Positions 1 through 64,000 of a stretch of 64,000 nucleotides of DNA are shown one piece after another. Numbering within the stretch: position 1 is the stretch's first letter; each line of letters opens with the position of its first letter. A model generated the notes under the pieces. The model searched no databases, was not told the origin of the DNA, and worked only from the letters and a program-made list of their open reading frames with translations. Origin of the DNA: Dehalococcoidia bacterium (lineage in GTDB: Bacteria > Chloroflexota > Dehalococcoidia > Lucifugimonadales > UBA3495). Location: contig OZ220473.1 in the NCBI GenBank assembly GCA_965115955.1, positions 1,301,463-1,365,462 of the forward strand. The letters are read 5' to 3'. The position numbers and the translations under genes were made by a program.

Positions 1-37
1 CTTGATGGAGGAACAGGCGGTAGTTGGCTGTCAAGGT

Positions 38-937
38 TCACCTCGTGATGAGGCGGTTGTTTTGGACTCGCTCCCTCGCTATCTGAGCGTATTCCTCGCT
101 GATGTCATAACCGACATACCGGCGCCCGGCCAGAATGGCGGCCTCTGCGGTGGTGCCGGAACCAATGAACGGATCGAGCACCACATCTCCCACGAAGGAG
201 TAAAGGTGAATGAGGCGCAAAGGCAGTTCCACGGGGAAGGGCGCGGGATGCCTGGATCGCTTCGCGCTTGCCGCCGGGAACCGCCAGATGCTCTTGGTGC
301 TTTCCAGGAAGTCATCCCGCCCGATGCTGTTCTGTTTGACGGGATGTCGCTTGAACGTTCCCTTGCAGAACACCAGGATGTACTCGTGAACATCCCTCAG
401 AACGGGGTTGCTGGACGATTGCCAGCTACCCCAGGCACAGGAAACACCGGCGCTGGCCCCTTTGTCCCATATAATCTCCCCTCTCATGTAGAAGCCGCAG
501 TCGTGGGCTATCTGTGTGAGATAAAGATGCAGCGGGATGTAGGGACTGCGGCCCAGGTTCGCCACGTTGACGCAAGCCCGTCCGCCTTCTACCAGAACCC
601 TGTAAACCTCGTTCATTACACCCGCAAGCAAGTCCTTGTATTCCGCCAAAGTCAGGTCTGCGTCGTATTCTTTGCCTACATTGTAGGGCGGGGATGTAAT
701 CATCAGGTGGACGGAGTTATCGGGCAGATGGTGCATATCCCGGCTGTCGGCGCAGTGAATCAAGTCCAGCGAATCTGGCTTATTCTCCGGGGTTTTTCCA
801 TGGCCGTTCCTGGGAACCTTCAAGCCCTGGTACAGACGCTGCCCGTAGAACTTACTGGCGTCATGGCCGATTCTGCCGGCTACACCGAAGGCGGACGTTT
901 CGGTCCGCTTTACAGGCTGCCCCATAACTCGATCCAT
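38..937 (-). CDS. DNA methyltransferase, beta-class (N4-cytosine or N6-adenine)
   Basis: Catalytic motif IV 'ITSPPYNVGKEY' precedes the AdoMet motif I 'VLDPFIGSGTT', which is the beta-class order. The SPPY form is more typical of N4-cytosine enzymes. Confidence 0.85.
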   Translation of the reverse strand: MDRVMGQPVKRTETSAFGVAGRIGHDASKFYGQRLYQGLKVPRNGHGKTPENKPDSLDLIHCADSRDMHHLPDNSVHLMITSPPYNVGKEYDADLTLAEYKDLLAGVMNEVYRVLVEGGRACVNVANLGRSPYIPLHLYLTQIAHDCGFYMRGEIIWDKGASAGVSCAWGSWQSSSNPVLRDVHEYILVFCKGTFKRHPVKQNSIGRDDFLESTKSIWRFPAASAKRSRHPAPFPVELPLRLIHLYSFVGDVVLDPFIGSGTTAEAAILAGRRYVGYDISEEYAQIARERVQNNRLITR

Positions 938-1608
938 CGCATGTATAGTTCACATTCACTTAGTGGCGACGTATCCCGGCTCCACTCTATATTCATGCTC
1001 TGTGTGCTGTGATGATTCAGAAGCTGCCGCATCGCTTCTAGGGATAGTTCAACACCACGCGGGTTGGTTCCCCTCGGAGGGACCTTGGTGTATTCGTCAA
1101 TACCCAGCGAGTCCAGAACCTCGATCTGTGCGCTCTGGGGAATCAGGGAAAGGGCGCCTGTCTTACCCCACAGGATGCGGACGAACACCATATCGCTGCC
1201 CGGGGAATAATCGTCCAGGAAAGCGTCTACAGAGTCCCAATCAACCGTCCAGGTCAGTTTGACACCGCTCAAGCCGCCTTTCTTGGTCTTGATCGATACC
1301 GGGTTTCCATCCACCAGAACATCCAACTCAGGGGATACAGTTGATGGGAACTCGATCTTGTCGTAGCCGTAGACGTACATGAAGAGGGCTGTCAGCACAC
1401 GCTCCCTGGCGGAGCCGACTTCCATGCCCAACTTTTTCCCCCTCCGGTTTTCCAACTCGACCATATCGAACAACCCTGGGAGCAAGCGAATAATGCGCTC
1501 CCGATATGGCGGAGCGAAAAGCTCGCCTCCAAAGGCCGTTACAACACCTCCTGGCTCTCCTAGCTTTCCGGGGCGTAAGGATACCATACGGGAGAATGCC
1601 CCTGCCAT
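910..1608 (-). CDS. Hypothetical protein; possible cognate restriction endonuclease (weak)
   Basis: 232-aa ORF whose 3' end overlaps the MTase start by 28 nt. It contains a loose PD-(D/E)XK-like stretch 'ELDVLVDGNPVSIKTKK'. I recognise no family. Confidence 0.3.
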   Translation of the reverse strand: MAGAFSRMVSLRPGKLGEPGGVVTAFGGELFAPPYRERIIRLLPGLFDMVELENRRGKKLGMEVGSARERVLTALFMYVYGYDKIEFPSTVSPELDVLVDGNPVSIKTKKGGLSGVKLTWTVDWDSVDAFLDDYSPGSDMVFVRILWGKTGALSLIPQSAQIEVLDSLGIDEYTKVPPRGTNPRGVELSLEAMRQLLNHHSTQSMNIEWSRDTSPLSECELYMRWIELWGSL

Positions 1609-1633
1609 TGTCCTCCTGCTCTCCCTTGCGCCT

Positions 1634-2866
1634 CTACCCCCCGGCGCGGGGCCAGGTGTCGCCCCAGGGGACGTCGGGGAGGCCGCGGGAGCGTCGAACT
1701 TCGTTGATGGTCAGAACGCCCCGGTCGAGGAGCTGCGACTCGCGGGCGGCGCGGGCGTTTTCGTCTTCGGCCAGGGCCTCGACGGAGGAGAGGTCGAACT
1801 CCATTTCCAGGCCGTCGTAGCCCAGCATGGGGAAGAGCTTGCGGGTAACCTGATCGGCCAGGAAGGTCATTTCCGGCACCATGGTGTTGCGCCAGAAGAA
1901 GCGCTCGGCGGCGTTGACGTTGGAGAAGGTGGCGCGCTCCATGTCCGACAGCAGTGGGCGAGGCACCCCGAAGGCGCGGCTCACTTCCTCCAGGCTCCAG
2001 CGCAGGCCCTGGATGAAGTCCATGTCGCGGTGGCTCAGTCCGAGGGTTTTGATGTCGCGGACGAAGCTGGCCACAGCGGGGCGATGGGCGTTGGCCGGGC
2101 CGCGGTATCGAGCTTCCCATCGGCGGTAGAAGTCCTCCACCTCGCCGTCGCTCATGTGCTCGTTGGTCAGCATCACGAAATCGGGCTGGGCCGAGTTGCG
2201 CAGAAAGTTGCGGTTGAAGCGCAGGCCGTCTCTGCCCATGTCTATCGCCAGCCGGGAAGGGGCCACCGGCGACAGGCCGGCGTACTCTTCCAGGGGGTTG
2301 AAGTAGCGGAACCACACCACCTCGTCGGGCGTCAGCGCCACCATGCGGCTGCGGCCGTGGTATACGAAGCCGCGGATGTATTGGTCCCGGTCGGGCACGA
2401 TGGACATGCGGTCGGGGCGCAGGGGCCACAGCTCGGGGCTGCCGTCGGCGTCGCGGTCGAGCATCCAGTAGGCGGCCCCCCAGAGGTTGAGGTAGATCTC
2501 GGTGGCGCGCCACAGGTCGGCGCGGGTGTGCCACGGGTTGACCCGTTCGAGGAGCCGCTGCGCCGGGTGTCCCGTGCCGACGGGAAGGCGCTGCCCGCCG
2601 GTCTCCGGGCTCCGGCGGCGGTAGACGATCACCGGCGGGCGGCCAAGGGCGTCGGCCCGGATGCGTATGGCCGAATATACCGGGGTGGACGTTGCGTAGT
2701 AATCGCCGTATCCGGTTTGGCTCCAGCCCTCTCCCGCGCCCGTCAGGACGCTGAAGCCGTCCACGTCGGCCATGGCTGCTCCCCCGGCCTTTGCCCTTGC
2801 CGCAGAAACGGGTGAGTCGGCAGGGTCTTTGCGCCAGGGCAGCCGCAGGGCCAGTTTCTGCATCAT
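1634..2866 (-). CDS. Phage portal protein (HK97-like family)
   Basis: Portal-like sequence from 'MMQKLALRL...'. ATG chosen at 2866. The upstream 167 aa of the tracked ORF are Arg-rich out-of-frame-looking sequence that overlaps terminase. Confidence 0.8.
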   Translation of the reverse strand: MMQKLALRLPWRKDPADSPVSAARAKAGGAAMADVDGFSVLTGAGEGWSQTGYGDYYATSTPVYSAIRIRADALGRPPVIVYRRRSPETGGQRLPVGTGHPAQRLLERVNPWHTRADLWRATEIYLNLWGAAYWMLDRDADGSPELWPLRPDRMSIVPDRDQYIRGFVYHGRSRMVALTPDEVVWFRYFNPLEEYAGLSPVAPSRLAIDMGRDGLRFNRNFLRNSAQPDFVMLTNEHMSDGEVEDFYRRWEARYRGPANAHRPAVASFVRDIKTLGLSHRDMDFIQGLRWSLEEVSRAFGVPRPLLSDMERATFSNVNAAERFFWRNTMVPEMTFLADQVTRKLFPMLGYDGLEMEFDLSSVEALAEDENARAARESQLLDRGVLTINEVRRSRGLPDVPWGDTWPRAGG

Positions 2867-2964
2867 GTCTGCAACCTCTCTGAAACCCCGCGTCTGAAAC
2901 TTGCGGTTGGGGTTTCCCCGGAATAATTGCTTTTGCCGCCGGCAGGGGTGAGCGAAGAAGGCCC

Positions 2965-4668
2965 CTACGTCCAGATGCGGGGACGGCTGGCCGGCGCGTG
3001 AAATGCGAGCATCAGGGCATCGGCTTTGTCGGGAGACGGCAGGCCCCGCTTGCGCATTTCGTCTTTGCTTTCCAGCTTCATCTGGCCGTCGCTTTCGTAG
3101 CTGTAGCGCAGGGCGGCGAGCTCTCCGATGAGCTGGCTGTCGTCGGGGATGCTGATGCGCCCTGTGGCGAAGCGCTCGCGCAGAGTCCAGTAGCCCTCGG
3201 CGCGCAGGTTGGCGAAGGCGCGGCTCTGCCTGGCCTTCCGGGCCACGTTGACGCCGCGCACTGGGTGGCCCAGCTCCCGCAGGCGGTCGACGACGCCTGC
3301 GCCGACGCCGATTTCGTCGACGTAGACCTGGGACGGGCTGCACTCGCGGATGGCGGCGGCAACCCACCCGGCAACCTGCATGGTGTCCATCTGGCGAAGA
3401 ACGCGGATGTCCTCGACGCTGTCTCCGCGCCGACGCAGGATTACGCTGCGGTCGCTGCCGAAGCGGGCGACGTCCACGGCGAGGATGACTTCGCCGGAGC
3501 GGGAAGTCTCCAGGCCTGCCGCGGGCGCGGATGCTTCCGGTGCCGGCTCTCGCTTGCGAACCGCGGCCTCAACGTCGCTCAGGCGGAGCAGGGTGTCCTC
3601 GCCCTGTTCGGGGAACTCGCCCAGAACGCGGGCCCGGTATACTGGGTTGTCTTCGCCCCATATCTCGCGGCGCTCCTGAACCCAGCGCGGTGTGGTAAGG
3701 CCGGGCAAGACGATGCGCCCGGCGCGCACGTTGGGGCTGTCGAGGGCCGAGATGGTGAAGGTGCGGTAGATGCCGCGCTCTTCGTAGAAGGCCCGTCGGA
3801 AGGCTCCGGTCATGGTCGTGGGGTTGCCGATGAGCAGAAGCAGCGGGTCGGCCGAGGTCATCACCGACTCGATGGCCTCGAAGATCTCTTCGCCGACGCC
3901 CTCTGCCTCGTCTACCACGATGAGCATATTGGGGCTGTGGAATCCCTGAAACTGGTCGGCGCTGTCGGCCGACAGCCCCATGGCGTAGCGGTCGTCGGCC
4001 AGCTCCCAGCGGGTGTCCAGCATCTTGCCGCCCAGCGTTTCGGCGGCGGGGCGGTAGAGGCGGTGAATCTGCCGCCAGAGGATGTGGCGCACCTGCCGGA
4101 AGGTGGGAGCGGTGCTGAGGGCGATGGCGGCCTCCCGATGCGCGTGCATGAACCACAGCACGGCCACGGCGGCGCAGAAGCCCTTGCCCAGCCCGTTGCC
4201 GGCCTTGACGGCGACGCGGCGGTTTGCGGTAAGGGCGTTCAGCACATCTTCCTGCTTTTCCCAGAGGCGCACGCCCAGCATATCCCGGGCGAAGGCGACG
4301 GGCGACGACAGGGCCGGCGCCTCCGGCCCATCCGCTGCGCGGGCGAGGCCGGCGAGCGGCGCGGTATACTGCGCCGGGGCCTGTTCGTCCGGAACCCGGC
4401 GGCGGCGGGGATGTGCGCCGCCGGTCAGGGATTTGCGTTCCGAGGGCCATGCTCCATAACGGCGGGCCGAGGCAATGCCCCGGGCATGGGCGGGCTGAAG
4501 AGATACCCGCAGTCGCGGCAGCGATAAACGTCGTTGTCCTCCTCTCGTTTCTTGTCCAGTATGAGCAGTCTTGGCGATAGACAGCGTCGGCATTCCGGCT
4601 TTCTCAACTCTCACTCTTCCATGCTTGCTCTCCGGCGGCGGAGCGGCTGGCTCCGGCCCGAAGGCCAA
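2965..4668 (-). CDS. Phage terminase large subunit (start uncertain)
   Basis: Walker A 'KAGNGLGKGF', Walker B 'LIVVDEAEG', and a C-terminal RuvC-like nuclease region 'VDVARFGSDRS'. The conserved part starts near 'FARDMLGVRLWEKQ' (about 4290). No ATG, GTG or TTG lies between 4281 and 4593. Confidence 0.8.
   Translation of the reverse strand: MAFGPEPAAPPPESKHGRVRVEKAGMPTLSIAKTAHTGQETRGGQRRLSLPRLRVSLQPAHARGIASARRYGAWPSERKSLTGGAHPRRRRVPDEQAPAQYTAPLAGLARAADGPEAPALSSPVAFARDMLGVRLWEKQEDVLNALTANRRVAVKAGNGLGKGFCAAVAVLWFMHAHREAAIALSTAPTFRQVRHILWRQIHRLYRPAAETLGGKMLDTRWELADDRYAMGLSADSADQFQGFHSPNMLIVVDEAEGVGEEIFEAIESVMTSADPLLLLIGNPTTMTGAFRRAFYEERGIYRTFTISALDSPNVRAGRIVLPGLTTPRWVQERREIWGEDNPVYRARVLGEFPEQGEDTLLRLSDVEAAVRKREPAPEASAPAAGLETSRSGEVILAVDVARFGSDRSVILRRRGDSVEDIRVLRQMDTMQVAGWVAAAIRECSPSQVYVDEIGVGAGVVDRLRELGHPVRGVNVARKARQSRAFANLRAEGYWTLRERFATGRISIPDDSQLIGELAALRYSYESDGQMKLESKDEMRKRGLPSPDKADALMLAFHAPASRPRIWT
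4425..4607 (-). CDS. Small zinc-ribbon ORF overlapping the 5' region of the terminase ORF in another frame
   Basis: CxxC-x20-CxxC ('ECRRCLSP...YRCRDCGY'). It looks more protein-like than the terminase-frame translation of the same DNA. Confidence 0.3.
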   Translation of the reverse strand: MRKPECRRCLSPRLLILDKKREEDNDVYRCRDCGYLFSPPMPGALPRPAVMEHGPRNANP

Positions 4669-4783
4669 CCGAACCTTTGTTCCATAATATTATGGATGCG
4701 CTACGGGGTAACGCAAGGGAGCGGTGTCAGCGAATTCCTGCGCCGACAAAGGCTGCCGGAGGGGGCGGCGCAGTGGGGCCGCG

Positions 4784-4813
4784 TTGACCCTTTTTATTCC
4801 GGTAGCCTACAAT
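4784..4813 (+). promoter_or_regulatory. Sigma70-like promoter upstream of the rhodanese gene
   Basis: TTGACC (4784-4789), an 18-nt spacer, then TACAAT (4808-4813). Confidence 0.4.
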
Positions 4814-4892
4814 CTGGCAAAATACCGTCATAATGCCGTTTGCCGTCCGGCGCGCCTCGATCGCACCGGCGGCGGCGGACGAGGAGGGCGAG

Positions 4893-5720
4893 ATGGCCCA
4901 CGAGGATTATGCCCATCCGGAATATCTGGTCGAGGCCGACTGGCTGGCCGAACACCTGGACGACGCCAATGTGGTGGTGGTGGACTGCGACGTTGACGCC
5001 GCCTACAACAGGGGGCACATCCCCGGCTCGGTGGTGGCGCCGGACAACTTCGAGAAGGACCCGGATACCGGCCGGATCCACCTGATGAACCCATCGCAGT
5101 TCCAGGCTATGTGCCAACGGCTGGGCATAGGCAACGATACTCTGGTAATCAGCTACGACAATTCCCAGAGCCTTTACGCGGCCCGGCTGTGGTGGGCGCT
5201 GAATACCTACGGCCACCGGAACGTTAGGGTTCTGAACGGAGGGTGGCGCGGCTGGATAGAGGGCGGTCACGGCGTTGGGCTGGAACGCCCGGCGCCTGCC
5301 GCCGGGGTCAGTTTCACCCCTCGCCGCGATGAGTCGCTGCTGGTCATGGCGGACGAGCTGAAGGAAGCGTGCAGCCTGGAGGGCAGCGTTGTCTGGGACG
5401 TGCGCAGCGACGGTGAGTGGGACGGCTCGGAAACGCGCGGCAACAAACGGGCGGGGCATATCCCCGGCGCGGTGCACCTGGAATGGTTCAACGTTATGGA
5501 CCGCCAGACCCATCGCTTCAGGCCGGCCAGCGAGATTCGCAGGCTGCTGGCCGAAAATGGCATCACCCCCGATAAGAATGTCTACACCTATTGACAGGGC
5601 GGCATCCGTGCGGCGCACGGCGTGTTCGTCCTGAAGCTGGTGGGATACAACAGCGCCAAAAACTACGACGCCTCTATGGGAGAGTGGGCAAACCGTGAAG
5701 ATACCCCGCTGGAGGTATGA
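4893..5720 (+). CDS. Two-domain rhodanese / thiosulfate sulfurtransferase with an in-frame TGA (5592-5594) at the catalytic Cys position; candidate selenoprotein
   Basis: ATG at 4893 follows the RBS GAGGAGG (4881-4887). The tracked ORF stops at TGA 5592-5594, but the same frame continues 'QGGIRAAHGVFVLKLVGYNSAKNYDASMGEWANREDTPLEV*' to 5720. That continuation is the rest of the rhodanese active-site loop (C-x-G-x-R) and the C-terminus. Confidence 0.7.
5595..5633 (+). promoter_or_regulatory. SECIS-like stem-loop immediately 3' of the in-frame UGA
   Basis: Hand-folded pairing: 5595-5602 with 5626-5633 (8 bp, 2 G-U), 5603-5605 with 5622-5624, and 5606-5611 with 5615-5620. The apical loop is GGC. 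The loop begins 17 nt after the UGA. Confidence 0.5.
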
Positions 5721-5813
5721 GGTAAATGGCGCAGATTCAGCAGCGGAAATGACGGAGCGGCGGCTGATGATTCAACAATCGCGGCCTTGCCCGGACGTCA
5801 GGAGATTGACCAG

Positions 5814-6644
5814 ATGAAACGATGCGCCCTGTTCATTCTGCTGCTGACGGCCGTTGCGGGAACCATGTCATGCTTTATCGGCGGGTCAGCGCCGGAAGGC
5901 CCGGCGGCGCTTATTCCCGATGGCGCGCATTCCGTGGTGCTGGCCGATGTCAGCCAGGCCGCGCTCAACCGCACCGACCTGCCCCCAAGCCTTGAACGCC
6001 GCGCGTCGAACCTGGACGACTACGGCGATGTTCGCCAGCAGGCGGCAGTTTCGCTGGCATCAGGCGAGGTGACGATTACCAGGGGCGACTTTGCTTTCGA
6101 CGACATCAGAGAAGCCCTGGGCGAGGACGGTTACGACGAGACAGAGTACCGGGGATACAGTTTTTGGGAGTCGTCCGGCGGCAGCCGGGTCACAGCCCTG
6201 CTGGACGACGACGGTTTTCTCATCGATGGGGGCCCGGACGCCGTGGCCGAGGTGCTGCGAAACCGCAAGCGCGATTCCGGGCTGCTGTGGAACGACGACG
6301 AAGGGGAATTGAACCGGGCCATGGATCTGGCCGGCGAGGGGCTGGTTACGCTGGCCTCCAGGCATTGCGGTCTGGACGATAACCGGGGCTGCAGCGCCGT
6401 CGCCTGGGCTTTCTCTCGAGATGAGGAGCGCCGCACCGTTATCGAGGGCGCCGCTGCAATCTTGTTCAGAAGCGTCCCTGAGGCCAACTCGGCGATGCCG
6501 ATAATCGAGCAGGCCATCGACGCCCACCCGATTATGACGCTGACGGAAATTGGAATGACCGGCGCCACCGTTATTCTGAAGACGGATATTGACCGCGACC
6601 AGTTCTCCAGCCTGGAATTGCCGGTCAGCCTGAGGCGGCAGTAA
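5814..6644 (+). CDS. Predicted lipoprotein, unknown function
   Basis: ATG at 5814 follows AGGAG. Signal peptide plus lipobox-like 'MKRCALFILLLTAVAGTMSC'. Confidence 0.6.
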   Translation: MKRCALFILLLTAVAGTMSCFIGGSAPEGPAALIPDGAHSVVLADVSQAALNRTDLPPSLERRASNLDDYGDVRQQAAVSLASGEVTITRGDFAFDDIREALGEDGYDETEYRGYSFWESSGGSRVTALLDDDGFLIDGGPDAVAEVLRNRKRDSGLLWNDDEGELNRAMDLAGEGLVTLASRHCGLDDNRGCSAVAWAFSRDEERRTVIEGAAAILFRSVPEANSAMPIIEQAIDAHPIMTLTEIGMTGATVILKTDIDRDQFSSLELPVSLRRQ

Positions 6645-6701
6645 AGAGCGGGGCCGCCCGAACTGCCGGGACGCCCCGCAACTGTCTCCCATCGACGGCG
6701 A

Positions 6702-6723
6702 GGCCCGCTCGCGCAAGCGGGCC
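6702..6723. terminator. GC-rich hairpin between convergent genes (no clear U-tract)
   Basis: GGCCCGCT / AGCGGGCC 8-bp stem with a 6-nt loop. Confidence 0.3.
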
Positions 6724-6769
6724 GGTATCAGCGCCGTCTGTTTCCGCTGGCCAGGCTGCCCAGGCGATT

Positions 6770-7807
6770 CTACAGGGGCAGAGACACTACCTGGCGGGTC
6801 TGGGAGCTGCGGGTTACCGCCTCGGTGAACTCCATGTAGTGTACGCCCACCTCGAAGGGTGTGCGGGTGATGCGCTCCCGGCCGCGGATGGCGTTGCAGA
6901 ACTCTTCTTCGACACGCCAGCGGGCCTGGCTTTCCGGCGGGTTGGGGATTTCCTCCATGGAGCTGTCGCCGCGCCGCCCGCCGTATACGTTCAAGGCGGA
7001 GTCGACGCGCAGGGTGCCCTCGCTGCCGTAGATCCAGACCTCGCTGCCGGGGCCGAAGCCGGTAATTGCGCTGAAGCGCATGTTGGCCTGGGCGCCGCTG
7101 GACAGGTCGGCCAGAATGTCAACGTGGTCGGGGATGGTCACGGGCACGAGGCTCCCGTCTTCGTCGCGGCGCTGCCGGACGTTCACCCTGGTGTTGGCCA
7201 TGACGCGGGTGGCGGGGCCGACCCAGCGAATCATGGCCTCGTACCAGATGCCCATGTTCAGGATGTTGTAACCGCTCAGGTCGCGATCGTTGCGCCAGTG
7301 CATCGGGCCGTTTGTGTCGGCGAACCCCGGCGTCAGCGACTGAAGGGACACCGCCAGCGGGTCGCCAACGTAGCCCTCGGCAATCTTCCGGATAAGCAGG
7401 TTGTCCACCCGGAAGGTCAGGGGCGATGGGACAATCTGGGCCGCCAGGCCGGGGCGCGCCCGCGACGCCTCCAGCATCTCCCGCGCCTCGGCGGCCGTCG
7501 CCGCCATCCGCGCTTCGGTGAGCACGTGCTTGCCTGCTTCCAGCGCGGCGATGGTCAGGGTGCGGTGCATATAGGGCCAGGTGCCGATGCACACGGCGTT
7601 GATGGAATCGTCCTCCAGCAGTTCCTGCCAACTGTCGTACACCGTGGGGATATTGAACTGGTCGGCCACTGCCCGCCCCGACTCGCGGGAGCGGTTAGCC
7701 ACCGCTACGATCTCCACGCCGTCGACCTGGCGGAAACCGGGAATGTGCCGGTCGCGGGTGTTGCGTCCCGCGCCGATAAGCCCGATCCGGATACCTTCAT
7801 TCGCCAT
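6770..7807 (-). CDS. Gfo/Idh/MocA family oxidoreductase
   Basis: N-terminal Rossmann 'IRIGLIGAGRNTRDRHIPGF' and typical family layout. Paralog of 8422-9483. Confidence 0.85.
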   Translation of the reverse strand: MANEGIRIGLIGAGRNTRDRHIPGFRQVDGVEIVAVANRSRESGRAVADQFNIPTVYDSWQELLEDDSINAVCIGTWPYMHRTLTIAALEAGKHVLTEARMAATAAEAREMLEASRARPGLAAQIVPSPLTFRVDNLLIRKIAEGYVGDPLAVSLQSLTPGFADTNGPMHWRNDRDLSGYNILNMGIWYEAMIRWVGPATRVMANTRVNVRQRRDEDGSLVPVTIPDHVDILADLSSGAQANMRFSAITGFGPGSEVWIYGSEGTLRVDSALNVYGGRRGDSSMEEIPNPPESQARWRVEEEFCNAIRGRERITRTPFEVGVHYMEFTEAVTRSSQTRQVVSLPL

Positions 7808-7859
7808 AATGCCACTCTCCCGTATTATGATTTATTGACGCTTGCAACGCCTTCCTCTC

Positions 7860-8273
7860 TTAACCCTGCCCGCGCGCGGCGCCAGTGCATATGGGCCTAT
7901 TTCGACGACCTCGATGTTCCTTAAGCCTGCCCGCGCGCGGCGCCAGTTCCTCGGCCACCGGGTCGACCACCAGCAGGAATTCCTGGAGCGCGTTGGCGCC
8001 GATTAGAGGGTCGGTGTCATCATCGCCGAATATGACGCGCATGGGACTCTCGGAGCCGTTGATGACCAGCATAGCCAGCCCGACGCTGCGGTCAACGACG
8101 CCGCCGTCGGCCTGCTCGAAGGGAAGGACAAAACGCTTTGCTATGCCGAGCCGCTCCAGCATACTGCGGGGGAACATCGAGTAGGACGCGCCGGTATCCA
8201 CCAGAGCATCCACCGTCTCCATGCGCTCGCCGTCGGCGCTCCACACCCCGACGGGCCAGGCGAACTCCCCCAT
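7860..8273 (-). CDS. Retropepsin-like (clan AA) aspartyl protease
   Basis: 'ALVDTGASYSMFP' D-T-G-A active-site motif in a 137-aa protein. Confidence 0.7.
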   Translation of the reverse strand: MGEFAWPVGVWSADGERMETVDALVDTGASYSMFPRSMLERLGIAKRFVLPFEQADGGVVDRSVGLAMLVINGSESPMRVIFGDDDTDPLIGANALQEFLLVVDPVAEELAPRAGRLKEHRGRRNRPICTGAARGQG

Positions 8274-8283
8274 GTTGTCTCCC

Positions 8284-8326
8284 TTTATACATGCCCGGTT
8301 TATACATGCGGTTTATACATGCCCGG
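8284..8326. repeat. Tandem repeat TTTATACATGC(CC)GG x3 directly upstream of the protease start
   Basis: Copies at 8284-8298, 8299-8311 and 8312-8326. On the minus strand each copy carries a TATAAA -10-like hexamer. Confidence 0.8.
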
Positions 8327-8421
8327 CGCATGTCTACCAGCGCGAAACGGAGAGAGACGCTGGAGATTCCGATACCCTCCCCGGCATTCCGAAGCTGTTG
8401 GAACTGGGCTGGCGCTCTGCG

Positions 8422-9483
8422 CTACAGCGGCAATGCCACGGTCTGGCCGGTCTGGGAGCTGCGGGTAACGGCCTCGGTGAACTCCATGTACTGGACGCCG
8501 ATGTCGAAGGGGGTGTGGGTCACAGGCTCCAGGCCGCGGATGGCGTTGCAGAACTCCTCTTCCACGCGCCACTTGCCGCGGTTCGTAACGGGCAGATCAG
8601 ACAGGGCCTCATCGCCGCGCTTGCCGCCCAGCGCCCTGTTGAAGGGCGGGCCTTGCAGGCTGATGGTGCCGTCGGAGCCGAAAATCCAGAGGTCAGAGCC
8701 GGTCTGGAGCCCGGTGACCGCGCTCCAACTGAAATCGGCGGCTGCCCCGCAGCCCATCTCGGCCAGCACGTTCACGTGGTCGGGCACCGTTACCGCCCGC
8801 ATCACTCCGTTCTCGTCGGGGCGGCGGTTGGCGAAAGTGCGGGTCATGGCCGAGACTTTCGTGGCCGGGCCAACGTAGCGCATAATCGTCTCATACCAGA
8901 TACCCATGCCCAGGATGTTGTATCCGCTCAGAGTGCGGTCCTGGCGCCAGTGTATAGGCGAGTCTGTCTCGATGAAGGTATCGGCTCGGTTGGCCCGCCC
9001 GTGGTAGTCGCAGACCCGCAGGCGGACGGCCAGGATGTCGCCCAGGTAGCCGCTGCCGATGTGCTCGATGACGGTGTTGTCGACTTCCAGTGTCTGCGGC
9101 GCAGGGACAATCTGCGTCACCAGGTCGGGATGCAGGCGGCTGGCGTCCAGCATTTCGTGGGCCTCGTCGGCGTTCATCGCCATACGGGCCTCGGTCAGCA
9201 CGTGCTTGCCCGCCGACAGCGCCGCGATGACCAGGTTGCGGTGCATATAGGGCCATGTGCCGATGCAGACGGCGTCGAGGCTGTCGTCATTGAGCAGGTC
9301 TGCCCAGTTGTCGTAGACCCTGGGGATCTCATACTCGCCGGCGATGCGCTCGCCGGATTCGCGGCTGCGGTTGGCAACTGCGGCGATTTCCACATCGCGC
9401 TGCTCGCGGAAGCCCGGGATGTGGCGCAGGCGGGTGTTGGCTCCGGCCCCGATCAGGCCTACGCGGATTATTCCGTTTGTCAT
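8422..9483 (-). CDS. Gfo/Idh/MocA family oxidoreductase (paralog)
   Basis: 'IRVGLIGAGANTRLRHIPGF'. The C-terminus 'FTEAVTRSSQTGQTVALPL' is nearly identical to that of 6770-7807. Confidence 0.85.
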   Translation of the reverse strand: MTNGIIRVGLIGAGANTRLRHIPGFREQRDVEIAAVANRSRESGERIAGEYEIPRVYDNWADLLNDDSLDAVCIGTWPYMHRNLVIAALSAGKHVLTEARMAMNADEAHEMLDASRLHPDLVTQIVPAPQTLEVDNTVIEHIGSGYLGDILAVRLRVCDYHGRANRADTFIETDSPIHWRQDRTLSGYNILGMGIWYETIMRYVGPATKVSAMTRTFANRRPDENGVMRAVTVPDHVNVLAEMGCGAAADFSWSAVTGLQTGSDLWIFGSDGTISLQGPPFNRALGGKRGDEALSDLPVTNRGKWRVEEEFCNAIRGLEPVTHTPFDIGVQYMEFTEAVTRSSQTGQTVALPL

Positions 9484-9622
9484 CAGAAAAGCTCCTCGGA
9501 GTATGATGTTCGCAATTCTATCACGGCGGAAATTTCAACACAGACGACGCAGAGAGAGCCGGGAACGCAGGAAGGATTCCCTATATAATTCCCGATGGCC
9601 TTTATGCGCTCTGGGGTGATAT

Positions 9623-10144
9623 GTGGGATTTCCGGCGGCCTTGTTTGCTCCGTTTCAAGCCTTCCTGAACGCTCTGTTCTCGGCGCGGGTGCGAGTGGAG
9701 GGCGACAGCATGACGCCGACGCTGGAGCATGGGCAGTCGGTGCTGGCGGTGCGGCCCGTATTCCCGTGGAACCGCCTGCAACGGGGCGATGTGGTGGTGC
9801 TGGCGCCGCCCGGTCCAACGCCCGGCCTGCCGGAGGGAACGTGGTTCATCAAACGCCTGGCCGGGATGCCCGACGAGGAAATCGTGCTGGAAGAAGGGCG
9901 CCTTTACGCCGACGACCTGCTGCTGGCGGAGCTTCCCGCATCGGACAGCCGACGGTCGGGACATTCCGGCGGCGAAAGGCGGCGCGAGTGGTGGAACGGC
10001 CCCGACGAGTACTTCGTTTTGGGCGACAACCCGGCCGACAGCCGCGACAGCCGGGCCTTTGGCCCCGTGCCGTCCAGCCGCATCATCGGGCGGGTCTGGC
10101 TTATAGTCTGGCCCCCCGGCGCGTGGGGCAAAGCGCGTGGTTGA
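9623..10144 (+). CDS. lepB: Signal peptidase I
   Basis: 'GDSMTPTL' (catalytic Ser box), 'FIKRLAGMPDEEI' (Lys box) and 'YFVLGDNPADSRDSRAFGPV'. GTG start. Confidence 0.85.
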   Translation: MGFPAALFAPFQAFLNALFSARVRVEGDSMTPTLEHGQSVLAVRPVFPWNRLQRGDVVVLAPPGPTPGLPEGTWFIKRLAGMPDEEIVLEEGRLYADDLLLAELPASDSRRSGHSGGERRREWWNGPDEYFVLGDNPADSRDSRAFGPVPSSRIIGRVWLIVWPPGAWGKARG

Positions 10145-10258
10145 CCTGGGCTTGATCTACGATGTCCACTGGCCCCCCGGCGCGTGGGGCAAAGCGCCCT
10201 TCGAGTTGCCCCGCCACAGGGGGTTGGAGCTGGCCCCCCGGCGCGTGGGGCAAAGTGC
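10108..10258 (+). CRISPR. Orphan CRISPR-like mini-array: three 29-nt repeats and two 32-nt spacers, with no cas genes in the window
   Basis: CTGGCCCCCCGGCGCGTGGGGCAAAGCGC at 10108-10136 and 10169-10197. A one-mismatch copy (..AAAGTGC) lies at 10230-10258. The spacers (10137-10168 and 10198-10229) are unrelated to each other. The repeat has a CCCC...GGGG palindromic core plus an 8-nt tail. The first repeat lies inside the lepB 3' end. Confidence 0.4.
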
Positions 10259-10333
10259 GCCAGGGTGTTTAACGCAGAGGCAAAATGTAATATCATAGAT
10301 TGTTGTATCTTTTATTCGCCTGACTTGTGAGAG

Positions 10334-12157
10334 TTGTTCTTGACTGATTCGAGTTTCCCGCCTGGAGCGCTGATCCGCGACAATCGCTCCATGGTGGGCA
10401 GGGTCGTCGCGGGCAGCGGGAGCGCGGAATTCGACGGTAAGACTGTAGACCTTGTAACAGTCGACTTCTGGGGCGAAAAGCAAAGGAGGCCGGCAGACTG
10501 GCTTACCTTGCTGGAGCGAAACAGCCCAGAAGCCCTTCTGTATGACCGGCCGGCGGAGCTGGAGCCATGGGCCGGAGAAGCGCCTCTGAAGCTGGTTGCG
10601 CTGGCCCTGTATGCCAGCGGGGGAAAGGGTAAGGTCGCCAGCATCCGGCAAAAACTGGATGGGCGTGTCCCCGGGATACACTGGGAAGGCTGGTGGAAGA
10701 AGGCCCTGCCGCAGATGAGGGAGCTGCCGGAACACTTCGGCATTGCCAGGGTTGGCAAGGACAGCGAATACAGCCTTCTTACTAGCGTTGATGCCGTTCC
10801 CAGCGCAAGTCAGTTGAAACCGCCCAAAACAGCGAAGAAAAAAGGCGCAGATTCTGCCGATTGGAGAAGATGGCTGGAGTCGGGTGCTCCAGTTCAACCC
10901 CCGGGACGATTCCCGGCAAGGCAAGTGGCCGACTCCTTTCCCGTCTGGTCGGCTAAATGGTCGGATAAGGCGGTCAATGATGCCCTTTTCCAATTCATGC
11001 TGGCCGCAGAGGAATTCCTGTCTTCCGGCAACGCATCCGCCCTGGCCGCTGAGGGCTGGCTGCGGGCCGTGGCTCAGGCCGCTTTGCGCTGGCGCGAAAC
11101 CGGACAAGGGGATATCAGGGGCTACACTGCGGCGCGAGTCGGCGGAACGCTGGCCCGGCTGTCCAGAGCGACAGGAGACCGGACGCCGCAGGAGTTGCTG
11201 CTCCAGGCAGGAGCGCTGGCCGGCGAAGCCGATGCCTGGCGGAGGGGATTCGCAGCCGGGATGTGGGATGCCTTCGATGGCGAGGACGCTCGCGATCTGT
11301 ATATAGCGTCTTCCGCCGTTTTAGGGCGCCAGGCCCGGAGCGATCTGGCGCGGGAGCTGTTCTTGGCCGCCTTCGGCCCCGATTTTCCGGCTCAGCGCCG
11401 CTCTGGGCTGGACCGGCTGCTGGATGCGCTGCCGGCGGGCGAGCGGGAGCAGCTTCTGCGAGAGATCATCATATCCGCCCCCCCGGACGAGAGAGAAAAC
11501 GTGCTGGATTACGCGGACGGCAGCAGACACTTCGGCGGCGCAGAGCGGCAGGACTTGCGGTTGCTTGCTGCGTTAACGCTGGGTAACGCCCAGTCTGAGT
11601 TCGTTGCCGGAGTGTCCAGAGAGATGGCCGATGTTCTGACCCAGCCGGATAAATACAGCGAGCCAGTGCAGGCCGTTTTCCTGGAGGGGGCAATCAGGGC
11701 AGAGGCGGCGAATGCCAAAGCTCAACTGGAAGCCCGGAGACTGCAGCAGGTTTATGAAGAGCAAATCGAGCGGGAACGGCAGGAACAGGAGCGGCTCAAA
11801 CAGCAGGTGCGGGAGCGCAACGCAGACCTGGCTGCAAGGCGGGAAGAATCCCGCCTGGAAATTCGCTGGGATATGCTTATTGCTGTTGGCGAGGTGCTAC
11901 AGTCGGTATATAGCAGCAGCCCCCCCGAAGAGACGGTTTGTAATGTAGAGGCGGGGTTGCGCCTGGCGCTGAGGGCCGGCGCAGCCGAGACGCTGGATTC
12001 GGCGCCCGAAGGCTACGACGCCCGGCTGCATAAGGCAACGGAAGCGTTAACGGAATCCACCCCCGTAAGAGTGATTGCGCCGGGCGTTATAGTCCGCGGA
12101 GGAGCTCATGGCGACCGGGTTCTGCTCAAAGCTCACGTCACAAACGAGGTAGGTTAA
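10334..12157 (+). CDS. Large protein with a C-terminal GrpE-like nucleotide-exchange domain (coiled coil plus GrpE core). The N-terminal ~450 aa are unknown.
   Basis: The C-terminal ~150 aa form a long charged helix 'AKAQLEARRLQQVYEEQIERERQEQERLKQQVRERNADLAARREESRLEIRWDM', followed by 'VEAGLRLALR...PEGYDARLHKATEAL...VIAPGVIVRGGAHGDRVLLKAHVT'. By eye this lines up with the E. coli GrpE core. TTG start (10334 or 10340) is uncertain. The stop overlaps the next ATG (TAATG). Confidence 0.6.
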   Translation: MFLTDSSFPPGALIRDNRSMVGRVVAGSGSAEFDGKTVDLVTVDFWGEKQRRPADWLTLLERNSPEALLYDRPAELEPWAGEAPLKLVALALYASGGKGKVASIRQKLDGRVPGIHWEGWWKKALPQMRELPEHFGIARVGKDSEYSLLTSVDAVPSASQLKPPKTAKKKGADSADWRRWLESGAPVQPPGRFPARQVADSFPVWSAKWSDKAVNDALFQFMLAAEEFLSSGNASALAAEGWLRAVAQAALRWRETGQGDIRGYTAARVGGTLARLSRATGDRTPQELLLQAGALAGEADAWRRGFAAGMWDAFDGEDARDLYIASSAVLGRQARSDLARELFLAAFGPDFPAQRRSGLDRLLDALPAGEREQLLREIIISAPPDERENVLDYADGSRHFGGAERQDLRLLAALTLGNAQSEFVAGVSREMADVLTQPDKYSEPVQAVFLEGAIRAEAANAKAQLEARRLQQVYEEQIERERQEQERLKQQVRERNADLAARREESRLEIRWDMLIAVGEVLQSVYSSSPPEETVCNVEAGLRLALRAGAAETLDSAPEGYDARLHKATEALTESTPVRVIAPGVIVRGGAHGDRVLLKAHVTNEVG

Positions 12158-13869
12158 TGGAAATCGTAGGCATCGATTTTGGCACTACCAACGTGCGTAT
12201 CTCCACTTGGGAGCCTGATGCTCCTGACGCGGGTCTGCCGCAGTCGCGCCTGATTGGCAGGGGCGATACCACCGTCATGCCAGTGGTCATCGCGTTGCGG
12301 CGTCAGTCCGGAGGCGGAGTTTCTGTGGTGGTGGGCGAAGACGCCGATTCAATGGAGGATGGGCCAGACACGCTGGTCATACATAACATCAAGCGCTGGG
12401 CGCTGTCGGGCGACCCCTATGTGAAATGGCGCTTTGAGGCCACCGGAACGAAGTGGCCCGACTGGTGGAACCAGGAACTGGGATGCGTCGAGATCTGGGG
12501 GCAGCACTTCCAGCTTAAAAACCTCGTCGCTGAAATCCTCAAGGAGGCCGTCGGCCGCGCCAGGCTGCCCGAACTGTTCGAATGGCGAGCCGGCTGTCCT
12601 GTGCAGGCCGGTTACGACTACCGGGCGATGCTGACCAATGTCCTTTCGGAGATCGCCGGGCAGGGTAGATTGGAATGGGTTGTAGACGAGCCGGTGCTGT
12701 TCCTGGCGGCAGCGCAGCGCAACATTGACCCCGACTCCGGCTTCAGGCTTCAGGGCCTGTATCTCGTCTACGACCTGGGAGGGGGTTCCTTCGACTGCGC
12801 CCTGGTGGAAGTGCAGGAAACCGGAGAAATGGTCGTGTACGGCGCCGATGGAGATCCGTTGCTTGGCGGCTCCAATATTGACCGGGAACTGAAGGCCAGG
12901 CTGGGCGGGGCGGAAAACCTGTTGCGGCTGGCCAAAGAACAAGTGTCGCCGGGTAATCCCAGCGTCCCCTTTGGCGGAAGCGTCGCCCTGACGTGGGCCG
13001 ATGTTGAGGCGGAGATGAAGAGCGGCAAATTTGTTCAGAGATCGCTCATGGCCCTGCGGGACGCCTATATCAGCGCCAAGTCATTGGAGAAGCGCTACGG
13101 CGAAGAATCGGGCGACGGCCCCGGAGACATTATCCTGCATAAGGATGACGACACAGGCGAAGTTCGGTTTGTCCGCCAGCTTGGATACACGGATATGAGC
13201 CGGGAAGTAGACGGAGTAATCATGTACGGCGGCCCGACACGCTCACCTTACTTCGCCGAAAACCTGGCCCTCTGGTTCGGGGAAGCCAATGTGATGCAGG
13301 CCCGCGACTTGATTGGAGGCGTAACAGATCCGGAACTGACCGGAGTAAGCATGGGCGCCTGTTACTTCCATCAAAAGCAGCATTTCCATGAAGTTCCCAG
13401 CAGGCTCCCTTATCAGGTGACGCTGGAAAACTCCCAGACCGGAGAAAGGGTTGCATACCAGCCCCATCAGCATTTCGTAGATTCGTTCCAGCCTTCGGAG
13501 CAGTATGAATCGTCGTGGCTGCAGCAGGAGACCCACAACCCACAGAGCTACGAGCTGACTATCGCAAACCCGGATGGGGTAGTGCTGAAGCGTAAGTGCA
13601 TAGACGGCTACCTGGAGCCGGACGGCAAGCAGCCGGCTACGGGGCTGCGGCTGATCATCGACCGCCTGGGCCCGGTATGCGTGGAGAAGAAGTCGGAAGG
13701 CGTTGGCCTGCCCTGGACCAGGAAGGTCACGGTGGTGGAAAACCCGCCCTGGCAGACCGAAGAACAGCGCAAAATGCTGGAAGATCTGCGCCAGAGGCTA
13801 CGAGAGCGCGAAGAAGCCAGGCGACGACAGACTTCGGCGGCTATTGACCACGCAGACCGGGGTGCATAG
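12157..13869 (+). CDS. Divergent Hsp70/actin-fold ATPase (not canonical DnaK)
   Basis: Phosphate-1 'GIDFGTTN', phosphate-2 'DLGGGSFD' and adenosine motif 'YGGPTRSP'. The C-terminal ~170 aa are unlike the DnaK substrate-binding domain and lid. The protein ends in a charged helix 'EEQRKMLEDLRQRLREREEARRR'. Confidence 0.75.
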   Translation: MEIVGIDFGTTNVRISTWEPDAPDAGLPQSRLIGRGDTTVMPVVIALRRQSGGGVSVVVGEDADSMEDGPDTLVIHNIKRWALSGDPYVKWRFEATGTKWPDWWNQELGCVEIWGQHFQLKNLVAEILKEAVGRARLPELFEWRAGCPVQAGYDYRAMLTNVLSEIAGQGRLEWVVDEPVLFLAAAQRNIDPDSGFRLQGLYLVYDLGGGSFDCALVEVQETGEMVVYGADGDPLLGGSNIDRELKARLGGAENLLRLAKEQVSPGNPSVPFGGSVALTWADVEAEMKSGKFVQRSLMALRDAYISAKSLEKRYGEESGDGPGDIILHKDDDTGEVRFVRQLGYTDMSREVDGVIMYGGPTRSPYFAENLALWFGEANVMQARDLIGGVTDPELTGVSMGACYFHQKQHFHEVPSRLPYQVTLENSQTGERVAYQPHQHFVDSFQPSEQYESSWLQQETHNPQSYELTIANPDGVVLKRKCIDGYLEPDGKQPATGLRLIIDRLGPVCVEKKSEGVGLPWTRKVTVVENPPWQTEEQRKMLEDLRQRLREREEARRRQTSAAIDHADRGA

Positions 13870-13957
13870 CAACTAGCCCTTTGCAGGACACAATGAGAGT
13901 GGAGCACTCTGTTACAGGCGCCCCGCATCTGTTTTGGCTGTCTGCCGCGAGGGACCT

Positions 13958-14239
13958 CTACACCCGCCACAGATCTCCCGTCTGGAAGATTAGGTCGATG
14001 CGGCGGACTTCTTCGGCCGGCCAGCCGGCCATCTTCATCCAGTCCTCGAAGTGGGACTGCTCGACGGCCTCGCACTCGGTGAAGAGCTTGCCGCCCGACG
14101 TGTCGGCGTAGACTTTGAGGATGGTGGTGCGGCGGTCGGGGCGCCACTTGCTTACGCCGCCGGTATAGGCGCCCAGCTTCTCGCGAAATTGCTCCTCGGT
14201 CAGTCCCGATACAGTATGCGTGGCTAGAAACCTGGCCAT
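13958..14239 (-). CDS. Small conserved-looking protein (tentatively DUF4242/SCO4226-like)
   Basis: 93-aa ORF convergent with the Hsp70-like gene. Family assignment is by vague pattern only. Confidence 0.35.
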   Translation of the reverse strand: MARFLATHTVSGLTEEQFREKLGAYTGGVSKWRPDRRTTILKVYADTSGGKLFTECEAVEQSHFEDWMKMAGWPAEEVRRIDLIFQTGDLWRV

Positions 14240-14291
14240 GCCGACCTCACCTCAACTGCGATTGCTCTCTCTGCATTTCCGGGGGCGGCCG

Positions 14292-14858
14292 TCAGTCCCG
14301 GGGCGGTACGAACGGGTAGGGGATGGGCGGGCCGTTCCGCAGGGGCAGCACTACAGTGGCCGCGCCGGGCATACTCTCGATGCCGTCCTGCGTCTTCATG
14401 CCGATTTCCAGGTCGATCAGGCCCATGCCGCCCTTTTCCCGCTTTCCGGTAACGCGCCCCCACATGATCAGCACGTCGCCCGGCACCAGCATGGCGCGAT
14501 GCTCGAACTGCGCCTTCCACGGCCAGCCGCCCGGCAGCGTCCAGTCCTTCAGGTACTGCGGCGCCACGCTCTGCTTCCACGAGCCGTGCACCAGCAGACT
14601 GGGGTTCTTGTCGTGATTCAGGCCAAAGTCCAAATCGTAGTGAATTCGGTGGAAATTCTCTATGGCGGCGCTCCACCGGAACAGGTGCGTAGGCGTGGGG
14701 ACGTAAATATACTTGGGCAGCTCGTCGCCAACCTCCACGTCCTCGAAGCAGGTTTGCTTCTTGTTGCGCAACTGCTCCGCCGAGGGCTTCTCGTTGTGTT
14801 CGAGAATCTGTTCCGGAGTCATCCGGAGCAGTTCTTCCAGGCTTGCGCTCATATTCAT
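14292..14858 (-). CDS. MaoC-like (R)-hydratase hotdog protein (HadB-like subunit)
   Basis: 'HRIHYDLDFGLNHDKNPSLLVHGSW...GDVLIMWGRVTGKRE' is a typical MaoC dehydratase pattern. Confidence 0.7.
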   Translation of the reverse strand: MNMSASLEELLRMTPEQILEHNEKPSAEQLRNKKQTCFEDVEVGDELPKYIYVPTPTHLFRWSAAIENFHRIHYDLDFGLNHDKNPSLLVHGSWKQSVAPQYLKDWTLPGGWPWKAQFEHRAMLVPGDVLIMWGRVTGKREKGGMGLIDLEIGMKTQDGIESMPGAATVVLPLRNGPPIPYPFVPPRD

Positions 14859-14882
14859 GCTCTCTGATCGGGCTGGCGCAGT

Positions 14883-15446
14883 CTAGCGCCGGATGGAGGA
14901 CTGGCGGGTAATGCAGAGCAGGTCGCCGTCCTGGTTGGTGTAGCTGGTCTCGATGGTGATGATCAGAAAGGCGCGCCCGTCGCGCCCGGAGCGTTCCCGG
15001 ATGTCGGAGTACCGGTTCTGGAAAAAAATCTTGTCGCCGATGCCGGGGTACTTGTAAATCTCCAACTCGTTGCCCGCGTTCAGCACTCTTACCAGACTGG
15101 TGGGCACCGGGGGCAGGGCGCCGGGGCGCTCCACGCTTCCTATCCCGTCGGACTCCGGGTTCTCCTTGAAGGCGCGGGTGATGGGGTCTTCCTGCTCGGG
15201 GCGGTGGCGCCCTACCATGTAGCTGACCATGATGGGGGGAGCGATGATGCCGCCGAAGCGTGTGCTCTCGGCAAACTCCTTGTCCCAGTACCGGGGGTCG
15301 GGGTCCATCACCGCCTGGGTGAAGCGGCGCAGGTATTCCTCGTCAACGCAGCCCCACGATTCGACCACTTCGCCTTCCACGCCGATCATGGCGCGGACCT
15401 CCGGCGTCATGGCCGATTCGGTGTCTTGCCGGGGCTGCTGCGTCAT
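14883..15446 (-). CDS. MaoC N-terminal / FAS1-like dehydratase hotdog protein (HadA-like subunit)
   Basis: 'EYLRRFTQAVMDPDPRYWD...GGIIAPPIM'. Sits directly upstream of the MaoC partner. Confidence 0.65.
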   Translation of the reverse strand: MTQQPRQDTESAMTPEVRAMIGVEGEVVESWGCVDEEYLRRFTQAVMDPDPRYWDKEFAESTRFGGIIAPPIMVSYMVGRHRPEQEDPITRAFKENPESDGIGSVERPGALPPVPTSLVRVLNAGNELEIYKYPGIGDKIFFQNRYSDIRERSGRDGRAFLIITIETSYTNQDGDLLCITRQSSIRR

Positions 15447-15533
15447 GGCCGTCTCCTCTTAACCTGGCGAAGGGGTGGCGAAGCGAAGGAACATTGATGG
15501 GGAAAGCCTACCCCAGCCCCGCAGGTTAGTCAA

Positions 15534-15630
15534 CCGGGTCTGTCCAGCCGGGTCTGTCCAGCCGGGTCTGTCCAGCCGGGTCTGTCCAGCCGGGTCTGTC
15601 CAGCCGGGTCTGTCCAGCCGGGTCCGACAG
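15534..15630. repeat. 14-nt tandem repeat CCGGGTCTGTCCAG, six perfect copies plus one degenerate copy
   Basis: Perfect copies from 15534 to 15617, then CCGGGTCCGACAG. Intergenic, upstream of the hotdog operon. Confidence 0.9.
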
Positions 15631-15677
15631 ACAGGGGGGCTCGATGCCGGAGGAAAGCATCCTTGCCGGGTTCCCGC

Positions 15678-16148
15678 TTACACTGTCGGTTGGCCCAACC
15701 CGCCGCAGGGGGCAGGAACCGCCTCGTCCTCGCCGGGCCAGGGGGGCGTCGTGTGGCACAGGAAGCGCAGGGAGGCGCCCGGGTCGGCGGTGAACTGGAA
15801 GCGCCAGCCGGCGGGGATGACCAGCGCATCGCCCGGCGATACATCCTGCGGCGGGACGGATGCGGCTCTGGCGTCCGGCGGGCAGCGCCAGACGCGGCCC
15901 CAGCCCTCCAGGATGTACCATATCTCTTCCACCGTGCGATGATGCACTGGGCGCGAGACCTGGCCGGCGGGGAGCGTTACCTCGACCATGCTGCTTCTGG
16001 AGGCCCGATGGCGTCGGTCGGCCAGCAGGCGTATCTCCGACCCGTCGGGCGCCGCCGCGTCGGGGTGGACGGCCCGTCGCGACAGCGGGAGCGGCGGAGT
16101 TCTGCCCGTCGCGTTCCCGGAATCAGCCGGAAGTCCGCTTTCTCTCAC
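15678..16148 (-). CDS. Cupin domain protein
   Basis: 'HHRTVEEIWYILEGWGRVW...GDALVIPAGWRFQF' cupin motifs. Confidence 0.7.
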   Translation of the reverse strand: MRESGLPADSGNATGRTPPLPLSRRAVHPDAAAPDGSEIRLLADRRHRASRSSMVEVTLPAGQVSRPVHHRTVEEIWYILEGWGRVWRCPPDARAASVPPQDVSPGDALVIPAGWRFQFTADPGASLRFLCHTTPPWPGEDEAVPAPCGGLGQPTV

Positions 16149-16173
16149 GCCGTCTCTGCGTCTGCGAGGCCGA

Positions 16174-16947
16174 TCAGGATGTCGCCGGCTTGCGGCCCTT
16201 GCGCTCCAGGAAATCGGCGAACCCCTCCTCGACGGTCAGGCCTCGGAAGCGGCCCTGCCGCGCCTCGATCTCGGTCCAGAACTGTTCCTCCAGCGAGTTG
16301 CCGGTATGCTCAATCAGGAGCTGCTTGATGTTGTTGACGCCCTCCGGCCGGTTTTTGGCGATGCCGGCGGCGACTTCGATGGTCTTGTCCATCAGGTTTT
16401 CCGAGGGAACCAGGTGATTGAGCAGGCCGATATGATAGGCTTCGTCGGCGAAGACCTCGCGGCCGCTGTAGAGCAGTTCCTTGGCCTTGCCCCATCCCAC
16501 CAGCGTCGGCAGGCTCCAGGTGGCGTTGAGCTGGCCGTAGTTGACGGCCAGGAAGCGAAAGCTGCTCTTCTCGCAGCCGATCAGGAAGTCCATGCTGGTA
16601 GCCATCACCGTGCCGCCGCCGTAGCACAGGCCGTTGACGGCGCCGATAACGGGCTTGGCGCAGGAGGCCATGTGCCAGGTGTACCTGGCGCGCTGGGCGG
16701 CCGCCTCGTCGCGCTGCTCCTGGGTCAGCTCGCGGTTCTCGTGGATGTCGGCTCCGGCGGAGAATGCCCGCTCGCCGGCGCCGGTGACGATCACCGCGCC
16801 GATGCCGTCGTCGGCCTCTGCCTCGGTGAGAAACTCGTCCACCTCGCGCACCAGCTTCAGGCTGAGGGCGTTCAGCACCTCAGGCCGGTTCAGGGTGAGG
16901 ATGGCGACCCGGTCTACCCGGTCAGTGGAGATAACCTCAAAGGCCAT
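16174..16947 (-). CDS. Enoyl-CoA hydratase/isomerase (crotonase) family
   Basis: 'VAILTLNRPEVLNALS...VIVTGAGERAFSAGADI...GAVNGLCYGGG'. ATG chosen at 16947. Confidence 0.85.
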   Translation of the reverse strand: MAFEVISTDRVDRVAILTLNRPEVLNALSLKLVREVDEFLTEAEADDGIGAVIVTGAGERAFSAGADIHENRELTQEQRDEAAAQRARYTWHMASCAKPVIGAVNGLCYGGGTVMATSMDFLIGCEKSSFRFLAVNYGQLNATWSLPTLVGWGKAKELLYSGREVFADEAYHIGLLNHLVPSENLMDKTIEVAAGIAKNRPEGVNNIKQLLIEHTGNSLEEQFWTEIEARQGRFRGLTVEEGFADFLERKGRKPATS

Positions 16948-17033
16948 GACTGCTATGACTCCTTTGCCGCCCTGAATTAAAAGCAGGGCGCTCCTGGATT
17001 TGCCAACGGCGCAGCCGGTACGCTGCGATGGAA

Positions 17034-17084
17034 ACCGGGTTAAATAATACCGGGTTAAATAATAAGGAAACCGGGTTAAATAAA
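17034..17084. repeat. Three direct copies of ACCGGGTTAAATAA(T/A) in an A/T-rich divergent promoter region
   Basis: Copies at 17034-17048, 17049-17063 and 17070-17084, between the crotonase (-) and MTase (+) starts. Confidence 0.8.
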
Positions 17085-17196
17085 ACACAACAGCCAGCGC
17101 AATGCAAACCCGGCCCCAGGGCGGCTGACATTTGGCTATCGTCCGCTTTCCCGGCCCGTGCTAAAATCTTGCCAGCCAGCTTTCGGCAGGGGGGCC

Positions 17197-18264
17197 ATGG
17201 CGACAGCAGACACGACAGGGGCTTCAAGTGCGGCCAAAATCTCGGATACCTCCGTTGAACAGACGATACGAATACGGGCTGCCGTCAATAAGTGGATTGC
17301 CGACAACCTGCCTGAACAGCGGCGTCACTTGAGCCACACTCTCCCCACCGCAGGATCCGATGGGCTGTGGCATATCGAACTGTTAGCCAGGAGAGACAAG
17401 CGGTCTTATCCCCTCGGTAAGCTTGTCGTTGGCGAAGACCAGGGCGTTTCCCTGTCCAAAGGAACGCCTGAAAGTGTGGCCGCGAATCTGGAGATGATTG
17501 TGAACCATGACCGGATACACGCTGACGCCGGCGCATCTCTTTGCGGAGACCTCTACGACTTCCGTTTTGCTGATGGTATCTCGGGGTCTGCGGAACTTGA
17601 CGATCGGTCGGTGGATTTGCTGCTTACCGACCCGCCGTACAGCATCAGCAATCCCTATACCTGCGAAAGCCAGGTGCCAAGGCGCTTGAGGAAAAACGGC
17701 ACGGATTTCATCATGCCCAAAGGACACTTCGGCCACTGGGATTATGGATTTTCCCCCGCGGAATGGACATCCCTGATCCTGCCCAAAGTGCGGGGCTGGG
17801 CGGTCATTTTCTGCGCTCAGGAGCAGATCGGAGAGTACTCCGAAATCCTCAGGGCCCAGAAGTTCGTTGCCGTGGGAACACTGGTATGGCAAAAAACAAA
17901 TCCAGTGCCTTTCAACCATGCTTACAAGCCGATCAATGCTTGGGAAGCGCTGGTAATCGGCAAGCGGTCAGGCGCCAAATTCAATGGGCATGTAGTCCAC
18001 AACGTATTTCTGTACAAGTCGCCATCCCCGCAGGAGCGCATACATTCGACTCAGAAGCCTATCGGCCTGATAGCCGAGTTCATCGAACTGTTCAGCAATC
18101 AAGGAGATTTCATCCTGGACCCCTTTGCCGGAAGCGCAACGACAGTGGCGGCCGCTATCGGATTGCAGAGACGGGTCTTGGCTTTCGAGAATGATCCTGA
18201 ATCATTTCAGGCAGCATCCAAACGTATTATCTCCAAAACGAGTCTCTTATATGAGCAACGCTGA
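17197..18264 (+). CDS. DNA methyltransferase, beta-class, DPPY type (probably N6-adenine)
   Basis: Motif IV 'LLLTDPPYSISNPY' precedes motif I 'ILDPFAGSATT'. The region is visibly lower in GC than its flanks. Confidence 0.85.
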   Translation: MATADTTGASSAAKISDTSVEQTIRIRAAVNKWIADNLPEQRRHLSHTLPTAGSDGLWHIELLARRDKRSYPLGKLVVGEDQGVSLSKGTPESVAANLEMIVNHDRIHADAGASLCGDLYDFRFADGISGSAELDDRSVDLLLTDPPYSISNPYTCESQVPRRLRKNGTDFIMPKGHFGHWDYGFSPAEWTSLILPKVRGWAVIFCAQEQIGEYSEILRAQKFVAVGTLVWQKTNPVPFNHAYKPINAWEALVIGKRSGAKFNGHVVHNVFLYKSPSPQERIHSTQKPIGLIAEFIELFSNQGDFILDPFAGSATTVAAAIGLQRRVLAFENDPESFQAASKRIISKTSLLYEQR

Positions 18265-18961
18265 TTTCTATGACGCTTTTGGTAAGGACACAAAAGTGTA
18301 TCAGGTTTATCAGGCACTAAAAGATTGGCAATGGCACTGCCTCGAATGTGAATATGCTCATGTTGGAACAACGCAGATCGCTGGTGGAGCCGGAATACAA
18401 GGACTTCAAAGAGGTGCGAAATCCCGATCGGGTATGAGTATAAATAGCGGAAATCATTACTGCGCAACGTGCGATAAGCAGACACGCCACGACCGTTGGA
18501 CTGGCAATTTGGTATCTGCGATTCCTGCGCCTTCCATGCCTGCGGAGTTTGCTTTGAGAGTAGTTAACTTGCTCGGCTCTCGTGATGTGGTTGAACAAAC
18601 GGAACGCCCGCCCAATCAACTAACCGTTGACCACAAGTTGCCCATGCTGAGATGGAATGCGAATACAAGGGCCAGCCAATCCAGTTTTGCTGATATGACA
18701 GATGAAGATATTCGAGCGAAGTTTCAGTTGTTGAAGGCGTCCAATGGCAGCGTAAGCCACAATTTGTTAAAGAGCCGGGCTTGCGAGCGGTGCTTCAGAA
18801 CTGGACGCAGGGGTACGCCCTTTGGCATCGCCTACTTCTATGAAGGAACTGAAAGATGGCAGACGGATGACCGCACAGACCCGCAAGGATGTGTCGGCTG
18901 CGGTTGGTATGACTTTGACTTGTGGCGCGCCCGTCTCAATGACTTTGTACAGTCAAAATGA
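18251..18961 (+). CDS. HNH (beta-beta-alpha-Me) endonuclease with zinc ribbons; probable cognate type II restriction enzyme
   Basis: Its ATG overlaps the MTase 3' end by 14 nt. Motifs: 'WHCLECEY...YCATCDKQTRH', 'TVDHKLPMLRWN...HNLLKSRACERC', 'CVGCGW'. Confidence 0.65.
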   Translation: MSNADFYDAFGKDTKVYQVYQALKDWQWHCLECEYAHVGTTQIAGGAGIQGLQRGAKSRSGMSINSGNHYCATCDKQTRHDRWTGNLVSAIPAPSMPAEFALRVVNLLGSRDVVEQTERPPNQLTVDHKLPMLRWNANTRASQSSFADMTDEDIRAKFQLLKASNGSVSHNLLKSRACERCFRTGRRGTPFGIAYFYEGTERWQTDDRTDPQGCVGCGWYDFDLWRARLNDFVQSK

Positions 18962-19113
18962 GAAGTTCTGAGGGCATAAACAGCCGCAGCCCTCCGCATC
19001 TTCGCGCTCTCTACCGGAACCTGTCATCTTTCGCGCTGGTCATAGGGGCGGCTGCTGTGCCGTGGGGCGGGAGAATCACAGGGAATCTGAAACCGATAGA
19101 AAGGAGCTTTGCC

Positions 19114-20007
19114 ATGCAGGAACGCGACTTTGTCGGCTACGGGGGCAACCTGCCGGCGGTGCAGTGGCCCGACAACGCGCGGATCGCCGTCTCGGTGGTG
19201 GTGAACTACGAGGAAGGATCAGAATACTCCACCCTGGACGGCGACCCCGCAGGCGAGACCTCCGGCGAGTCGCCGTCTCCGCTCGGGCCTGGGGAGCGCG
19301 ACCTCGCCAACGAGTCCTTCTTCGAATACGGCAGCCGCGCCGGCGTCTGGCGCATCATGGACATCCTCGACCGCAACAACGTCAAGGGCACCTTCTATGC
19401 CTGCGCCCTGGCTCTGGAGCGCAACCCCGGAGTTGGCCCGGAGGCCATCCGCCGGGGCCACGAGGTCATGGGCCACGGCCACCGCTGGGAGGAGTATTAC
19501 CGGATGGATCGCGACGCCGAGCGCGAGGCCATCCGCCAGGCTGTTGGCAGCATCGAACGCATCTGCGGCCAGCGACCTCTGGGCTGGTATACCCGCTACG
19601 GCCCCAGTGTCAACACCCGCGAGCTGCTGGTCGAGGAGGGCGGGTTCGAGTATGACTGCAACGCCTATAACGATGACCTGCCTTACTGGACGCAGGCGCA
19701 CGGCAGGCCGTGGCTGGTGGTTCCCTATTCGCTGGAGGTCAACGACTACAAGTTCTGGCGCGGCGACCTGCTCACGCCGGATCACTTCTTCCAGGTCGCC
19801 AGGGCTTCCTTCGACCAGCTCTACGAAGAGGGAGCCACCCACCCGAAGATGATGTCTGTCGGCCTGCACTGCCGCATTATCGGCAAGCCCGGCCGCGCCT
19901 CGGCTCTGGCCCGGTTCCTGGAGTACGCTTCGCAGAAGGAGGGCGTCTGGTTCTCCCGCCGCCTGGACATCGCCCGGTGGTGGAAGGAACACTACCCGCC
20001 GGCGTAG
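19114..20007 (+). CDS. puuE: PuuE-type allantoinase / polysaccharide deacetylase family
   Basis: RBS AAGGAG (19101-19106). Motifs 'IAVSVVVNYEEGSEYS...FEYGSRAGVWRI...GHEVMGHGHRW...KMMSVGLHCRIIGKPGR' match PuuE as I remember it. Confidence 0.75.
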   Translation: MQERDFVGYGGNLPAVQWPDNARIAVSVVVNYEEGSEYSTLDGDPAGETSGESPSPLGPGERDLANESFFEYGSRAGVWRIMDILDRNNVKGTFYACALALERNPGVGPEAIRRGHEVMGHGHRWEEYYRMDRDAEREAIRQAVGSIERICGQRPLGWYTRYGPSVNTRELLVEEGGFEYDCNAYNDDLPYWTQAHGRPWLVVPYSLEVNDYKFWRGDLLTPDHFFQVARASFDQLYEEGATHPKMMSVGLHCRIIGKPGRASALARFLEYASQKEGVWFSRRLDIARWWKEHYPPA

Positions 20008-20069
20008 CTCCAATGCCGTTTAAACCATCTCAAACCATCGCCAGCTAAATCGCCCGCAGGAGACTCGCC

Positions 20070-21038
20070 ATGAAGACAGTGCGCATTTACCAGACCGGCG
20101 GCCCGGAGGTTCTGAACTACGAGGACGCGCCGGAGCCGCTGCCCGCGCCAGGGCAGGCGCTGGTGGAGATCAAGTCCATAGGCGTCAATTACACCGATGT
20201 ATCCAGTCGCAAGGGAACCAATCCGCCCGACGCCTTCCCGTGGACGCCGGGCCGCGAGGCCGCCGGTGTGGTTGCCGCCGTCGGCGAGGGGGTTACCGAG
20301 GTGGCTGTGGGCGACCGGGTGGCCTACGCCATGCATACCGGCGCATATTCTCAGTATCACGCCGTGCCGTCGTGGCTGCTGGTGCGCATACCCGCCGGCA
20401 TGGATTTTGCCGCTGCGGCAGCAACCATGCTCCAGGGGATGACCGCTCACTTCCTGGTCTATGGCGTTGCCCATCTGAACGCTGGCGACCGGGTGCTGGT
20501 CCATGCAGGCGCCGGGGGCATGGGCCTGTGGCTTATTCAGTTGCTCAAGAATCTGGGTGTCTACGTTTTCACCACCGTTTCCACCGATGGGAAGGCCGAG
20601 CTGGCCAGGGGCGCAGGCGCCGACCACGCCGTCATTTACACACGGCAGGACTTCGAGGCGGAAATAAGGGAAGCCACCGGCGGCGAGGGCCTCAGAATGG
20701 TTATGGATGCCGTGGGCGCTACTACCTTCGACAAGGGGATGCGACTGCTGGGACGCCGGGGCTGTATGGCGCTTTATGGGCAGGCCGGCGGCCCTGTGGG
20801 GCAGGTGGACAGCGGCGTTCTGCGCCATGGCTCTCTGTTCCTGACCCGCCCCAGCCTTGGCGACTATACCGCCACCCGCGACGAGCTGACGCAGCGCGCC
20901 GATGACGTGCTGCGCTGGGTGCAGAGCGGCGAGGTCAAGCTCTACGTCGGTCTGGAGCTGCCCCTGTCCGAGGCTCGCGAAGCCCACCGCAGGCTGGAGG
21001 GCCGCGAGACGACGGGGAAAATACTGCTCACGCCATAG
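20070..21038 (+). CDS. qor: NADPH:quinone oxidoreductase (zeta-crystallin/MDR family)
   Basis: 'GVNYTDV...GREAAGVVAAVGEGV...VLVHAGAGGMG'. Confidence 0.8.
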   Translation: MKTVRIYQTGGPEVLNYEDAPEPLPAPGQALVEIKSIGVNYTDVSSRKGTNPPDAFPWTPGREAAGVVAAVGEGVTEVAVGDRVAYAMHTGAYSQYHAVPSWLLVRIPAGMDFAAAAATMLQGMTAHFLVYGVAHLNAGDRVLVHAGAGGMGLWLIQLLKNLGVYVFTTVSTDGKAELARGAGADHAVIYTRQDFEAEIREATGGEGLRMVMDAVGATTFDKGMRLLGRRGCMALYGQAGGPVGQVDSGVLRHGSLFLTRPSLGDYTATRDELTQRADDVLRWVQSGEVKLYVGLELPLSEAREAHRRLEGRETTGKILLTP

Positions 21039-21125
21039 GGTATTGCCCACGCGTAGGGAATGGCCGTATCCCTGAGCCGCCGTTCGGGGGGCTGTCCTGG
21101 TATTGCCCACGCGTAGGGAATGGCC
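21039..21125. repeat. Two identical 27-nt repeats separated by a 33-nt spacer (CRISPR-like geometry)
   Basis: GGTATTGCCCACGCGTAGGGAATGGCC at 21039-21065 and 21099-21125. The first copy begins right after the qor stop codon. Its reverse complement resembles the 10108 repeat (shared CGCGTGGG..CAA core). Confidence 0.8.
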
Positions 21126-21640
21126 TGCCCTGTCACTCCGCAGCCATGCTGCCGACTGCTCTGATTATCCCTTGCCGCGCAGTCGGCGGCGCTCGCCGGA
21201 AGACCGGCTTGACGGCGACCCGCTGCTGGAATCGGGCAGGCGATTTCAGCCTTGACCGAGGCATCGCAGCTTCTCATCCGTCTCTTGGACGCGGGGTTCG
21301 CTTGCTGTGGGCGCTTGCGCTGGATACTAGCTTCTCTTCCGGCTCCCGGACGCGGGGGTCGGCTGCGATTCGGCCTTCCCTTTTCTTCCACGAACGCCCT
21401 CAGGCGCTGCTGCGTTGCCGGGTTGCGCCGCCGCAGTTGGCCGTCCTCCCGGCAGTATTTCAGGCTGGGGATGTCGCTATGTTTGCGGAGATGGTCGGGT
21501 TCGGCTTCGACAATCTCGAAAACAGGGCGGTACGCTCCGTGTCGGCTTGCTGGTCGTGGCATTCCCCTGGGCCGATTAGAAAGGATGCCGGTGTGAGGTA
21601 TATCGCCGGGCGGCCGCTGTCTCTGCCTCGCGCAGCTACG

Positions 21641-22390
21641 TTACTGCGCTACCCAGCCGCCGTCTATGACCAGCTCGCTGCCGGTAACGAAGGATGCCTC
21701 GTCGGATGCCAGGTACAGGACGCCGTAGGCCACGTCTATCGCTTCGCCGTAGCGGCCGAGAGGGATGCGCGACTCCATCAGCGCCTGCAATGCCGGGCTG
21801 GAGCGTCGGCGTTCGGTCATTGGCGTTACGATGGGTCCGGGGTGAACCGAGTTGCAGCGGATGCCGTCGGCGGCGCACTGGATGGCTGTGGACTTGGTGA
21901 GGAGCCGCACCGCACCCTTGGATGCGATGTACTGGGGGCTGGACTCGCGCATCGCCACGATGCCCAACTGCGACGAGATGTTGATGATCGAGCCTCCCCC
22001 GGCGCGTCGCATGGGCGGGATGGCCTCACGGGTGCCGAGGAAGACTCCTTTGGCGTTGACCCCCATCACCCTGTCCCACTCCTCTTCAGTGGTGTCCTCG
22101 ATGCCGCCGGCGGCGCTTACGCCGGCGTTGTTGACCAGTATATCGAGCTTCTTGTATTTCTCTTCGGCCAGGGACACGGCTCGGCGCCAGTCTTCTTCTT
22201 TTGTAACGTCCAGCTGCGCGAAAATCGCTTGCCCTTGGGGAATCGACGCGGCGATGGCCCGGCCCTCGGCTTCCAGCACGTCGCCCACGACCACCTTCGC
22301 GCCTTCCCGGGCGAACAGCAGCGCCTCCTCGGCTCCCATTCCCCGGGCGCCGCCGCTGATCAGGGCAACCTTTCCTTCAAGGCGCATCAT
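21641..22390 (-). CDS. SDR family oxidoreductase
   Basis: 'KVALISGGARGMG' with 'NNAG' and 'YxxxK' (YIASKGA). Confidence 0.85.
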   Translation of the reverse strand: MMRLEGKVALISGGARGMGAEEALLFAREGAKVVVGDVLEAEGRAIAASIPQGQAIFAQLDVTKEEDWRRAVSLAEEKYKKLDILVNNAGVSAAGGIEDTTEEEWDRVMGVNAKGVFLGTREAIPPMRRAGGGSIINISSQLGIVAMRESSPQYIASKGAVRLLTKSTAIQCAADGIRCNSVHPGPIVTPMTERRRSSPALQALMESRIPLGRYGEAIDVAYGVLYLASDEASFVTGSELVIDGGWVAQ

Positions 22391-22494
22391 CTGCCTCCTT
22401 TTGTTTGAACTGCTTGTATGAGCTGCGATTTTCCTGATTGGCTGATTATCAGGATTCGGGATGGCTCATAATCCCGTCAATCCTTGTGCATCCC

Positions 22495-22554
22495 GAAGAC
22501 CCGGCTGAAGACCCGGCTGAAGACCCGGCTGAAGACCCGGCTGAAAACCCGGGT
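22495..22554. repeat. 12-nt tandem repeat GAAGACCCGGCT, four perfect copies plus one degenerate copy
   Basis: Perfect copies span 22495-22542; the degenerate copy is at 22543-22554. Intergenic, upstream of the SDR gene. Confidence 0.9.
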
Positions 22555-22655
22555 CTCGGGCGAGATGGACGCCGACGGCCAAGCCGCTCAGCCTCCCGGC
22601 AGGCGCTGATTGGCCGAAGCAAGGATGAAGCAAGGATTGAGAATCTTCGGCGCCA

Positions 22656-23156
22656 TCACTCGCCATCGCCTTGGATGAAGATCGATTCGGGGGGATACTC
22701 GATTGGCGCTTCGCCGGTCTCGCCAAGCAGAAGCGGCAGCACTGGGCTCGAGCCGTAATGCTCCATTGCGGCCAGTATTTCATCCCGGACTTCTGGCAAG
22801 TCTGCCCGTATTCGTTCTCCTATCTCGCTGGAGATACTGGTCTCCGGGTCATACTTTTCCGCCCAGCCGATTACCGCCAGCATGATTGGCAGCAGGTCTT
22901 TCCCCTTTTCGGTCAGTTGGTATAGCACCTGCCGCCCGTTGGCCGGATCCTTTTGCCGGCTGATGATCTGCTGCTCTTCGAGCCGATTGAGCCGGTCGGA
23001 CAGTATGTTGGTCGATATGCCTTCGGGGGCCCGGAGGAAATCCCGAAAACGGGTGGAGCCGCGAAACATCATGTCGCGGATGAGCAATAGCGACCATCGG
23101 TCGCCAAATACGCCTGCCCCGTAACGAAATGGGCATTGTTTGGCCTCGTAAATCAT
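22656..23156 (-). CDS. HxlR family transcriptional regulator
   Basis: 'CPFRYGAGVFGDRWSLLLIRDMMF...GISTNILSDRLNRLEE'. ATG chosen at 23156. Divergent from the MFS gene. Confidence 0.8.
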   Translation of the reverse strand: MIYEAKQCPFRYGAGVFGDRWSLLLIRDMMFRGSTRFRDFLRAPEGISTNILSDRLNRLEEQQIISRQKDPANGRQVLYQLTEKGKDLLPIMLAVIGWAEKYDPETSISSEIGERIRADLPEVRDEILAAMEHYGSSPVLPLLLGETGEAPIEYPPESIFIQGDGE

Positions 23157-23185
23157 GCGCCCAGCATACCCAAATTCCCTATTGC

Positions 23186-23213
23186 TTGTAAATCGCAAGT
23201 ATTCTGATATAAT
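23186..23213 (+). promoter_or_regulatory. Sigma70-like promoter with extended -10, overlapping a CTTG..CAAG partial palindrome
   Basis: TTGTAA (23186-23191), a 16-nt spacer, then TGaTATAAT (TATAAT at 23208-23213). Confidence 0.45.
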
Positions 23214-23216
23214 CGC

Positions 23217-24527
23217 TTGCACAATGCAAGTAATGGGTATCGCCGCTCGGCACAATCGACCGGGGCGAACAGCGCGTTGAAAGCGGCATCACGGCCGAGG
23301 CCTTTGCGGCAGGGGGAAAGCAAAATCGAGACTCAAGCGATTCAGGTAAGAGCGAGTGAGGTAAACAAAGCGCTGTTTCTTGCAGGGCTTTTCGTGGCTG
23401 TCTTCGGCGCCATGAACTCCAATCTGATGGTCACCGCCCTCTTGGTGGAAATATCCGACGATATGCAAATTTCCGTTGCGGTCGCCGGGCAGTTGGCGAC
23501 CGCAACCTACGCCGCCTGGGGCGCCTCGGTCTTCCTGGTGGGCCCCCTGTCCGATTCCTTCGGGCGTCGCCCCATTGCCCTTGCCGGGCTGCTGCTGATA
23601 GTCGTATCCCTGATCGGGGCTGCCTTCGCCCCCAATTTCGAGACGCTGCTGGCGCTCCGGGTACTGGGCGGCCTGGGCGCTGGAACGTTGCCGCCCACCT
23701 TTGTGGGCGCAATTTCCGATGTCATCTCCCCAGACAGGCGGGCCCGGGCGGTCGGCTCAATTCTGGCCGTTGGGATGCTGGCGTCGGTGATCAGCGTGCC
23801 GGCTGTCGCCGTGCTGGCCGACTGGAGCAGATGGCAGTTCGCTTTCATCGTTTCGGGTTTGCTGAGTGCAGCGGGTCTGATTGCCAACTGGCTGTGGCTG
23901 CCGAAAGACAGCGGAGAGAGGGTTAGAGACCTGGTCATTTTCTCCCGATACTGGTCCCTCATCCGCCTGGGTTTCTTCCAGGTGGCCCTGACGGTCAATC
24001 TTGCCCATCGCATCGTCTTCTGGGCGATGGTCAGCTTCTTCGCCGCCTACATGATCCATACCTACGAAGTGAGCTTGCGGTTTGTGGCTCTGCCTCTGGC
24101 GATAATAGCGACAGGCCAGGTGATGGGCAGCTACGCGGGCGGGGTTATGGCCGGGAGCAGGCATCGCCCCTTCCTCATCGCCGCCGTCTGCGCCGCCGGA
24201 GGCGCCAGTGGATTCCTGCTCTTCGCCGTCGATCTCCAGCTCTGGGCTGCTGTGGCCGTTGCAACGGTGGGAACAGGGCTGCTCAGCATCAATTTCCCTG
24301 CCCTGGTTGCCGCCAGCACCGAGCATTCGGGAGAATCAAAGGCCACCGGGGTAGGAATGATGGGCCTGAGCAACCAGTTGGGGGGAGTGCTTGGCGCCGC
24401 GATCTCCGGCGGGCTCCTCGCCGTCTCGGGTTACGAAGGCATAGCATACCTCTGCCTCGGCGCCACCGGCGTAAGCGTCCTGACGTCCGTTCTGTTCGCC
24501 GGGCAGATGCGCAAAGGAGGCGGCTGA
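23217..24527 (+). CDS. MFS transporter (start uncertain; TTG at 23277 is possible)
   Basis: Twelve-helix-like hydrophobic pattern with 'GPLSDSFGRRP' MFS motif A. Confidence 0.8.
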   Translation: MHNASNGYRRSAQSTGANSALKAASRPRPLRQGESKIETQAIQVRASEVNKALFLAGLFVAVFGAMNSNLMVTALLVEISDDMQISVAVAGQLATATYAAWGASVFLVGPLSDSFGRRPIALAGLLLIVVSLIGAAFAPNFETLLALRVLGGLGAGTLPPTFVGAISDVISPDRRARAVGSILAVGMLASVISVPAVAVLADWSRWQFAFIVSGLLSAAGLIANWLWLPKDSGERVRDLVIFSRYWSLIRLGFFQVALTVNLAHRIVFWAMVSFFAAYMIHTYEVSLRFVALPLAIIATGQVMGSYAGGVMAGSRHRPFLIAAVCAAGGASGFLLFAVDLQLWAAVAVATVGTGLLSINFPALVAASTEHSGESKATGVGMMGLSNQLGGVLGAAISGGLLAVSGYEGIAYLCLGATGVSVLTSVLFAGQMRKGGG

Positions 24528-24616
24528 AGCCCTACTGGCCGCCAGCGCCCTCGGCGTGATGATTCCCGGCCTTTCCCTGGGACTGGAGAGATACAGGGAG
24601 CCTGGAGCGATACAGG

Positions 24617-25432
24617 CTAGAACCTTGTCTGCTGGTTCATGGGAGAGTAGGTGCCGGGGTGGACGGCGCAGAGGCCGGCGTCTACGGGCAGCACGATGCC
24701 GGTAATCCAGCGCGCCTCGTCGCTGGCGAGGAACAGCGCGGCGTAGCCGATGTCCCACCCGGTGCCTTCCACCTGCATTGGAGCCGAATTGCGGCGGTAC
24801 TGCCTCAGGTCGTCGTCCATGCGGGGCGCGACCATCGGCGTGTAGACCAGCCCGGGCGCGATGGCGTTGACCCGGATGTTGTCGCGGGCATGGTCTGCGG
24901 CCATGGAGATGGTCAGGCCGATGACGCCGGCCTTGGATGCAGTGTAGGGCGTGCTCATATGCGCCCGCAGCCCGGCGATGGACGATATGTTGATGATGGC
25001 GCCGCCGCCGGTCTCGATCATGCGGGGAATCACCGCCTTGGCCGCCAGCACCATGGTCTTCAGGTTAACGTTCATAACCCGGTCCCAGTCGGCCTCGCTG
25101 ACCTCGACAACGGTGCCGCGCTGGGAGATGCCCACATTGTTGTCGAGGATGTCGATGCGCCCGTAGCGGTCGATGGCCGCCTGGGCCATGCGCTCGCAGT
25201 CGTCCAGGCGTGTCATGTCGCCCTGGAACGTAGACGCCTCGCCGCCCTCGGACCTGATGATGTCCAGCGTTTCCTGAGCGCGTTTTTCCTCCTGGTCCAC
25301 TAGCAGCGTTCTGGCGCCCTCGCGGGCCATCAGAATTGCCGCCGCCTTGCCGTTGCCGATGCCGGCGCCGCTGGAGCCGGCGCCGGTAATAATCGCCACC
25401 TTGCCTTCAAGCCTGGGAGCGCGCTCTGCCAT
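24617..25432 (-). CDS. SDR family oxidoreductase
   Basis: 'KVAIITGAGSSGAGIG', 'NNVG', 'YTASKAG'. Confidence 0.85.
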   Translation of the reverse strand: MAERAPRLEGKVAIITGAGSSGAGIGNGKAAAILMAREGARTLLVDQEEKRAQETLDIIRSEGGEASTFQGDMTRLDDCERMAQAAIDRYGRIDILDNNVGISQRGTVVEVSEADWDRVMNVNLKTMVLAAKAVIPRMIETGGGAIINISSIAGLRAHMSTPYTASKAGVIGLTISMAADHARDNIRVNAIAPGLVYTPMVAPRMDDDLRQYRRNSAPMQVEGTGWDIGYAALFLASDEARWITGIVLPVDAGLCAVHPGTYSPMNQQTRF

Positions 25433-25587
25433 TGGTCAATTCTCCTGACATCTGCTAGGTGTGCCTGCCAGATTCCTAGGGTACAATCGGGGAAAAAGCG
25501 GGTGATGTCAAGCAGGCGCCAATCAGCGCGCCGGGATAGTCTGCAAAAGCTCGAGTCTGCCAATAGAGATCAAGCGGGAAAGCGGAC

Positions 25588-27639
25588 ATGCAGTACGATC
25601 ACAAGAGAGCGATTGAGCTCCTCCGCATCGGCTCCGGCAAACCGGACGCCCAATTCCGGGACGGGCAGGAAGATGCTATCCGCCATATTGTGGAAGGGGG
25701 CGGCAAGCTCCTGGTCGTCCAGAGGACCGGATGGGGCAAAAGCTTCGTGTATTTCATTGCAACCAGGCTGCTGCGGGAGGGCGGCACAGGCCCGGCGCTG
25801 CTGATTTCGCCGCTGCTGTCGCTGATGCGCAACCAGATTGCGGCGGCAGAACGCATGGGCGTGCGAGCGGAAACCATCAATTCCGATAACCCCGGCAAAT
25901 GGGGTGAGGTGGAGGCGAAAGCCCGCAACAACCAGGTGGATATACTTCTCGTCTCGCCGGAACGGCTGGCAAACGACAGGTTTCGTGAAGACTTTCTACC
26001 CAATATGGCCGATCGTCTCGCGATGCTGGTAATAGACGAGGCGCATTGCATATCCGACTGGGGCCATGACTTTCGCCCTGATTATCGGCGGATTGAAACA
26101 ATCATCCGAAACCTGCCGCCCAATTTCCGGATACTGGGAACTACCGCCACCGCCAACGATCGAGTGGTGAACGACCTTGTCGAAGTGCTGGGGCCGAACA
26201 TCGAAACCCAGCGCGGCGATCTTGGTCGGCCTTCGCTCCTGCTGCAAACCATAAGGATGCCCGGCCTGGCAGAGCGGATGGCGTGGCTTGCCGAGCGGCT
26301 AAAGGATATTCCAGGGTCGGGAATAATCTACACATTGACCAAGCGGGACGCATATCAGGTAACCCGGTGGCTGAAGTCGCAGGGGCTGAACGTTGAAGCA
26401 TACACAGGAGATGTCGAAAACCGGGAAGGGCTGGAAGAAGCCTTGCAAAAGAACCAAGTTAAGGCTCTGGTTGCGACAGTGTCTTTGGGCATGGGTTACG
26501 ACAAGCCGGATTTGGCCTTTGTCATTCACTTCCAGATGCCTAAATCAGTGACCGCCTATTATCAGCAGGTAGGCCGCGCTGGGCGGGCGGTGGATGCAGC
26601 CTACGGCGTGCTGCTGAGCGGGGAGGAGGACATTGATATTAACAATTATTTTATTGATTCAGCCTTTCCAACACCGGGGGAAGTTGAGCAAGTTCTATCT
26701 GTTTTGAGAGGATCCCCTCGAGGGCTCTCTGAATTCGAAATCTTAAGTCTTACTAACCTCAAGAATGGCCGCCTTGACCGCGTCACTAAGATCCTGTCTA
26801 TGGAGTCTCCCGCTCCCCTAGTCAATCAGAGTAGAGGATATTATCCGCTATGGCATATTACTGCTGCACGATTGTCCAGCGAATTTTGGGAGCGTATCGA
26901 GCGCATAACTGTGGTACGAAGAAACGAGCAAAAACAAATGCTCGAATATATTGCCTTGAAATCGGGGCATATGGAATTTCTCATACGGGCGTTGGACGGA
27001 AACCCGGAGAATGTAACGGCGCCCAACCTAAAGCCATTGCCTGCCGGTAAAAGCCAGGAAATGATCCGGAAGGCGACTGAGTTTATCCGTATCAGTCTGT
27101 CAATCGAACCTCGCAAGTACAAAGGGAACTACCCTTGCAGCAGAGGGCAGTCTCTTTGCCTTTGGGGAGATCTGGAATTCGGAAAACTTATCCAGGACGG
27201 CAAATATAGATATAACCGCTTCTCGGACAAGCTGGTAGATGCGTCGGCGCAATTGATACGACAGCGGAACTTTCGGCCTTCGCCTGCCTGGATCACCTGT
27301 GTCCCTTCGCAAAGACGCCCAAATCTCGTCCCAGATTTCGCTCTGCGACTGGCCGAATCCCTCGACCTTCCCTTTAGCGCTGCACTGAGAAAAGTGGCTA
27401 ATCGTCCTGAACAGAAGAGTATGCCCAACGGAGTTCAGCAAAGGAAAAATGTAGAGGCGTCTCTTGAAGTAGTGTCTGCCAACCTGATGCGCGGGCCAGT
27501 CCTGCTGGTGGACGACATGGTGGATTCATGTTGGACTTTCACCATAGCTGCTTCTCTTCTGCGCAACAGCGGGTCTCCGGTGGTTTTCCCATTTGCCTTG
27601 GCCAACTCTAGACCTGGCATGAGTGATATGGATGAATAG
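25588..27639 (+). CDS. RecQ-family SF2 DNA helicase fused to a C-terminal ComF-like phosphoribosyltransferase (PRTase) domain
   Basis: Walker A 'QRTGWGKS', 'VIDEAHCISDWGHDFRPDY', 'TATA' and 'QQVGRAGR'. The C-terminus has the PRPP-binding loop 'PVLLVDDMVDSCWT'. The middle of the gene is noticeably A/T-rich. Confidence 0.8.
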   Translation: MQYDHKRAIELLRIGSGKPDAQFRDGQEDAIRHIVEGGGKLLVVQRTGWGKSFVYFIATRLLREGGTGPALLISPLLSLMRNQIAAAERMGVRAETINSDNPGKWGEVEAKARNNQVDILLVSPERLANDRFREDFLPNMADRLAMLVIDEAHCISDWGHDFRPDYRRIETIIRNLPPNFRILGTTATANDRVVNDLVEVLGPNIETQRGDLGRPSLLLQTIRMPGLAERMAWLAERLKDIPGSGIIYTLTKRDAYQVTRWLKSQGLNVEAYTGDVENREGLEEALQKNQVKALVATVSLGMGYDKPDLAFVIHFQMPKSVTAYYQQVGRAGRAVDAAYGVLLSGEEDIDINNYFIDSAFPTPGEVEQVLSVLRGSPRGLSEFEILSLTNLKNGRLDRVTKILSMESPAPLVNQSRGYYPLWHITAARLSSEFWERIERITVVRRNEQKQMLEYIALKSGHMEFLIRALDGNPENVTAPNLKPLPAGKSQEMIRKATEFIRISLSIEPRKYKGNYPCSRGQSLCLWGDLEFGKLIQDGKYRYNRFSDKLVDASAQLIRQRNFRPSPAWITCVPSQRRPNLVPDFALRLAESLDLPFSAALRKVANRPEQKSMPNGVQQRKNVEASLEVVSANLMRGPVLLVDDMVDSCWTFTIAASLLRNSGSPVVFPFALANSRPGMSDMDE

Positions 27640-28981
27640 TTCAATATCCGATAACACGAAAGCTATCCTGCTGCTGACTGCGCCGCTGATTGTTGGCAAG
27701 GGACAAGGGGCAGACAGCCCTTTGTCCCTAACGGAGTACAACAAGCTGGCTCGCAATCTTTGCGCAGCGGGGATGGAGCCGGTGAATCTGTTGCAGCCCG
27801 GCTGGGAGGAAACGCTGGCGGATTTTGACCTGAAGCGGATTGGACGGTTGCTGGAGCGCGGCTTTCTGCTTAGCCAGGCCATCAGTCGCTGGCAGGAAAG
27901 GGCCATTTGGGTGGTGAGCCGGGCGGATGACGAATATCCGCATCGCCTCAAAAAGCGGCTTGGGCGAAAGGCGCCGCCGGTGCTATATGGCTGCGGCAAT
28001 CAGGAACTGATGGAAATGGAACACCGCGGCCTTGCCGTGGTCGGCTCTCGAAACGCCGGCGAAGAACTGCTGGAGTACTCCAAAGACATCGGCGCTCTGG
28101 CATCCGAATCGGGCGTCACCATAATATCCGGCGCGGCCAGAGGCGTGGACCAGGCGGCAATGCTGGGAGCATTAAGCAAACAGGGAACAGCGATCGGCGT
28201 GCTGGCCGGTGACCTGGAAAGGGAAGCGCTGAACCCCGAACACCGCGAGATGCTGATGGAAGGGAATCTGGCCCTGATTTCCCAATACGATCCCAAGGCA
28301 GGCTTTCATGTCGGCAACGCGATGGGGCGCAACAAGCTGATTTACGCGCTGGCCAACGCAGGGCTGGTGGTGGAATCCGACAACAGCAAGGGCGGCACAT
28401 GGACCGGCGCGGCGGAGCAACTGGATAAGCTGCGTTTTGTGCCGGTTTACACCCGTTCGACGGGCGAGATTGGCGCCGGTCTGCGGGGGCTGCAGCAGAA
28501 AGGCGCAAGGCGCTGGCCTGCCCCGGAGACGCCCGATGCGCTGCGGGAGTTGCTGGCTGACGGCCCTTCTGCTGCGGCAATGGCGGCCCCGGAGCAGGCA
28601 TCTCTCATCCCGGCCTCAGAGAGCGCTGCTGGATTTTGCGAGCGCCAGTCTACAGAACATGAAACGGCGGACAGGCCGGAGCTGGAAGGCGATGTTCGGG
28701 AGGATTTGTCTCCTGCCGAAGATTTGTTCGCCAAAGTTGAGCAGCTTATAAACTCAATGTCAATGGAGGAACCCGTAAGGGATGCTGATGTCAGCGAGCG
28801 TCTGCAAATCGGGAAAAAACAGGCAAAAGACTGGCTCGATCGCCTGGTGAAAGAAGGGAAGTATCGGAAGCTCAACCGGCCGGCCCGTTATGAGAAGGTT
28901 ATCCAGCCGGGGTTCAATGGCTTACGCGCCGGCATTGACGCCCCTGCCCCAGGTGTGCGACACGAATTCCGTAATGTGTAG
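27632..28981 (+). CDS. DprA/Smf (SLOG-fold) family protein with a C-terminal winged-helix-like extension
   Basis: 'LAVVGSRNAG...IISGAARGVDQAAMLGAL...GTAIGVLAGDL...GRNKLIYALA...GGTWTGA'. The ATG overlaps the RecQ-PRTase stop by 8 nt. Confidence 0.8.
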   Translation: MNSSISDNTKAILLLTAPLIVGKGQGADSPLSLTEYNKLARNLCAAGMEPVNLLQPGWEETLADFDLKRIGRLLERGFLLSQAISRWQERAIWVVSRADDEYPHRLKKRLGRKAPPVLYGCGNQELMEMEHRGLAVVGSRNAGEELLEYSKDIGALASESGVTIISGAARGVDQAAMLGALSKQGTAIGVLAGDLEREALNPEHREMLMEGNLALISQYDPKAGFHVGNAMGRNKLIYALANAGLVVESDNSKGGTWTGAAEQLDKLRFVPVYTRSTGEIGAGLRGLQQKGARRWPAPETPDALRELLADGPSAAAMAAPEQASLIPASESAAGFCERQSTEHETADRPELEGDVREDLSPAEDLFAKVEQLINSMSMEEPVRDADVSERLQIGKKQAKDWLDRLVKEGKYRKLNRPARYEKVIQPGFNGLRAGIDAPAPGVRHEFRNV

Positions 28982-29120
28982 CGTTGCCCTGCGCGTTGAC
29001 GGCCCTGCCGCCATCCCCTAAACTGATGCTGGCTTAAACCGTTCTGTAGAGGGCTTGTCATTCTGGCCTTCCCCTCGAGCCGGCAGGGAGGCATTGCAGT
29101 GAACAAAAGGGCGCAAGCGC

Positions 29121-31211
29121 ATGGCTGAACCGAATATCCGCGGGGGCGATGTCGCTCTCTTTATCGACTGGGAAAATTTCAAGATAAGCCTTGCCGCCGG
29201 CAGCCGCTCTCCCAATCTCTCGGCGCTCAAAGAAGAGGTCTCCAACCAGGGGCGGGTGGTGGTCGCCAAGGCCTACGCCGACTGGGTGACCCGGGCCCCG
29301 GAACTCCGCGGCGCCAGCCAGTTCATCAACGACCCGCCTTCTCTCTATGCCGCAGGCATCGAGCCTGTGTTCGTTCCCACACGCATCCCCTCGACCCAGG
29401 CCTCCTCGGCCAACGGAATCCGCACCTACCGCGTCAAGAACAGCGTCGACGTCAAGATGACCGCCGACTGCATCGAGTGCGCCCACTCCTACCCGAACAT
29501 CGGCACTTTCGTGCTGGTGTCGGGCGATTCCGACTTTCTCCACGTGGTCAACGCCCTGCGCACCATGGGCAAGCAGGTGGTCATCATCGGGGTGTCGTGG
29601 AGCACGTCGCGGCGACTGGCCGACCAGGTGGACTCGCTGCTGCTCTACGACAAGGACGTAGACCCGCTGGCTCCGCAGCCGGCGGTGCTGCCGCAGCACA
29701 CGGCAAAGCAGGAAGCCCCCGCCGAAGCGCCGGAACTGGCCGAGGCGCTCAGGGCCATCGAGGAGATCATCCGGGACGAGCGGGCTGCCGGCGGACAGCC
29801 TCTGCTTACCTCTATCAAGCAGCGGATGATGCGCCGCTACCCCAGTTTCGACGAGAAGAAGCTGGGCTTTTCGGGCTTCAAGAAGCTGATGGCCCGCGCC
29901 GCCGAGGACGGCAATATCAAGCTGATCCACTCAGGCTTGGTGGACTGGGCCATTATGGCCGATGAGGAGACGCCGGAAGGCACTATTGAAGAGACCCCCG
30001 CAGGCGTGGCTTCCCGGCCCAGCCGCCGGCGGGGAAGCCGCCGACGCCCCGGCGCACAACGCGAGGGCGATGCCTCCGATGGCGAGCAGGAAACCATCGA
30101 GGCGCCCGCCGAGGAGTCGGCGCCGGTTGCGCCGGCCTTCGCCGAGATGCTGGAAGAGACCGCGGCTACCGACTTTGAGCCGCCCTGGGATACCGGGGTT
30201 GTCGATGCTTCGGAGACCATGGAGGCAGGGCTCGAAGTTTTGGATCTCTCGGAGGCGGAGCCCGGCGAGCTGGAGGCGTCCGCTCCCCTGCTCGACGCCG
30301 GCGAAGAAACCGGCGCCGTTGAAGACGACTCCGGAACCTCCGGGGAACCGGCGACCGCGTCCGATGACGCCGAGCCGGAGGACGGTTTTGGAAATGACCC
30401 GGAACTGGCCGCCGCAGCGCGGGAGGCGCTCTCGCCCCTGGCTCTGCCCGACGATCCCGGAGACGGCCGAAACCCGGACAGGATATCCGACCTCATCGTG
30501 ATGTCCGATCACCTGGAACGACGGCAGGGCGTGGAGCAAGTGTCCTTCAACTACCTGGTGTCTGAAGTCTGTTCCGCTCTGGAGCAGGGACTGGCGGCCG
30601 GCAATGAGCAGATCGCCCGGCGATGGGGCGCCGTAGTCGCGCGCGACTACGTGAGCAAGGCGCTGCGAGGCCTCTCGGAAGGGGGCTTCTTCCGTAGGGC
30701 GGCGCGCTATTGGCGCGACGAGACCAGCGGCCGCCGCCGCCAGCGTCGCACCTTCAACCTGGACCGGGAGAACGAGCTCGTCGGCCGCATCCTGACGGCA
30801 AGGCTGGGATCCGCCGCCGAGACCGCTCCTCCGGGCGGGGCTGTTCCTCCGGGCGAGGCCGCTCCTCCGGGCGAGGCCGCTCCTCCGGGCGAGGCCGCTC
30901 CTCCGGGCGAGGCCGCTCCTCCGGGCGGGGCTGTTCCTCCGGGTGAGACCGCTCTTTCGGGCGAGGCCGCTCCTCCGGAGGAATCATTGTCGGACGCTGC
31001 CACAGTTCAGCCGGCCGTGGCCGAAGAAGATCTGAGGGCAGTAGAGCAACTGGCCCTGGTGGACGATGGCTCCGCCGCGGAGCCTGAACCTGTCGCAGAA
31101 GACCCGACTGCGCCTCAGGCCAACGACGAAGATGAGGGTGAGGAGTACGACGAGCCGCAGCCTCGCACCGTCCGACGCCGTCCCTTCACCAGCCGCCTGT
31201 TGCGGAGTTGA
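29121..31211 (+). CDS. NYN (LabA-like) ribonuclease domain plus OST-HTH/LOTUS domain protein with a long acidic/Pro-rich repetitive C-terminal region
   Basis: NYN acidic motifs 'VALFIDWENF', 'NSVDVKMTADCIE' and 'FVLVSGDSDF'. LOTUS-like segment 'LTSIKQRMMRRYPSFDEKKLGFSGFKKLMARAAEDGNIKL'. Confidence 0.75.
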   Translation: MAEPNIRGGDVALFIDWENFKISLAAGSRSPNLSALKEEVSNQGRVVVAKAYADWVTRAPELRGASQFINDPPSLYAAGIEPVFVPTRIPSTQASSANGIRTYRVKNSVDVKMTADCIECAHSYPNIGTFVLVSGDSDFLHVVNALRTMGKQVVIIGVSWSTSRRLADQVDSLLLYDKDVDPLAPQPAVLPQHTAKQEAPAEAPELAEALRAIEEIIRDERAAGGQPLLTSIKQRMMRRYPSFDEKKLGFSGFKKLMARAAEDGNIKLIHSGLVDWAIMADEETPEGTIEETPAGVASRPSRRRGSRRRPGAQREGDASDGEQETIEAPAEESAPVAPAFAEMLEETAATDFEPPWDTGVVDASETMEAGLEVLDLSEAEPGELEASAPLLDAGEETGAVEDDSGTSGEPATASDDAEPEDGFGNDPELAAAAREALSPLALPDDPGDGRNPDRISDLIVMSDHLERRQGVEQVSFNYLVSEVCSALEQGLAAGNEQIARRWGAVVARDYVSKALRGLSEGGFFRRAARYWRDETSGRRRQRRTFNLDRENELVGRILTARLGSAAETAPPGGAVPPGEAAPPGEAAPPGEAAPPGEAAPPGGAVPPGETALSGEAAPPEESLSDAATVQPAVAEEDLRAVEQLALVDDGSAAEPEPVAEDPTAPQANDEDEGEEYDEPQPRTVRRRPFTSRLLRS
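30823..30980 (+). repeat. In-frame 18-nt tandem repeat (about 8 copies) encoding (A/V)PPGEA
   Basis: GCTCCTCCGGGCGAGGCC units inside the NYN-LOTUS gene. Confidence 0.85.
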
Positions 31212-31223
31212 CGAGCGGAAATC

Positions 31224-31330
31224 GCCCCAGGACGAACAGTCTTTCCCCTGGGGCTTTCCTGCTTGGGTGCGGTGCACGCAGGTTTTGGAACCAGGATGAG
31301 CAGTATTTTCCCTGGGGTTTTCCTGCCCTC
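31224..31330. terminator. Two imperfect 35-nt direct repeats, each a hairpin plus T-run, between convergent genes
   Basis: GCCCCAGG (31224-31231) pairs with CCTGGGGC (31247-31254), followed by TTTCCT. The second, weaker copy lies at 31292-31326 and is followed by TTTT. Confidence 0.5.
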
Positions 31331-31331
31331 C

Positions 31332-32588
31332 CTAAAAATCTAGTATCAGTGTTGACCAGCCGAAATCGCGGGCGCCCAGTCCCTCGGCGGTATAGGGGTG
31401 GTAGTATTCACGGAAGCCTGACCTGGCGATGCATTCCTTGCTCTTCTCTACCAGCGGCTCGCTCAGTTCCGGGTAGCCGTGGCCCCGCAGGGAGTGAGAC
31501 AGGAAATAGTTGGTGTTGATCCATGACGGGCCGCGCCAGATGAAGCCGCCGGAGCTGCCAGGCATGAATTTGGGGTCCGACGCCGGCACCGAAGGCAGGG
31601 GGTAGGGCGTCCAGAAGCGCTCCGGCGGGCGCACCCAGTCCTCTACCAGCCGCTCGACGATGGGGCGGGGCAGGTCGGACAGAATCAGCGGCATCAGCGA
31701 GCTGATGGTCACCGTCTTCAGCGGCTTCTCATCCACGCCCGACAGGTCGAAGAACGCCCCGGCTTCCTCGTCCCAGCACTTCTCCACCAGCGCTTTCAGC
31801 GTCCTGTCGGCCTCGCGGTTGAACTCGGCGGCCTCGGGCGATTCCTCGCCTCCGGTTTCGGCGTGGAGCCGGGCCAGGGCCCGCATGGAGAAGGCGTAGA
31901 TGGAGTTTACCAGCACATCCTCAACGTGGAATATGTCGGCGGCCAGCACGGCATGGTCGTCGCACCGCAAGGGTTCGTAGGCCGCATACACCTTCTTCAG
32001 CGCAGCGATGAAGCCCCGGTTGCTCATCTCCTCCAGCCCCAGCGCCTCGTCGTACTTTGGCGAGCAGTCGGTGCCGGCCTCCTCGGGCTGGATGACGGCT
32101 ATCAGGCCGTCGTCGTCGGGGTCGCGGGCCTCTCGCAGGTAGCGGTAGTAGCGGGTCAGGATGGGCAGGGCCTCCCGCAGGAATTCCCCGTCCTGCGTTG
32201 CCCGGTACACCCGCGCCACGGCGTAGGCGATGATGGGCGGCTGGATGGTGGCGCTGTAGTACGGCTCGGTCATGCCCACGATGTTGCGGCTTAGAAAATC
32301 GGGCTGCTTTTCCATCTCCCAGAATATGATGTGGGGGATGAATCCGCTGGGTTGGGCCCCGCTCATCAGCGAGCGCATTTCCTTCCTGGCCTGCTCCGGA
32401 TCCAGATGCAGCAGGGCGATGGCGTGGAAGCAGGAATCCCAGAACCACTGGAAGGGATAGCCGGTCAGCGAGGGGCAGACAAAGCTGTATTCCCTGCCGT
32501 TCCAGTCGGCCACCCCCTGCCGCAGATTGGACAGCAGTATGCGGCGCGCTCCGGCCTCAAGCTCTTCGCGAGATATGGCGCTGGTCAT
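31332..32588 (-). CDS. (alpha/alpha)6-barrel glycoside hydrolase (GH63 / GDE_C-like)
   Basis: 'YPFQWFWDSCFHAIAL' and overall size. Family-level call only. Confidence 0.6.
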   Translation of the reverse strand: MTSAISREELEAGARRILLSNLRQGVADWNGREYSFVCPSLTGYPFQWFWDSCFHAIALLHLDPEQARKEMRSLMSGAQPSGFIPHIIFWEMEKQPDFLSRNIVGMTEPYYSATIQPPIIAYAVARVYRATQDGEFLREALPILTRYYRYLREARDPDDDGLIAVIQPEEAGTDCSPKYDEALGLEEMSNRGFIAALKKVYAAYEPLRCDDHAVLAADIFHVEDVLVNSIYAFSMRALARLHAETGGEESPEAAEFNREADRTLKALVEKCWDEEAGAFFDLSGVDEKPLKTVTISSLMPLILSDLPRPIVERLVEDWVRPPERFWTPYPLPSVPASDPKFMPGSSGGFIWRGPSWINTNYFLSHSLRGHGYPELSEPLVEKSKECIARSGFREYYHPYTAEGLGARDFGWSTLILDF

Positions 32589-32693
32589 GTTTGGCCTCCC
32601 GATTTCTTGTCGGTTTGCGAAGTTCCCTGAAATTGCAGACGCCCTGCCCGGAATGCCGTTCTGCTCCAGGGCGGCGCGGCCGTCAAAGCCCGG

Positions 32694-33917
32694 CTAGCCG
32701 CGCCGGGGCAGGGCGCGACGGTACAGGTTCAGATACTTCCCGGCGACGGCGGGCCAGGTGAACTCGGCCAGGGCGTAGTCTCGGGCGTCGCTGCCGAGCC
32801 GCTGGCGGGCGTCGTCGTCGTTGACCAGCATCGCGAGGCTGGCGGCGGCGGCCCGGCGGTCGAAGCGGGGGACGACCACCGCGCCCCGTCGCAGCAGCTC
32901 GCGGTTTGCCCCAACGTCGTGGGTCAGCACTGGAGAGCCATAGGCCATTGCCTCGAAATACACCAGGCCGAAGGCCTCGTAGTGCGAGAAGAGAGCGAAC
33001 AGGTCGGCGCGGGCGTACCATCGGGCCAGTTCGCTGTCGGATACCTCGCCGGTCACGATTACTTCACTGCCCAGGGCGCGATCCTCGATAAAGTCGGCTA
33101 TCGCGCCGGCGTCGCCCTCGTCGCGGCCCACCAGCGCCAGGCGTACCGGCTTGTTGAAGCTGCGCCGCGCTTCGGCGTAAACGTCCAGCAGCCACTGCTG
33201 CGCCTTGTGCCGTCCCAGCCGTCCCACGCACAGGATGGTCAACGCCTGAATGCCGCCTTCGCTGCCCGGAAGAGGCCCGCGTTCCGGGCGTATCGACTCT
33301 ACAACCTCGGCGCTGGGCGGAGGCGCTCCCCAGCCTATGATGCTCATCTTGCTGGTCTGGGCCAGGTAGGTGCGCCGCAGGCCCCGCGCTTCCTGCTGCG
33401 TAAGGGAGACGATGGCGTCTGCCGAGCGGCACAGAATCGCATTGAGCGGCGCCAGCCACCATCGCGCGAAGGGCAGGGCGTGGAAGGACGGGGTGAAGAT
33501 GAACCGGGCGCGCTTTCTCCAGTGGATGCGGGCCCAGTAGTGGCCCCAGAACCAGCCGTCGCCGACGAAGTGGATTACGTTGGGCTGGAACTCGTTGAGG
33601 TATTGCCTCACGCGGCGCGGCGAAAACCAGACCAGCGGCACCGAATACGCCGGCGGCGACCACCGGGGGAAGCCGGGCAGCCGGAACACCTGCACGCCGT
33701 CGGGCAGCGTCTCGCGGTCGGGCCAGCCGGGCTGGGCCACTCTGGGGAAGGAATACTTGGTCGTCAGCACGCCCACCGCCTCGACCTGAGGCGATTGCTG
33801 AATCTGGCGGCAAAGCTCCTCTATGGCGCGTTCTATGCCCCCCAGATAGGGGCGGTAGTAGGGGGTCAGATACAGTACGCGCAGCGGCGCGCTATCCACA
33901 GGCGTCCTCCAGGGCAT
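32694..33917 (-). CDS. Glycosyltransferase family 4 (GT-B fold)
   Basis: 'RVLYLTPYYRPYLGGIERAIEEL' and a C-terminal 'EAFGLVYFEAMAYGSPVL' EX7E-like motif. Confidence 0.8.
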   Translation of the reverse strand: MPWRTPVDSAPLRVLYLTPYYRPYLGGIERAIEELCRQIQQSPQVEAVGVLTTKYSFPRVAQPGWPDRETLPDGVQVFRLPGFPRWSPPAYSVPLVWFSPRRVRQYLNEFQPNVIHFVGDGWFWGHYWARIHWRKRARFIFTPSFHALPFARWWLAPLNAILCRSADAIVSLTQQEARGLRRTYLAQTSKMSIIGWGAPPPSAEVVESIRPERGPLPGSEGGIQALTILCVGRLGRHKAQQWLLDVYAEARRSFNKPVRLALVGRDEGDAGAIADFIEDRALGSEVIVTGEVSDSELARWYARADLFALFSHYEAFGLVYFEAMAYGSPVLTHDVGANRELLRRGAVVVPRFDRRAAAASLAMLVNDDDARQRLGSDARDYALAEFTWPAVAGKYLNLYRRALPRRG

Positions 33918-36165
33918 TCGCCCAGGCGCCGGTCAGTTCGGATACCGCCAATTCTATGCCGTTCCCGGTGTCTGCCCCGGCCGCATCATAACTGTCGAGC
34001 TGCAATGCGTCTCCGCCGGTGAATCCTATGACTGAAACCGGGGAGCCGTTGGCGCGGGCCAGGTCCTCCAGCAGGCTTATCCGTTCCTGCTCCACCGAAA
34101 CGATGATGCGGGACTGCGCCTCACCGAACAGCGCGGCGTCCCAGCGGGGCAAGGATTCCAGCGCCCCCCGGAACCGGAAGCCCACCCCGCCCAGGATGCA
34201 GCATTCAGCCAGAGCGACGGCCAGCCCGCCGTCGGAGCAATCGTGAGCGGAGCGCACGATTCTCTGGGCGATTCCCTCCCGGCAGGTTTTCTGCACCCGC
34301 CGCTCCAGCTCCAGGTCAATGCTGGGCTGGCCTGCGGTTATCCCGTGAATCACGTCCAGGTACTCGCTGCCTGCCATATCGCGGCAGGAGGCCGCGTCGA
34401 GGCCGGGTCCCAGCAGCATCACGGCCAGCCCTTTCTCCGGAAATCCTGCGCCTGCGGCCTTTGTGGCGTCGTCCAGCAGGCCCAGGGCGCCGACCACCGG
34501 CGTGGGGTGGACGGCCTGCCCCCGCGTTTCATTGAACAGGCTGACATTGCCGCTGACCACTGGGGCGTCCAGCTTCTCGCTGGCCAGGGCCATGCCCCGG
34601 ATGCACTCTTCCAGTTGATAATAAATTTCGGGCCGCAGGGGGTTGCCGAAGTTCAGGCAGTCGGTCAGGGCCAGGGGGCGGGCGCCGGTGCAGCTTATAT
34701 TACGGCACGCCTCGGCCACGGCTATCTGCCCGCCTGCGAAGGGGTCGAGGAAGCATAGCCGCCCGTTGCCGTCGACAGCTACGGCGACAGCCTTGCGAGT
34801 GCCCTTTATTCGCAGCACCGCCGCGTCGCTGTCGCCCGGCCCGGCGACGGTGTTGGTCTGCACCTGGTGGTCGTACTGACGATAGACGGGGCGCTTGCTG
34901 GCGATGTTGGGCGACTTAAGGAGCCGCAGCAGAGTCTGAGCCGGGCCGCATTCGGGCAGCGGCAGTCCGGAAAGCGGCATTTCCCGACGAGCCGAGTCCT
35001 CATCCGACGGCTTGCCCTCCAGCCGGTAGGCCGGGGCCTCCGACAGGGGGCGGATGGGCAGCCGGGCCACCGGCTCCGGGCCGTTGAACACCTGCGCTTC
35101 CGGCTCGGCGATTACGCTGCCGATTTCCCGGCAGTCCACGTCCCACCGCTCGAAGACCGCCTGCACTTCGCCGACCCGTTCCGGAAGGGCCGCCAGCAGC
35201 ATCCGCTCCTGCGACTCCGACAGCATCACCTCATAGGCGTTCATGCCGGCCTCGCGGCGGTGGACCTGCGCCAGGTCCAGCCGAATGCCTCGCCCGGCCC
35301 GCGCCGCCGATTCTATGGAGGCGCTGGTGAGCCCGGCGGCGCCCAGGTCCTGAACGGCCAGCACCGCGCCGGTGTCGAGGGCCTCAAGGCAGGCCTCGAT
35401 AAGCGACTTTTCTAGGAAGGGGTTGCCCACTTGCACGGTGGGACGCAGTTCGGCTTCCTCCCCACGGGAATCGGAAGGGAAGGCGCGGGAGGCCAGCCCG
35501 GAGGCGCCGTGAATGCCGTCGCGCCCGGTGTCTGATCCCGCCAGCAGCAGCACGCTGCCTGGAACCCGGGCTGCCGCCGATGCCAGACGGTCTTTGCTGA
35601 TGAGGCCGATGCACATGGCGTTGACCAATGGGTTGCGGGAATAGGAAGGGTGGAAGTAAATTTCGCCGCCCACGTCGGGAACGCCGATGCAGTTGCCGTA
35701 CCACGATATGCCGCGCACCACGCCGCTGAACAGATGCCGGTTGACCCCGCCCTGTTCCGGGTCGTTCAGCGGGCCGAAGCGCAGGGAATTGAGCAGGGCG
35801 ATGGGCCGGGCTCCCATGGCCAGTATGTCGCGCACGATGCCGCCGACGCCGGTGGCCGCTCCCTGGAACGGCTCTACCGCCGATGGGTGGTTGTGGGATT
35901 CCACCTTGAACACCACGGCCAGCCCGTCGCCGATGTCCACTGCGCCGGCGTTCTCGGCTCCGGCCTCCGACAGCACCGCCGGGGAGGTGTGGCTGAACAT
36001 CCGCAGCAGGGGCCGCGAGTGCTTATAGCCGCAATGCTCGCTCCACAGGGCGCCGAACATACCCAGTTCCACGGCGTTGGGCTCGCGGCCCAGCCGTTCC
36101 ACTATAAGGTCGTATTCCGCGCGGGTAAGGGCTATCTCGTCCAGAACTTCCTGGCTGACGGGCAT
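33892..36165 (-). CDS. purL: Phosphoribosylformylglycinamidine synthase subunit PurL
   Basis: 'LGMFGALWSEHCGYKHS...VESHNHPSAVEPFQGAATGVGGIVRD'. ATG chosen at 36165 after GGTGAG. Confidence 0.9.
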   Translation of the reverse strand: MPVSQEVLDEIALTRAEYDLIVERLGREPNAVELGMFGALWSEHCGYKHSRPLLRMFSHTSPAVLSEAGAENAGAVDIGDGLAVVFKVESHNHPSAVEPFQGAATGVGGIVRDILAMGARPIALLNSLRFGPLNDPEQGGVNRHLFSGVVRGISWYGNCIGVPDVGGEIYFHPSYSRNPLVNAMCIGLISKDRLASAAARVPGSVLLLAGSDTGRDGIHGASGLASRAFPSDSRGEEAELRPTVQVGNPFLEKSLIEACLEALDTGAVLAVQDLGAAGLTSASIESAARAGRGIRLDLAQVHRREAGMNAYEVMLSESQERMLLAALPERVGEVQAVFERWDVDCREIGSVIAEPEAQVFNGPEPVARLPIRPLSEAPAYRLEGKPSDEDSARREMPLSGLPLPECGPAQTLLRLLKSPNIASKRPVYRQYDHQVQTNTVAGPGDSDAAVLRIKGTRKAVAVAVDGNGRLCFLDPFAGGQIAVAEACRNISCTGARPLALTDCLNFGNPLRPEIYYQLEECIRGMALASEKLDAPVVSGNVSLFNETRGQAVHPTPVVGALGLLDDATKAAGAGFPEKGLAVMLLGPGLDAASCRDMAGSEYLDVIHGITAGQPSIDLELERRVQKTCREGIAQRIVRSAHDCSDGGLAVALAECCILGGVGFRFRGALESLPRWDAALFGEAQSRIIVSVEQERISLLEDLARANGSPVSVIGFTGGDALQLDSYDAAGADTGNGIELAVSELTGAWANALEDACG

Positions 36166-36286
36166 TGTCTCACCGCCGGGCGTGTTCACCGCCGGAGCAG
36201 AGTCCGGACATGCGACAATACTACCACCTGGCCTTGCCGTGGGGGAATGCCGTAGGGTAATGCCGTGGAGTAATGCGAGGAAGCGT

Positions 36287-36352
36287 TCCGCCCGGGAATC
36301 AGGATGGCGGCGGAGCGGGTCCGCCCGGGAATCAGGATGGCGGCGGAGCGGG
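36287..36352. repeat. Perfect 33-nt tandem duplication spanning the recF stop codon
   Basis: TCCGCCCGGGAATCAGGATGGCGGCGGAGCGGG at 36287-36319 and 36320-36352. Confidence 0.9.
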
Positions 36353-37534
36353 AGTCACCTGACCGCCGCCAACCCGGAAGTAGGACGCCCCGGCGCCGAA
36401 GAAGCCGGATACCTGCTCCGGGTCGGTGGTGGTGATGAGCACCTGGGGATAGCCCGACGCCTTTTCCAGCACCCGCCGCCGCCGCCGGGAGTCCATCTCT
36501 GAAAGGGCGTCGTCCAGCAGCAGCAGGGGGCCGGCGCTCCGCGCCGCCGACAGCGTTTCAGCCTCGGCCAGGCGGAGGGCAAGGGCCAGCGTGCGCGCCT
36601 GGCCTCGAGAGGCGAAAGCGCCCATATTGGCGCCGTTGACCAGGATGGCGAAATCGTCGCGGTGCGGCCCGGCGGCGGTGGCTGCGGTGGCGCGTTCGCG
36701 GAATCCGGCGGCGAGCAGCGCGTCGCGGAAATTGGCCGCTGTTCCTTCGATGCTGTCTGCCGCGGGAACGCTGGGCCGGTATTCCAGCTTCAGCGCCTCG
36801 GCCGGGCCCCGTGTCGATAAGGGGACGAGGTCGCGGTGATGGCGTATGCAGGCTGGGGCCAGGGCATCCATCACCTTGCGCCGCTGCAGGGTAAGCCATG
36901 CCCCTTCCTTGACCAGCTCTCCGTCCCAGAACTCCATTTCATCGGGCGCGGCCCGTCCCTCGCGCCGGAGCCGCAGAAGGCGATTGCGCTGCCGCAGCAC
37001 CTGCTGGTAGCGCTGAAGCGTCCGAAGGTATGCCGGGTCGGCCTGGGATATCAGGATGTCGAGGAAGCGGCGGCGGGCCGAGGGCGGCCCCTGAACCAGG
37101 TCAATATCGAGGGCGCTGAACAGAACGGCGTGAACAAGGCCCACAAGCTCGCCTGCGGTTCGCCGGATGCGGTTGACGCGAATGTTTTTGTGTACCCGGT
37201 ATCCGGGCCCGGCGGACGCGCCGGAGGCGGAGACCCGGTAGCCGACGATTATCCGCTGGCGTCCCCTTCCCCCGTTAAACGCGGGGTTGTCGGCTTCGTC
37301 CACCAGCCCTTCGACCAGCGTCAGCTCTCCGTTTGCGGCAGAGTCGAAGTTCGCCAGTTCGCGCTCGTTCTCGGCCCGGAAAGAGCGGGCGATAGCCAGG
37401 ATGTATACTGCCTCGACCAGCGCCGTTTTACCCTGGGCATTCTCGCCGAAGTAGACCGAAACGCCTGCCGGCACCTCCAGGTCCACCTCGACCAGGTTGC
37501 GGAAGTTGCTCAGTCGCAGGCGGGAGAGACGCAC
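36332..37534 (-). CDS. recF: DNA replication and repair protein RecF
   Basis: 'LRLSNFRNL...FGENAQGKTALVEAV' Walker A, and 'LLLLDDALSEMD' Walker B/D-loop. Confidence 0.9.
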   Translation of the reverse strand: MRLSRLRLSNFRNLVEVDLEVPAGVSVYFGENAQGKTALVEAVYILAIARSFRAENERELANFDSAANGELTLVEGLVDEADNPAFNGGRGRQRIIVGYRVSASGASAGPGYRVHKNIRVNRIRRTAGELVGLVHAVLFSALDIDLVQGPPSARRRFLDILISQADPAYLRTLQRYQQVLRQRNRLLRLRREGRAAPDEMEFWDGELVKEGAWLTLQRRKVMDALAPACIRHHRDLVPLSTRGPAEALKLEYRPSVPAADSIEGTAANFRDALLAAGFRERATAATAAGPHRDDFAILVNGANMGAFASRGQARTLALALRLAEAETLSAARSAGPLLLLDDALSEMDSRRRRRVLEKASGYPQVLITTTDPEQVSGFFGAGASYFRVGGGQVTPAPPPS

Positions 37535-37699
37535 CTACACTTCCAGAAGCCGCAGCTTGAATATGGCCGCGCCGGGATGGAGAGCTATGGCGGGCGGGCG
37601 GGAGTTCAGCCTCCGTATTCCGCTCTGCCCCGTTCGCATAACTACGCGGTATGTTCTCCCGGGCGGTACGTTTCCCCGGCTGTTCCGCCGGAAATAACG

Positions 37700-38515
37700 C
37701 TACCCGTCTTGCAGGCGGCGGATCTCTGCCTCCAGCTCGGCCGCCTGCCCCGTTTCGCCGGCGGAGAGACGGAAGCAGCGGTCAAGGTACAGCTTGGCAA
37801 GATCGGAGCTTCGCTCGGAGGTGTCCTGGGCAACGGCCAGCAGATTGGCGACCTGGAACTCCTCGGGCAGGTGGCGGGCCAGAGCCTTTATTTCCTCGCC
37901 CGCCTCGGCGGCGGCGGCGCGGTCGGCGCCCTCGACGGCGAAGCGCAGCCGCCCCAGCAGACGCGACAGCTCGCTCAGCTTGTCGCTCTCGCTCATAAAG
38001 CTGAACAGCACCTCGTTAACGTTGAACGACGCATCAAGCTCCTCTTCCGGCTCTCCGGAAGGAGGAAGACTCCCGGTCTCGGCTGGGGCAGCCTCGTCTC
38101 CGGCCCCTTCGTTTAACCCGGCGACGGCTGCGCTCTTGCCGGACGCGGCATACAGCTCGGCGTAGCTGGACACCGCCTCGGTTACCGACTCCATCATTCG
38201 GGGCAGGTCGTAAGAGAACATACTGCCCGCGTACACCAGGTCGTCGCCCCGCTGACGGCTCAGACGCTCCAGCTCGCCCAGCCCGTCCACAGGCTCCGGC
38301 ACGGGCGGCATGGCGAAAGACGACAGGTCGTTCAGGGGCAGAGCGCCCAGGTGCGAGGCCAGGAAAGGCGGCAGGAACTTGGTCAGGTCGGACTTGATGG
38401 GCAGGGTTACCACGTAGCTGGCGTAGACCTTGTCCGGCTCTGTGTCTACCCTGAAATACACCAGCGCGTGCCCTGTCGGGTTGTCGTGGGCTCCGCGGTC
38501 GAATTGAAGGTCCAT
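37700..38515 (-). CDS. Hypothetical protein
   Basis: 271-aa ORF with good coding appearance, an acidic central linker and a helical C-terminus. No motif recognised. Confidence 0.5.
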   Translation of the reverse strand: MDLQFDRGAHDNPTGHALVYFRVDTEPDKVYASYVVTLPIKSDLTKFLPPFLASHLGALPLNDLSSFAMPPVPEPVDGLGELERLSRQRGDDLVYAGSMFSYDLPRMMESVTEAVSSYAELYAASGKSAAVAGLNEGAGDEAAPAETGSLPPSGEPEEELDASFNVNEVLFSFMSESDKLSELSRLLGRLRFAVEGADRAAAAEAGEEIKALARHLPEEFQVANLLAVAQDTSERSSDLAKLYLDRCFRLSAGETGQAAELEAEIRRLQDG

Positions 38516-38762
38516 GCTCGCTGCACCTGTACTGGCGTTATGCCGCCGAATTTCCAGCCATGGAATACGCTTCCCCAGTCTGATACGCTTCTCCGTCTAG
38601 GTCAAATTATAGCATCGACCCTGCTATAGCGTCGGCCTGGCCCTGCGGCGGGCGTCAGGCGGCCCCTCGTTGACGCCGCGGGCCAAAATTGAGTATGGTA
38701 CAGCCATCCACCAGGCTGCGCCGGCGAGCTGCGCCGGCTGGCTGTTTGCCAGGGAGCGGGGC

Positions 38763-39188
38763 ATGGCAGATTCCGAAATAAAGGTCTTCGACTACGACAA
38801 GGTAGAAATCGGAGAGGAACTGGGCGCATACGAATACACCCTGACCCAGGAAATGCTGGACAACTTCCGGGCGTCCGTCGGCGACCCCGGCGCGGTGTTC
38901 CCGACCCTGGCAGTGAAGCACGACGCCACCGCCTTCGCGATGGTGTACGAGGACAACACAGGCGGCGTCAACGCGGGCAACGAGGTGGAGTTCTTCAACC
39001 CGCCCGTCCCGGGCAGGAAGATACGGGTTACCGGGCGCATCGCCGACAAGTATATGCGCCGCGACAAGCCCTACATGGTCATCGAAGCCACCGCCGTCGA
39101 CGAAGACGGGCGGCTTCTGGAGAAGCTCCGCACCTACCAGATGAAAAAGCCGGACGAGGTGGGCAGGAAATGGCATCCACAGGCATAG
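38763..39188 (+). CDS. Hotdog-fold protein (MaoC N-terminal/FAS1-like dehydratase)
   Basis: ATG at 38763. Pattern 'LTQEMLDNFRASVGDP...GRKIRVTGRI'. Followed by an overlapping MaoC partner. Confidence 0.6.
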   Translation: MADSEIKVFDYDKVEIGEELGAYEYTLTQEMLDNFRASVGDPGAVFPTLAVKHDATAFAMVYEDNTGGVNAGNEVEFFNPPVPGRKIRVTGRIADKYMRRDKPYMVIEATAVDEDGRLLEKLRTYQMKKPDEVGRKWHPQA

Positions 39189-39592
39189 AAAACGGCCAGC
39201 GAATTCCATCGGTGGTCAAGGCTGTTACGCAGGAAACTATCAATCGGTTCGAGGACTGCGGAATACTGGACCGGCAGAACATCCACAACAACCCCGAGCT
39301 GGCCCGGCAGCGCCTCGGCGCCCCCTATCCCATCGCCTCGGGCCGTATGTCTGTCGCCTTCGCCGCCGAGAGTCTGCGCCGTTTCTTCGGGCCGGCGGTC
39401 TTCAACCACACTGGCAGCGTCAACCTCAAATTCCTGCGCCCGGTCAAGGGCGGCGACACCATCACCGTGACCGGCGAGGTATCGGGGCAGGAGCAGGCCG
39501 ACGACGGCGTTCACGTAACCGTCAGCCTGTTCTGCGAGAACCAGAACGGCGACCGCACGGCGGTGGGCATAGGAACGGCGGTGGTGAAATAA
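39170..39592 (+). CDS. MaoC-like dehydratase hotdog protein
   Basis: 'NIHNNPELARQ...PIASGRMS...LKFLRPVKGGDTITVTGEV'. Confidence 0.7.
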   Translation: MASTGIENGQRIPSVVKAVTQETINRFEDCGILDRQNIHNNPELARQRLGAPYPIASGRMSVAFAAESLRRFFGPAVFNHTGSVNLKFLRPVKGGDTITVTGEVSGQEQADDGVHVTVSLFCENQNGDRTAVGIGTAVVK

Positions 39593-39750
39593 CACCCTGT
39601 CCCCATAATGACCGCCGGAATTCCTTTCCCTTCGGGACGATGAGGAGAGGGAGATGAGCAGGCTGTGTCAGCTCCGGCAAGAAGCCGGAAATCCCGCGGC
39701 GGCGCATTAGAGAGTCAGCGTTGCCCATTCAGAAACGAGAGAAGAGAAAT

Positions 39751-40035
39751 ATGCCAAATTCCGAGCACGGCAAGGTTGAAGCGGAAATCGTCTACTGCGT
39801 AGCTTGAGGTTACTTCCCGGTCGCCACGTGGCTGGCGATGGAGTTCTTCAAGTCCGACGCTCCGGGAGATGTCGCCATCAAGATGACCCCCTCCGACAGG
39901 GGGCGCCTTGAGGTTTACCTGGACGGCGAAATGATATTCGACCGCAAGGCGGACGGCGGATTCCCCGACCTCGGCAAGGTCAACGAGCTCAAGATGACCA
40001 TCGCCGAAAAGCTGTTCGATCTCGAAGAAGCCTGA
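39751..40035 (+). CDS. SelW/SelT/Rdx-family selenoprotein with a CxxU motif (UGA at 39805-39807)
   Basis: Reading from ATG 39751 gives 'MPNSEHGKVEAEIVYCVA[TGA]GYFPVATWLAMEFFK...'. This joins in frame to the tracked 65-aa ORF (39838-40035). The Rdx-family 'IxYCxxU/C' redox motif sits at the expected N-terminal position. Confidence 0.75.
39820..39839 (+). promoter_or_regulatory. SECIS-like hairpin downstream of the SelW-like UGA
   Basis: (G)TCGCCA (39820-39826) pairs with TGGCGA(T) (39833-39839). The loop is CGUGGC. The loop starts 19 nt after the UGA. Confidence 0.5.
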
Positions 40036-40128
40036 GAACCGTCCTTTTGGCCGCGACGGGTTCACGCCATGTTTCATGCGCCGTGACGAGTTCATGCCTG
40101 GTATGGCCACAGTACGCTGAATCATCTG

Positions 40129-40167
40129 AAAGGGAACCCTGCCGCTATTACGGGCAGGGTTCCCTTT
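40129..40167. terminator. Bidirectional intrinsic terminator
   Basis: Perfect 15-bp stem AAAGGGAACCCTGCC / GGCAGGGTTCCCTTT with a 9-nt loop. The A- and T-tracts are part of the stem ends. Confidence 0.7.
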
Positions 40168-40314
40168 GGCGCAGCGGCGGGAAACAAGCCGGCGGCCATT
40201 GCGTTGGGTTATGGATATGTGTCGTTCCTCCATCTTACGGCCATTGCCGCGCTGATGGTGTTCCGGAATGACGCGGGTAATCGCAATTATCGCGGGTATC
40301 GCGAGATGGATATG

Positions 40315-40352
40315 ATCAGGTTCCCGGCGCCGCATGGCGCCGGGAGCCTGAT
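40315..40352. terminator. Long hairpin downstream of the FN3 protein gene (no U-tract)
   Basis: 17-bp stem (one G-U pair) ATCAGGTTCCCGGCGCC / GGCGCCGGGAGCCTGAT with loop GCAT. Confidence 0.4.
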
Positions 40353-40391
40353 GTTGCCGGTCGGGTGTAAATGTCCTAACTAAGCAGGCTG

Positions 40392-41330
40392 TTACCCGCC
40401 CTCGCCGCCGGGTTGGGTCCAAATCACTCTCCGGAATTTCGACCAATTGTTGCACTCGTCGGAACGAGAAAACACCAGCACTGCATACTCGGTTCCCGGA
40501 ACCAGGCCGCTGAGGCTTACCGTCTTATTGCTCGTATTGGTGAAGTCAATGACCACGGTTAGGTCCTTCACCTTGACGCCGGGATCCCATAGCACCACCT
40601 TGTAGCGATATTGCTGTGGGTTTGCCGGAGAGCACCGACGCTCTTTATTGCCAGCCCAGGACCTGGTCCAGGACACCGTGGCGGTCGTCCCCTCCGCCGG
40701 GGTTACTGTCAGATGGCGCACTTTCAAGGGCCTGTTCTTCTTTGGCATCGGGGTGTTGGCAGGCACGGGCGTTGACTCACCACCCTGGCCTGAATTTCCT
40801 TCCGTAGGCTCCGGCGTAGTCGGCTCCGGAGTAGAGCCGCTCGTCCCCGCCTTATAGACGTTGGACCATGGACCGGCGCCGGCCGGGTTGACAGCCCGGA
40901 TGCGAAAGTCGTGCTCCACCCCGGGCGGCAGAGCCCCGCGCGACAGACCCGAAGTGTACATATAAGCGAAAGCTATTGTTAGGGGCCCCACCTCTACGAT
41001 CCGTGATGGCAGCCATTCCGAACCTTTGCTCGGACGGCTCTGTATCTCCTGTCCAGTGATTGAATCGTCGTCAACACCTTGCCATCTCAAAACCAGGCTC
41101 TGGTTCGAGACCCAGTGGGTTATTATCACAGGAGCCTCAGTAGGGGGAGATGAAGCAGGCGTCGGCGGCACCTCCGTCTGACTGTTCTGCGGGGTAGGCG
41201 TGCTGCCTTGAGCCTGGGCAGCCGATGCGGTTACTGCCATTACGGCGGCAGCCAGCAAGGCCGCGGCCGTGATTATGGCCCAGTTGATAACGCCTCCTCG
41301 CCGAGACAAGCGTCTGAATACTTCAGTCAT
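40392..41330 (-). CDS. Secreted or membrane-anchored protein with two fibronectin type III-like domains
   Basis: RBS GGAGGAGGAG precedes ATG 41330. Signal/anchor segment 'INWAIITAAALLAAAVMAVTASAAQA'. FN3-like 'FRIRAVNPAGAGPWS' and 'LVPGTEYAVLVFS'. Confidence 0.7.
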   Translation of the reverse strand: MTEVFRRLSRRGGVINWAIITAAALLAAAVMAVTASAAQAQGSTPTPQNSQTEVPPTPASSPPTEAPVIITHWVSNQSLVLRWQGVDDDSITGQEIQSRPSKGSEWLPSRIVEVGPLTIAFAYMYTSGLSRGALPPGVEHDFRIRAVNPAGAGPWSNVYKAGTSGSTPEPTTPEPTEGNSGQGGESTPVPANTPMPKKNRPLKVRHLTVTPAEGTTATVSWTRSWAGNKERRCSPANPQQYRYKVVLWDPGVKVKDLTVVIDFTNTSNKTVSLSGLVPGTEYAVLVFSRSDECNNWSKFRRVIWTQPGGEGG

Positions 41331-41841
41331 ATCCGTAACTCCTCCTCCTTTTTCAAGCACACATCCGCCCCGTTTGCGGAAATCGCCGGATGACAGGCAG
41401 TCAGTAGCGTCTACCTTCCCGGGCGATAGTTCCTGTGGATACTATCGCCTGTTGCTGTTGCGTGTCAATACACGGAGCCCGGGCGGCAGCATCGCGCTAA
41501 AAGCATCATTGAGAAGGCGCCTGAATATTTTTCCGGGACACCGCGCGCACTTGCGTCGCTTGCGGATCAGCCAGCCCTCCGTTCAGACCCGATTAGACCA
41601 GGCGTTGAGCTTTTAGACCTGGCGCCGCCGCAGCCCCGAGTCAAGGGGGGCGGCTGTTGATTTCCCCGAATTTTGAGTTACACTGTCGGCGCAAGCCTCT
41701 GCCATACATGGCGGCGTGATTAGCTGCTGCCGCCGGCGCGTCACACAGATCGAGGCTCATGCTCTCCGGCTGCTGTCGGTCCGGCAGGGTGCACTGCTTT
41801 CGCTTTGCGGTTTCTGGCCCTGCCGCCTGCCCTGAAGCGCA

Positions 41842-42627
41842 GTGGAGCCGCCTTTGGTCGCTGGAGCCAGGGCAGAGCCGCCCATAAACACAACGCCAGT
41901 GGAGTTGAGCCCGACGTTGCATCCGCAATATAACTCCGAAGCTGTCGCCCGATGGCGCGCCGCCAACCCGGACGCCATACTGGACCTGAGCGACGCCGAC
42001 CTTGCCGGCGCAGACCTGCGGGGAGCCGATCTTTCGGGCGCTAGCCTTCTTCGCGCCCGGCTTGCCGACGCCGACCTATCCGGAGCGAACCTGTCGGACG
42101 CCCGGCTGGGGCGCGCCAGCCTGCCTGGAGCCAACCTGTCGGGGGCTGTCCTGGAGAAGGCTGACCTGGGCCGCGCCTCTCTGACAGGGGCGAACCTTAC
42201 CTCGGCCAACCTGACCGGCGTCAACCTGTTCTGGGCCGACCTGAAGGGCGCCAACCTCGAAGGCGCCGTGCTGCGGCGCTGCCGCATGAACCGGGTCTCG
42301 CTTATCGGCGCCTCCCTGCGTCGCGCCGACTTCAGCCAGTCCAACATGATCGAGGCCGACCTGCGCAACGCCGACCTGACGGACGCCCTGTTCGTTTCCG
42401 CCAACATGAACGGCGCCGACCTGTCGCGGTGCAGCATGAGCGGGGCCGACTTCACCCGCGCGATGATCCGCGACTCGATGTGGATCGCCGCCAACATGAC
42501 CGGGGCCAACTTCGACCAGGCCAGCCTCCACCGCTCCGATTTCACCCTGGCCAGGTGGGACGACACAACCCGCTTCCCCAGAGGCTTTGACCCCAACAAC
42601 GTCGAGTTTCTCGACGTGGGGGTGTAA
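41842..42627 (+). CDS. Pentapeptide repeat protein
   Basis: Continuous A(D/N)LxG pentads: 'ADLAGADLRGADLSGASLLRARLADADLSGANLSDARL...'. Confidence 0.85.
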   Translation: MEPPLVAGARAEPPINTTPVELSPTLHPQYNSEAVARWRAANPDAILDLSDADLAGADLRGADLSGASLLRARLADADLSGANLSDARLGRASLPGANLSGAVLEKADLGRASLTGANLTSANLTGVNLFWADLKGANLEGAVLRRCRMNRVSLIGASLRRADFSQSNMIEADLRNADLTDALFVSANMNGADLSRCSMSGADFTRAMIRDSMWIAANMTGANFDQASLHRSDFTLARWDDTTRFPRGFDPNNVEFLDVGV

Positions 42628-42661
42628 GGAAGAGCGGGGACAGGTTCCCAAAGGATTAAAG

Positions 42662-42749
42662 GGGCTTCTCTATGCCTGGTAGAAGGCCTTACGACCAGAG
42701 TTTTAATGCGGCGCACACACTGGGCTTCTCTATGCCTGGTAGAAGGCCT
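42662..42749. repeat. Two identical 28-nt repeats separated by a 32-nt spacer (CRISPR-like geometry)
   Basis: GGGCTTCTCTATGCCTGGTAGAAGGCCT at 42662-42689 and 42722-42749. Internal imperfect palindrome CTTCT..AGAAG. Lies downstream of the pentapeptide gene. Confidence 0.8.
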
Positions 42750-42871
42750 GGTAGAAAGCCGATCTACGCCGGGAATTCCGGTTCAAGGGCTGGATTCAAT
42801 GCCTGATTGTTCAGCTTGGGGACTGATGAGTATAATTCGTTGGTCCCCCGAAGCCAGGATTCGACTGTAAA

Positions 42872-43858
42872 ATGCCTACCCTCCTCGTGACCGGGCCTGA
42901 CCTCTCCGGCAAGACCAGCGTTGCCGTTGGGCTGCTGGCGCGCATGGGCGACGCAGGGCTCCAGGCAGCGTACTTCAAGCCGTTCTCCGGCAATGGGACG
43001 GAGGACGGGGACTACGCTTTCGCCGCCGGCGTTCTGGCCGATGCGCTGGACATCGCCGTTGGGCCTGCGCCCCGGCCGCTCTCCGGCAGCGTGGAAGAGG
43101 CGATGGAGGCGTTCGCTGTGCTGCAGGAAGATGCGGGGCTGGTTGTGATGGATGTGCCCGACAACTCCCCGGGATCTGAACTTGCCGCCGCGACCGGCGC
43201 GCGGGTGCTGGAAGTCCACGCTTATGCCCCTGGGCGGGACTGGGCGGCAGTAGCCGATGAGGCCGCGGTGCGATGGGGCAATCGTCTGGCCTGCATGGTG
43301 GTCAACCAGGTTCCCCCCTACCGGACTGAGGAGGTTGCCGCCGGCGCTGCCGAGTCTTCGGCGGATGTGGACACGGTAGTGATGCCCGAGAGCCGCGTCA
43401 TGCTGGCGCCGACGGTGGCGCAGGTAGCGGAACATCTGGACGCGGTGTGGACGCTGGAGCCGGTCAATGCCGACGCGCTGGTGGAGCGGTTTCTGATAGG
43501 CGGCAACATCATGGACAACGGCCCCACCTACTACGGGCGCTACGCCAACCAGGCCGTGATCACCCGCGCCCAGCGTCCCGATATTCAGCTTGCCAGTATG
43601 CTGCCGCAAACCCGATGCCTGGTGCTGACTGGAGCGGGCGAGCCGACCGAGTACGTCAAGGCCGAGGCTCTGGAGCGTGACGTCCCCCTGCTGCAGGTGT
43701 TTACCTCTACCATCGAGACCGCCGACGCTCTGGAGCGGCTCATCGATTCCGTAACTCCCCACAGCCTGGTCAAGGCCCGCTGCTACGCCGGCCTGCTGGA
43801 GCAGCGCGCCGGAGGGGATACGGTGGACGGCTGGCTGGAATTGCAGCGGGATTCCTGA
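42872..43858 (+). CDS. BioD-like P-loop plus DRTGG domain protein (phosphotransacetylase N-terminal-like)
   Basis: 'LLVTGPDLSGKTSVAVGL' and the DRTGG-like 'CLVLTGAGEPTEYV'. Confidence 0.6.
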   Translation: MPTLLVTGPDLSGKTSVAVGLLARMGDAGLQAAYFKPFSGNGTEDGDYAFAAGVLADALDIAVGPAPRPLSGSVEEAMEAFAVLQEDAGLVVMDVPDNSPGSELAAATGARVLEVHAYAPGRDWAAVADEAAVRWGNRLACMVVNQVPPYRTEEVAAGAAESSADVDTVVMPESRVMLAPTVAQVAEHLDAVWTLEPVNADALVERFLIGGNIMDNGPTYYGRYANQAVITRAQRPDIQLASMLPQTRCLVLTGAGEPTEYVKAEALERDVPLLQVFTSTIETADALERLIDSVTPHSLVKARCYAGLLEQRAGGDTVDGWLELQRDS

Positions 43859-43985
43859 TTCAGCCCGCCCGTTCGCGGGGCGGGAATGCGCTCGCAAAGC
43901 CCTGCCCTTTGGCGGCCCGTGATATGAGTCCTGTGATATAATCCGCGGCGCATTATTCGTAAACCCACCGGCGGGAGAGAGCGTC

Positions 43986-44783
43986 ATGGATTTGGGACTC
44001 CAGGATAAAGTTGCCATCATCACCGGCGGCAGCGACGGCATCGGCAAAGCGGCGGCCCTCAGCATGGCCCAGGAAGGCGCGGCGGTCGTCATCGTCGCCC
44101 GGCGGCAGGACGTCCTCGACCAGGCGGAGCGGGAAATCCTCACCGCCACCGAGGGGCGGGTGCTGTCCATCTCCGCCGACGTTACCGACCCAGTCTCGGC
44201 CAGGAGCATCGTAGAGAAGACTCTGAACAAGTTCGGGAGGCTGGACATCCTGGTCAACAACGCCGGAACGTCCATGGCCAAAGCCTTCGAGGAAGTGTCC
44301 CGGGAAGACTGGGAGTTCGACTTCGAGCTGAAGGTCTGGGGCGCGGTGCGGCTGATCCAGGAGTCGATCCCCGAGATGCGCAAAGTCGGCGGCGGGCGCA
44401 TCATCAACGTAACGAACCTGGGCGGGCGCACTCCGGGGCCGGCCTCCATGCCCACCTCCATTTCCCGCGCCGCCGGCATCGCCATCACCAAGGGCCTGTC
44501 CAAAGACCTGGCGAAGGACAACATCCTGGTCTCGACCGTGTGCATCGGCCTGATCAAGAGCGGCCAGCACCAGCGGCGTTTCGACGCCCGAATCCAGTCG
44601 GAGCCGAATCTCTCCGTCGACGCCTTCTATGACCAGTTGGCCGCCGGAAGGCATGTGCCGCTGGGCCGCGTGGGAGAGCCGGAAGAGGCGGGCGACGTTA
44701 TCGCCTTTCTGGCCTCGGAGCGGGCCAGCTACCTGACCGGCATCGCGGTCAACCTGGACGGGGGAGCCTCCGCCGTCGTATAG
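43986..44783 (+). CDS. SDR family oxidoreductase
   Basis: 'KVAIITGGSDGIGKA' and 'NNAG'. Confidence 0.85.
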   Translation: MDLGLQDKVAIITGGSDGIGKAAALSMAQEGAAVVIVARRQDVLDQAEREILTATEGRVLSISADVTDPVSARSIVEKTLNKFGRLDILVNNAGTSMAKAFEEVSREDWEFDFELKVWGAVRLIQESIPEMRKVGGGRIINVTNLGGRTPGPASMPTSISRAAGIAITKGLSKDLAKDNILVSTVCIGLIKSGQHQRRFDARIQSEPNLSVDAFYDQLAAGRHVPLGRVGEPEEAGDVIAFLASERASYLTGIAVNLDGGASAVV

Positions 44784-44978
44784 AGCCCCTGCCTGATTCG
44801 GCTGCCGTCACGGGTATTGTCTGCACACAGGGACGCAAGGCCTTGCGCCCCTGTGTTGCGAACGCAAAGCGTGTCCGGCCCGTATCCGGCCATTGCTCCG
44901 CTCTTCCCCGGCCATTTTGCCCTCGCGGGAACGGCGGGCGTAACAACAGAGCGTTTTCCGGCGTTTGGGAGGACTGAC

Positions 44979-46181
44979 GTGACTGGTTCATATCTCAACG
45001 AATTGCGGCCCAGCGCAAGGCTGCTTCTGGGGCCTGGCCCCAGCTCGGTGCATCCCCGGGTGCTTCAGGCGATGACCTTGCCGGTGATGGGCCACTTGGA
45101 CCCCGACTTCTTCCAGGTTATGAACGACATCGGCGATATGCTGCGGGAGGTTTACCACACCTCCAATACCATGACCATGCCGGTTTCAGCCACGGGAACG
45201 GGGGCCATGGAGACGGCCTGCGCCAATATCCTGGAACCCGGCGACACCTTCGTCGTCTGCCGCAACGGGTACTTCGGCGTCCGGCTGGGCAACATCGCCG
45301 AGCGGTGCGGAGCCAGAGTCTATGAGGTGGATACGCCCTGGGGAAGCCCCGTCGACCCGCAGGCCCTGGACGACGAGCTGTCCAGGCTCCCCAGGGTAAA
45401 GGCGGTGGGCGTAGTCCATGCCGAGACCTCCACCGGCGTGCTGACCCCTCTGCCGGATATTCTTGATGTCATCCGGAAACACGGCGCGCTGTCCATTGTG
45501 GACGCCGTGACCTCCCTGGGGGGACACGATATGAAGGTGGATGAGTGGGGCATCGATGTTTGCTACAGCGGGACGCAGAAGTGCCTGGGAGCGCCCCCGG
45601 GACTGGCGCCCATTACCCTGAGCGATGCGGCCATGCAGGTGGTGAAGACACGGGAAAGCCTGGTACAGAGCTTCTACTTCAACCTGCAGGACCTGGAAAG
45701 CTATTGGGGCCAGAGCCGCAGCTACCACCACACCGCGCCCATTTCCATGACCTATGCCCTGCGCGAGGCGCTGCGGATGATGATGGAGGAGGGAGTCGAA
45801 AACCGCATCAACCGCCACGCCCGCGCCGCCGCCGCTCTGAGGGCCGGGCTGGATGCGCTGGGGCTGGAGCTGCTGGCCGATCCTGACCATCGGCTGAATC
45901 CGCTGACCACCGTGAAGATTCCCAGCGGTATTGACGACGCAAAGGTGCGGGCGGCGCTGCTGGAGGAGTACAGTATCGAGATCGGGGGCGGACTGGGCGA
46001 GTTTCGCGGCAAGGCCTGGCGCATCGGGCTGATGGGCGACTCGGCGCGGGACCGGAACGTGCTGGCTCTGCTTTCAGCGCTGGAGCAGATCCTCAGCGAG
46101 GATGGCTACGAAGTTGCTTTTGGCGCCAGCCTGTCAGCAGCCCAAAGATCCCTCGCTTCCTTTGTCCCTGAAGCTGGCTAG
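44979..46181 (+). CDS. Class V aminotransferase (serine/alanine-glyoxylate aminotransferase-like)
   Basis: GTG at 44979 follows GGGAGG. Pattern 'LLLGPGPSSVHPRVLQAM...SGTQKCLGAPPGLAP' (PLP Lys region). Confidence 0.8.
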   Translation: MTGSYLNELRPSARLLLGPGPSSVHPRVLQAMTLPVMGHLDPDFFQVMNDIGDMLREVYHTSNTMTMPVSATGTGAMETACANILEPGDTFVVCRNGYFGVRLGNIAERCGARVYEVDTPWGSPVDPQALDDELSRLPRVKAVGVVHAETSTGVLTPLPDILDVIRKHGALSIVDAVTSLGGHDMKVDEWGIDVCYSGTQKCLGAPPGLAPITLSDAAMQVVKTRESLVQSFYFNLQDLESYWGQSRSYHHTAPISMTYALREALRMMMEEGVENRINRHARAAAALRAGLDALGLELLADPDHRLNPLTTVKIPSGIDDAKVRAALLEEYSIEIGGGLGEFRGKAWRIGLMGDSARDRNVLALLSALEQILSEDGYEVAFGASLSAAQRSLASFVPEAG

Positions 46182-47688
46182 TCCGGGCCTCCTCCAGGTC
46201 AACCTGGAGTGGGGCTGACCCGCGCCGGGTTATCAGACCGCCGCGATCGGCGCGGATGTCACCCGGCTCTTCCAGCCGGTATGCCTCGTCCAGAATATCG
46301 ACCACATGCCGTACCGGGGTGTTCTGTCCGGCGCTGCGCAGCCCCTGCTCCAGTTGCAGCATACAGCCGGGGTTGGCGGTAATAGCCTCGGATGCCCCGG
46401 TTTCTACTATGGCTTCCACTTTGCGGCTGAGGATGCGGCGCGATAAGGTCGGCTGCACAGCCGAGTATATGCCTGCCCCGCCGCAGCACATCGAAGGGTT
46501 TTCCATTTCCTGCAACTGCACGCCGGGAATGCTTCGGAGTATGGCGCGCGGCGCGGCGGAGATGCGCTGGGCATGGGCCAGATGGCACGGATCCTGGTAG
46601 GTTACCTTCCGGTCCAGGTAGGCCAGAGGCTGACGCAAGGAGAGTTCCAGAAGCAGCTCGGTGATGTCGCAGGTAATTTCGCTGGCTTGCCGGGCTTTAT
46701 CGGCATACTCCCGGTCGTTTTTCAGGAGTTCGCGATATTCCTTCATGGTGGAGCCGCAGCCGGCCGAGGAAGTGACGATTCGGTCGGGCCGGGCCGCCAG
46801 TAGCGCATCGATGTTGCGGCGGGCCATTGCCCGCGCCGTTTGCAGATCTCCGGCGTGGGAATTGAGGGCGCCGCAGCACCCTTGTCGGGGCGGGACGGCC
46901 ACTTCGCAGCCGTTGCGAACGAGAACACTCACTGTTGCGTTCATCGTCTCGGCCTGCATCAGAGGCATCACGCAGCCGGAGAGCAGGGCCACCTTCATCT
47001 TCGGCGCTCTCTCTGCGGGTCTGTATGTGCGACGGGAAGGGCCGAAGAAGCGGCCGCTCATTCTGGGCATCTGCGCCTCGATCTGTTCCAGCCGTCCGGG
47101 CAGGAGCCGGGTCAGGCGCAGGCGCCTTGCCAGCCACTGCGCCCCCGACCGCTGGTAAAGGCGCAGCAGGTTTGCTCCCAGCCGCAACAGGCGAGGCCGG
47201 GGAAGGGCAGAGCGCAGGAACCAGCGGGTCATGCGCTTCATGTCGCCGGACTGCCGGCCCTGGGCGCGCACCTGGGCGCGGGTTCGCTCCATCATGCGGC
47301 CGTAGGGAACGCCGGAGGGACAGACAGCCTCGCATGCGCGGCAGTTCAGGCAGGCTTCCCAATGGGAAACAATGCGGTCGCTTATTCCAACCCGCCCTTC
47401 GTTGACTGCCTTCATCAGAGCGATGCGGCCCCGCGGCGACTCCGTTTCCAGGCTGGTCACAGTGTAGGTGGGGCAGGAGCTCAGGCACAGCCCGCAGTGA
47501 ACGCAGCGGTACATATCGGCTTCAGCAGGGGCGTCCGCCCCGGTGAAGCCGGCGAACAGGGCTGTTAGCGGCGTCCGTTCCGGCGCGCTTCCGTCAGCTT
47601 CGGCCGGAGGCTGCGCCGATTCATCCGGCGCAACGTCCGCCGTCCGCTCCAGGCGGTCTTCGGGGTTGCCCGTCTGGGCAGGGGGCAT
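46093..47688 (-). CDS. glcF: Glycolate oxidase Fe-S subunit GlcF
   Basis: Two ferredoxin CxxCxxCxxxCP motifs ('CVHCGLCLSSCP' and 'CLNCRACEAVCP') plus CCG domains. Its ATG overlaps the glcE stop (ATGA). Confidence 0.8.
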   Translation of the reverse strand: MPPAQTGNPEDRLERTADVAPDESAQPPAEADGSAPERTPLTALFAGFTGADAPAEADMYRCVHCGLCLSSCPTYTVTSLETESPRGRIALMKAVNEGRVGISDRIVSHWEACLNCRACEAVCPSGVPYGRMMERTRAQVRAQGRQSGDMKRMTRWFLRSALPRPRLLRLGANLLRLYQRSGAQWLARRLRLTRLLPGRLEQIEAQMPRMSGRFFGPSRRTYRPAERAPKMKVALLSGCVMPLMQAETMNATVSVLVRNGCEVAVPPRQGCCGALNSHAGDLQTARAMARRNIDALLAARPDRIVTSSAGCGSTMKEYRELLKNDREYADKARQASEITCDITELLLELSLRQPLAYLDRKVTYQDPCHLAHAQRISAAPRAILRSIPGVQLQEMENPSMCCGGAGIYSAVQPTLSRRILSRKVEAIVETGASEAITANPGCMLQLEQGLRSAGQNTPVRHVVDILDEAYRLEEPGDIRADRGGLITRRGSAPLQVDLEEARTSQLQGQRKRGIFGLLTGWRQKQLRSHPR

Positions 47689-49037
47689 CAGAGCCGCCCC
47701 AGGAAGCGCCCGCGATTCAGCAGCCGTTGCGGGTCGAACTGTTTCTTGATTCGTCGCATTATCTCCATGCCCGAAGGCTCCTGCCCCCATACGTCCAGTT
47801 TCACCTTGATGGATGGATGGCATATCTCTACCACAGCCGTTCCGCCGTGCGGACGCGCAGCCTGGCGGACATCGGATACGGCATCAAGGATCGCATCCTC
47901 TTCAGGCTCGCCCCAGAACAGCATGCGGATCACGCCGAACCCCGGGTCTGCCAGCAGCTCGAAGGGAAACTCCCCCACACCGATATTCAGGCAGGTCTCG
48001 GACAGGGCCGGAATGATTCTCCGGGGGGCGGATATGCGCAAGGCCAGAGCCGGGAGGGAGTCCTCCTGCCAGCCGAGGTCGTTGGCCCATTGGCGCGCGG
48101 CCTGCGAGTTGCCGAGGTCCACGGTGTCCATTGCTCCGGCCTTCAGCAGGGCTGCTGTGGTGTCTGCCATGCGGCGCTGCACCGCCGAGGTTCGCCCGAA
48201 GAAGAAGCACAGGCCCAGCCCTCCCACTCTCTCGCTCTGCGCCTGGCGCAGGGGCGAGTTGGAACAGGATGCGAGGAAGTGGCGGGCCAGCCCCCCGGTT
48301 ACGGCCAGGTAGCTCTGCGGGCCGGCGGGCAGCCCCAGGGCTTCGCGCCCGGCCTCAACTGCTTCCCGCATGGTGTCGAAGGGCGCCGCCAGCGCGCATT
48401 CCCTGGGTTGCAGAGGCGCCACCTTGAAAGAAGCCTCTATGATGACCGCGAGGGTTCCCAGCGAGCCGGTGTAGAGGCGATTGAGGTCGTACCCCGTAAC
48501 GTTCTTGACCACCCTTCCGCCGGCCTTGGTCGCCACACCGTCGGCGCCTATGACTTCTATGCCGATGAGCCAGTCGCGAGGAGGACCGTAGGCGTGGGCC
48601 ATCGGCCCCGAGTATGCGGTGGAGAGGGCGCCCCCTACCGTAGCCCGGTCTGGCAGGGGCGACTCCAGGGGCACGAACTGCCGCGCCGATGAAAGCTCAC
48701 CCTGGAGGGCATCCAGGGTAAGGCCGGCCTCCACCGTGGCTGTCATGTCGCCGGGCTGGTAGTCGATGACGCTCTTCATCCGAGACAGGTCCAGCACAAG
48801 GCCGACGCTGTCGGGCGGATTGCCCAGGGCGGTCTTGGTGCCGCCGCCCCAGGGGAACACGGTTACTCTGCTCTCCGCCGCCCAGCGCATCACATCGGCT
48901 ACTTGCAGCCGATTCTCCGGCGATACCACTGTCATAGGAGTGAGCCCGTCGATGGCGTACCCGGAATGGGCATTGGAATGGGGCAGCGTTTCCTGCGGCA
49001 CAACCCGGCTCAGATCCTGGGAGTAAGGAGTGAGCAA
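47688..49037 (-). CDS. glcE: Glycolate oxidase FAD-binding subunit GlcE
   Basis: FAD_binding_4-like 'VFPWGGGTK'. Operon position is upstream of glcF. TTG start is tentative. Confidence 0.75.
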   Translation of the reverse strand: MLTPYSQDLSRVVPQETLPHSNAHSGYAIDGLTPMTVVSPENRLQVADVMRWAAESRVTVFPWGGGTKTALGNPPDSVGLVLDLSRMKSVIDYQPGDMTATVEAGLTLDALQGELSSARQFVPLESPLPDRATVGGALSTAYSGPMAHAYGPPRDWLIGIEVIGADGVATKAGGRVVKNVTGYDLNRLYTGSLGTLAVIIEASFKVAPLQPRECALAAPFDTMREAVEAGREALGLPAGPQSYLAVTGGLARHFLASCSNSPLRQAQSERVGGLGLCFFFGRTSAVQRRMADTTAALLKAGAMDTVDLGNSQAARQWANDLGWQEDSLPALALRISAPRRIIPALSETCLNIGVGEFPFELLADPGFGVIRMLFWGEPEEDAILDAVSDVRQAARPHGGTAVVEICHPSIKVKLDVWGQEPSGMEIMRRIKKQFDPQRLLNRGRFLGRL

Positions 49038-49049
49038 CAGACGCCGCGC

Positions 49050-49784
49050 CTATTCGCCGTAGGTGACCAGAGTTACATTTCGCTCCTGGGCCAGTTGTTG
49101 GCGCTGCTGGTCCGCGTATGCGCATACGACAACGGGAAGAGTCTGCTCGCCAGTGGCTCTTCTTACGATTTCCGCCCTTTCTGATGCCCGGCTGATGTCG
49201 TAATCGGCGACTGTTCTTGAAATTTCCAGCACCACGTATAGAGAGGATCTTTCGGGGTGTCTCCGCCCTTCCAGCACGACATCCACTTCAAACGCCTCGA
49301 TCCGATCCCGTTCGGTGATGACGCCCAGGTCGCTCGCTTCATAGATAAGGTCGAGAAACGCCATGTCGTTGGGCGCTCTGGAACCCTTGAGAACGCGTAC
49401 AGGCCTGATGTCCAGGCGCTGACCGACGATGCTGAAAATGTTGTTCCCAACTTTAAGCTCGTAAGTATCGCCTCTGATGTTGCCGACTATGCCTTCCATA
49501 CGGTCCTGGCGAGTTTCCATGCGGTCCTGACGGGCTTCGAGGCGGGCCTGTCCTGATTTGAGTTCAGCGACGTCGGCTTCGAGGCGGGCCTGCCCTGATT
49601 TGAGTTCAGCGACGTCGGCTTCGAGGTTTGTCAGTCTCGCGTCGGTAGTCCTGGCGAACTTGTCGAACCGCTTTGGCAGCTCCAGAAGGTCTTGGCCCAG
49701 GAGAGCGGAGCGAAGGGCGTCGGCCCATTCGGGCTGTTCGCGGATAATGCGAAGAATATCGGTGAAGCTGTTGACGGTGGTCAT
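49050..49784 (-). CDS. Coiled-coil protein with a possible PD-(D/E)XK-like C-terminal domain, inserted between glcD and glcE
   Basis: Tandem 'EADVAELKSGQARL' x2 and 'RQDRME' x2. The C-terminus has 'EVDVVLEG...YVVLEISRT'. It resembles the DUF3782-type family abundant in Chloroflexi, Thermus and cyanobacteria, recalled from memory only. Confidence 0.45.
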   Translation of the reverse strand: MTTVNSFTDILRIIREQPEWADALRSALLGQDLLELPKRFDKFARTTDARLTNLEADVAELKSGQARLEADVAELKSGQARLEARQDRMETRQDRMEGIVGNIRGDTYELKVGNNIFSIVGQRLDIRPVRVLKGSRAPNDMAFLDLIYEASDLGVITERDRIEAFEVDVVLEGRRHPERSSLYVVLEISRTVADYDISRASERAEIVRRATGEQTLPVVVCAYADQQRQQLAQERNVTLVTYGE

Positions 49785-49876
49785 AAATAATCCTTGACGG
49801 TTGTTCCATTGTACCCCCTGAGCGCCTCAAGGGGAACCAGTCAAGCACCCGCCAGGCGTACAGACCCGGCCGCCCG

Positions 49877-51415
49877 CTAGGCGTACAGACCCGGCGCGGG
49901 GCGGTGAGCGACGGCGTGGCGGCTGTGGCCGTCGGGGAAGATCTTGCCGGGGTTGATGTTGTTGCCCGGGGCGAAGGCGTCGCGCACCCGGCGCATGGCC
50001 GCCATGTCCTCTTCGGTGTAGACCAGCGGCATCTGCTCTTTCTTTTCCAGGCCCACCCCGTGTTCGCCGGTCAGTGTTCCGCCGGCGGCTACGCAGACCT
50101 CCAGCACCTCGGCCCCGGCCATGGTGATTTTCTCCAGCGCGCCCGGCTCCCGCTCGTCGAAGAGCAGGCAGGGATGGAGGTTGCCGTCGCCGGCGTGGAA
50201 TACGTTGGCTATGGGCACGCCGTGCCTGCGCCCCACCTCGGCCACCTGCTGCAGCACCTGAGCAAGCTGGGTGCGCGGCACCACGCCGTCTACCAGGTAA
50301 TAATTAGGGGCCAGGCTGCCCAGAGCGCCCAGAGCGCCCTTGCGTCCCTTCCAGAGCTGTTCCCGCTCGGCAGGCTCGGCGGCGAATCGCACCTGGCTGG
50401 CGCCGGTGTCCCACAGGGCGGCCTCAACCTCCAGCCCTAGCTCGTCGACCTCTTCGTTCAGTCCCTCCAGCTCTATCAGGAGCACTGCGCCGGCGTTATC
50501 CGGGTATCCTGCGTCCGAAACGTTCTGCACGGCCTGGATGCTCAAGGCGTCGATCATCTCCAGCGCGGCGGGTACGATGCCGCGCCCGATGACGGCGGAG
50601 ACGGCGGTGCAGGCCGATTCCACGTCGGGAAAGATGCCTAGATAGGTTTTGACCGCCTCGGGTACCGGCAGCACCCGAACCATGATTCGGGTGGCGATGC
50701 CGAAAGTGCCCTCGGACCCGGTGAACACTCCGCGCAGGTCGTAGCCTGGCGTTTCGCTGGCCATGCCGCCCAGGTTCACTACAGCGCCGTCTTCCAGCAC
50801 TACCTCCATGCCCAGAACATGGTTGGTGGTTGTGCCGTAGGCCAGGCAGTGGGGGCCGCCGGCGTTCTCGGCGATGTTGCCGCCCAGGCTGCAGGCCCGC
50901 TGGCTGGACGGGTCCGGGGCGTAGCGCATCCCCAGGCGGCGCGCATGGGTATCCAGGTCCAGGTTGATGACGCCCGGCTCCACGATGGCGTGGCGGTTCT
51001 CAACATTCACTTCCAGGATGCGGTTCATGCGGGTGAAAGCAATCTGTATGCCGTTGGGGGGCGAGATGGCGCCGCCGCTCAGCCCTGTTCCGGAGCCGCG
51101 CCCTACTACCGGCACGCCGGCCTCCCAGGCCAGCGCCATAACGCGGCTCACCTCGTGGGTATTCAGTGGGAAAACCACGGCGTTGGGAGTTCCCCGGTCG
51201 ATGGAACCGTCATACTCGTAGACCAGCAGGTCGTCTGGGTGCCACACAACGTTGCCGGACCCGACGATCTGCTGGAGCCGGTCGACGAAGGCGGCAGCGC
51301 CGAAGGAGGCAATCCCGCCGCCCCTGGAAATACCAGTATCTGCTGTGGAACTCAAAAGAAACCCCGCTGTAAGTTGTGTGCCTAGATATGAACCCGGATA
51401 TGAACCCGGCAGCAA
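49877..51415 (-). CDS. glcD: Glycolate oxidase subunit GlcD (FAD-linked oxidase); start uncertain
   Basis: 'VVFPLNTHEVSRVMALAWEAGVPVVGRGSGTGLSGG'. There is no in-frame ATG near the conserved N-terminus; TTG candidates lie at 51415 and 51355. Confidence 0.85.
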   Translation of the reverse strand: MLPGSYPGSYLGTQLTAGFLLSSTADTGISRGGGIASFGAAAFVDRLQQIVGSGNVVWHPDDLLVYEYDGSIDRGTPNAVVFPLNTHEVSRVMALAWEAGVPVVGRGSGTGLSGGAISPPNGIQIAFTRMNRILEVNVENRHAIVEPGVINLDLDTHARRLGMRYAPDPSSQRACSLGGNIAENAGGPHCLAYGTTTNHVLGMEVVLEDGAVVNLGGMASETPGYDLRGVFTGSEGTFGIATRIMVRVLPVPEAVKTYLGIFPDVESACTAVSAVIGRGIVPAALEMIDALSIQAVQNVSDAGYPDNAGAVLLIELEGLNEEVDELGLEVEAALWDTGASQVRFAAEPAEREQLWKGRKGALGALGSLAPNYYLVDGVVPRTQLAQVLQQVAEVGRRHGVPIANVFHAGDGNLHPCLLFDEREPGALEKITMAGAEVLEVCVAAGGTLTGEHGVGLEKKEQMPLVYTEEDMAAMRRVRDAFAPGNNINPGKIFPDGHSRHAVAHRPAPGLYA

Positions 51416-51651
51416 ATCCGGCTTCCAAACAAGCCAGTCCTGATTCGGATGATAGCCTTAACCTGATGGCAAGGCAAGCGCAATGGCAAGGCAAGCGCAG
51501 TCGCAGGTTCTCGACTCATCCTCGACTCAACAGAGCAGACAGGCGTTGACTGAAAACCATCCAGGCTGGTATTCTGAAGATCAGTCGGCGCCGTCAGGCA
51601 GGGCTGCTGGCCAAGCCCGTCGGGTTTGCCCGGCCGACTGCTTCTGTATGT

Positions 51652-52434
51652 ATATTCTTTACTTGTGACGAATCCGGCACCCACTCTGAGGCCAGCTAAC
51701 ACAAAGTAGCTGGCCTTGCCGTGTTTGAGAGGGAGATACATTGGTTTACGCAGGACTTGGAAAGACTCCAGCGAGAGTACTTCCCAAGAGAGACGGAACC
51801 TGTGTTCTTTCACGCCCGCTTACTCAGGGTTACACAAGGGGAATCCCTCCCTGCCCCTTGGAATCAGCTCGAGTTGAGACAGAGGCTGGAACTTAAGGAT
51901 AAAGTCTTTGGAATTATCAAAGACCGGAGGGCGGTTCTCTTTGGTTGCGCGATAGAAAAGGCCTACGCAGACTTGAGACGGGAGGATCCATACGAGAGGG
52001 CCTTTGAGGATTTGGTAAGTCGCTTCGATTTGTATCTGAGCCGCGTCAATAGCAGGGCATATGAGGAAAACCGAGAAGAGCAAAGAGGGTTGTTGGTCTT
52101 AGCTCAGTCGAGTTACGAGAAGACGCTCTCCCTGCTGGCGCGCAGGCTACAGCAACTGGGTACAAGATGGCGTTCGATTCATAACATCACCGATATCCCT
52201 CTTTTTGCGCCGGCGCGAGACTCCAGGCTCTTGCAATACGCCGACTTTTGCGCTAATGCCATCTATGGACGTTATCACGGGAGGCTGACTGGAGATTTCG
52301 ACAGGATTGCGTCCAAATTCGACCGTGAAGGAGGCGCAGTTCACGGTCTGGCGCACTTATCCAATGAATCCGGGTGTGTATGCCTGGCTTGTCTTGGAGG
52401 GCAGGGGCGCCAATATGGGCTTCCGATGATTTGA
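51652..52434 (+). pseudogene. DUF3800 family gene, apparently degraded (ATA at the expected start, in-frame TAA after the DESG motif)
   Basis: In the same frame as tracked ORF 51721-52434, the upstream sequence reads 'IFFTCDESGTHSEAS*HKVAGLAVFERE...'. This gives the N-terminal DESG signature, then TAA (51697-51699). The region is lower in GC. Confidence 0.55.
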
Positions 52435-52443
52435 GACGCCGGC

Positions 52444-52473
52444 TTGACGTACCCGCGGCGCCTGCTCTATGCT
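52444..52473 (+). promoter_or_regulatory. Sigma70-like promoter of the trp leader
   Basis: TTGACG (52444-52449), an 18-nt spacer, then TATGCT (52468-52473). Confidence 0.45.
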
Positions 52474-52479
52474 GTTCTG

Positions 52480-52845
52480 AAGACAATCGAATAGTCGCAA
52501 AGGCTGTGAAGGGGAGTAGTAGGCTTCCAGCAGGGCAAAAGCGAGCCGGGTATGGTGGAAGCCGGCGCCCAGGGCAGAAGCGCGAATGGACCCCGGAGCC
52601 GCAGGCCGATCTCGTTGCGCTCTCATGTAAGGAACCGGCGTTGTTCAAGAATCGGAGCGCATCGGGCTAGGCTGAGCCGGTCAGGGCGCCGTTAAAGGCC
52701 CGCGGCACGGGACCGATTTAGACTCCAGGTCCCCCAGCCGGTTGAGATTCCGGTCGCGGCTGTCTACTTGCGGGCCAGCGCCGGAGAAGAAGGGTGGCAA
52801 CGCGATGCAGACTCGTCCCTTATACGGACGAGTCTTTCTTTTTGG
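52480..52845 (+). promoter_or_regulatory. T-box riboswitch leader with a Trp (UGG) specifier
   Basis: Stem I elements: 'GGGGAGTAG' (AG bulge/GA motif) and distal-loop 'GGTGGAA'. Specifier context 'GAA-UGG-A', with UGG at 52587-52589. T-box sequence 'AGGGTGGCAACGCG' (52791-52804) lies directly before a terminator hairpin. Confidence 0.75.
52809..52843 (+). terminator. Intrinsic terminator of the T-box expression platform
   Basis: AGACTCGTCC (52809-52818) pairs with GGACGAGTCT (52826-52835), followed by TTCTTTTT. Confidence 0.85.
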
Positions 52846-52861
52846 CTTTTTGGAGCGGGAT

Positions 52862-54310
52862 ATGTACTATCCAACCCTGGAACAGGTCAAGGCGCGGGCC
52901 CGGGAAGGCAACATCGTTCCGGTGTATCGCTCGATTCACGCCGATCTGGAAACGCCGGTGTCGGCCTACCTGAAGGTTGCCCGCGGCCCCTACTCGTACC
53001 TGCTGGAGAGCGTGGAGGGCGGCGAGCGGCTGGGCCGCTACAGCTTCATCGGCACCGCCCCGTACCGAATCATCGCCACCGGCCCCGGCCAGGAATACGG
53101 AGAGGTGGATCCCCTGACGCTGGTGGAAGAAGAGATGTCGCGCCACAAGCTTATTTCTGTCGACGGGCTGCCCGGCTTCCACGGCGGCGCGGTGGGCTAC
53201 ATGGCCTACGACGCTATCCGCTACTTCGAGCCGAGAGTGCCGGTAATGCCCGAAGACCCTCAGGGTGTGCCGGAATCCGTTTTCATGTTCGGAGAGACCA
53301 TCCTGGTATTCGACCACCTGCGCCACGACATCAAGGTGGTGTCTCACGCCCGGCTGGAAGGCGAAGTGGAGCAGGCCTATAGCGACGCCGTTGCCCGCAT
53401 CGAAGAGATGGTCGGCCTGCTGTCCCGCCCCCTGACGCTCCCGGAGGAACTGCAAGAGGGCGCCGCCGTTCCGCCCAGCCCTGTCGAGTCCAACTTTTCG
53501 CCGGACCGCTACGCCGACGCCATCGACAAATGCGTCGAGTACGTATATGCCGGCGACGTTATCCAGGTGGTCAACTCGCAGCGGTTCTCGCGTCAGACCG
53601 GGGCGCATCCCTTCCAGATATACCGCGCCCTGCGCAGCGTCAACCCTTCGCCGTATATGTACTACCTGGACCTGGACGGGTTCCAGATAGTCGGCGCAGC
53701 CATCGAGTCGGTGGTCAAAGTGGAAGACGGCGTAGCGTCCACCCATCCCATCGCCGGAACCCGGCCCCGGGGCCGCACCCCCGGCGAGGACGAGGCCAAC
53801 GAGGCCGAGCTGAAGGGCAGCGAGAAGCAGCGCGCCGAGCACGTTATGCTGCTGGACCTGGGCCGCAACGACATCGGGCGGGTCAGCGACCCAGGCACCG
53901 TAGAGGTTACGAAGATGATGGAAGTGGAGCGCTTCTCCCACGTTATGCACCTGGTTTCCCACGTCGAAGGGCGACTGCGCAAAGACTTGACGCCCTTCGA
54001 TGCCCTGCGTTCCTGCTTTCCCGCCGGCACCGTTTCCGGCGCGCCCAAGATCAGGGCGATGGAAATCATCGCCGAGATCGAAGGCGAGAAACGCGGGCCA
54101 TACGGAGGCGCCGTCGGCTATTTCAGCTACTCCGGCAACATGGACACGGCGCTGGTGCTGCGCACCGGCATCTACAAGGACGGCATGATGTATGTGCAGG
54201 CCGGCGGCGGCATAGTCGCCGACAGCGTGGCCGAGGACGAGTATCAGGAGACGCGGCACAAGTCCAGCGCCCTGATGCGCGCCATAGACATGGCCGAGGC
54301 AGGGTTCTGA
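52862..54310 (+). CDS. trpE: Anthranilate synthase component I
   Basis: 'IVPVYRSIHADLETPVSAYLKV...LLESVEGGERLGRYSFIG' and the C-terminal chorismate-binding motifs 'GAPKIRAMEII...RGPYGGAVGY'. Confidence 0.95.
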   Translation: MYYPTLEQVKARAREGNIVPVYRSIHADLETPVSAYLKVARGPYSYLLESVEGGERLGRYSFIGTAPYRIIATGPGQEYGEVDPLTLVEEEMSRHKLISVDGLPGFHGGAVGYMAYDAIRYFEPRVPVMPEDPQGVPESVFMFGETILVFDHLRHDIKVVSHARLEGEVEQAYSDAVARIEEMVGLLSRPLTLPEELQEGAAVPPSPVESNFSPDRYADAIDKCVEYVYAGDVIQVVNSQRFSRQTGAHPFQIYRALRSVNPSPYMYYLDLDGFQIVGAAIESVVKVEDGVASTHPIAGTRPRGRTPGEDEANEAELKGSEKQRAEHVMLLDLGRNDIGRVSDPGTVEVTKMMEVERFSHVMHLVSHVEGRLRKDLTPFDALRSCFPAGTVSGAPKIRAMEIIAEIEGEKRGPYGGAVGYFSYSGNMDTALVLRTGIYKDGMMYVQAGGGIVADSVAEDEYQETRHKSSALMRAIDMAEAGF

Positions 54311-54440
54311 CACATTGCCCTCGCCCTCTATGCCCCTGTCTTTATCCCGCTCACGCCTGGAAGAGGGTTGGCGGGGGGGTGCAAGCAGGCAATCCCATAA
54401 CTGCACGGGTCATAAACTGCGCGGGTAAGGAGGCTCAATC

Positions 54441-54881
54441 ATGCTGAAATCGTTTTTCCACACGGGGTTTGTGGTGCGCGACATCGAAAAGTCGGTGCGC
54501 TTCTACTCGGAAATACTGGGGATGCGGATAGCAGGCCGCACCGAGCGGCAGGGCGAGTTCGTGGAGCAGGTTCTGGCCTTTCCCAATGCCCGCATCAAGG
54601 GCGGCTTCCTGGACATGGGCGAAGGACACCAGCTTGAGCTGATCCAGTATCTCTCGCCGCAGAGCGGCCCCAACACTGTTGGGCGCAACGACCTGGGCGC
54701 GGCGCACCTGGCCTTCTTCGTTGAGGATCTGGACCGTTTCTACGAGGATACGAAAGAGAAGGGGCTGCAATACAATAACCCGCCCGCCTCGATGTTCGAC
54801 GAAAACGGCAGCCTGTCCAGGAAAGCCTGCTACGCACGGGATCCAGACGGCAACTGGCTGGAGTTCGTAGAGCTGTTCTGA
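54441..54881 (+). CDS. VOC (glyoxalase/bleomycin resistance/dioxygenase) family protein
   Basis: '[23 protein letters not shown]...[11 protein letters not shown]...DPDGNWLEF'. Inserted between trpE and trpG. Confidence 0.8.
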
Positions 54882-54928
54882 GAATTGCCCACTGCCCCAG
54901 ACTCCAAACCACCCAGCCGGGAGCCGCC

Positions 54929-55522
54929 ATGCTGCTGCTGATAGACAACTACGACAGTTTCACCTATAACCTTTACCAGTACCTGACTGAGCTGGGCGCA
55001 GAGGTGGAGACCCGCCGCAACGACAAGATCACGCTGAACGAAATCGAGGATATGGCCCCCGGAGGAATAGTGATCTCGCCCGGCCCCTGCACGCCGGCGG
55101 AGGCGGGAATCTCTAACGACGCCATTCGCCGTTTCGGGCCGCGCATGCCGACGCTGGGCGTATGCCTCGGCCACCAGTGCGTCGGCTGGGTCTACGGCGC
55201 GCGCGTGGACCGGGCGGGGGAGATCCGCCACGGCAAGACCTCGATGATCCACCACAACGGCGCAGGCGTGCTTCAGGGCCTGCCCAACCCCTTTGAAGCC
55301 ATCCGCTACCACTCGCTGGTGGTCTACCCCGAGACGGTGCCAGGCTCGCTGGAGGTTACGGCCCGCAGCGAGAACGGCCTGATCATGGGCATCCGCCACA
55401 AGGAGCATCCGGTCGAGGGCATTCAGTTCCACCCGGAATCCATAATGACCCCCGACGGCAAAGCCCTGCTGCAAAACTACCTGAACCTGGTGGACGGGTA
55501 CAGCAAAAAGCAGTCGGAATAA
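54929..55522 (+). CDS. trpG: Anthranilate synthase component II (glutamine amidotransferase)
   Basis: '[19 protein letters not shown]...LGVCLGHQ...IQFHPES'. Confidence 0.95.
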
Positions 55523-55642
55523 TCGCAAAGGCATGATCCCCGGCGAGCCGGCCGGCAGCGCGGGCGGTTGCAGCGGCCTTTGGCATGCGCCGGTCAAGGC
55601 GGGCGGGCCGCTTTTCCAGCGGAGTTTCTACGGAGCGGCTAT

Positions 55643-56659
55643 ATGGACATTCGTGAAGCTATAGACGCAATAGTATCGGGGCGGTCGCTGGCCATGGACG
55701 AGGCGGCGGCGGTGATGCGCCGGATAATGCGGGGCGAGGCGTCGGCTGCCCAGCTTGGTTCCTTCCTGACGGCCCTGAGGCTCAAGGGCGAATCCACCGA
55801 AGAGATTGCCGGCATGGCGACCGTCATGCGCGAATTCTCGCTCAAAGTTCGCATTGGCGGAACGGTGGTGGACTCGGTAGGCACCGGCGGCGATGGCTCT
55901 AACTCCTTCAACATATCCACCGCCGCTGCCCTGGTGTCTGCCGGAGCCGGGGTGAAGATAGCCAAGCACGGCAACCGCGCTGCCTCGGGGAGCTGCGGCG
56001 CCGCCGATGTGCTGGAGGCTTTAGGCGTTCGCATCGAGCTGCCCCCGGAGGGCGTGGAGCGATGCATCAACGACGGCGGCATCGGCTTCATGTTCGCCCA
56101 GGCCTTCCATACGTCCATGCGCCACGCCGGGCCGGTGCGTCGCGAGATAGGCATCCGCACTGTCTTCAACATCCTGGGACCGCTGACCAATCCCGCCGCC
56201 GCCCAGCGCCAGCTGATCGGCGTGGCCTTCCCCCAGCTTGGCGGGAAGATGGCTGAGGCGCTGCGCCTTCTCGGCTCGGAGCGCAGCCTGGTAGTTCACG
56301 GCAAGGGAGGGCTGGACGAAATCGCGCTCGACGGTGAAACGGCCGTATGGGAACTCCGGAACGGCAGGGTGGAAAACTGGACCTTTCGGCCCGACGGCCT
56401 GGGCCTGGGCCGATGGAGCGCCGACGACCTGCGCGGCGGAGACCGCGAGGCCAACGCCGGCGCCATGCGCCGCCTGCTGGGCGGCGAAGGCGGGCCGGTT
56501 CGCGACGCCGCGCTGCTCAATGCCGCCGGCGTTCTGCTGGCCGCAGGCTCGGTCGACAGCATCCCCGACGGCATCCAGGCAGCGGCCCGGGCCATCGACA
56601 GCGGCGCCGCCCGCCAGCGCCTGGAAGCGCTGGTTGAACTGAGCAATGCGGAGGCGTAA
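55643..56659 (+). CDS. trpD: Anthranilate phosphoribosyltransferase
   Basis: 'VDSVGTGGDGSNSFNISTAAA...KHGNRAASGSCGAADVLE'. ATG chosen at 55643. Confidence 0.95.
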   Translation: MDIREAIDAIVSGRSLAMDEAAAVMRRIMRGEASAAQLGSFLTALRLKGESTEEIAGMATVMREFSLKVRIGGTVVDSVGTGGDGSNSFNISTAAALVSAGAGVKIAKHGNRAASGSCGAADVLEALGVRIELPPEGVERCINDGGIGFMFAQAFHTSMRHAGPVRREIGIRTVFNILGPLTNPAAAQRQLIGVAFPQLGGKMAEALRLLGSERSLVVHGKGGLDEIALDGETAVWELRNGRVENWTFRPDGLGLGRWSADDLRGGDREANAGAMRRLLGGEGGPVRDAALLNAAGVLLAAGSVDSIPDGIQAAARAIDSGAARQRLEALVELSNAEA

Positions 56660-56792
56660 CAATCCCCCGGCGAAAAGGTTACAATTGCGATTGCGATGGG
56701 ATCAACTCCCTGCCCGGCAGCCCCCGGATAACCCCGGAATATAAACCCGGAAAAACCAAAGCGTAAACCGCCAGGGAAGGGACGGTGGCGCA

Positions 56793-57611
56793 ATGCCCAG
56801 CATTCTTGACGAAATTGTGGCGGCCAAGCGTGTGGAGCTGGCCGAGGCCATACGGACCCAGCCGCCAGCGGAGGTGGAGCGTTGGGCGGTGGAGCGGCCG
56901 CGGCCGCTGAACTTGTCCGGAGCGCTCATCGGCGGCGGCATCCGGCTGATAGCCGAGGTGAAGAAGGCGTCGCCGTCGCGGGGGCTGCTGTCGCGCGACT
57001 TCGACCCGGTGCGGCTGGCGGAGACCTACGTCGCCAACGGCGCGGCTGCGGTGTCGTGCCTGACCGACCCCCGCTTCCAGGGAGAGTTGACCCACCTGTC
57101 GAACATTAAGCAGAGCGGGGCATCGGGCCGCGCCCCCGTCCTGCGCAAGGATTTTATCTTCGATCCCTATCAGGTCTGCGAGGCCCGCGCAGCCGGCGCC
57201 GACGGAATCCTGCTCATAGTCGCCATCCTGGAGCGGTCGAGGCTGAAAGAGCTGATTGAGGCGGCCCATTCGCTGTGGATGCAGTGCCTGGTTGAAGTCC
57301 ACGATGAGAATGAGCTGGAGACGGCAATCGAAGCCGGAGCAGAGATCATCGGCATCAACAACCGCGATCTGCGCACCTTCTCCACAGACCTGGCGGTAAC
57401 GCAGCGGCTGGCGCCTCTGGTTCCCAGGGGCAAGGTGATAGTCAGCGAGAGCGGCATCAGCAGCCGCGACCATCTGCGCCTGCTCAGCCGCGCCCGGGTC
57501 AACGCCGCTCTGGTGGGCGAGGCGCTGGTTACCGCTCCCGACGTTGCCGCCAAAGCGCGCGAGCTGTCGGGCCGGCGGGAGCCTGCCGGGCAGCCGCAGC
57601 CTCAGGCATGA
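56793..57611 (+). CDS. trpC: Indole-3-glycerol phosphate synthase
   Basis: 'LIAEVKKASPSRGLL...LRKDFIFDPYQV...EVHDENE...IGINNRDL'. Confidence 0.95.
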   Translation: MPSILDEIVAAKRVELAEAIRTQPPAEVERWAVERPRPLNLSGALIGGGIRLIAEVKKASPSRGLLSRDFDPVRLAETYVANGAAAVSCLTDPRFQGELTHLSNIKQSGASGRAPVLRKDFIFDPYQVCEARAAGADGILLIVAILERSRLKELIEAAHSLWMQCLVEVHDENELETAIEAGAEIIGINNRDLRTFSTDLAVTQRLAPLVPRGKVIVSESGISSRDHLRLLSRARVNAALVGEALVTAPDVAAKARELSGRREPAGQPQPQA

Positions 57612-58285
57612 TACGGGTCAAGATCTGCGGCATCAGCGCGCCTGCGGACGCCTGCGCAGCCGCTGATGCCGGGGCCGACTTCATCGGCATGGTCTTCGTG
57701 CCGGAGCGTCGCCGCCGGATTACGCCCGACGAGGCCCGGGGCATTGTTGGCGCTGTGCGCAGCCTGGGCGGGACGCATCCCCGCATGGTGGGCTTGTTCG
57801 CCGACCAGCCTCTGGCAGAGGTCAACGAAACCGCAGCGCACTGCGGGCTGGACGCAGTCCAATTGTGCGGGAGCGAGAGCGTGGAGTTTGCGGACGGTGT
57901 GGACTGCGAGGTCATCAAAGTCGTCCATGTGCCGGCCTCCTGCCGGGCTCCGGACGATGTGCCGCAACTGGCGGGCCGGGTGCGCGAATATGCGGACGCC
58001 GGATGCCTGGTGACGCTGGACCGGCTGGTCGAGGGCATCCAGGGCGGCACCGGCCAGAGCTTCGACCTGGACCTGGCGGCCTGTCTGTCTCGCCGCTGCG
58101 GCAGCTTCCTGCTGGCGGGCGGCCTCACCCCCGCCAGCGTGGGCCGCATCGTCAGCGTCGTGCGCCCGTGGGGGGTTGACGTGTCCAGCGGCGTCGAGAC
58201 GCTCGGCAGGAAGGACAGGCGCAAAATCCAGCGGTTCGTCCGCAACGCGCGAGACACCGACGCCGCCCTCTCCGGCTCTGTATGA
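57608..58285 (+). CDS. trpF: Phosphoribosylanthranilate isomerase
   Basis: 'VKICGI...GADFIGMVF...VQLCG...GGTG..FD...LLAGGLTP'. ATGA overlap with trpC. Confidence 0.9.
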   Translation: MIRVKICGISAPADACAAADAGADFIGMVFVPERRRRITPDEARGIVGAVRSLGGTHPRMVGLFADQPLAEVNETAAHCGLDAVQLCGSESVEFADGVDCEVIKVVHVPASCRAPDDVPQLAGRVREYADAGCLVTLDRLVEGIQGGTGQSFDLDLAACLSRRCGSFLLAGGLTPASVGRIVSVVRPWGVDVSSGVETLGRKDRRKIQRFVRNARDTDAALSGSV

Positions 58286-58363
58286 TATGGTGGAATTCAC
58301 TTCCTCGGTGCCAGGTCCGGGCCGGAGTGTTACCGGCATATTCCTGAAGCGAACGGAGCAGTG

Positions 58364-59572
58364 ATGGCGACACAACCGGCGGCAGTCTTTCCCGACGAGC
58401 GGGGGCGCTTCGGCGACTTCGGCGGCAAATTCATACCCGAAACGCTGATGGCGGCCGTGGCGGAGCTGGAGGAAGCCTGCGAGAGCGTCAAGGCCAGCCC
58501 GGAGTTCCAGTCCCATCTGGCCGGCCTGCTTGCGACCTACGTAGGCCGCCCCACGCCGCTCTATTACGCCGAGAACCTGTCGCGGCGACTGGGCGGCGCC
58601 AGGATATACCTGAAGCGCGAAGACCTGGCCCACACCGGCGCCCACAAGATCAACAACGCTCTGGGGCAGGCCCTGCTGGCCCGTAGAATGGGCAAGCGGC
58701 GCATCATCGCCGAGACCGGAGCGGGTCAGCACGGCGTCGCCGCCGCCACCGCCTGCGCCATGCTGGGGCTGGACTGCATCGTCTACATGGGCGAAGAAGA
58801 CATCCGCCGGCAGTCGCTCAACGTCTACCGGATGCGCCTGCTGGAAGCCGAGGTCATCAGCGTCGAATCGGGAACCCGCACGCTGAAAGACGCGATCAAC
58901 GAGGCCATTCGCGACTGGGTGACCAACGTCGAGACCACCCACTACCTCATCGGCAGCGCGGTAGGCCCGCACCCTTACCCGGTCATGGTGCGCGACTTCC
59001 AGAGCGTTATCGGGCGCGAGGCGCGGGCGCAGATACTCGAGGCCGAAGGCCGCCTTCCCGATTTCGTGATGGCCTGCGTTGGCGGAGGCAGCAACGCCAT
59101 CGGAACTTTCCACCCCTTTGCGCCCGATGAGGCCGTGCGGCTGGTAGGTCTCGAGGCCGGCGGCAAGGGCCTGGCTTCCGGCGAACATTCCGCCACCCTG
59201 ACGGCCGGCCGCCCCGGCGTGCTGCACGGCGCGATGACCTACCTGCTGCAGAACGAGGACGGCCAGATAAGCCCGGCGCACAGCATATCGGCGGGCCTCG
59301 ACTACCCCGGCGTGGGGCCGGAACACAGCTACCTGAAAGACTCGGGGCGCGCCGATTACCGGGAGGTGACCGACTCCCAGGCGCTGGAGGGGTTCCGCCT
59401 GCTCTGCCGCACCGAGGGCATCATACCCGCCCTCGAGTCGGCCCATGCCGTCTACGGCGCAGCGGAGCTGGCCCCGAAGCTGCCGGAGGACAGCATCATC
59501 CTCGTCTGCCTCAGTGGGCGCGGCGACAAGGACATAGGCATAGTGGCCGAAGCGGAGAACATCGAGCTGTAG
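58364..59572 (+). CDS. trpB: Tryptophan synthase beta chain
   Basis: '[16 protein letters not shown]...[20 protein letters not shown]...GAGQHGVA'. No trpA follows in the window. Confidence 0.95.
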
Positions 59573-59617
59573 GCGCTTGCCCGGAACCGCCGTCGGCGGG
59601 TATAATTCATCCAGAGT

Positions 59618-59694
59618 CGGGGCGTGGCCCAGCCAGGTAGGGCACCTGCATGGGGTGTAGGGGGTCGCCAGTTCAAATCTGGCCGCCCCGACCA
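59618..59694 (+). tRNA. tRNA-Pro (anticodon GGG) with encoded CCA
   Basis: Hand-folded cloverleaf. Acceptor: CGGGGCG / CGCCCCG plus ACCA. D-stem: GCCC / GGGC. Anticodon stem: CCTGC / GTAGG with loop AT-GGG-GT. T-arm: GCCAG-TTCAAAT-CTGGC. Confidence 0.85.
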
Positions 59695-59743
59695 GTCTTC
59701 CCGGGTACCCGGCATCGGGTATATCCAAAGGAAATACCGGAGC

Positions 59744-59784
59744 AAACAGGAAAGACCGCCTCTTGCAGGCGGCCTTTCCTGTTT
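59744..59784. terminator. Bidirectional intrinsic terminator between tRNA-Pro and the convergent iscA-like gene
   Basis: 16-bp stem (one mismatch) AAACAGGAAAGaCCGCC / GGCGGcCTTTCCTGTTT with a 7-nt loop. Confidence 0.75.
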
Positions 59785-59924
59785 GTGCGCTCCCGTTCCC
59801 GCTGCCGGCCAAGGAGAAGACCCCGCGGGGCTTACCCGGTTCCAGTCAGCCTGCCGGCAGTGGGCTTGTTGCGTTGGTTGTTGTCTGGCGTCGGTTATTG
59901 TCTGGCCCGGAAGCGGCGCGCGGG

Positions 59925-60275
59925 CTAGTGGCTGCCGCAGCCTCCCGCGCCGCAGCCACAGCCGCCCGAGCCGCAGCCGCCGGCGCTGGCAAACATCGGG
60001 TTGTTGATGACAAAGCCCACCTGCCCGCCGAAGTTCTCCACGTAGTCGATAGTTGCCTCTTCCAGGAAGGGGGCGCTGTCGGAGTCCATCAGAAACCTGA
60101 CGCCGTCCAGTTGGAGCACGGTGTCGTCATTCTGGCTTTCGTTTTCCATGGTCAGCATATACTGAAGGCCGCCGGTTTCCGCCGGGATGGCGATGACGCG
60201 GAGGGCCCCCTCCTGCTCACCCTGTTCTTCCATTACTTCCCTGAGCTTTTCGATGGCGAGCATCGTTACTTCCAT
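59925..60275 (-). CDS. HesB/IscA-family Fe-S assembly protein with a Cys/Gly-rich tail
   Basis: RBS GGAAGGAG. Pattern 'ALRVIAIPAETGGLQYMLTME...FVINNP', then 'GGCGSGGCGCGAGGCGSH'. Confidence 0.7.
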   Translation of the reverse strand: MEVTMLAIEKLREVMEEQGEQEGALRVIAIPAETGGLQYMLTMENESQNDDTVLQLDGVRFLMDSDSAPFLEEATIDYVENFGGQVGFVINNPMFASAGGCGSGGCGCGAGGCGSH

Positions 60276-60458
60276 AATTCCGGTGCGCTCCTTCCTCAGC
60301 TTTATCGGGCGGAGCTCCGCCCTACTCTGGTAAGTTATCCGTCTGGAATGTCCAATATTGCAAAGCTACCACAAAACGGCGCAATTTGCCAGTCGCCAGC
60401 GCATCCCTTTTTTCAATTGCGCGGCATAAGTGTTATGCGGCTTGAGGCGGGAGCCGCT

Positions 60459-62153
60459 CTATTCAAGGCTTATCGGGTTAGCGCCGGGATACAGGATAAC
60501 GCCCTGGAACTCGACAGGATCTCCGTCGCTGATGATGACGAGGAGTATCTGCCCGCGCAGGACCCCTGTCAGCGTGTTGAACGCCATGGACTCCGAATCA
60601 GGATCGTAGAAGCTCCACGCCTGCGTCCCCGCGTCCAGATACCACACCCGCACCAGCCGGCTGCCCAGGCTGACGAACACCGCGGCCGGGTCTGAGGGCG
60701 GCTCCGCTCCAGGCGTTGGTGTTGGCGTTGATGTCGGCGTCGGCGTCGGCGTGGACGTACTCTCAGGGATCAGCGTTGGCGTCGGCTCCGGCGAGCCTCC
60801 CCCTTGCGCAGACGTTCTGGTGGCCGCGGGAGTGTTGGCAGGCGTAGCCGAGGGCGAGTTGGTGGGAACCGGAGTGTTGGTGGGAGCCGGAGTGTTGGTG
60901 GGAGCCGGGGTGTTGGTGGGAGCCGGGGTGTTGGTGGGAGCCGGGGTGTTGGTGGGAGCCGGGGTGTTGGTGGGAGCCGGGGTGTTGGTGGGAGCCGGAG
61001 TGTTGGTGGGAGCCGGAGTGTTGGTGGGAGCCGGAGTGTTGGTGGGAGCCGGAGTGTTGGTGGGAGCCGGAGTGTTGGTGGGAACCGGGGTATTGGTGGG
61101 CGGTTCGGCGCTCACCGTGAAGGTGGTGGAGGTTCTGCCCTCCAGGTTCCCCGTTGATGGGTTGGGACCGCCGGGCCCGTGCCAGCTCCAGGTAACCGTG
61201 TGAGTCCCTACGCCCAGGCCGACGCAGGGGCTCAGGTTAACGTTTCGACCGGTAGTGATGCCGGACACGCTGGTGGTTATAAAGACGCCGGTAGCGCCGT
61301 CGCTCAGCGCTGCGTTGGCGGTTACCGCCGTCATGCCCTGCCGGTTCTCCAGGTAAGTTACGCCCTTATGCTTGGCGGAAAGCAGGTTGTAGCAGGCCTG
61401 CACTGTGCTGCTGCCCTGGGTCAGGGTCAGATTATTGTCTGCACTCGATACCAGCAGCGGCGCCGCCTTCACCCTTACAACTATGTTGTAATCCTTATCT
61501 GCGGATGTTTTGCCGGTGAGGGTGTGCTCGCCGACCGTCAACGTTTCGGTTCTGGCTGGGTCGACGCCATTCATCAGGCGTACCCGGGCGGCGTGCCAGT
61601 GGCCGGCCGGCACGGTGACGGTTACATCCCTTAAGAAATCCGATCTAGTCAGGACTGCCCGGAAACCTTCAGCAACATTTTTTATGTTGTAGGACCATAT
61701 GTTGCCGCCAAGAGCCCCAACCTCAAAGCTGGCATGGGGTTCCGAGATCACGTTCACGGTCAGGCTGTAGGCGACAGATGCAGCAGTAGAGCCAGACACA
61801 GTATGCGTTCCGAGCAGCAGCGTTCTGAATTGTTCTGCTGCTCCGCCGCCTGATATATGGCCGGCGAAAAAGCGCAGCCGAACCGACGGCTGGTCCCTCG
61901 GGATGGTGACGTTTACCGTTGCCCCAGAGTCAGAGAATGAGACTTGGTACCCTGAACTGACACCGGTCTGTAGATAGGCTTTGCCGGTTGCGGAATTGAT
62001 CGTGATACTGGCCTTGTGGCCGGACTGGGCGTGCAGCGGCTCCGACTGGGACAGGGGGAGAAGGGCCGTCAGGCCCAGAGCCAGCAGCCCCAGTAAGGCG
62101 ACCAGGGCCAGCCCTGTTCGGTATCGTTTCATTTGCTCAAGTAGCGCCATCAT
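60459..62153 (-). CDS. Secreted cell-surface protein: signal peptide, Ig-like repeats, (PTNTPA)n linker and a conserved ~75-aa C-terminal domain
   Basis: 'MKRYRTGLALVALLGLLALGLTALL' signal sequence, about 14 PTNTPA units, and the C-terminal 'RLVRVWYLDAGTQAWSFYDP...'. Start at 62153 or 62150 after AGGAAAG. Confidence 0.7.
   Translation of the reverse strand: MMALLEQMKRYRTGLALVALLGLLALGLTALLPLSQSEPLHAQSGHKASITINSATGKAYLQTGVSSGYQVSFSDSGATVNVTIPRDQPSVRLRFFAGHISGGGAAEQFRTLLLGTHTVSGSTAASVAYSLTVNVISEPHASFEVGALGGNIWSYNIKNVAEGFRAVLTRSDFLRDVTVTVPAGHWHAARVRLMNGVDPARTETLTVGEHTLTGKTSADKDYNIVVRVKAAPLLVSSADNNLTLTQGSSTVQACYNLLSAKHKGVTYLENRQGMTAVTANAALSDGATGVFITTSVSGITTGRNVNLSPCVGLGVGTHTVTWSWHGPGGPNPSTGNLEGRTSTTFTVSAEPPTNTPVPTNTPAPTNTPAPTNTPAPTNTPAPTNTPAPTNTPAPTNTPAPTNTPAPTNTPAPTNTPAPTNTPAPTNTPVPTNSPSATPANTPAATRTSAQGGGSPEPTPTLIPESTSTPTPTPTSTPTPTPGAEPPSDPAAVFVSLGSRLVRVWYLDAGTQAWSFYDPDSESMAFNTLTGVLRGQILLVIISDGDPVEFQGVILYPGANPISLE
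60858..61098 (-). repeat. In-frame 18-nt tandem repeat (about 13-14 copies) encoding PTNTPA
   Basis: GGAGCCGG(A/G)GTGTTGGTG units on the plus strand. Confidence 0.9.
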
Positions 62154-62172
62154 TCTTTCCTGCCTTGAAATC

Positions 62173-62187
62173 GGGGGGGGGGGGGGG
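62173..62187. repeat. Homopolymer G15 (C15 on the coding strand), 20-34 nt upstream of the surface-protein start codon
   Basis: Run counted directly at 62173-62187. Confidence 0.9.
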
Positions 62188-62516
62188 TACTGCTTCCTCT
62201 TGGGCGATGCTCCGCTTGTCCGCCATAATCCGCCTCTCTGTATATCGCAATATCGCACTGGATTACGCACTAGTCGAATCAGCTATTTCCGCCTGGGAAA
62301 TGATGGTGCGCATTTTAGCGGAAAATCCCCGGTATGGGAACACCCCCGGAAGAGAAGTATATCGCTGTGTCTGCCGACAGCCCGACTCATAACCGGCCAC
62401 GCCGCGCAAACGGATACGCTGTCGTGTCCGGAGACGGGAAGCGCGGTATCTCAGATTGTCTTTCAGGCGGTTCCTTTCCATCATTTCCCCGCCCCGCTGG
62501 AACGCGAGCTGCGAGA

Positions 62517-64000
62517 CTAATGCGGCTGCCCTGTCGGGTCGGCTTGCCTCTTGCGAGGTTCGGCTTGCGGCGGGAGCCGCTCTATGTTAAGCCATATCAG
62601 ATTAGTGCCGGGGTACAGGGTAGCGCCCTGGAACGCGACAGGATCGCCGTCGCTGATGACGACAAGGAGTATCTGCCCGCTCATAACCCCTTCCAGCGTG
62701 TTGAACGCCATGAACTCCGTGTCGGGAGCGTAGAAGCTCCACGCCTGCGTCACCGCGTCCAGATACCACACCCGCACCAGCCGGCCGCCCAGGCTGGCGA
62801 ACACCGCGGCGGGGTCTGCGTGCGGCGCCGCAACGGGCGTTGAAGATGGCGTCGGGGCGGGCGTCGGCGATAGCAATGGCGTGGGCGTCGGCGTCGGAGT
62901 CGGCTCTGGCAATTCTGGCAATAGAGTGGGGGTTGGCGCTGAAGCCCCTCTGTTTCCCTGAGTGGCGCTGGTGGGCGCGCTGGTGGGCGCGCTGGTCGTC
63001 GTAGTTTGGGCTGTGGTGGGCGTAGCCGACGGCGGAATGGGCGTGTTGGTAGGCGTATTGGTTGGAGTGGGCGTGTTGGTAGGCGTGTTGGTTGGGGTAG
63101 GCGTATTGGTAGGCGTGTTGGTAGGCGTATTGGTGGGCGTAGCCGTGGGCGTATTGCTTGGCGGCGTGGAGCTCACCGTGAAGGTGGTGGAGGTTCTGCC
63201 CTCCAGGTTCCCCGTTGATGGGTTGGGACCGCCGGGCCCGTGCCAGCTCCAGGTAACCGTGTGAGTCCCTACGCCCAGGTTGACGCAGGGGCTCAGGTTA
63301 ACGTTTCGACCGGTGGTGATGCCGGACACGCTGGTGGTTACAAAGACGCCGGTAGCGCCGTCGATCAGCGCTGCGTTGGCGGTTACCGCTGTCATGCCCT
63401 CCCGGGACTCCAGGTAAGTTACGCCCTTATGCTTGGCGGAAAGCAGATTGTAACAGGCCTGCACTGTGCTGCTGCCCTGGGTCAGGGTCAGATAATTGTC
63501 TGCACTCGATACCAGCAGCGGCGCCGCCTTCACCTCTACGGTTATGCTGTAAGCATTGTTTGCGGATGTTGTGCCGGAGAGGGTGTGTGAGCCGACGGTC
63601 AACGTTTCGGTTCTGGCTGGGTCGACGCCCTGGCTCAGGCGCACCCGGGCGGCGGGCCAGACGCCGGGCGGCAGGGTGACGGTTGCCTTGGTAGCTGAAT
63701 CTCGGACAGCCTGGAAACCGGTAGCAAGGCTTCTTACCGTAACTGCGGTGCCGGTAACGCTCCCAACGAGAATTTCGGCATGGGGTTCCGAAATCACGTT
63801 CACGGTCAGGTTGTAGGCGACAGATGCAGCAGTAGAGCCAGACACAGTATGCGTTCCGAGCAGCAGCGTTTTGAATTGTTCTGCTGCTCCGCCGCCTGAT
63901 ACATGGCCGGCGAAAAAGCGCAGCCGAACCGACGGCTGGTCCCTCGGGATGGTGACATTTACCGTTGCCCCAGAGTCAGAGAATGAGACTTGGTACCCTG
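62517..64000 (-). CDS. Paralogous secreted cell-surface protein; the 5' end lies beyond the window
   Basis: Near-identical nucleotide blocks are shared with 60459-62153 (63190-63560 vs 61130-61500; 63820-64000 vs 61770-61960). The tracked 'M' at 63845 is an internal GTG (Val). Confidence 0.7.
   Translation of the reverse strand, partial: GYQVSFSDSGATVNVTIPRDQPSVRLRFFAGHVSGGGAAEQFKTLLLGTHTVSGSTAASVAYNLTVNVISEPHAEILVGSVTGTAVTVRSLATGFQAVRDSATKATVTLPPGVWPAARVRLSQGVDPARTETLTVGSHTLSGTTSANNAYSITVEVKAAPLLVSSADNYLTLTQGSSTVQACYNLLSAKHKGVTYLESREGMTAVTANAALIDGATGVFVTTSVSGITTGRNVNLSPCVNLGVGTHTVTWSWHGPGGPNPSTGNLEGRTSTTFTVSSTPPSNTPTATPTNTPTNTPTNTPTPTNTPTNTPTPTNTPTNTPIPPSATPTTAQTTTTSAPTSAPTSATQGNRGASAPTPTLLPELPEPTPTPTPTPLLSPTPAPTPSSTPVAAPHADPAAVFASLGGRLVRVWYLDAVTQAWSFYAPDTEFMAFNTLEGVMSGQILLVVISDGDPVAFQGATLYPGTNLIWLNIERLPPQAEPRKRQADPTGQPH

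Follow-up and report, generated by a model that had tools for sequence, protein, structure and literature searches.

Catalogues of predicted selenoproteins already contain a "rhodanese-related sulfurtransferase" (Sargasso Sea, 2005; GOS, 2008; and a review of 2026). The catalogued protein is a COG2897-class tandem of marine, uncultured origin, has selenocysteine (Sec) at the position of the catalytic Cys within a UxxG motif and is known from prediction only; the same applies to the gene presented here, where the motif reads U-Q-G-G. A preliminary description of this DNA had stated that Sec-rhodaneses have only been predicted from metagenomes and are biochemically unexplored. The literature of 2005, 2008, and 2026 agrees with it, and no biochemistry on the Sec tandem-rhodanese family was found there. 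Because of the earlier prediction from metagenomes, our finding represents an instance of a catalogued family and not a discovery, and since this prediction dates back twenty years, it should not surprise the specialist. With respect to solved structures, the Cys tandem rhodaneses 1UAR (T. thermophilus), 3HZU (M. tuberculosis SseA), 3AAX/3HWI (CysA), and 1E0C (A. vinelandii RhdA) exhibit a two-domain fold along their entire length (E = 1.7e-49 to 3e-34), a six-residue loop with Arg at position +5 (CRIAERS, CRIGERS), and the C-terminal motif ...NYDGSW.EWGN. All of these features are common to the protein of the current study at an identity of about 35-40%, but the solved rhodaneses carry Cys where the present gene has a UGA, and hence a predicted Sec, in the loop U-Q-G-G-I-R-A. 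We assign a probability of about 0.9 to the reading that the gene encodes a tandem-domain rhodanese of the thiosulfate/3-mercaptopyruvate sulfurtransferase class (COG2897, cd01449) whose catalytic Cys is replaced by Sec.

The analysis was based on a window of 64,000 nucleotides, i.e., the whole stretch of DNA under study, in which the tandem-rhodanese gene is located at positions 4893-5720 of the forward strand (Table 1). The frame opened by the ATG at 4893 is interrupted by an in-frame TGA at 5592-5594 and continues for 41 codons until the TGA stop at 5718-5720, which results in a predicted product of 275 amino acids (233 + U + 41). The TGA and the 41 further codons had been described correctly before, as had the peptide "...ITPDKNVYTY-U-QGGIRAAHGVFVLKLVGYNSAKNYDASMGEWANREDTPLEV", which is exact on translation, but position 5720, formerly given as the end of the sense codons, is the third base of the terminating TGA. 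The start codon is backed by database homologues that cover the query from its first residues, and in tblastn searches against genome loci the matches begin in most cases at query residue 1. Almost all of the top 120 database homologues have a length of 232 to 237 amino acids (the two exceptions have 267 and 200), as gene callers that terminate at the UGA should yield. An exact search for the 233-aa product itself returned no record.

Table 1. Features of the Sec-rhodanese locus (positions refer to the window)
Feature	Position	Strand	Basis
Promoter-like site TTGACC, 18-nt spacer, TACAAT	4784..4813	+	Consensus scan, 10/12 matches; pattern match only
Shine-Dalgarno-like GGAGG, 5 nt 5' of ATG 4893	4883..4887	+	Read from sequence
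Coding part 1, 233 codons: N-terminal inactive rhodanese domain and C-terminal catalytic domain up to ...NVYTY	4893..5591	+	PF00581, 1UAR alignment
In-frame UGA, catalytic Cys position, loop U-Q-G-G-I-R-A	5592..5594	+	Homologue codons, PDB alignment
Coding part 2, 41 codons: active-site loop and C-terminal end of catalytic rhodanese domain	5595..5717	+	Codon pattern, 1UAR C-terminus alignment
True stop codon TGA	5718..5720	+	Sequence; terminator varies in orthologues
Candidate SECIS core, conserved, CCGUGC-GGC-GCACGG, 6 bp with GGC triloop	5606..5620	+	Folding, frozen codons, pairing
Extended 17-bp helix; lower 11 bp lineage-specific	5595..5633	+	Folding, comparison with relatives

The Pfam domain PF00581 (Rhodanese) was detected in two stretches of the product (E = 2.8e-36). 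The two tandem rhodanese-homology domains align over the full length with 1UAR, 3HZU, 1E0C, and 1URH, and in the case of the T. thermophilus rhodanese 1UAR the alignment comprises residues 6-273 (E = 1.7e-49). Placement of the UGA exactly at the catalytic Cys, as proposed earlier, agrees with the best solved relatives (1UAR, 3HZU, 3P3A, 1E0C, and 3AAX): the UGA column corresponds to the Cys of the CRIAERS/CRIGERS loops in the PDB structures and to the Cys of the YCQxGxRA motif in full-length homologues. The six-residue loop of the C-terminal domain (C-x-x-G-x-R/T) is accordingly present as U-Q-G-G-I-R-A, with Sec as the predicted nucleophile instead of Cys.

Whether orthologues carry a Cys codon or TGA at this column had been named as a check, and the outcome is unambiguous. 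The codon is TGA in 86/86 homologous genes from 80 Dehalococcoidia/SAR202/Chloroflexota loci, including six tandem paralogues, and TAA, TAG, TGC, and TGT are all absent from the column in these close homologues (0/86), whose true terminators are TAG (46 genes), TAA (25 genes), and TGA (15 genes). A wider locus scan, queried with a 5-sequence alignment, revealed 91 TGA and a single TGC codon in 92 genes and never TAA or TAG. Genomes of Dehalococcoidia/SAR202 and other Chloroflexota contribute more than 140 distinct sequences in which the UGA is conserved, and TGA, with Q(G/A)G(I/G)RAAH behind it, also occurs in distant clusters of 41-49% identity. The comparison shows that the catalytic position of the present sulfurtransferase is fixed for a predicted Sec instead of Cys. 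Downstream of the UGA, the 41 codons have a mean pairwise amino acid identity of 80% (81 orthologues), and the pairwise differences at codon positions 1/2/3 amount to 0.165/0.104/0.431 for codons 247-275 versus 0.206/0.146/0.458 for the upstream part. Third-position differences dominate past the UGA in a pattern that matches the upstream one, and the 41 codons are more conserved than the part preceding it. This substitution pattern supports protein-level purifying selection on the downstream codons, and the decay that the preliminary description had suggested looking for is absent. The alignment of an in-frame UGA with the Cys of homologues and the conservation of the frame on both sides correspond to what is expected of a bacterial selenoprotein.

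A hairpin directly follows the UGA. The 39 nt at 5595-5633 pair into a 17-bp helix that is interrupted by two single-base bulges and capped by a GGC triloop, 17 nt from the UGA, in line with the hand folding of the preliminary description, but only the upper 6 bp and the GGC loop of this structure are conserved. Folded alone, the 39 nt reach -23.3 kcal/mol (z = -3.79; 0/200 shuffles as good), but in a 59-nt context the z value is only -1.31 (18/200 shuffles as good); the window alone is hence suggestive, and the case rests on the comparative data. The lower stem of 11 pairs is kept by 61-100% of the relatives with almost no compensatory change, and the full 17-bp helix was rejected as the conserved SECIS unit because of these nearly uncompensated mismatches in the lower stem. 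The core at 5606-5620, 11 nt after the UGA, folds with -8.0 kcal/mol (z = -2.46) and is identical in all 66 genes of the His242 clade. Codons 238-242 (ATC CGT GCG GCG CAC) show zero synonymous variation in 60 species, a situation found in 0/157 other conserved-residue columns (Mann-Whitney p = 7e-5), and the hairpin uses codons that the rest of the gene seldom employs (CGT for 8% of Arg, GCG for 22% of Ala). A member with 41% GC has just two GCG codons in the entire gene, both of them within the hairpin. In the wide set of 127 distinct sequences, pairing was observed in 97.9% of the cells, versus 18-65% with the partners slid, and compensatory changes occurred at three pairs of the core; the more distant members with such changes are L080, L176, L085, and L153-156. 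The three Cys homologues examined encode RAAH or RAAQ by other codons and without such a hairpin. Conservation of a SECIS stem-loop at the RNA level 3' of the UGA, a mark of bacterial selenoproteins, is therefore found here. A formal covariation analysis of the close-clade alignment revealed one compensatory pair, which was reached by 100/500 shuffles and is not significant, because the stems are nearly invariant; an Rfam search over 5500-5800 gave no match, even at E values of up to 10.

The position of the hairpin differs between clades. In a marine SAR202 subclade with Asn242, the hairpin GGCGAACA-GUN-UGUUCGUC starts 17 nt after the UGA, about 7 nt downstream of the main form. The stretch of frozen codons moves along to 240-246 and includes AGT, which makes up only 4% of the Ser codons elsewhere, and codons 238-239 are free to vary. 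A third register, GUGCUG-GUCA-CAGCAC, is present in four further sequences. The switch between the first two registers depends on a single C-to-A change that replaces His242 by Asn, breaks one helix, and repairs the sole mismatch of the other. One hairpin common to all members was discarded as a model, with RNAalifold on all sequences giving -1.56 and each clade alone giving a clean hairpin. These patterns make it somewhat probable that the SECIS hairpin moved between at least three registers and stayed within the active-site-region codons of one orthologous selenoprotein family. If the first two registers are both functional, they offer a natural series for the tolerance of SelB toward UGA-to-SECIS spacing and for the coevolution of an RNA signal and a protein in the same nucleotides.

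Indications of Sec decoding also come from a second gene of the window, for which a CxxU motif had been claimed and was substantiated. The gene at 39751-40035 reads ...EIVYCVA[TGA]GYF..., with the TGA at 39805-39807; its product matches TIGR02174 (CXXU_selWTH) with 48.9 bits (cutoff, 34.2), and the TGA of this SelW/Rdx-like gene is present in 59/59 relatives, many of them from the same assemblies as the rhodanese orthologues. A scan of the window for TGA-split coding frames recovered the rhodanese gene and no other convincing candidate; the SelW-like gene was missed because its upstream part comprises fewer than 25 codons. Searches for tRNA-Sec, selA, selB, and selD in the 64-kb window and its flanks of about 1.1 Mb (ARAGORN, Rfam, and tblastn with approximate E. 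coli SelA/SelB/SelD queries) gave no hits, a negative result that is weak because the query sequences were approximate. BSepDB, which covers only genomes having two or more of the proteins SelA, SelB, and SelD, lists the Dehalococcoidia UBA1141 (49) and isolate 10f4566d… (46) among its top ten by selenoprotein genes (PMC13326102). Each of these two carries an orthologue of the rhodanese gene (L036 and L032, respectively).

If the gene were a pseudogene or encoded a truncated protein of 233 residues, the TGA would be a nonsense mutation followed by a decaying frame. Gene callers and NCBI indeed annotate a 233/234-aa product as "sulfurtransferase," and sel genes are not visible in the window. 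However, the near-complete fixation of the same TGA in the close and wider gene sets, never exchanged for TAA or TAG, and the coding pattern of the strongly conserved downstream codons contradict this reading, and the resulting product would be without the whole active-site loop. The comparative data effectively refute truncation, and we regard it as extremely unlikely. The probability of an assembly or sequencing error at a true TGC or TGT codon is practically negligible. A single base would suffice for it and the window apparently originates from a metagenome-assembled genome, but TGA was found in independent short-read and long-read assemblies from many projects, and the frozen synonymous sites flanking the UGA are explicable only by an RNA element.

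It also has to be considered that the UGA may be recoded not only as Sec, i.e., by a near-cognate tRNA (Trp or Cys) or by Cys-tRNA(Sec), so that the hairpin would be a general stimulator of read-through and the enzyme would often exist in a Cys or Trp form. UGA-C is the leakiest termination context in E. coli, and nearly all members have this context. Yet the residue concerned is the catalytic nucleophile and has to be Cys or Sec to function, the lineage maintains many other UGA-for-Cys genes, and related genomes with an orthologue are scored as having the Sec pathway. Moreover, the geometry of the hairpin (11 nt after the UGA, with a G-first loop) presumably fits the 11-nt rule of E. coli and the bacterial SECIS model, and we consider this kind of recoding quite unlikely. 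The in-frame TGA of the rhodanese gene is almost certainly a Sec codon. The preliminary interpretation as a Sec-rhodanese and not a pseudogene is consequently upheld by the fixation of TGA, the alignment with Cys, the selection downstream, and the hairpin that is absent from the three Cys homologues.

According to the standard bacterial mechanism, the UGA at 5592-5594 would be read by Sec-tRNA(Sec) delivered by SelB, and SelB would be tethered to the candidate SECIS hairpin of the mRNA at 5606-5620, which is embedded in the I-R-A-A-H-G codons for the active-site loop and the following helix. Substrate and physiological role can be predicted from rhodanese chemistry: the selenolate would attack a sulfane sulfur donor (e.g., thiosulfate or a persulfide), and the sulfur of the resulting enzyme Se-S(-) intermediate would then be passed to a thiophilic acceptor. 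Compared to Cys, Sec is expected to have a lower pKa, to be a better nucleophile and leaving group, and to resist irreversible overoxidation. The gene neighborhood of 80 loci revealed no conserved operon partner and no functional hint; the variable neighbors include a lipoprotein-like ORF, a Gfo/Idh/MocA oxidoreductase, a luciferase-like monooxygenase, an acetyl-CoA synthetase, and others, as determined by a crude ORF calling with many antisense artifacts in GC-rich DNA. The protein, which by homology is a monomer, is small and looks soluble, and it therefore represents a convenient case for biochemistry. It is a candidate for asking what a selenolate gains, via an Se-S intermediate, in sulfane-sulfur transfer.

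Almost all of the close database homologues examined are truncated at the UGA, and those with a name are called "sulfurtransferase." In addition, none of the NCBIfam models scores above its cutoff with the Sec tandem-rhodanese family. The protein records of a widespread enzyme of the Chloroflexota consequently lack half of its active domain, namely the catalytic half.

Bacterial SECIS elements (E. coli fdhF/fdnG and the bSECISearch model) are likewise hairpins located just 3' of the UGA within the coding sequence, but their loop is GGUC with a bulged U, whereas a GGC triloop is present here. In contrast to these reference elements, one orthologous family here has the hairpin in at least three registers. 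Single-domain COG0607 Sec-rhodaneses of forms 1-3 (e.g., NF041203, rhodanese_LYCAU, CxU) and the rhodanese/DsbD fusion TsoB (NF045694) share Sec and a rhodanese domain with the present protein but differ in architecture and motif, which is reflected by scores of 36 bits versus a cutoff of 115 and 14.8 bits versus a cutoff of 805, respectively. The tandem PF00581 domains, the COG2897-type architecture, and the U-Q-G-G motif correspond to form 4 (UxxG) and match the description of that family; its reference, MCY3690685.1, was not among the cluster members looked up, and the present clade is a putative member of this form by description and motif. The current study adds a taxonomic home in Dehalococcoidia/SAR202 and other Chloroflexota, shows the predicted Sec to be completely fixed, and describes how the candidate SECIS element is built, and the gene is a solid, ordinary example of a known predicted family.

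The gene opens with an ATG, and beyond the in-frame TGA its frame goes on for 41 codons, as the preliminary description had stated, so that the joined product comprises 275 aa. Pfam Rhodanese matches it twice (E = 2.8e-36), and a PDB search aligned the read-through protein end to end with T. thermophilus rhodanese 1UAR (E = 1.7e-49) as well as with M. tuberculosis SseA and CysA (3HZU, 3AAX), A. vinelandii RhdA (1E0C), and E. coli SseA (1URH). The UGA falls, as proposed beforehand, in the column of the catalytic Cys of the CRIAERS/CRIGERS loops of these structures, and the 41 residues after it line up with the catalytic domain's C-terminal end; judged from the sequence, a 233-aa product would be devoid of the whole active site. 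Full-length relatives (42 to 44% identity) have YCQ(A/S/G)G(V/I)RA… at this position.

Features of the Sec-rhodanese gene and of other genes in the window
Feature	Position	Strand	Remarks
Phage terminase large subunit ORF	2965-4668	-	PHROG phrog_2, E = 1.3e-37; no Pfam hit
Promoter-like TTGACC-18-TACAAT	4784-4813	+	Pattern match upstream of rhodanese gene
ATG start	4893	+	GGAGG 5 bases upstream
Rhodanese coding part 1	4893-5591	+	233 codons, frame opened by ATG 4893
In-frame TGA	5592-5594	+	Catalytic Cys position of rhodanese
Rhodanese coding part 2	5595-5717	+	41 codons, frame unbroken beyond TGA
Conserved hairpin CCGUGC-GGC-GCACGG	5606-5620	+	Codons 238-242; begins 11 nt after UGA
Rhodanese terminator TGA	5718-5720	+	End of read-through frame
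Signal-peptide or lipoprotein-like protein	5814-6644	+	No Pfam or PHROG match
Gfo/Idh/MocA oxidoreductase	6770-7807	-	PF01408, E = 1.9e-24
SelW/SelT/SelH (Rdx)-type gene	39751-40035; TGA 39805-39807	+	Reads …EIVYCVA-U-GYF…
Two neighbouring long ORFs	60459-62270; 62517-63845	- (both)	No Pfam hit for either

Almost all of the 120 best homologues in a database search are 232 to 237 aa long (exceptions, 267 and 200 aa), the length expected where gene callers stop at this UGA. A first scan covered the DNA of 80 loci from a genome collection with one genome per species (Dehalococcoidia, SAR202, or Chloroflexota MAGs, 64 to 89% identity). The catalytic codon is TGA in 86/86 genes, a count that takes in six tandem upstream paralogues, and TAA, TAG, TGC, or TGT occurs in none; the frame stays open for 40 to 45 codons beyond it in 85 of these, and the true terminators of all 86 are TAG (46), TAA (25), or TGA (15). 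A second scan started from truncated clusters that lie further away (alignment A3) and yielded 383 relatives. Its 80 top loci come mostly from Dehalococcoidia, with Tepidiformaceae, Chloroflexia, Anaerolineaceae, and a single Gemmatimonadetes-labelled bin besides; their 92 genes have TGA in 91 cases and TGC in one. Even in clusters at 41 to 49% identity on metagenome contigs, TGA is followed by Q(G/A)G(I/G)RAAH.

The sole TGC (Cys) homologue of both scans, in the uncultured Anaerolineaceae locus L201 (gene position ~2188; …SYCNGGARGALAAF), is without the conserved hairpin and could offer a naturally occurring Cys form to compare with. A second tandem Sec-rhodanese copy lies ~900 nt upstream of the orthologue in L056, L060, L061, L066, L067, and L074, and tandem copies were also seen in L163, L177, L179, L186, L219, and L230; in some Dehalococcoidia such copies have the loop U-Q-A-G-L-R-A-A-H and share both the TGA and the hairpin core. 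Directly 5' of the UGA (5589-5591), Tyr is encoded by TAT in 81/81 close orthologues, although this triplet makes up only ~20% of the Tyr codons in the rest of these genes; the wider family has TAT, TAC, CAT, CAC, or CAG there. The base 3' of the UGA is C in all genes listed from both scans except L170. Through their sequence context, these flanks may influence the choice between termination and Sec insertion.

That the downstream codons are translated, as had been suggested, is borne out by 81 orthologues. Pairwise differences at codon positions 1/2/3 are 0.206/0.146/0.458 upstream (codons 1-232) and 0.165/0.104/0.431 downstream (codons 247-275), and mean amino acid identity is 72% upstream and 80% across codons 235-275. 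This shared coding signature on both sides of the UGA rules out a decaying pseudogene.

The preliminary description had also folded the 39 nt after the UGA into a 17-bp helix. It does form, interrupted by two single-base bulges and capped by a GGC triloop, but only its upper hairpin is conserved in relatives. Folded alone, the 39 nt reach -23.3 kcal/mol (z = -3.79, 0/200 shuffles as good); in a 59-nt context z is -1.31, and the helix is therefore only suggestive from the window itself. Among the 60 orthologues with His242, which include the window gene, the lower 11 pairs are formed in 61 to 100% of members with almost no compensatory change, which excludes the full helix as the conserved unit and leaves the upper hairpin. 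Per-codon synonymous entropy has its gene-wide minimum directly after the UGA (0.24 for codons 233-242 versus a gene mean of 0.65), and codons 238-242 (ATC CGT GCG GCG CAC) lack any synonymous variation in this clade, compared with 0/157 invariant among other conserved-residue columns (Mann-Whitney p = 7e-5). The remainder of these genes seldom uses such codons (CGT, 8% of Arg; GCG, 22% of Ala), and in a 41%-GC member the two hairpin GCG codons are the only ones in the whole gene.

Pairing was assessed in 144 distinct sequences from both scans. For the 127 that do not belong to the marine subclade, standard pairs fill 97.9% of cells at the six core positions, versus 18 to 65% with the 3' partners slid; double changes occur at pairs 15-29 (C-G to G-C, six sequences), 18-26 (U-A to A-U, two), and 19-25 (G-C to U-A, two), and the loops are GGC (114), GGG (6), or GUC (1). 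Four of these sequences use a third register, GUGCUG-GUCA-CAGCAC. A formal covariation test was not significant inside the close clade, where the stems are invariant, and the hairpin region had no match in Rfam. The hairpin is absent from the three examined Cys homologues encoding RAAH or RAAQ (CGG GCA GCC CAC; AGA GCA GCA CAT; CGC GCC GCG CAA).

In the marine subclade with Asn242 (about 20 species, mostly SAR202 MAGs), the upper hairpin is lost and an 8-bp hairpin, GGCGAACA-GUN-UGUUCGUC, lies about 7 nt further downstream. The frozen codons move with it to 240-246 (GCG GCG AAC AGT xTG TTC GTC), including AGT, which accounts for only 4% of Ser codons elsewhere, and codons 238-239 are free to vary. 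The single C-to-A change from His to Asn breaks the first helix and mends the only mismatch of the second.

Indirect evidence that the Dehalococcoidia lineage decodes Sec is good. The second gene with a CxxU motif, to which the preliminary description had pointed, matches TIGR02174 (48.9 bits; cutoff, 34.2), carries TGA in this motif in 59/59 Dehalococcoidia relatives, many of which share an assembly with a rhodanese locus, and has its own conserved hairpin after the TGA (GUCGCC, 6-nt loop, GGCGA). In BSepDB, whose selenoprotein survey was restricted to genomes carrying two or more of SelA, SelB, and SelD, the ten bacteria richest in such genes include Dehalococcoidia bacterium UBA1141 (49) and isolate 10f4566d-… (46) (PMC13326102); both possess the rhodanese orthologue (L036 and L032). 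A study of the sponge microbiome reports SelA together with SelB in most symbiont bins across various phyla (PMC5649159); Chloroflexi MAG SB0662_bin_29 (L018) is among the closest relatives of the window gene. Approximate query sequences detected no sel genes in the window or ~1.1 Mb of fetched flanks, a weak negative, and the only tRNA in the 64-kb window is tRNA-Pro.

No conserved neighbourhood of the rhodanese gene was found among 80 loci. The divergent terminase ORF just upstream adjoins it in only 4/80 related loci, a distribution that suggests insertion of a prophage or phage remnant beside it. The lipoprotein-like neighbour is kept in about 21 relatives; neither it nor the oxidoreductase gene shows an evident functional link to the rhodanese. 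At the far end of the window, the two long ORFs have a common translated stretch of ~50 residues (opposite strand, ~61201 and ~63262) and are probably paralogous.

The gene encodes a tandem rhodanese with a conserved UGA as nucleophile codon, followed by a conserved hairpin. By the standard bacterial pathway, SelB·GTP·Sec-tRNA(Sec) would bind this hairpin and decode the UGA; by rhodanese chemistry, the selenolate would take up sulfane sulfur as an Se-S(-) intermediate and hand it to an acceptor. Arg at +5 of the loop, as in the thiosulfate-type enzymes with CRIGERS and CQTHHRS, suggests by analogy a thiosulfate- or persulfide-type donor. A putative role in selenium trafficking may also be considered; in vitro, rhodanese is known to carry this element (Ogasawara et al. 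2001, cited in PMC5877670).

Overall, the TGA shared by all but one of the genes in both scans, the coding frame downstream, and the conserved hairpin support with high confidence that the Sec-rhodanese initially proposed is real. In NCBI the truncated product goes under the name 'sulfurtransferase', the protein stays below the cutoff of every NCBIfam model, and our literature search found no characterised Sec-rhodanese. Predicted ones were reported from the Sargasso Sea ('Rhodanese-related sulfurtransferase', COG2897, 3 Sec sequences; PMC1088965) and from the GOS data ('Rhodanase-related sulfurtransferase', cd01449, 8 Sec versus 3,367 Cys sequences, and 'Sulfurtransferase COG2897', 1 Sec sequence; PMC2398784). 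The window gene is an unannotated member of this already predicted selenoprotein family, and its tandem COG2897 architecture with U-Q-G-G agrees with the description of the catalogued form 4 (UxxG). To this the current analysis adds Chloroflexota as a home of the Sec-rhodanese and a Sec that is fixed almost without exception; it also delimits the SECIS element and documents its movement between registers within the coding sequence. Whereas solved rhodaneses have Cys in a CRIAERS/CRIGERS loop, the window protein has UGA in the loop U-Q-G-G-I-R-A.

What the first reader, a model, noticed from the sequence alone, without database searches (positions are those of the whole stretch)
10334..13869. 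Orphan two-gene operon: GrpE-fusion protein translationally coupled to a divergent Hsp70-like ATPase
Seen in sequence:
- The 607-aa ORF ends in a TAA that overlaps the ATG of the 570-aa ORF (TAATG at 12155-12159). An A/T-rich stretch (10260-10330) lies upstream and a convergent gene lies downstream, so the pair forms a self-contained operon.
- Gene 2 has all three Hsp70/actin-fold nucleotide motifs (GIDFGTTN, DLGGGSFD, YGGPTRSP).
- Gene 2 lacks a DnaK-type substrate-binding domain, lid and EEVD tail.
- The last ~150 aa of gene 1 read like GrpE. There is a long charged helix, then a core that aligns by eye with E. coli GrpE: VEAGLRLALR ~ VEGIELTLK, PEGYDARLHKA ~ PLDPNVHQA, and VIAPGVIVRG..RVLLKAHVT ~ [20 protein letters not shown].
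- This GrpE-like region is fused to ~450 aa that I cannot assign. They comprise a small beta-rich N-domain, a Trp-rich helix HWEGWWKKALPQM and an Ala/Arg-rich helical region.
- No J-domain (HPD) protein is present nearby.

Inference: a private nucleotide-exchange factor carrying its own targeting or client domain works with a dedicated Hsp70-like motor. This differs from the housekeeping dnaK-grpE-dnaJ arrangement. The function could be defence, regulated remodelling or something else, and I cannot tell which.
Basis: partly seen in the sequence, partly recalled or inferred. Interest (0 to 1): 0.75.

Follow-up and report, generated by a model that had tools for sequence, protein, structure and literature searches.

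The report
Dedicated Hsp70 with GrpE-fusion adaptor
Two overlapping genes, kept together in many uncultured Dehalococcoidia (Chloroflexota), encode a very divergent Hsp70 ATPase and a large partner whose tail resembles the Hsp70 nucleotide-exchange factor GrpE and whose head carries a small beta-barrel and a winged-helix domain, which looks like an undescribed second chaperone machine with a built-in targeting adaptor.

Summary
Gene 1 (10340-12157, 605 aa) ends in a TAA that overlaps the ATG of gene 2 (12157-13869, 570 aa).

- **Gene 2** is a real but very divergent Hsp70. It scores 42 bits against DnaK/HscA models whose cut-offs exceed 600. Its model matches DnaK by Foldseek at E 1.8e-22, and all ATPase residues are invariant.
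- **Gene 1's C-terminus** is GrpE-like at family level. hhalign gives 92.6% (P 4e-7; shuffled controls 0.9% or less, reversed 4.8%). A canonical GrpE HMM hits 116 of 260 family C-termini, against 4 reversed and 0 shuffled. Intermediate sequences also link it to GrpE. It is below Pfam threshold, and AlphaFold did not fold the last 55 aa.
- **Gene 1's N-terminus** holds a beta-barrel (weakly PcrA/UvrD-Tudor-like), a winged helix (Pfam HTH_GRAD) and a helical domain that some lineages lack.
- **The pair is not an orphan.** The genes were adjacent, overlapping or 8 nt apart, in all 15 other loci examined (14 distinct), down to 39% identity and with unrelated, mostly housekeeping neighbours. One distant locus adds a J-domain gene directly upstream.

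Best reading: a dedicated Hsp70 system whose exchange factor doubles as a targeting adaptor, by the same logic as eukaryotic BAG proteins. The client is unknown. This is a new variant of a known kind.

The parts
10269..10296 (+). Promoter-like site (TTAACG-16-TATCAT) in the A/T-rich stretch upstream of gene 1
   Evidence: It matches 9 of 12 positions, which is no more than chance for the region. Only its position makes it plausible.
10340..12157 (+). Gene 1: a 605-aa adaptor/GrpE-fusion protein. The ORF opens at 10334, but the likely start is the TTG at 10340.
   Evidence: At E <= 0.001 there are 143 homologues; the 120 listed are 46-58% identical.
10370..10492 (+). N-terminal small beta-barrel (aa 13-53 in 607-aa ORF numbering), Tudor/SH3-like. 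Distant members carry a GxxVxHxxxGxGxV motif.
   Evidence: The AlphaFold model has strands at aa 13-53 with pLDDT about 75-90. The similarity to the PcrA/UvrD Tudor domain is weak: Pfam PF21196 at E 6.2e-4 in 1 of 14 members, and PDB chains 9dqs_A, 7egs_B and 6yi2_A at E 0.2-1. The motif is visible.
10526..10777 (+). Winged helix-turn-helix-like domain (aa 65-148) with invariant W79, W117, W121, F135
   Evidence: The model shows the secondary structure. Precomputed Pfam PF27167 'HTH_GRAD' is recorded on homologues. A weak match to SelB winged helices is seen (1lva, E 0.14).
10853..11641 (+). All-helical middle domain (aa 174-436), rich in invariant Trp and Arg. It is absent from the L004 and L011 variants.
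   Evidence: Foldseek gives only generic alpha-solenoid matches, E >= 0.018.
11660..11911 (+). Single very long helix (aa 443-526), a presumed dimerising coiled coil. It aligns with the long N-terminal helix of GrpE.
   Evidence: AlphaFold helix 443-526.
11912..12154 (+). GrpE-like core (aa 527-607): helix VEAGLRLALRAG, motif YDxxLHKA (GrpE FDPxxHxA), and C-terminal strands ending DRVLLKAHV (GrpE RxxRPAxV)
   Evidence: hhalign gives 92.6% with controls. AlphaFold does not fold this part (pLDDT < 50 from aa 550).
12146..12159 (+). Coupling junction: GAGG Shine-Dalgarno-like motif, then TAATG (gene 1 stop overlapping the gene 2 start)
   Evidence: The same 1-, 4- or 10-nt overlap, or an 8-nt gap, is found in all related loci.
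12157..13371 (+). Gene 2, Hsp70/actin-fold nucleotide-binding domain (aa 1-405). Invariant residues: D7, T10, T11, K79, E178, D206, G208-G210, D213, G358, G359, T361.
   Evidence: Pfam HSP70 scores 33.8 bits against a cut-off of 20.6. phmmer to DnaK 1dkg_D gives E 2e-8. Foldseek to DnaK gives E 1.8e-22.
13399..13746 (+). Gene 2, eight-stranded beta domain (aa 415-530) in the position of the Hsp70 substrate-binding beta-sandwich
   Evidence: Model strands span aa 420-527. Two-domain DnaK chains rank above NBD-only chains. There is no profile similarity to the DnaK SBD.
13759..13869 (+). Gene 2, charged C-terminal helix (aa 535-568) and stop. There is no full lid and no EEVD tail.

Best explanation
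The two genes encode a dedicated, non-housekeeping Hsp70 machine.

- Gene 2 is an active Hsp70-type ATPase. It has an NBD, a divergent substrate-binding-like beta domain and a short helical tail.
- Gene 1 is its private co-chaperone. Its C-terminal 150 aa form a GrpE-like module: a long dimerising helix, a helical hairpin and a small beta domain. This module binds the NBD of gene 2 and promotes ADP release, or holds the ATPase in a nucleotide-dependent way.
- The N-terminal 440 aa of gene 1 (a Tudor-like barrel, a winged helix, and in most lineages a helical domain) act as a targeting or client-selecting adaptor. They most plausibly direct the machine towards DNA, RNA polymerase or another nucleic-acid-bound complex.
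- The overlapping stop and start codons couple translation so that the two proteins are made together and can assemble into one complex.
- A J-domain activator is supplied in trans. In one distant lineage it is encoded directly upstream.

Shown here: gene structure, Hsp70 identity and intact catalytic residues, family-level GrpE homology, strict co-conservation, and the domain layout.

Inferred: physical interaction, exchange activity, dimerisation, and the DNA/RNA-polymerase target.
For: - **Coupling and co-conservation.** In 15 of 15 other loci (14 distinct) the genes are adjacent, overlapping or 8 nt apart, down to 39% identity for gene 2 and about 21-30% for gene 1. Beyond the close clade the neighbours are unrelated. 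At least 36 contig-length coincidences link the two homologue lists.
- **Hsp70 identity.**
- **GrpE-like module.**
  - hhalign gives 92.6%, P 4.4e-7, against at most 0.9% for 60 shuffles and 4.8% for the reversed control.
  - A GrpE HMM hits 116 of 260 C-termini, against 4 of 260 reversed and 0 of 260 shuffled. The alignments are collinear over HMM positions about 25-188 and always end at the C-terminus.
  - P0380 is Pfam GrpE-positive and is found by the family profile at E 7.8e-4 in 1.8 billion proteins. P0351 (E 3.5e-13 to the family) carries the canonical QKGY motif and aligns to Pfam GrpE positions 6-154 of 165.
  - GrpE is the most frequent weak Pfam hit in the family.
- **J-domain gene.** A J-domain plus DnaJ_C gene lies immediately upstream of the pair in L012.
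- **Adaptor domains.**
- **Chromosomal context.** It is largely housekeeping and is syntenic among close relatives.
Against: - Pfam's GrpE model never reaches its gathering score on family members (best 0.0063). The window's own protein gives only P about 7e-4 against my GrpE HMM.
- Profile searches against PDB sequences find no GrpE.
- The family HMM does not retrieve canonical GrpE from a 3067-ORF set.
- AlphaFold left aa 550-607 unfolded, and Foldseek found no GrpE.
- The similarity of the beta domain of gene 2 to an SBD rests on topology and on Foldseek ranking only.
- The Tudor and winged-helix assignments are weak, with E 6e-4 to 1.
- In the window's own protein the barrel motif is degenerate.
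- No complex model, binding data or expression data exist.
Confidence: 0.62

Rival explanations
1. The pair is an anti-phage or other conflict system. Gene 1 would be a sensor/adaptor that detects an invader component, and the Hsp70-like ATPase would drive assembly or disassembly of a response. Mobile elements would counter it with stand-alone copies of the GrpE-like module.
For: - Gene 1 evolves much faster than gene 2 (46-58% against 48-80% identity among the listed homologues), and it gains and loses domains.
- Some contigs carry two paralogous pairs: two homologues share the same longest-contig length (2063242 for gene 1, 6748594 for gene 2).
- Stand-alone homologues of the GrpE-like module (P0351, P0339) sit in long runs of short same-strand ORFs without Pfam hits, a layout typical of phages or other mobile elements.
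- A DNA methylase is adjacent in L012 and lies 3 kb away in the window. A 1703-aa DEAD+UvrD helicase follows in L010, and an IS66 transposase in L085.
- HSP70+GrpE modules are known in GTPase-centred conflict systems (PMC7159879).
Against: - No PADLOC model matches either protein.
- No effector or toxin domain is present in either protein or is conserved next to them.
- Neighbours are mostly core metabolism, and the locus is syntenic among relatives rather than lying in a variable island.
- IMG/VR viral contigs hold no relatives.
- The supposedly phage-like contigs have no PHROGs hits, so their viral nature is unproven.
Confidence: 0.15
2. The GrpE-like module is not an exchange factor but a permanent tether or regulator. 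It would have been co-opted simply to dock the ATPase onto the large gene 1 scaffold, and the ATPase might act as an actin-like switch or polymer rather than as a chaperone.
For: - The module is highly diverged from GrpE and below Pfam threshold.
- Gene 2 has lost detectable SBD sequence similarity and most of the lid.
- Hsp70-fold proteins are proposed to form assemblies in other prokaryotic systems (PMC7159879).
Against: - The hallmarks of GrpE's DnaK-contacting region are the best conserved parts of the module: the FDPxxHxA equivalent with an invariant His, and the C-terminal strand.
- All ATPase and nucleotide-sensing residues of gene 2 are invariant.
- A bona fide J-domain protein, which only makes sense for an Hsp70 cycle, is linked in L012.
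Confidence: 0.15
3. The pair is simply this lineage's divergent housekeeping GrpE-DnaK.
For: - The window holds no other dnaK, grpE or dnaJ.
- The context is chromosomal and housekeeping.
Against: - Gene 2 scores about 42 bits against DnaK equivalog models whose cut-offs are 648-822.
- From general knowledge, cultured Dehalococcoidia carry canonical dnaK-grpE-dnaJ. This was not tested here, because only 64 kb of a 2.9-Mb genome is visible.
Confidence: 0.04

Closest known systems
GrpE, the bacterial Hsp70 nucleotide-exchange factor (Pfam PF01025; E. coli GrpE-DnaK complex 1DKG)
   Same: - The order of elements is the same: a long helix, a helical hairpin, then a small C-terminal beta domain.
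- The FDPxxHxA-type motif and the terminal RxxxxAxV strand are conserved.
- It is encoded next to an Hsp70 gene.
- Profile-profile probability is 92.6%.
   Different: - It forms the last 150 aa of a 605-aa protein with three extra N-terminal domains.
- It is below Pfam's threshold.
- QKGY is replaced by APGV.
- It partners a private, highly divergent Hsp70 rather than DnaK.
- Its activity is untested.
DnaK/HscA/HscC-type bacterial Hsp70s
   Same: - Gene 2 has the NBD fold and every catalytic residue.
- A beta domain followed by a helix comes after the NBD.
- Foldseek matches DnaK at E 1.8e-22.
   Different: - It shares only about 19-27% identity with DnaK.
- It scores 10-43 bits against NCBIfam DnaK, HscA and PRK11678 models (cut-offs 331-1019).
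- It has no detectable SBD sequence similarity.
- It lacks a full lid.
- It has Trp-rich insertions in the NBD.
Eukaryotic BAG-domain co-chaperones (for example BAG-1/BAG-1L), as an analogy from general knowledge
   Same: The logic is the same: an Hsp70 exchange-factor module is fused to targeting domains that couple the chaperone to a particular pathway or to DNA.
   Different: The exchange-factor fold is unrelated (BAG three-helix bundle against GrpE-like). BAG proteins are eukaryotic and use the general Hsp70 rather than a dedicated one. The resemblance is functional only and was not tested.
HSP70+GrpE modules in GAP1-N2 GTPase-centred conflict systems (Kaur, Burroughs, Iyer, Aravind 2020, PMC7159879)
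   Same: These are non-housekeeping Hsp70 and GrpE genes linked in a dedicated operon. Some of those Hsp70s lack the peptide-binding domain.
   Different: Here no GTPase, FNIII-DnaJ, tubulin or effector gene lies next to the pair in any locus examined. Here GrpE is fused to a Tudor-like barrel and a winged helix. The lineage also differs: Dehalococcoidia rather than actinobacteria and firmicutes.
All4144 of Anabaena, a GrpE with an N-terminal HTH (bioRxiv 10.1101/2025.04.14.648684)
   Same: A GrpE module is fused to a DNA-binding helix-turn-helix. That protein has demonstrated exchange-factor and DNA-binding activity.
   Different: All4144 is a 214-aa canonical GrpE with a 67-aa extension, and it works with housekeeping DnaK. 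It has no barrel, no helical domain and no dedicated Hsp70.

Membership tests
GrpE (PF01025) | Significant match to the curated family profile | tested here: not met
   The window's protein has no Pfam hit. The best of 35 family members reaches E 0.0063, below the 25.8-bit cut-off. PDB sequence searches find no GrpE.
GrpE (PF01025) | Homology detectable by profile-profile comparison or through intermediate sequences | tested here: met
   hhalign gives 92.6%, P 4.4e-7, with shuffled controls at most 0.9% and the reversed control 4.8%. A GrpE HMM hits 116 of 260 C-termini against 4 reversed and 0 shuffled. P0380 scores 30.2 bits for GrpE in Pfam and is retrieved by the family profile. P0351 is an intermediate with the QKGY motif.
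GrpE (PF01025) | Long helix, helical bundle and C-terminal beta-sheet domain | tested here: inconclusive
   AlphaFold gives helix 443-526 and helix 531-548. Residues 550-607 have pLDDT below 50 and no strands. Foldseek finds no GrpE.
GrpE (PF01025) | Dimer that binds the Hsp70 NBD and accelerates ADP release | not testable with these tools
   This needs multimer modelling or biochemistry. Only genetic linkage to an Hsp70 is shown.
Hsp70 (PF00012) | Profile match above the gathering score, and the actin-like NBD fold | tested here: met
   Pfam scores 33.8 bits against a 20.6 cut-off, matching only aa 203-245. phmmer to DnaK 1dkg_D spans aa 3-245. Foldseek to DnaK gives E 1.8e-22.
Hsp70 (PF00012) | Catalytic and nucleotide-binding residues (DnaK D8, K70, E171, D194, T199, D201 equivalents) | tested here: met
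   D7, T10, T11, K79, E178, D206, S211 and D213 are invariant in 35 sequences. The correspondence to DnaK comes from the alignment and from my own knowledge of the DnaK numbering.
Hsp70 (PF00012) | Substrate-binding beta-sandwich plus alpha-helical lid | tested here: inconclusive
   There are eight strands and one long helix in the right place. Two-domain DnaK targets score better than NBD-only targets. hhalign to a profile of E. coli DnaK SBD plus 40 SBDs from the dnaK loci gives Prob 0.09%.
DnaK / HscA / YegD-type orthologues (NCBIfam equivalogs) | Score above the equivalog cut-off | tested here: not met
   Gene 2 scores 10-43 bits against cut-offs of 331-1019.
Known anti-phage defence systems (PADLOC-DB v2) | Match of either protein to a defence-system model | tested here: not met
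   Neither protein matches any family at E <= 1.
GAP1-N2 GTPase / DO-GTPase-tubulin-HSP70 conflict systems | Linked TRAFAC GTPase (with or without tubulin, FNIII-DnaJ or effector genes) | tested here: not met
   The annotated neighbours in the window and in 8 related loci include no GTPase or tubulin. The system is defined in PMC7159879.
PcrA/UvrD/CarD/Mfd-type Tudor RNA-polymerase-interaction domain | Profile match and the GxxVxHxxxGxGxV barrel motif | tested here: inconclusive
   PF21196 hits 1 of 14 members at E 6.2e-4. PDB Tudor chains match at E 0.2-1 on profile positions 3-44. The motif is clear in distant members but degenerate in the window's protein. RNA-polymerase binding was not tested.

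The most novel reading that the evidence does not exclude
Gene 1 is a bacterial counterpart, in logic, of the BAG proteins: a GrpE-derived exchange factor whose Tudor-like barrel and winged helix tether a dedicated Hsp70 motor to RNA polymerase or to DNA-bound complexes. This would create a chromosome- or transcription-associated protein-remodelling machine that has not been described in bacteria. Stand-alone copies of the GrpE-like module on mobile-element-like contigs could then be inhibitors or hijackers of this machine.
Probability: 0.2. Interest if true: 0.8.

Novelty: new variant of a known kind. Interest (0 to 1): 0.6.

Why it matters
Bacterial Hsp70 systems are usually pictured as one general machine (DnaK-DnaJ-GrpE) plus a few specialised paralogues whose specificity comes from J-proteins. 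GrpE is seen as a plain, untargeted exchange factor.

A conserved pair in which the exchange factor itself carries targeting domains and serves a private Hsp70 would show that bacteria also use exchange-factor-mediated targeting. Until now that principle has been associated with eukaryotic BAG and Hsp110-type co-chaperones.

If the adaptor binds DNA or RNA polymerase, the pair would point to a chaperone-driven remodelling step on the chromosome of an abundant, uncultured soil and sediment lineage. It also gives a clean two-protein system for testing how far GrpE and the Hsp70 substrate-binding domain can diverge while keeping their function.

Tried and rejected
- **Direct family searches on gene 1.** Pfam, NCBIfam and PADLOC found nothing.
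- **Searches against PDB sequences.** Neither phmmer nor three profile searches (whole protein, C-terminus, N-terminus) found a significant hit, and none found GrpE.
- **AlphaFold model of gene 1.** The model is good to about aa 500 and fades after that. The GrpE-like beta domain is unfolded, and Foldseek returned only generic helical-repeat matches.
- The result was weak (Prob 2.2%) but in the expected register. I replaced it with a profile built from 17 grpE genes found next to dnaK in fetched loci.
- **Reverse HMM test.** The family C-terminus HMM against 3067 ORFs of the canonical dnaK loci gave nothing significant. GrpE was only the second-best hit, at E 0.92.
- **hhalign of the gene 2 C-terminal domain against a DnaK SBD profile.** It gave no signal.
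- **Viral collections.** No relatives of the GrpE-like module or of gene 2 were found in IMG/VR. PHROGs had no hits for the mobile-element-like contigs that carry stand-alone modules.
- **Third protein-homology search, using the N-terminal profile.** It returned only 5 fragments and no new architectures.
- **Cluster look-up.** No source gives these proteins a name.
- **Literature.** Five searches found no description of this pair or of the 'GRAD' domain name.
- **CRISPR-like reading of the three 29-nt repeats upstream.** I rejected it. There is no Rfam hit, the first repeat encodes the conserved C-terminus of the signal peptidase, and the repeats are absent from related loci.
- **Signal peptidase and the 93-aa convergent gene as parts of the system.** I considered and rejected this. 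They are syntenic only in the close clade and absent from distant loci.

Full report
**1. Observation**

The two ORFs are real.
- Gene 1 is listed from a TTG at 10334 (607 aa). The identical database protein is 605 aa and begins MTDSSF, as do its homologues (MTDSK...), so the start is almost certainly the TTG at 10340.
- Its TAA (12155-12157) shares an A with the ATG of gene 2 (12157-12159). A GAGG motif lies 8-11 nt upstream of that ATG.
- Upstream there is an A/T-rich stretch with one sigma-70-like match at 10269-10296. That is no more than chance for the region, and no terminator-like site is found.
- A convergent 93-aa gene follows at 13958-14239.

**2. Gene 2 is a true but very divergent Hsp70**

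Sequence evidence:
- Pfam HSP70 passes its cut-off (33.8 against 20.6 bits), but only on aa 203-245.
- NCBIfam DnaK, HscA and PRK11678 models give 10-43 bits against cut-offs of 331-1019.
- phmmer aligns aa 3-245 and 349-376 to the DnaK NBD (1dkg_D, E 2e-8).
- In 35 homologues (53-78% identical in the alignment) the phosphate-binding and catalytic positions are invariant: D7, T10, T11, K79, E178, D206, G208-G210, S211, D213, G358, G359 and T361.

Structure evidence:
- The AlphaFold model (pLDDT 77.8, pTM 0.75) shows the NBD, then eight beta strands (aa 420-527), then one long helix (aa 535-568).
- Foldseek puts full-length and lid-truncated DnaK first (E 1.8e-22, 610-640 aligned columns), ahead of NBD-only chains (E 1.2e-18, 450 columns).
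- The C-terminal domain therefore has the position, strand count and following helix of an Hsp70 substrate-binding domain.
- Against that, a profile-profile comparison with a profile of E. coli DnaK SBD plus 40 SBDs from the dnaK loci gives no signal (Prob 0.09%).

I regard 'no SBD' as unproven and probably wrong. 'No full lid, no EEVD' stands.

**3. Gene 1 domain layout**

The AlphaFold model (pLDDT 77.9) gives these elements:
- a small beta-barrel (aa 13-53);
- a helix/strand unit typical of a winged helix (aa 65-148);
- an all-helical domain (aa 174-436);
- one 84-residue helix (aa 443-526) and a short helix (aa 531-548);
- an unfolded tail (aa 550-607, pLDDT below 50).

Further points:
- Foldseek finds only generic helical-repeat proteins (E >= 0.018).
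- Many homologues carry a precomputed Pfam hit to PF27167, named 'HTH_GRAD' in the gene tables. That model is absent from the local Pfam copy, so I could not locate it on the sequence.
- An alignment with distant members shows that L004 (519 aa) and L011 (415 aa) lack the helical middle domain. Barrel, winged helix, coiled coil and C-terminal module persist.
- In distant members the barrel carries GxxVxHxxxGxGxV. A profile of the N-terminal 157 aa weakly matches three PDB chains of the PcrA/UvrD C-terminal Tudor domain (E 0.2-1) and SelB winged helices (E 0.14). Pfam PcrA_UvrD_tudor hits one of 14 members at E 6.2e-4.

From established knowledge, Tudor domains of this type in PcrA/UvrD, CarD and Mfd bind the RNA polymerase beta subunit. 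Here that is a lead, not a finding.

**4. Is the C-terminus GrpE?**

Direct searches say no:
- The window's protein has no Pfam hit.
- The best family member reaches E 0.0063.
- PDB sequence searches find no GrpE.

Family-level tests say yes:
- *Profile-profile comparison.* I built a GrpE profile from E. coli GrpE plus 17 grpE genes found next to canonical dnaK in loci fetched for another purpose. I compared it with a 32-sequence alignment of the last 131 aa (A3). hhalign gives Prob 92.6%, P 4.4e-7. The reversed profile scores 4.8%, and 60 column shuffles score at most 0.9%.
- *HMM test with decoys.* The GrpE HMM hits 116 of 260 family C-termini at E <= 0.01. It hits 4 of 260 reversed sequences and 0 of 260 shuffled C-termini. 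The alignments are collinear over HMM positions about 25-188 and always end at the protein's C-terminus. The window's own protein alone gives only P about 7e-4.
- *Exhaustive HMMER search with A3 over 1.8 billion proteins.* It finds 142 clusters, nearly all 550-690-aa proteins with the module at the C-terminus. It also finds P0380 (E 7.8e-4), which passes Pfam's GrpE cut-off (30.2 bits). It finds P0351 as well, a 175-aa stand-alone protein (E 3.5e-13) with the canonical QKGY motif that aligns to Pfam GrpE positions 6-154 of 165.

The invariant Gly in VEAGL lies where, from memory, GrpE Gly122 (the grpE280 site) lies. I did not verify this.

Conclusion: homology to GrpE is well supported for the family. 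Exchange activity is inferred.

**5. Co-conservation**

The same holds in the six metagenomic loci fetched through gene 1 homologues (one duplicates a genome locus).
- The junction is a 1-, 4- or 10-nt overlap, or once an 8-nt gap.
- This holds at 39-45% gene 2 identity (L010-L012) and for gene 1 homologues of about 21-30% identity.
- The homologue tables share at least 36 identical longest-contig lengths.
- Close relatives share synteny: Gfo/Idh/MocA oxidoreductases, retropepsin-like genes, signal peptidase S26, the pair, a highly conserved 93-aa gene, then MaoC-like dehydratases.
- Distant loci instead have NadA, Nuo subunits, a TPP enzyme, a radical-SAM enzyme, a TPR protein, an IS66 transposase or a 1703-aa DEAD+UvrD helicase.
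- In L012 the order is DNA methylase, a 220-aa J-domain plus DnaJ_C protein, gene 1, gene 2. That is a complete J/exchange-factor/Hsp70 triad.

**6. Mechanism**

The best-supported reading is a dedicated Hsp70 system.
- The GrpE-like module of gene 1 probably dimerises through the long helix, as GrpE does. It docks on the NBD of gene 2 and controls nucleotide release.
- The N-terminal domains of gene 1 select the site or client.
- Translational coupling favours co-assembly.
- The J-protein acts in trans.

This is the logic of eukaryotic BAG co-chaperones (an analogy from general knowledge). The barrel and winged helix make DNA or RNA polymerase the most plausible target, at low confidence.

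Rivals:
- *A conflict system.* Gene 1 evolves fast and is modular, some contigs carry paralogous pairs, and stand-alone modules sit on mobile-element-like contigs. Against this, there is no PADLOC hit, no effector, mostly housekeeping neighbours, nothing in IMG/VR and no PHROGs support.
- *A static tether rather than an exchange factor.*
- *A divergent housekeeping DnaK/GrpE.* This is very unlikely given.

**7. Comparison and novelty**

- The nearest described things are canonical GrpE and DnaK, the HSP70+GrpE modules of GAP1-N2 GTPase systems (PMC7159879) and the HTH-GrpE All4144 of Anabaena. None has this architecture or a private Hsp70 with this partner.
- No GTPase is linked to the pair in any locus examined.
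- Pfam's HTH_GRAD entry shows that curators have seen part of gene 1.
- I found no paper on the pair, and no source names these proteins.

I rate the finding a new variant of a known kind, with interest 0.6. It is a solid, conserved and testable system whose client and biological role remain open.

Noticed in passing
window 10108-10258: There are three copies of a 29-nt unit (CTGGCCCCCCGGCGCGTGGGGCAAAG[C/T]GC) at 10108, 10169 and 10230, with exactly 61-nt spacing and two unrelated 32-nt spacers. They lie between the signal-peptidase gene and gene 1. The first copy encodes the conserved C-terminus (WPPGAWGKA) of the S26 peptidase. The geometry looks like CRISPR, but there is no Rfam hit, there are no other copies in the window, and the repeats are absent from all related loci. 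The origin and role are unexplained; a local duplication, operator sites or a REP-like element are possibilities.
   Followed up: partly
L088 2025-2552; L089 607-1134; L090 8001-8543: Stand-alone 175-180-aa homologues of the gene 1 coiled-coil plus GrpE-like module (P0351, P0339) are encoded within long runs of short, same-strand ORFs without Pfam hits. The contigs are 15 kb and 62 kb. This organisation looks like a phage or other mobile element, but PHROGs gave no hits and IMG/VR holds no relatives. They could be ancestral small GrpE-like proteins or mobile-element mimics of the host module.
   Followed up: partly
L012 3334-8010: In the most distant orthologous locus the pair is preceded, on the same strand, by an N6/N4 DNA methylase (586 aa) and a 220-aa J-domain plus DnaJ_C protein. 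The window also has an N6_N4 DNA methylase 3.3 kb downstream of the pair (17158-18264). Whether the methylase link is more than coincidence was not tested.
   Followed up: partly
window 13958-14239 (-): The convergent 93-aa gene downstream of gene 2 has no Pfam hit, yet it is 84-90% identical across all syntenic relatives. That makes it far more conserved than the pair itself. It is absent from the distant loci.
   Followed up: partly
window 25588-31211 (+): Three same-strand genes run in a row: a DEAD/ResIII helicase (683 aa), a DprA/SLOG-like protein (452 aa) overlapping its end, and a 696-aa NYN-domain protein that contains an 18-nt x 8.9 tandem repeat (30818-30978). This may be a nucleic-acid-targeting or conflict module.
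   Followed up: no
window 7860-8273 (-); L001 4891-6032; L084 575-3547: Small retropepsin-like aspartic protease genes (Asp_protease_2 / gag-asp_proteas) sit between the two Gfo/Idh/MocA oxidoreductase genes. The window has one copy, and related genomes have three to four tandem copies.
   Followed up: no
window 15534-15624, 22495-22552, 36287-36352, 60858-61100: The window holds many perfect or near-perfect short tandem repeats, mostly intergenic. Examples are 14 nt x 6.5 at 15534, 12 nt x 4.8 at 22495 and 18 nt x 13.5 at 60858. This density is unusual for a bacterial chromosome segment.
   Followed up: no
L004 6442-8001; L011 6754-8001: Two lineages have short gene 1 variants (519 and 415 aa) that lack the helical middle domain. 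In L004, gene 2 is 75% identical to the window's gene 2. There, gene 1 aligns at only 32% over its N-terminal 280 aa by tblastn (43% across the multiple alignment), and only its GrpE-like tail is close to the window's. Evolutionary rates within the operon are therefore strongly discordant.
   Followed up: partly
P0380 (268 aa): This protein has an N-terminal hydrophobic segment and two tandem copies of the GrpE C-terminal beta-domain region (aa 83-142 and 179-260 match the GrpE HMM). This GrpE-derived architecture is odd.
   Followed up: no

Follow-up and report, generated by a model that had tools for sequence, protein, structure and literature searches.

The two overlapping genes at positions 25,588 to 28,981 of the window (the whole 64,000-nucleotide stretch of DNA that was analysed) belong, judged from their sequence, to PsyrTA/RqlHI, a toxin-antitoxin system against phages that has been described before and of which they are a further copy. 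Taken together with experiments on relatives, the sequence suggests, with a probability of about 0.82, that the pair is a two-gene PsyrTA (= RqlHI) toxin-antitoxin/abortive-infection module, horizontally acquired as a bare cassette of ~3.47 kb and located in a defence-gene hotspot of a Dehalococcoidia chromosome. The initial annotation had described the pair as looking like a compact three-domain relative, which had to be abandoned since both proteins are full-length members of a named family. Its view that the locus is a conflict or defence module rather than a competence locus was borne out.

Both genes and all of their parts lie on the + strand. Gene 1 (psyrT/rqlH, 25588..27639) encodes a RecQ-like SF2 helicase-PRTase fusion of 683 aa, the putative toxin, as recognised by PADLOC PsyrT, NCBIfam recQ_fam and the E. 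coli homologue. Gene 2 (psyrA/rqlI, 27632..28981) encodes a DprA-like (SLOG) protein of 449 aa, the putative antitoxin, as recognised by PADLOC PsyrA, Pfam and Foldseek. If psyrA started at an upstream GTG (27623), its product would have 452 aa; homologues begin, however, at the MN.. of the ATG at 27632. The length of 450 aa given earlier for this protein was not reproduced, whereas its motifs, its DprA/Smf family and the overlap with gene 1 were. Read directly from the sequence, the psyrA ATG (27632-27634) and the psyrT TAG (27637-27639) overlap by 8 nt (27632..27639), a layout that recurs, close or overlapping, across the family and that is compatible with translational coupling. The inserted cassette has a leader of 71 nt 5′ of psyrT (25517..25587) with no counterpart at empty sites. 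No sigma-70-like promoter was detected in this leader by a consensus scan, nor was a promoter of the cassette found by the promoter scan.

A PADLOC run and a neighbour survey, both proposed in the initial annotation, were carried out. PDLC03928, the PsyrT model, matched gene 1 at 837 bits (E 2.5e-252), with residues 1-675 aligned to positions 1-685 of the 689 in the profile, and the PsyrA model matched gene 2 with 3.1e-127 and 423 bits (residues 1-421 against 1-395 of 398). The next-best models were far weaker, namely DpdF with 272 bits, covering the helicase part only, and ShosA with 96 bits. With the same two models, the pair on the E. coli plasmid NZ_OX030731 scored 1019 and 577 bits. Of 80 species-representative loci, drawn from many phyla, 73 had PsyrA directly 3′ of PsyrT, and the site occupied in the window was variable, with defence or toxin-antitoxin cargo in sister species. 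The window pair combines a full-length PsyrT match, a RecQ-like helicase and a fused ComF-like PRTase with an acidic loop, followed on the same strand by an adjoining DprA-like gene with the PsyrA N-terminal region, Rossmann domain and C-terminal HTH. It shares with PsyrTA/RqlHI the domain architecture of both proteins, the toxin-first order with overlapping stop and start codons, the helicase motifs and PRPP-loop aspartates, the full-length profile matches and the variable or defence-related surroundings. It differs in its host, a Dehalococcoidia (Chloroflexota) bacterium, and in its end-to-end identity to the E. coli plasmid pair, which is only 46% for PsyrT and 35% for PsyrA. Further differences are a zinc module without its four cysteines and with a 5-residue deletion in PsyrT, and an extra disordered tail of 22 residues at the C-terminus of PsyrA.

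The SF2 motifs reported earlier for the 683-aa protein were recovered in the helicase core (residues 1-360, 25588..26667; Pfam DEAD 25-196 and Helicase_C 237-334). Motif I (GWGKS) is at residues 48-52, motif II (DEAH) at 150-153, followed by CISDWGHDFRP at 154-164, and motif VI (QQVGRAGR) at 326-333; motif III reads TATA. K51 and D150 are the counterparts of K49 and D148 in the aligned RqlH, and motifs I, II, III and VI as well as the PRPP-loop aspartates are all intact. The protein scored above the cut-off of the NCBIfam recQ_fam model (236.7 against 219.8) and below that of the RecQ equivalog TIGR01389 (264.8 against 640.2), which covered residues 21-359 only. No RQC or HRDC domain was matched by Pfam.

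Between the helicase core and the C-terminal domain lies the RqlH-specific linker with a remnant of the RecQ zinc module (residues 361-500, 26668..27087), as seen in a 76-member alignment and in pairwise alignment with the E. coli PsyrT; this segment is also the GC minimum of the cassette (0.49). The segment homologous to the zinc-binding module is retained at residues ~452-500 with 0 cysteines; all four Zn-ligand cysteines are gone and five residues are deleted (SGHMEFLIRALDG, residues 459-471). The RqlH helicase clade was defined on the M. smegmatis protein, including the tetracysteine zinc module (Ordonez et al. 2012, PMC3378886), and a RecQ-type module of this kind between linker and ComF domain is absent from the window PsyrT. 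In the family alignment the loss of cysteines is common to a PsyrT subclade (~30 of 76 relatives), and C..CxxCxxC is kept in relatives at ≤50% identity. PADLOC PsyrTA profiles cover the zinc-ligand-free PsyrT over its full length, and the absence of the ligands is treated here as variation at the level of a subclade inside PsyrT. The helicase may nevertheless behave differently or be impaired, since the four zinc cysteines of the M. smegmatis and E. coli-type proteins that have been characterised are missing from it.

The C-terminal part of PsyrT (residues 501-683, 27088..27636) was not called by Pfam as a PRTase. The ComF-like PRPP-binding loop noted there earlier, VLLVDDMVDSCWT (residues 638-650), contains D643-M-V-D646, which aligns with the DIVD motif of RqlH, and LLVDDMVDS of the window protein aligns with LLVDDIVDS of the E. 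coli PsyrT. Mutation of DIVD removes the toxicity of RqlH (PMC4670107). A family profile of the domain searched against the PDB matched PRTases only (best 1.3e-5). The AlphaFold (AF2) model of the domain had a pLDDT of 82.8, and its top Foldseek match was the H. pylori ComF structure 7p0h (E 1.8e-5), followed by APRT, PurF and ShosT. The PRTase fold of this domain was thereby confirmed by profile search and predicted structure.

The second protein begins with a helical domain (27632-27901, AF2), which precedes the DprA-type Rossmann (SLOG) domain (residues 93-310, 27908..28561), delimited by the secondary structure and pLDDT of the model. Pfam matched DNA_processg_A (9.8e-39) and SLOG cluster4; the score with the dprA equivalog TIGR00732 was 98.3, below the cut-off of 191.15. 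The motifs GSRNAG, SGAARGVD and GTWTGA are at residues 138-143, 166-173 and 255-260, and G138-S139-R140, G171 and D173 are invariant across the PsyrA family. Foldseek placed the model closest to DprA (3maj and 3uqz) and ShosA (8zva, E 3.5e-12), with matches also to LOG/MoCo-carrier proteins. The following linker (residues 320-356, 28589..28699), with a pLDDT of ~30 and unconserved columns, is predicted to be disordered. It had been called an extra acidic linker; the acidity was found again (14 D/E against 4 K/R in residues 301-360), but the linker is not extra, since it occurs in all family members with variable sequence and length. The proposed winged-helix-like tail (residues 361-422, 28712..28897) is conserved in homologues and supported by the model, with helices at 361-374, 384-391 and 395-407 and a two-strand wing at pLDDT 80-91; an HTH has been reported for RqlI (PMC4670107). 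A terminal tail of 22 residues (28913-28978), predicted to be disordered, is unique to the window protein by model and alignment.

Comparison with empty sites placed the cassette at ~25517-28990. The left insertion edge is marked by a conserved intergenic element, GGTACAATCG..N..TGTCAAGC (25480..25516, no strand assigned), retained from the uninterrupted SDR-NYN spacer; this element can be aligned to the spacers of four genomes in which the site is empty (L103, L152, L153 and L157), and similarity stops at ~25516. The site is empty in ~20 sister species, where the spacer measures 187-310 bp. Elsewhere it carries DarT + Macro, Dcm + Vsr + EcoRII-C, an N6 methylase with an HSDR_N domain, DndB-like + D12 methylase, an HD protein, an M78 peptidase, DUF433 + PIN-like or insertion sequences. 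Among the 80 species of the synteny set and the window, PsyrTA occupied this site in three genomes only, i.e. the window, L119 (= L081 genome) and L125; a fourth relative (L001) had PsyrTA at an unrelated locus. As the initial annotation had observed, the block is richer in A/T than its surroundings, with a GC content of 0.49-0.61 over 25.5-29.0 kb against ~0.64-0.70 in the flanks. GC3 was 0.60 in gene 1 and 0.67 in gene 2, compared with 0.74-0.87 in five neighbouring genes measured, and was atypical in all three Dehalococcoidia PsyrTA copies examined. The flanks, described before as unrelated housekeeping-type genes, are indeed core genes on both sides (SDR, MFS and HxlR upstream; glycoside hydrolase, glycosyltransferase and PurL downstream). 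From these comparisons of sequence the block is judged to have been acquired horizontally and inserted where the chromosome is variable. In E. coli, a PsyrTA pair carried by an IncF plasmid is nested within a type I restriction-modification operon.

Members of the family have been reported as psyrTA of P. syringae (Sberro 2013, as cited in later work), where the pair was first found as a toxin-antitoxin system via cloning bias, and as RqlH-RqlI of E. coli F11 (Russell & Mulvey 2015, PMC4670107). The helicase-PRTase fusion, the DprA-like HTH partner, the overlapping order and the parallel to ComFA/ComFC/DprA had all been published (PMC3378886; PMC4670107). The M. smegmatis RqlH is a 3′-5′ ssDNA translocase and helicase, for which the PRTase domain is dispensable (PMC3378886). 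[quoted passage not shown] This toxin-antitoxin logic, with a toxic PRTase and a DprA-like antidote, had been missed by the initial annotation. A cooperative, beneficial role in DNA processing was also considered by Russell & Mulvey (PMC4670107). Phage resistance has been reported for a PsyrTA system (Millman et al. 2022, bioRxiv 10.1101/2022.05.11.491447). Not every PsyrTA defends, however: that of E. coli NILS69 caused a growth defect, and no protection by it was detected with the phages tested.

In an uninfected cell, PsyrA would be made together with PsyrT via the overlapping stop and start codons and would keep the PRTase restrained. During infection the DprA-like antitoxin might be titrated, displaced or not replenished, the trigger being, by analogy with ShosA, phage ssDNA or replication intermediates, or a shut-off of host protein synthesis. 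With the helicase placing it on DNA, PsyrT could then damage DNA or nucleotide metabolism through a PRPP-dependent activity, and this damage would halt the replication of cell and phage alike. Sensing or processing of foreign ssDNA by PsyrTA is likewise suggested by analogy to ShosTA. The trigger and mechanism steps lean on that system, whose toxin does not bind its antitoxin, unlike the co-precipitating RqlH and RqlI (PMC11961720; PMC12961424; PMC4670107).

ShosTA, a sister system that pairs DprA with a PRTase in the hotspots of P2-like prophages (Kimelman 2012; Rousset 2022, PMC9122126; Millman 2022; structures 8zvd and 8zva), is the two-gene prophage/satellite system that the initial annotation had mentioned (Rousset et al. 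2022, PMC9122126). It likewise consists of a PRTase-based, PRPP-dependent toxin and a DprA-like antitoxin, shares filamentation and DNA-damage phenotypes with the PsyrTA family, and resembles the window pair in predicted structure, the PRTase model superposing on ShosT 8zvd with a TMq of 0.62 and the PsyrA model matching ShosA. The N-terminus of ShosT, however, is pyrophosphatase-like, in contrast to the RecQ-like helicase of the window PsyrT (PMC11961720; PMC12961424), and ShosA is without a PsyrA-type tail. Identity with ShosTA was rejected on account of this helicase and of the ShosA match, which was confined to the Rossmann part and scored 96 bits where PsyrA reached 423. The M. smegmatis RqlH (691 aa, against 683 in the window) has the same order of helicase, linker, zinc position and ComF/PRTase and the same ATPase motifs, but keeps the tetracysteine module (PMC3378886); like most Gram-positive homologues it is without an RqlI/PsyrA partner, whereas the window PsyrT is paired (PMC3378886; PMC4670107).

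Other explanations of the pair were weighed against an abortive-infection module. It might be a selfish addiction module that persists at the hotspot through post-segregational killing, with no real anti-phage benefit to the host. PsyrTA was discovered purely as a toxin-antitoxin pair (Sberro 2013, as cited later), rqlHI deletion mutants had no fitness defect (PMC4670107), native E. coli PsyrTA showed no detectable defence, and other toxin-antitoxin pairs (DUF433 + PIN-like, DarT + Macro, M78 peptidase) are hosted at the same hotspot. This explanation is considered unlikely in view of the phage resistance reported by Millman et al. (bioRxiv 10.1101/2022.05.11.491447), the restriction-modification systems also present at the hotspot and the position of the E. 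coli pair inside a type I restriction-modification operon; the addiction and defence readings are, moreover, mutually compatible.

A housekeeping or accessory module for DNA repair and recombination, composed of a RecQ-like helicase and a DprA-like RecA loader, is less probable still. PsyrTA is at the site in only two of the 80 synteny-set species and the window, the others having unrelated defence cargo or nothing; GC3 is atypical, the zinc ligands are lost, and the toxicity of the relatives' PRTase is hard to reconcile with repair (PMC4670107). Such a role has been proposed for the M. smegmatis RqlH, a genuine 3′-5′ helicase (PMC3378886), and is akin to the cooperative model for RqlHI (Russell & Mulvey, PMC4670107); proteins of the DprA family load RecA, ShosA binds RecA (PMC11961720; PMC12961424), and gene 1 belongs to the RecQ family according to NCBIfam. 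Identity with a housekeeping RecQ was rejected with the equivalog score far under 640.2 and RQC and HRDC absent. That the pair serves natural transformation, as a functional equivalent of ComFA (helicase) + ComFC (PRTase) + DprA, is very improbable, although the C-terminal domain resembles the H. pylori ComF most closely in structure, gene 2 has a DprA Pfam domain and a Rossmann domain of that type, and the parallel has been noted in print (PMC3378886; PMC4670107). The helicase is RecQ-type rather than ComFA-type and is fused to the PRTase, gene 2 stays under the DprA equivalog threshold, and the pair is patchy and mobile, lying within a restriction-modification operon in E. coli. Neither comEA, comEC nor pilus genes were found in the window flanks or in the six annotated related contexts inspected, and identity with a competence module was rejected on the equivalog score and this context.

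The PsyrTA module is followed by a gene for a protein with NYN and weak OST-HTH/LOTUS domains (29121..31211, + strand; Pfam, synteny), which had been mentioned as a possible part of the system. As a third component it was rejected: it was found at none of the 80 PsyrT loci by tblastn and a custom HMM, and is a core gene of the lineage with a promoter-like element of its own. Its synteny is conserved in 80 Dehalococcoidia/Chloroflexota species, only two of which have PsyrTA. The promoter-like element, TTGACG-N17-TAAACT (28996..29024, + strand; promoter scan), marks the right insertion edge outside the system and is also present directly 5′ of the NYN gene in species with an empty site.

The lower-GC block is a PsyrTA pair, and PsyrTA and RqlHI are one system (bioRxiv 10.1101/2022.05.11.491447). 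The first gene, psyrT (25588..27639, + strand), encodes a predicted RecQ-like helicase-PRTase toxin of 683 aa, and the second, psyrA (27632..28981, + strand), a predicted DprA-like antitoxin of 449 aa counted from its ATG. The psyrA ATG at 27632 lies upstream of the psyrT TAG at 27637-27639, which confirmed the two-ORF layout with an 8-nt overlap given in the initial annotation; every motif quoted there was also found in the two proteins. Pfam assigned DEAD and Helicase_C to PsyrT, and DNA_processg_A (E 9.8e-39) and SLOG cluster4 to PsyrA. In PADLOC-DB, the PsyrT profile (E 2.5e-252, 837 bits) and the PsyrA profile (E 3.1e-127, 423 bits) were each matched end to end; the second-best profiles were DpdF, covering only the helicase part of PsyrT, and ShosA, covering only the Rossmann part of PsyrA. 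An identity with DpdF of the Dpd system was rejected, as its matches were limited to the helicase part and scored far under PsyrT. A pair on an E. coli IncF plasmid, annotated as "RecQ family helicase" and "DprA", scored 1019 and 577 bits with the PsyrT and PsyrA models and could be aligned over the full length with the window proteins (46% identity for PsyrT and 35% for PsyrA).

Each feature that had drawn attention to the block was already in the literature. [quoted passage not shown] The two proteins interact physically, toxicity requires the PRPP loop of the PRTase, and the parallel to ComFA, ComFC and DprA has been drawn (PMC4670107). Millman et al. placed PsyrTA among the two-gene toxin-antitoxin systems that give phage resistance (bioRxiv 10.1101/2022.05.11.491447); our literature search turned up no paper dedicated to the mechanism of PsyrTA later than 2015. 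The initial reading of the block as a conflict system rather than a competence locus was therefore right in kind, but rediscovered a named system. A competence locus was ruled out, since PsyrA scored under the DprA equivalog cut-off (98.3 vs 191.15) and no competence genes occurred in the window flanks or in the six annotated contexts of relatives inspected. The DprA and PRTase system mentioned in the initial annotation is that of Rousset et al. 2022 (PMC9122126), now named ShosTA, a sister system of the PRTase-based toxin ShosT and the DprA-like ShosA.

The PRTase domain of PsyrT gave no match in a single-sequence Pfam search, and only weak ones with NCBIfam (E ~1e-3) and with phmmer against the PDB (E 0.067). 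Because these searches were too weak, a family profile was built from 54 C-terminal domains, and the structure was modelled with database homologues. Searched against the PDB, the profile matched PRTase-fold proteins only, with PRPP synthetase at 1.3e-5, followed by HGPRT and PurF. The AlphaFold model of the C-terminus had a pLDDT of 82.8, and Foldseek returned H. pylori ComF as its best match (E 1.8e-5), with APRT, PurF and HGPRT after it and ShosT at a TMq of 0.62. Profile and model together bear out the proposed ComF-like PRTase.

The AlphaFold model of PsyrA comprised an N-terminal helical domain, a Rossmann domain (residues 93-310), an acidic linker predicted to be disordered (residues 320-356) and a winged helix (residues 361-422, pLDDT 80-91), which agrees with the winged-helix-like tail anticipated for this protein. 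The C-terminal end was a predicted disordered tail found in this protein only. The acidic linker had been regarded as an extra feature; this did not hold, because a variable linker is common to all family members. Foldseek matched PsyrA to DprA (3maj, 3uqz), to ShosA (8zva) and then to SLOG relatives including LOG and the MoCo carrier protein.

RqlH of M. smegmatis (PMC3378886) carries a zinc module of the RecQ type (C..CxxCxxC), which was also found in the E. coli-type PsyrT proteins. All four zinc-ligand cysteines are absent from residues ~452-500 of the window PsyrT (26941-27087), which also has a 5-residue deletion there. The cysteine-free segment and the deletion are common to the window protein and ~30 closer relatives from several phyla, and PsyrT relatives at <=50% identity keep the tetracysteine module. 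All zinc-free relatives but one (locus L025) have a PsyrA partner. We treated the loss of the zinc ligands as subclade variation within PsyrT.

Full-length PsyrT relatives were found across many phyla. In 73 of 80 loci, each representing a species, PsyrA came directly 3′ of PsyrT; of the remainder, several were truncated at contig ends and one was from an actinomycete. This pairing fits the pattern published for RqlHI (PMC4670107). Ten plasmid records carried a full-length copy and phage records none. On the E. coli IncF plasmid NZ_OX030731 (locus L162, positions 2691-12770), psyrT and psyrA stand between hsdS and hsdR of a type I restriction-modification operon, which reads hsdM, hsdS, psyrT, psyrA, hsdR. 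The PsyrT frame of a Chromatiales MAG (locus L054, positions 8001-11345) seemingly continues into PsyrA with no stop between; either toxin and antitoxin are fused there or the assembly is wrong.

The GC content of the PsyrTA block was 0.49-0.61 compared with ~0.64-0.70 in the flanks, and GC3 was 0.60 in psyrT and 0.67 in psyrA compared with 0.74-0.87 across five measured neighbours, so the block is indeed of lower GC. Core proteins of the window shared 90-95% identity with their counterparts in Dehalococcoidia MAGs. The gene order ADH, SDR2, (HxlR, MFS), SDR, gap A, NYN, gap B, GH, GT, PurL was kept wholly or partly in most of 80 species, gap A being the SDR-NYN spacer that holds PsyrTA (25433-29120 in the window; related loci L082-L161) and gap B the NYN-GH spacer. 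Gap A was empty, at 187-310 bp, in ~20 Dehalococcoidia/Chloroflexota species, and PsyrTA occupied it only in the window and two other genomes (locus L119, of the same genome as L081, and locus L125); a fourth Dehalococcoidia copy (L001) was at an unrelated locus. Elsewhere gap A carried DarT with Macro; a restriction-modification system of Dcm, Vsr and EcoRII-C; an N6 methylase with an HSDR_N domain, adjoining an IS3 element; a DndB-like protein with a D12 methylase (Dam); an HD + HD_assoc protein; an M78 peptidase; DUF433 with DUF5615/PIN; DUF6414; HNH; insertion sequences; or cassettes without known domains. One three-gene cassette recurred in four loci (L082, L085, L090 and L098), and L099 had two of the three genes; the cassette had no Pfam match, and one of its genes had no PADLOC match either. 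Gap A is a lineage-specific, variable hotspot within conserved synteny, in keeping with the proposed placement in a variable region between housekeeping-type genes.

Junctions were located by aligning empty and filled sites. The conserved left element stops at ~25516, and on the right a promoter-like TTGACG-N17-TAAACT of the NYN gene spans 28996-29024. This places the insert at ~25517-28990, made up of a 71-nt leader, psyrT and psyrA. The cassette contained no integrase or transposase and no tRNA (the sole tRNA of the window is at 59.6 kb), and its flanking repeats were short and imperfect, as chance would give, with none significant. A consensus scan found no cassette promoter, and shuffled sequence gave at least as many terminator-like matches.

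The neighbouring NYN gene (29121..31211, + strand), with NYN and weak OST-HTH/LOTUS domains, had been considered a possible part of the system, and proved to be a neighbour only. It was present at none of 80 PsyrT loci (from GTDB) by tblastn and at none of the same 80 with a custom NYN HMM, it is a core gene with conserved synteny across 80 species, and it has a conserved promoter-like element of its own upstream; a role as third component was ruled out on these grounds. The sole HMM match was in L165, one of five extra loci in that search (85 in total), where a small 209-aa NYN-domain gene (6230-6859) lies directly upstream of PsyrT. As this was one case in 85 loci, with 28% identity to the window NYN domain over 75 aa, the adjacency is probably a coincidence. 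The C-terminal half of the window NYN protein carries a run of near-perfect PPGEAA/APPGEA repeats (30700-31010) in a long acidic, low-complexity region that aligns poorly between species. Gap B (31212-31331 in the window) varies too, from ~12 bp to ~2.7 kb, so that variable sites lie on both sides of the core NYN gene; in three species (four loci, among them L081 at 15651-18141, L097 and L103) it carries an M78 peptidase and DUF4411 pair.

For the window pair, our observations concern family membership, intact catalytic motifs, operon layout and an accessory, hotspot context. Helicase activity (PMC3378886), PRTase-dependent genotoxicity neutralised by the partner (PMC4670107) and phage defence (bioRxiv 10.1101/2022.05.11.491447) have been reported for relatives. 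By analogy with ShosTA, phage ssDNA may titrate the DprA-like antitoxin, or the antitoxin may fail to be replenished, and the toxin would then be released. One study detected no defence by a native E. coli PsyrTA, and a purely addictive role therefore stays a minor alternative to a defensive PsyrTA. We consider it improbable that the zinc-free subclade is a functionally distinct PsyrTA subtype, in which DNA engagement by the helicase would be lost or changed and sensing left wholly to the DprA-like partner and, separately, that the SDR-NYN spacer is a true defence hotspot with new defence systems in its unannotated cargo, such as the three-gene cassette.

These results leave the understanding of how PsyrTA works unchanged, and their practical value is modest. 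They add a PsyrTA copy in Dehalococcoidia, a group of which few members are in culture and whose phages have hardly been studied by experiment, and illustrate that the automated labels "RecQ family helicase" and "DprA" mask a defence/toxin-antitoxin module. The SDR-NYN hotspot is clean and lineage-specific, with precise junctions, and could be mined for more cargo; as a natural variant, the zinc-ligand-free subclade could help to tell apart what helicase and PRTase each do.

Other low-GC features were also observed in the window. An ORF at 51721-52434 encodes a DUF3800 domain (GC3 0.58, no PADLOC match), and further low-GC3 ORFs with little or no annotation lie at 39715-41360, 46840-47568 and 49050-49784. 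A second low-GC patch (17.0-19.0 kb, GC 0.49-0.56) contains an N6/N4 DNA methylase at 17158-18619 (GC3 0.62; 107 bits with PADLOC type II MTase models), adjoined by a 100-aa opposite-strand ORF with no Pfam match; an orphan methylase is one possible reading, a small restriction-modification system another.
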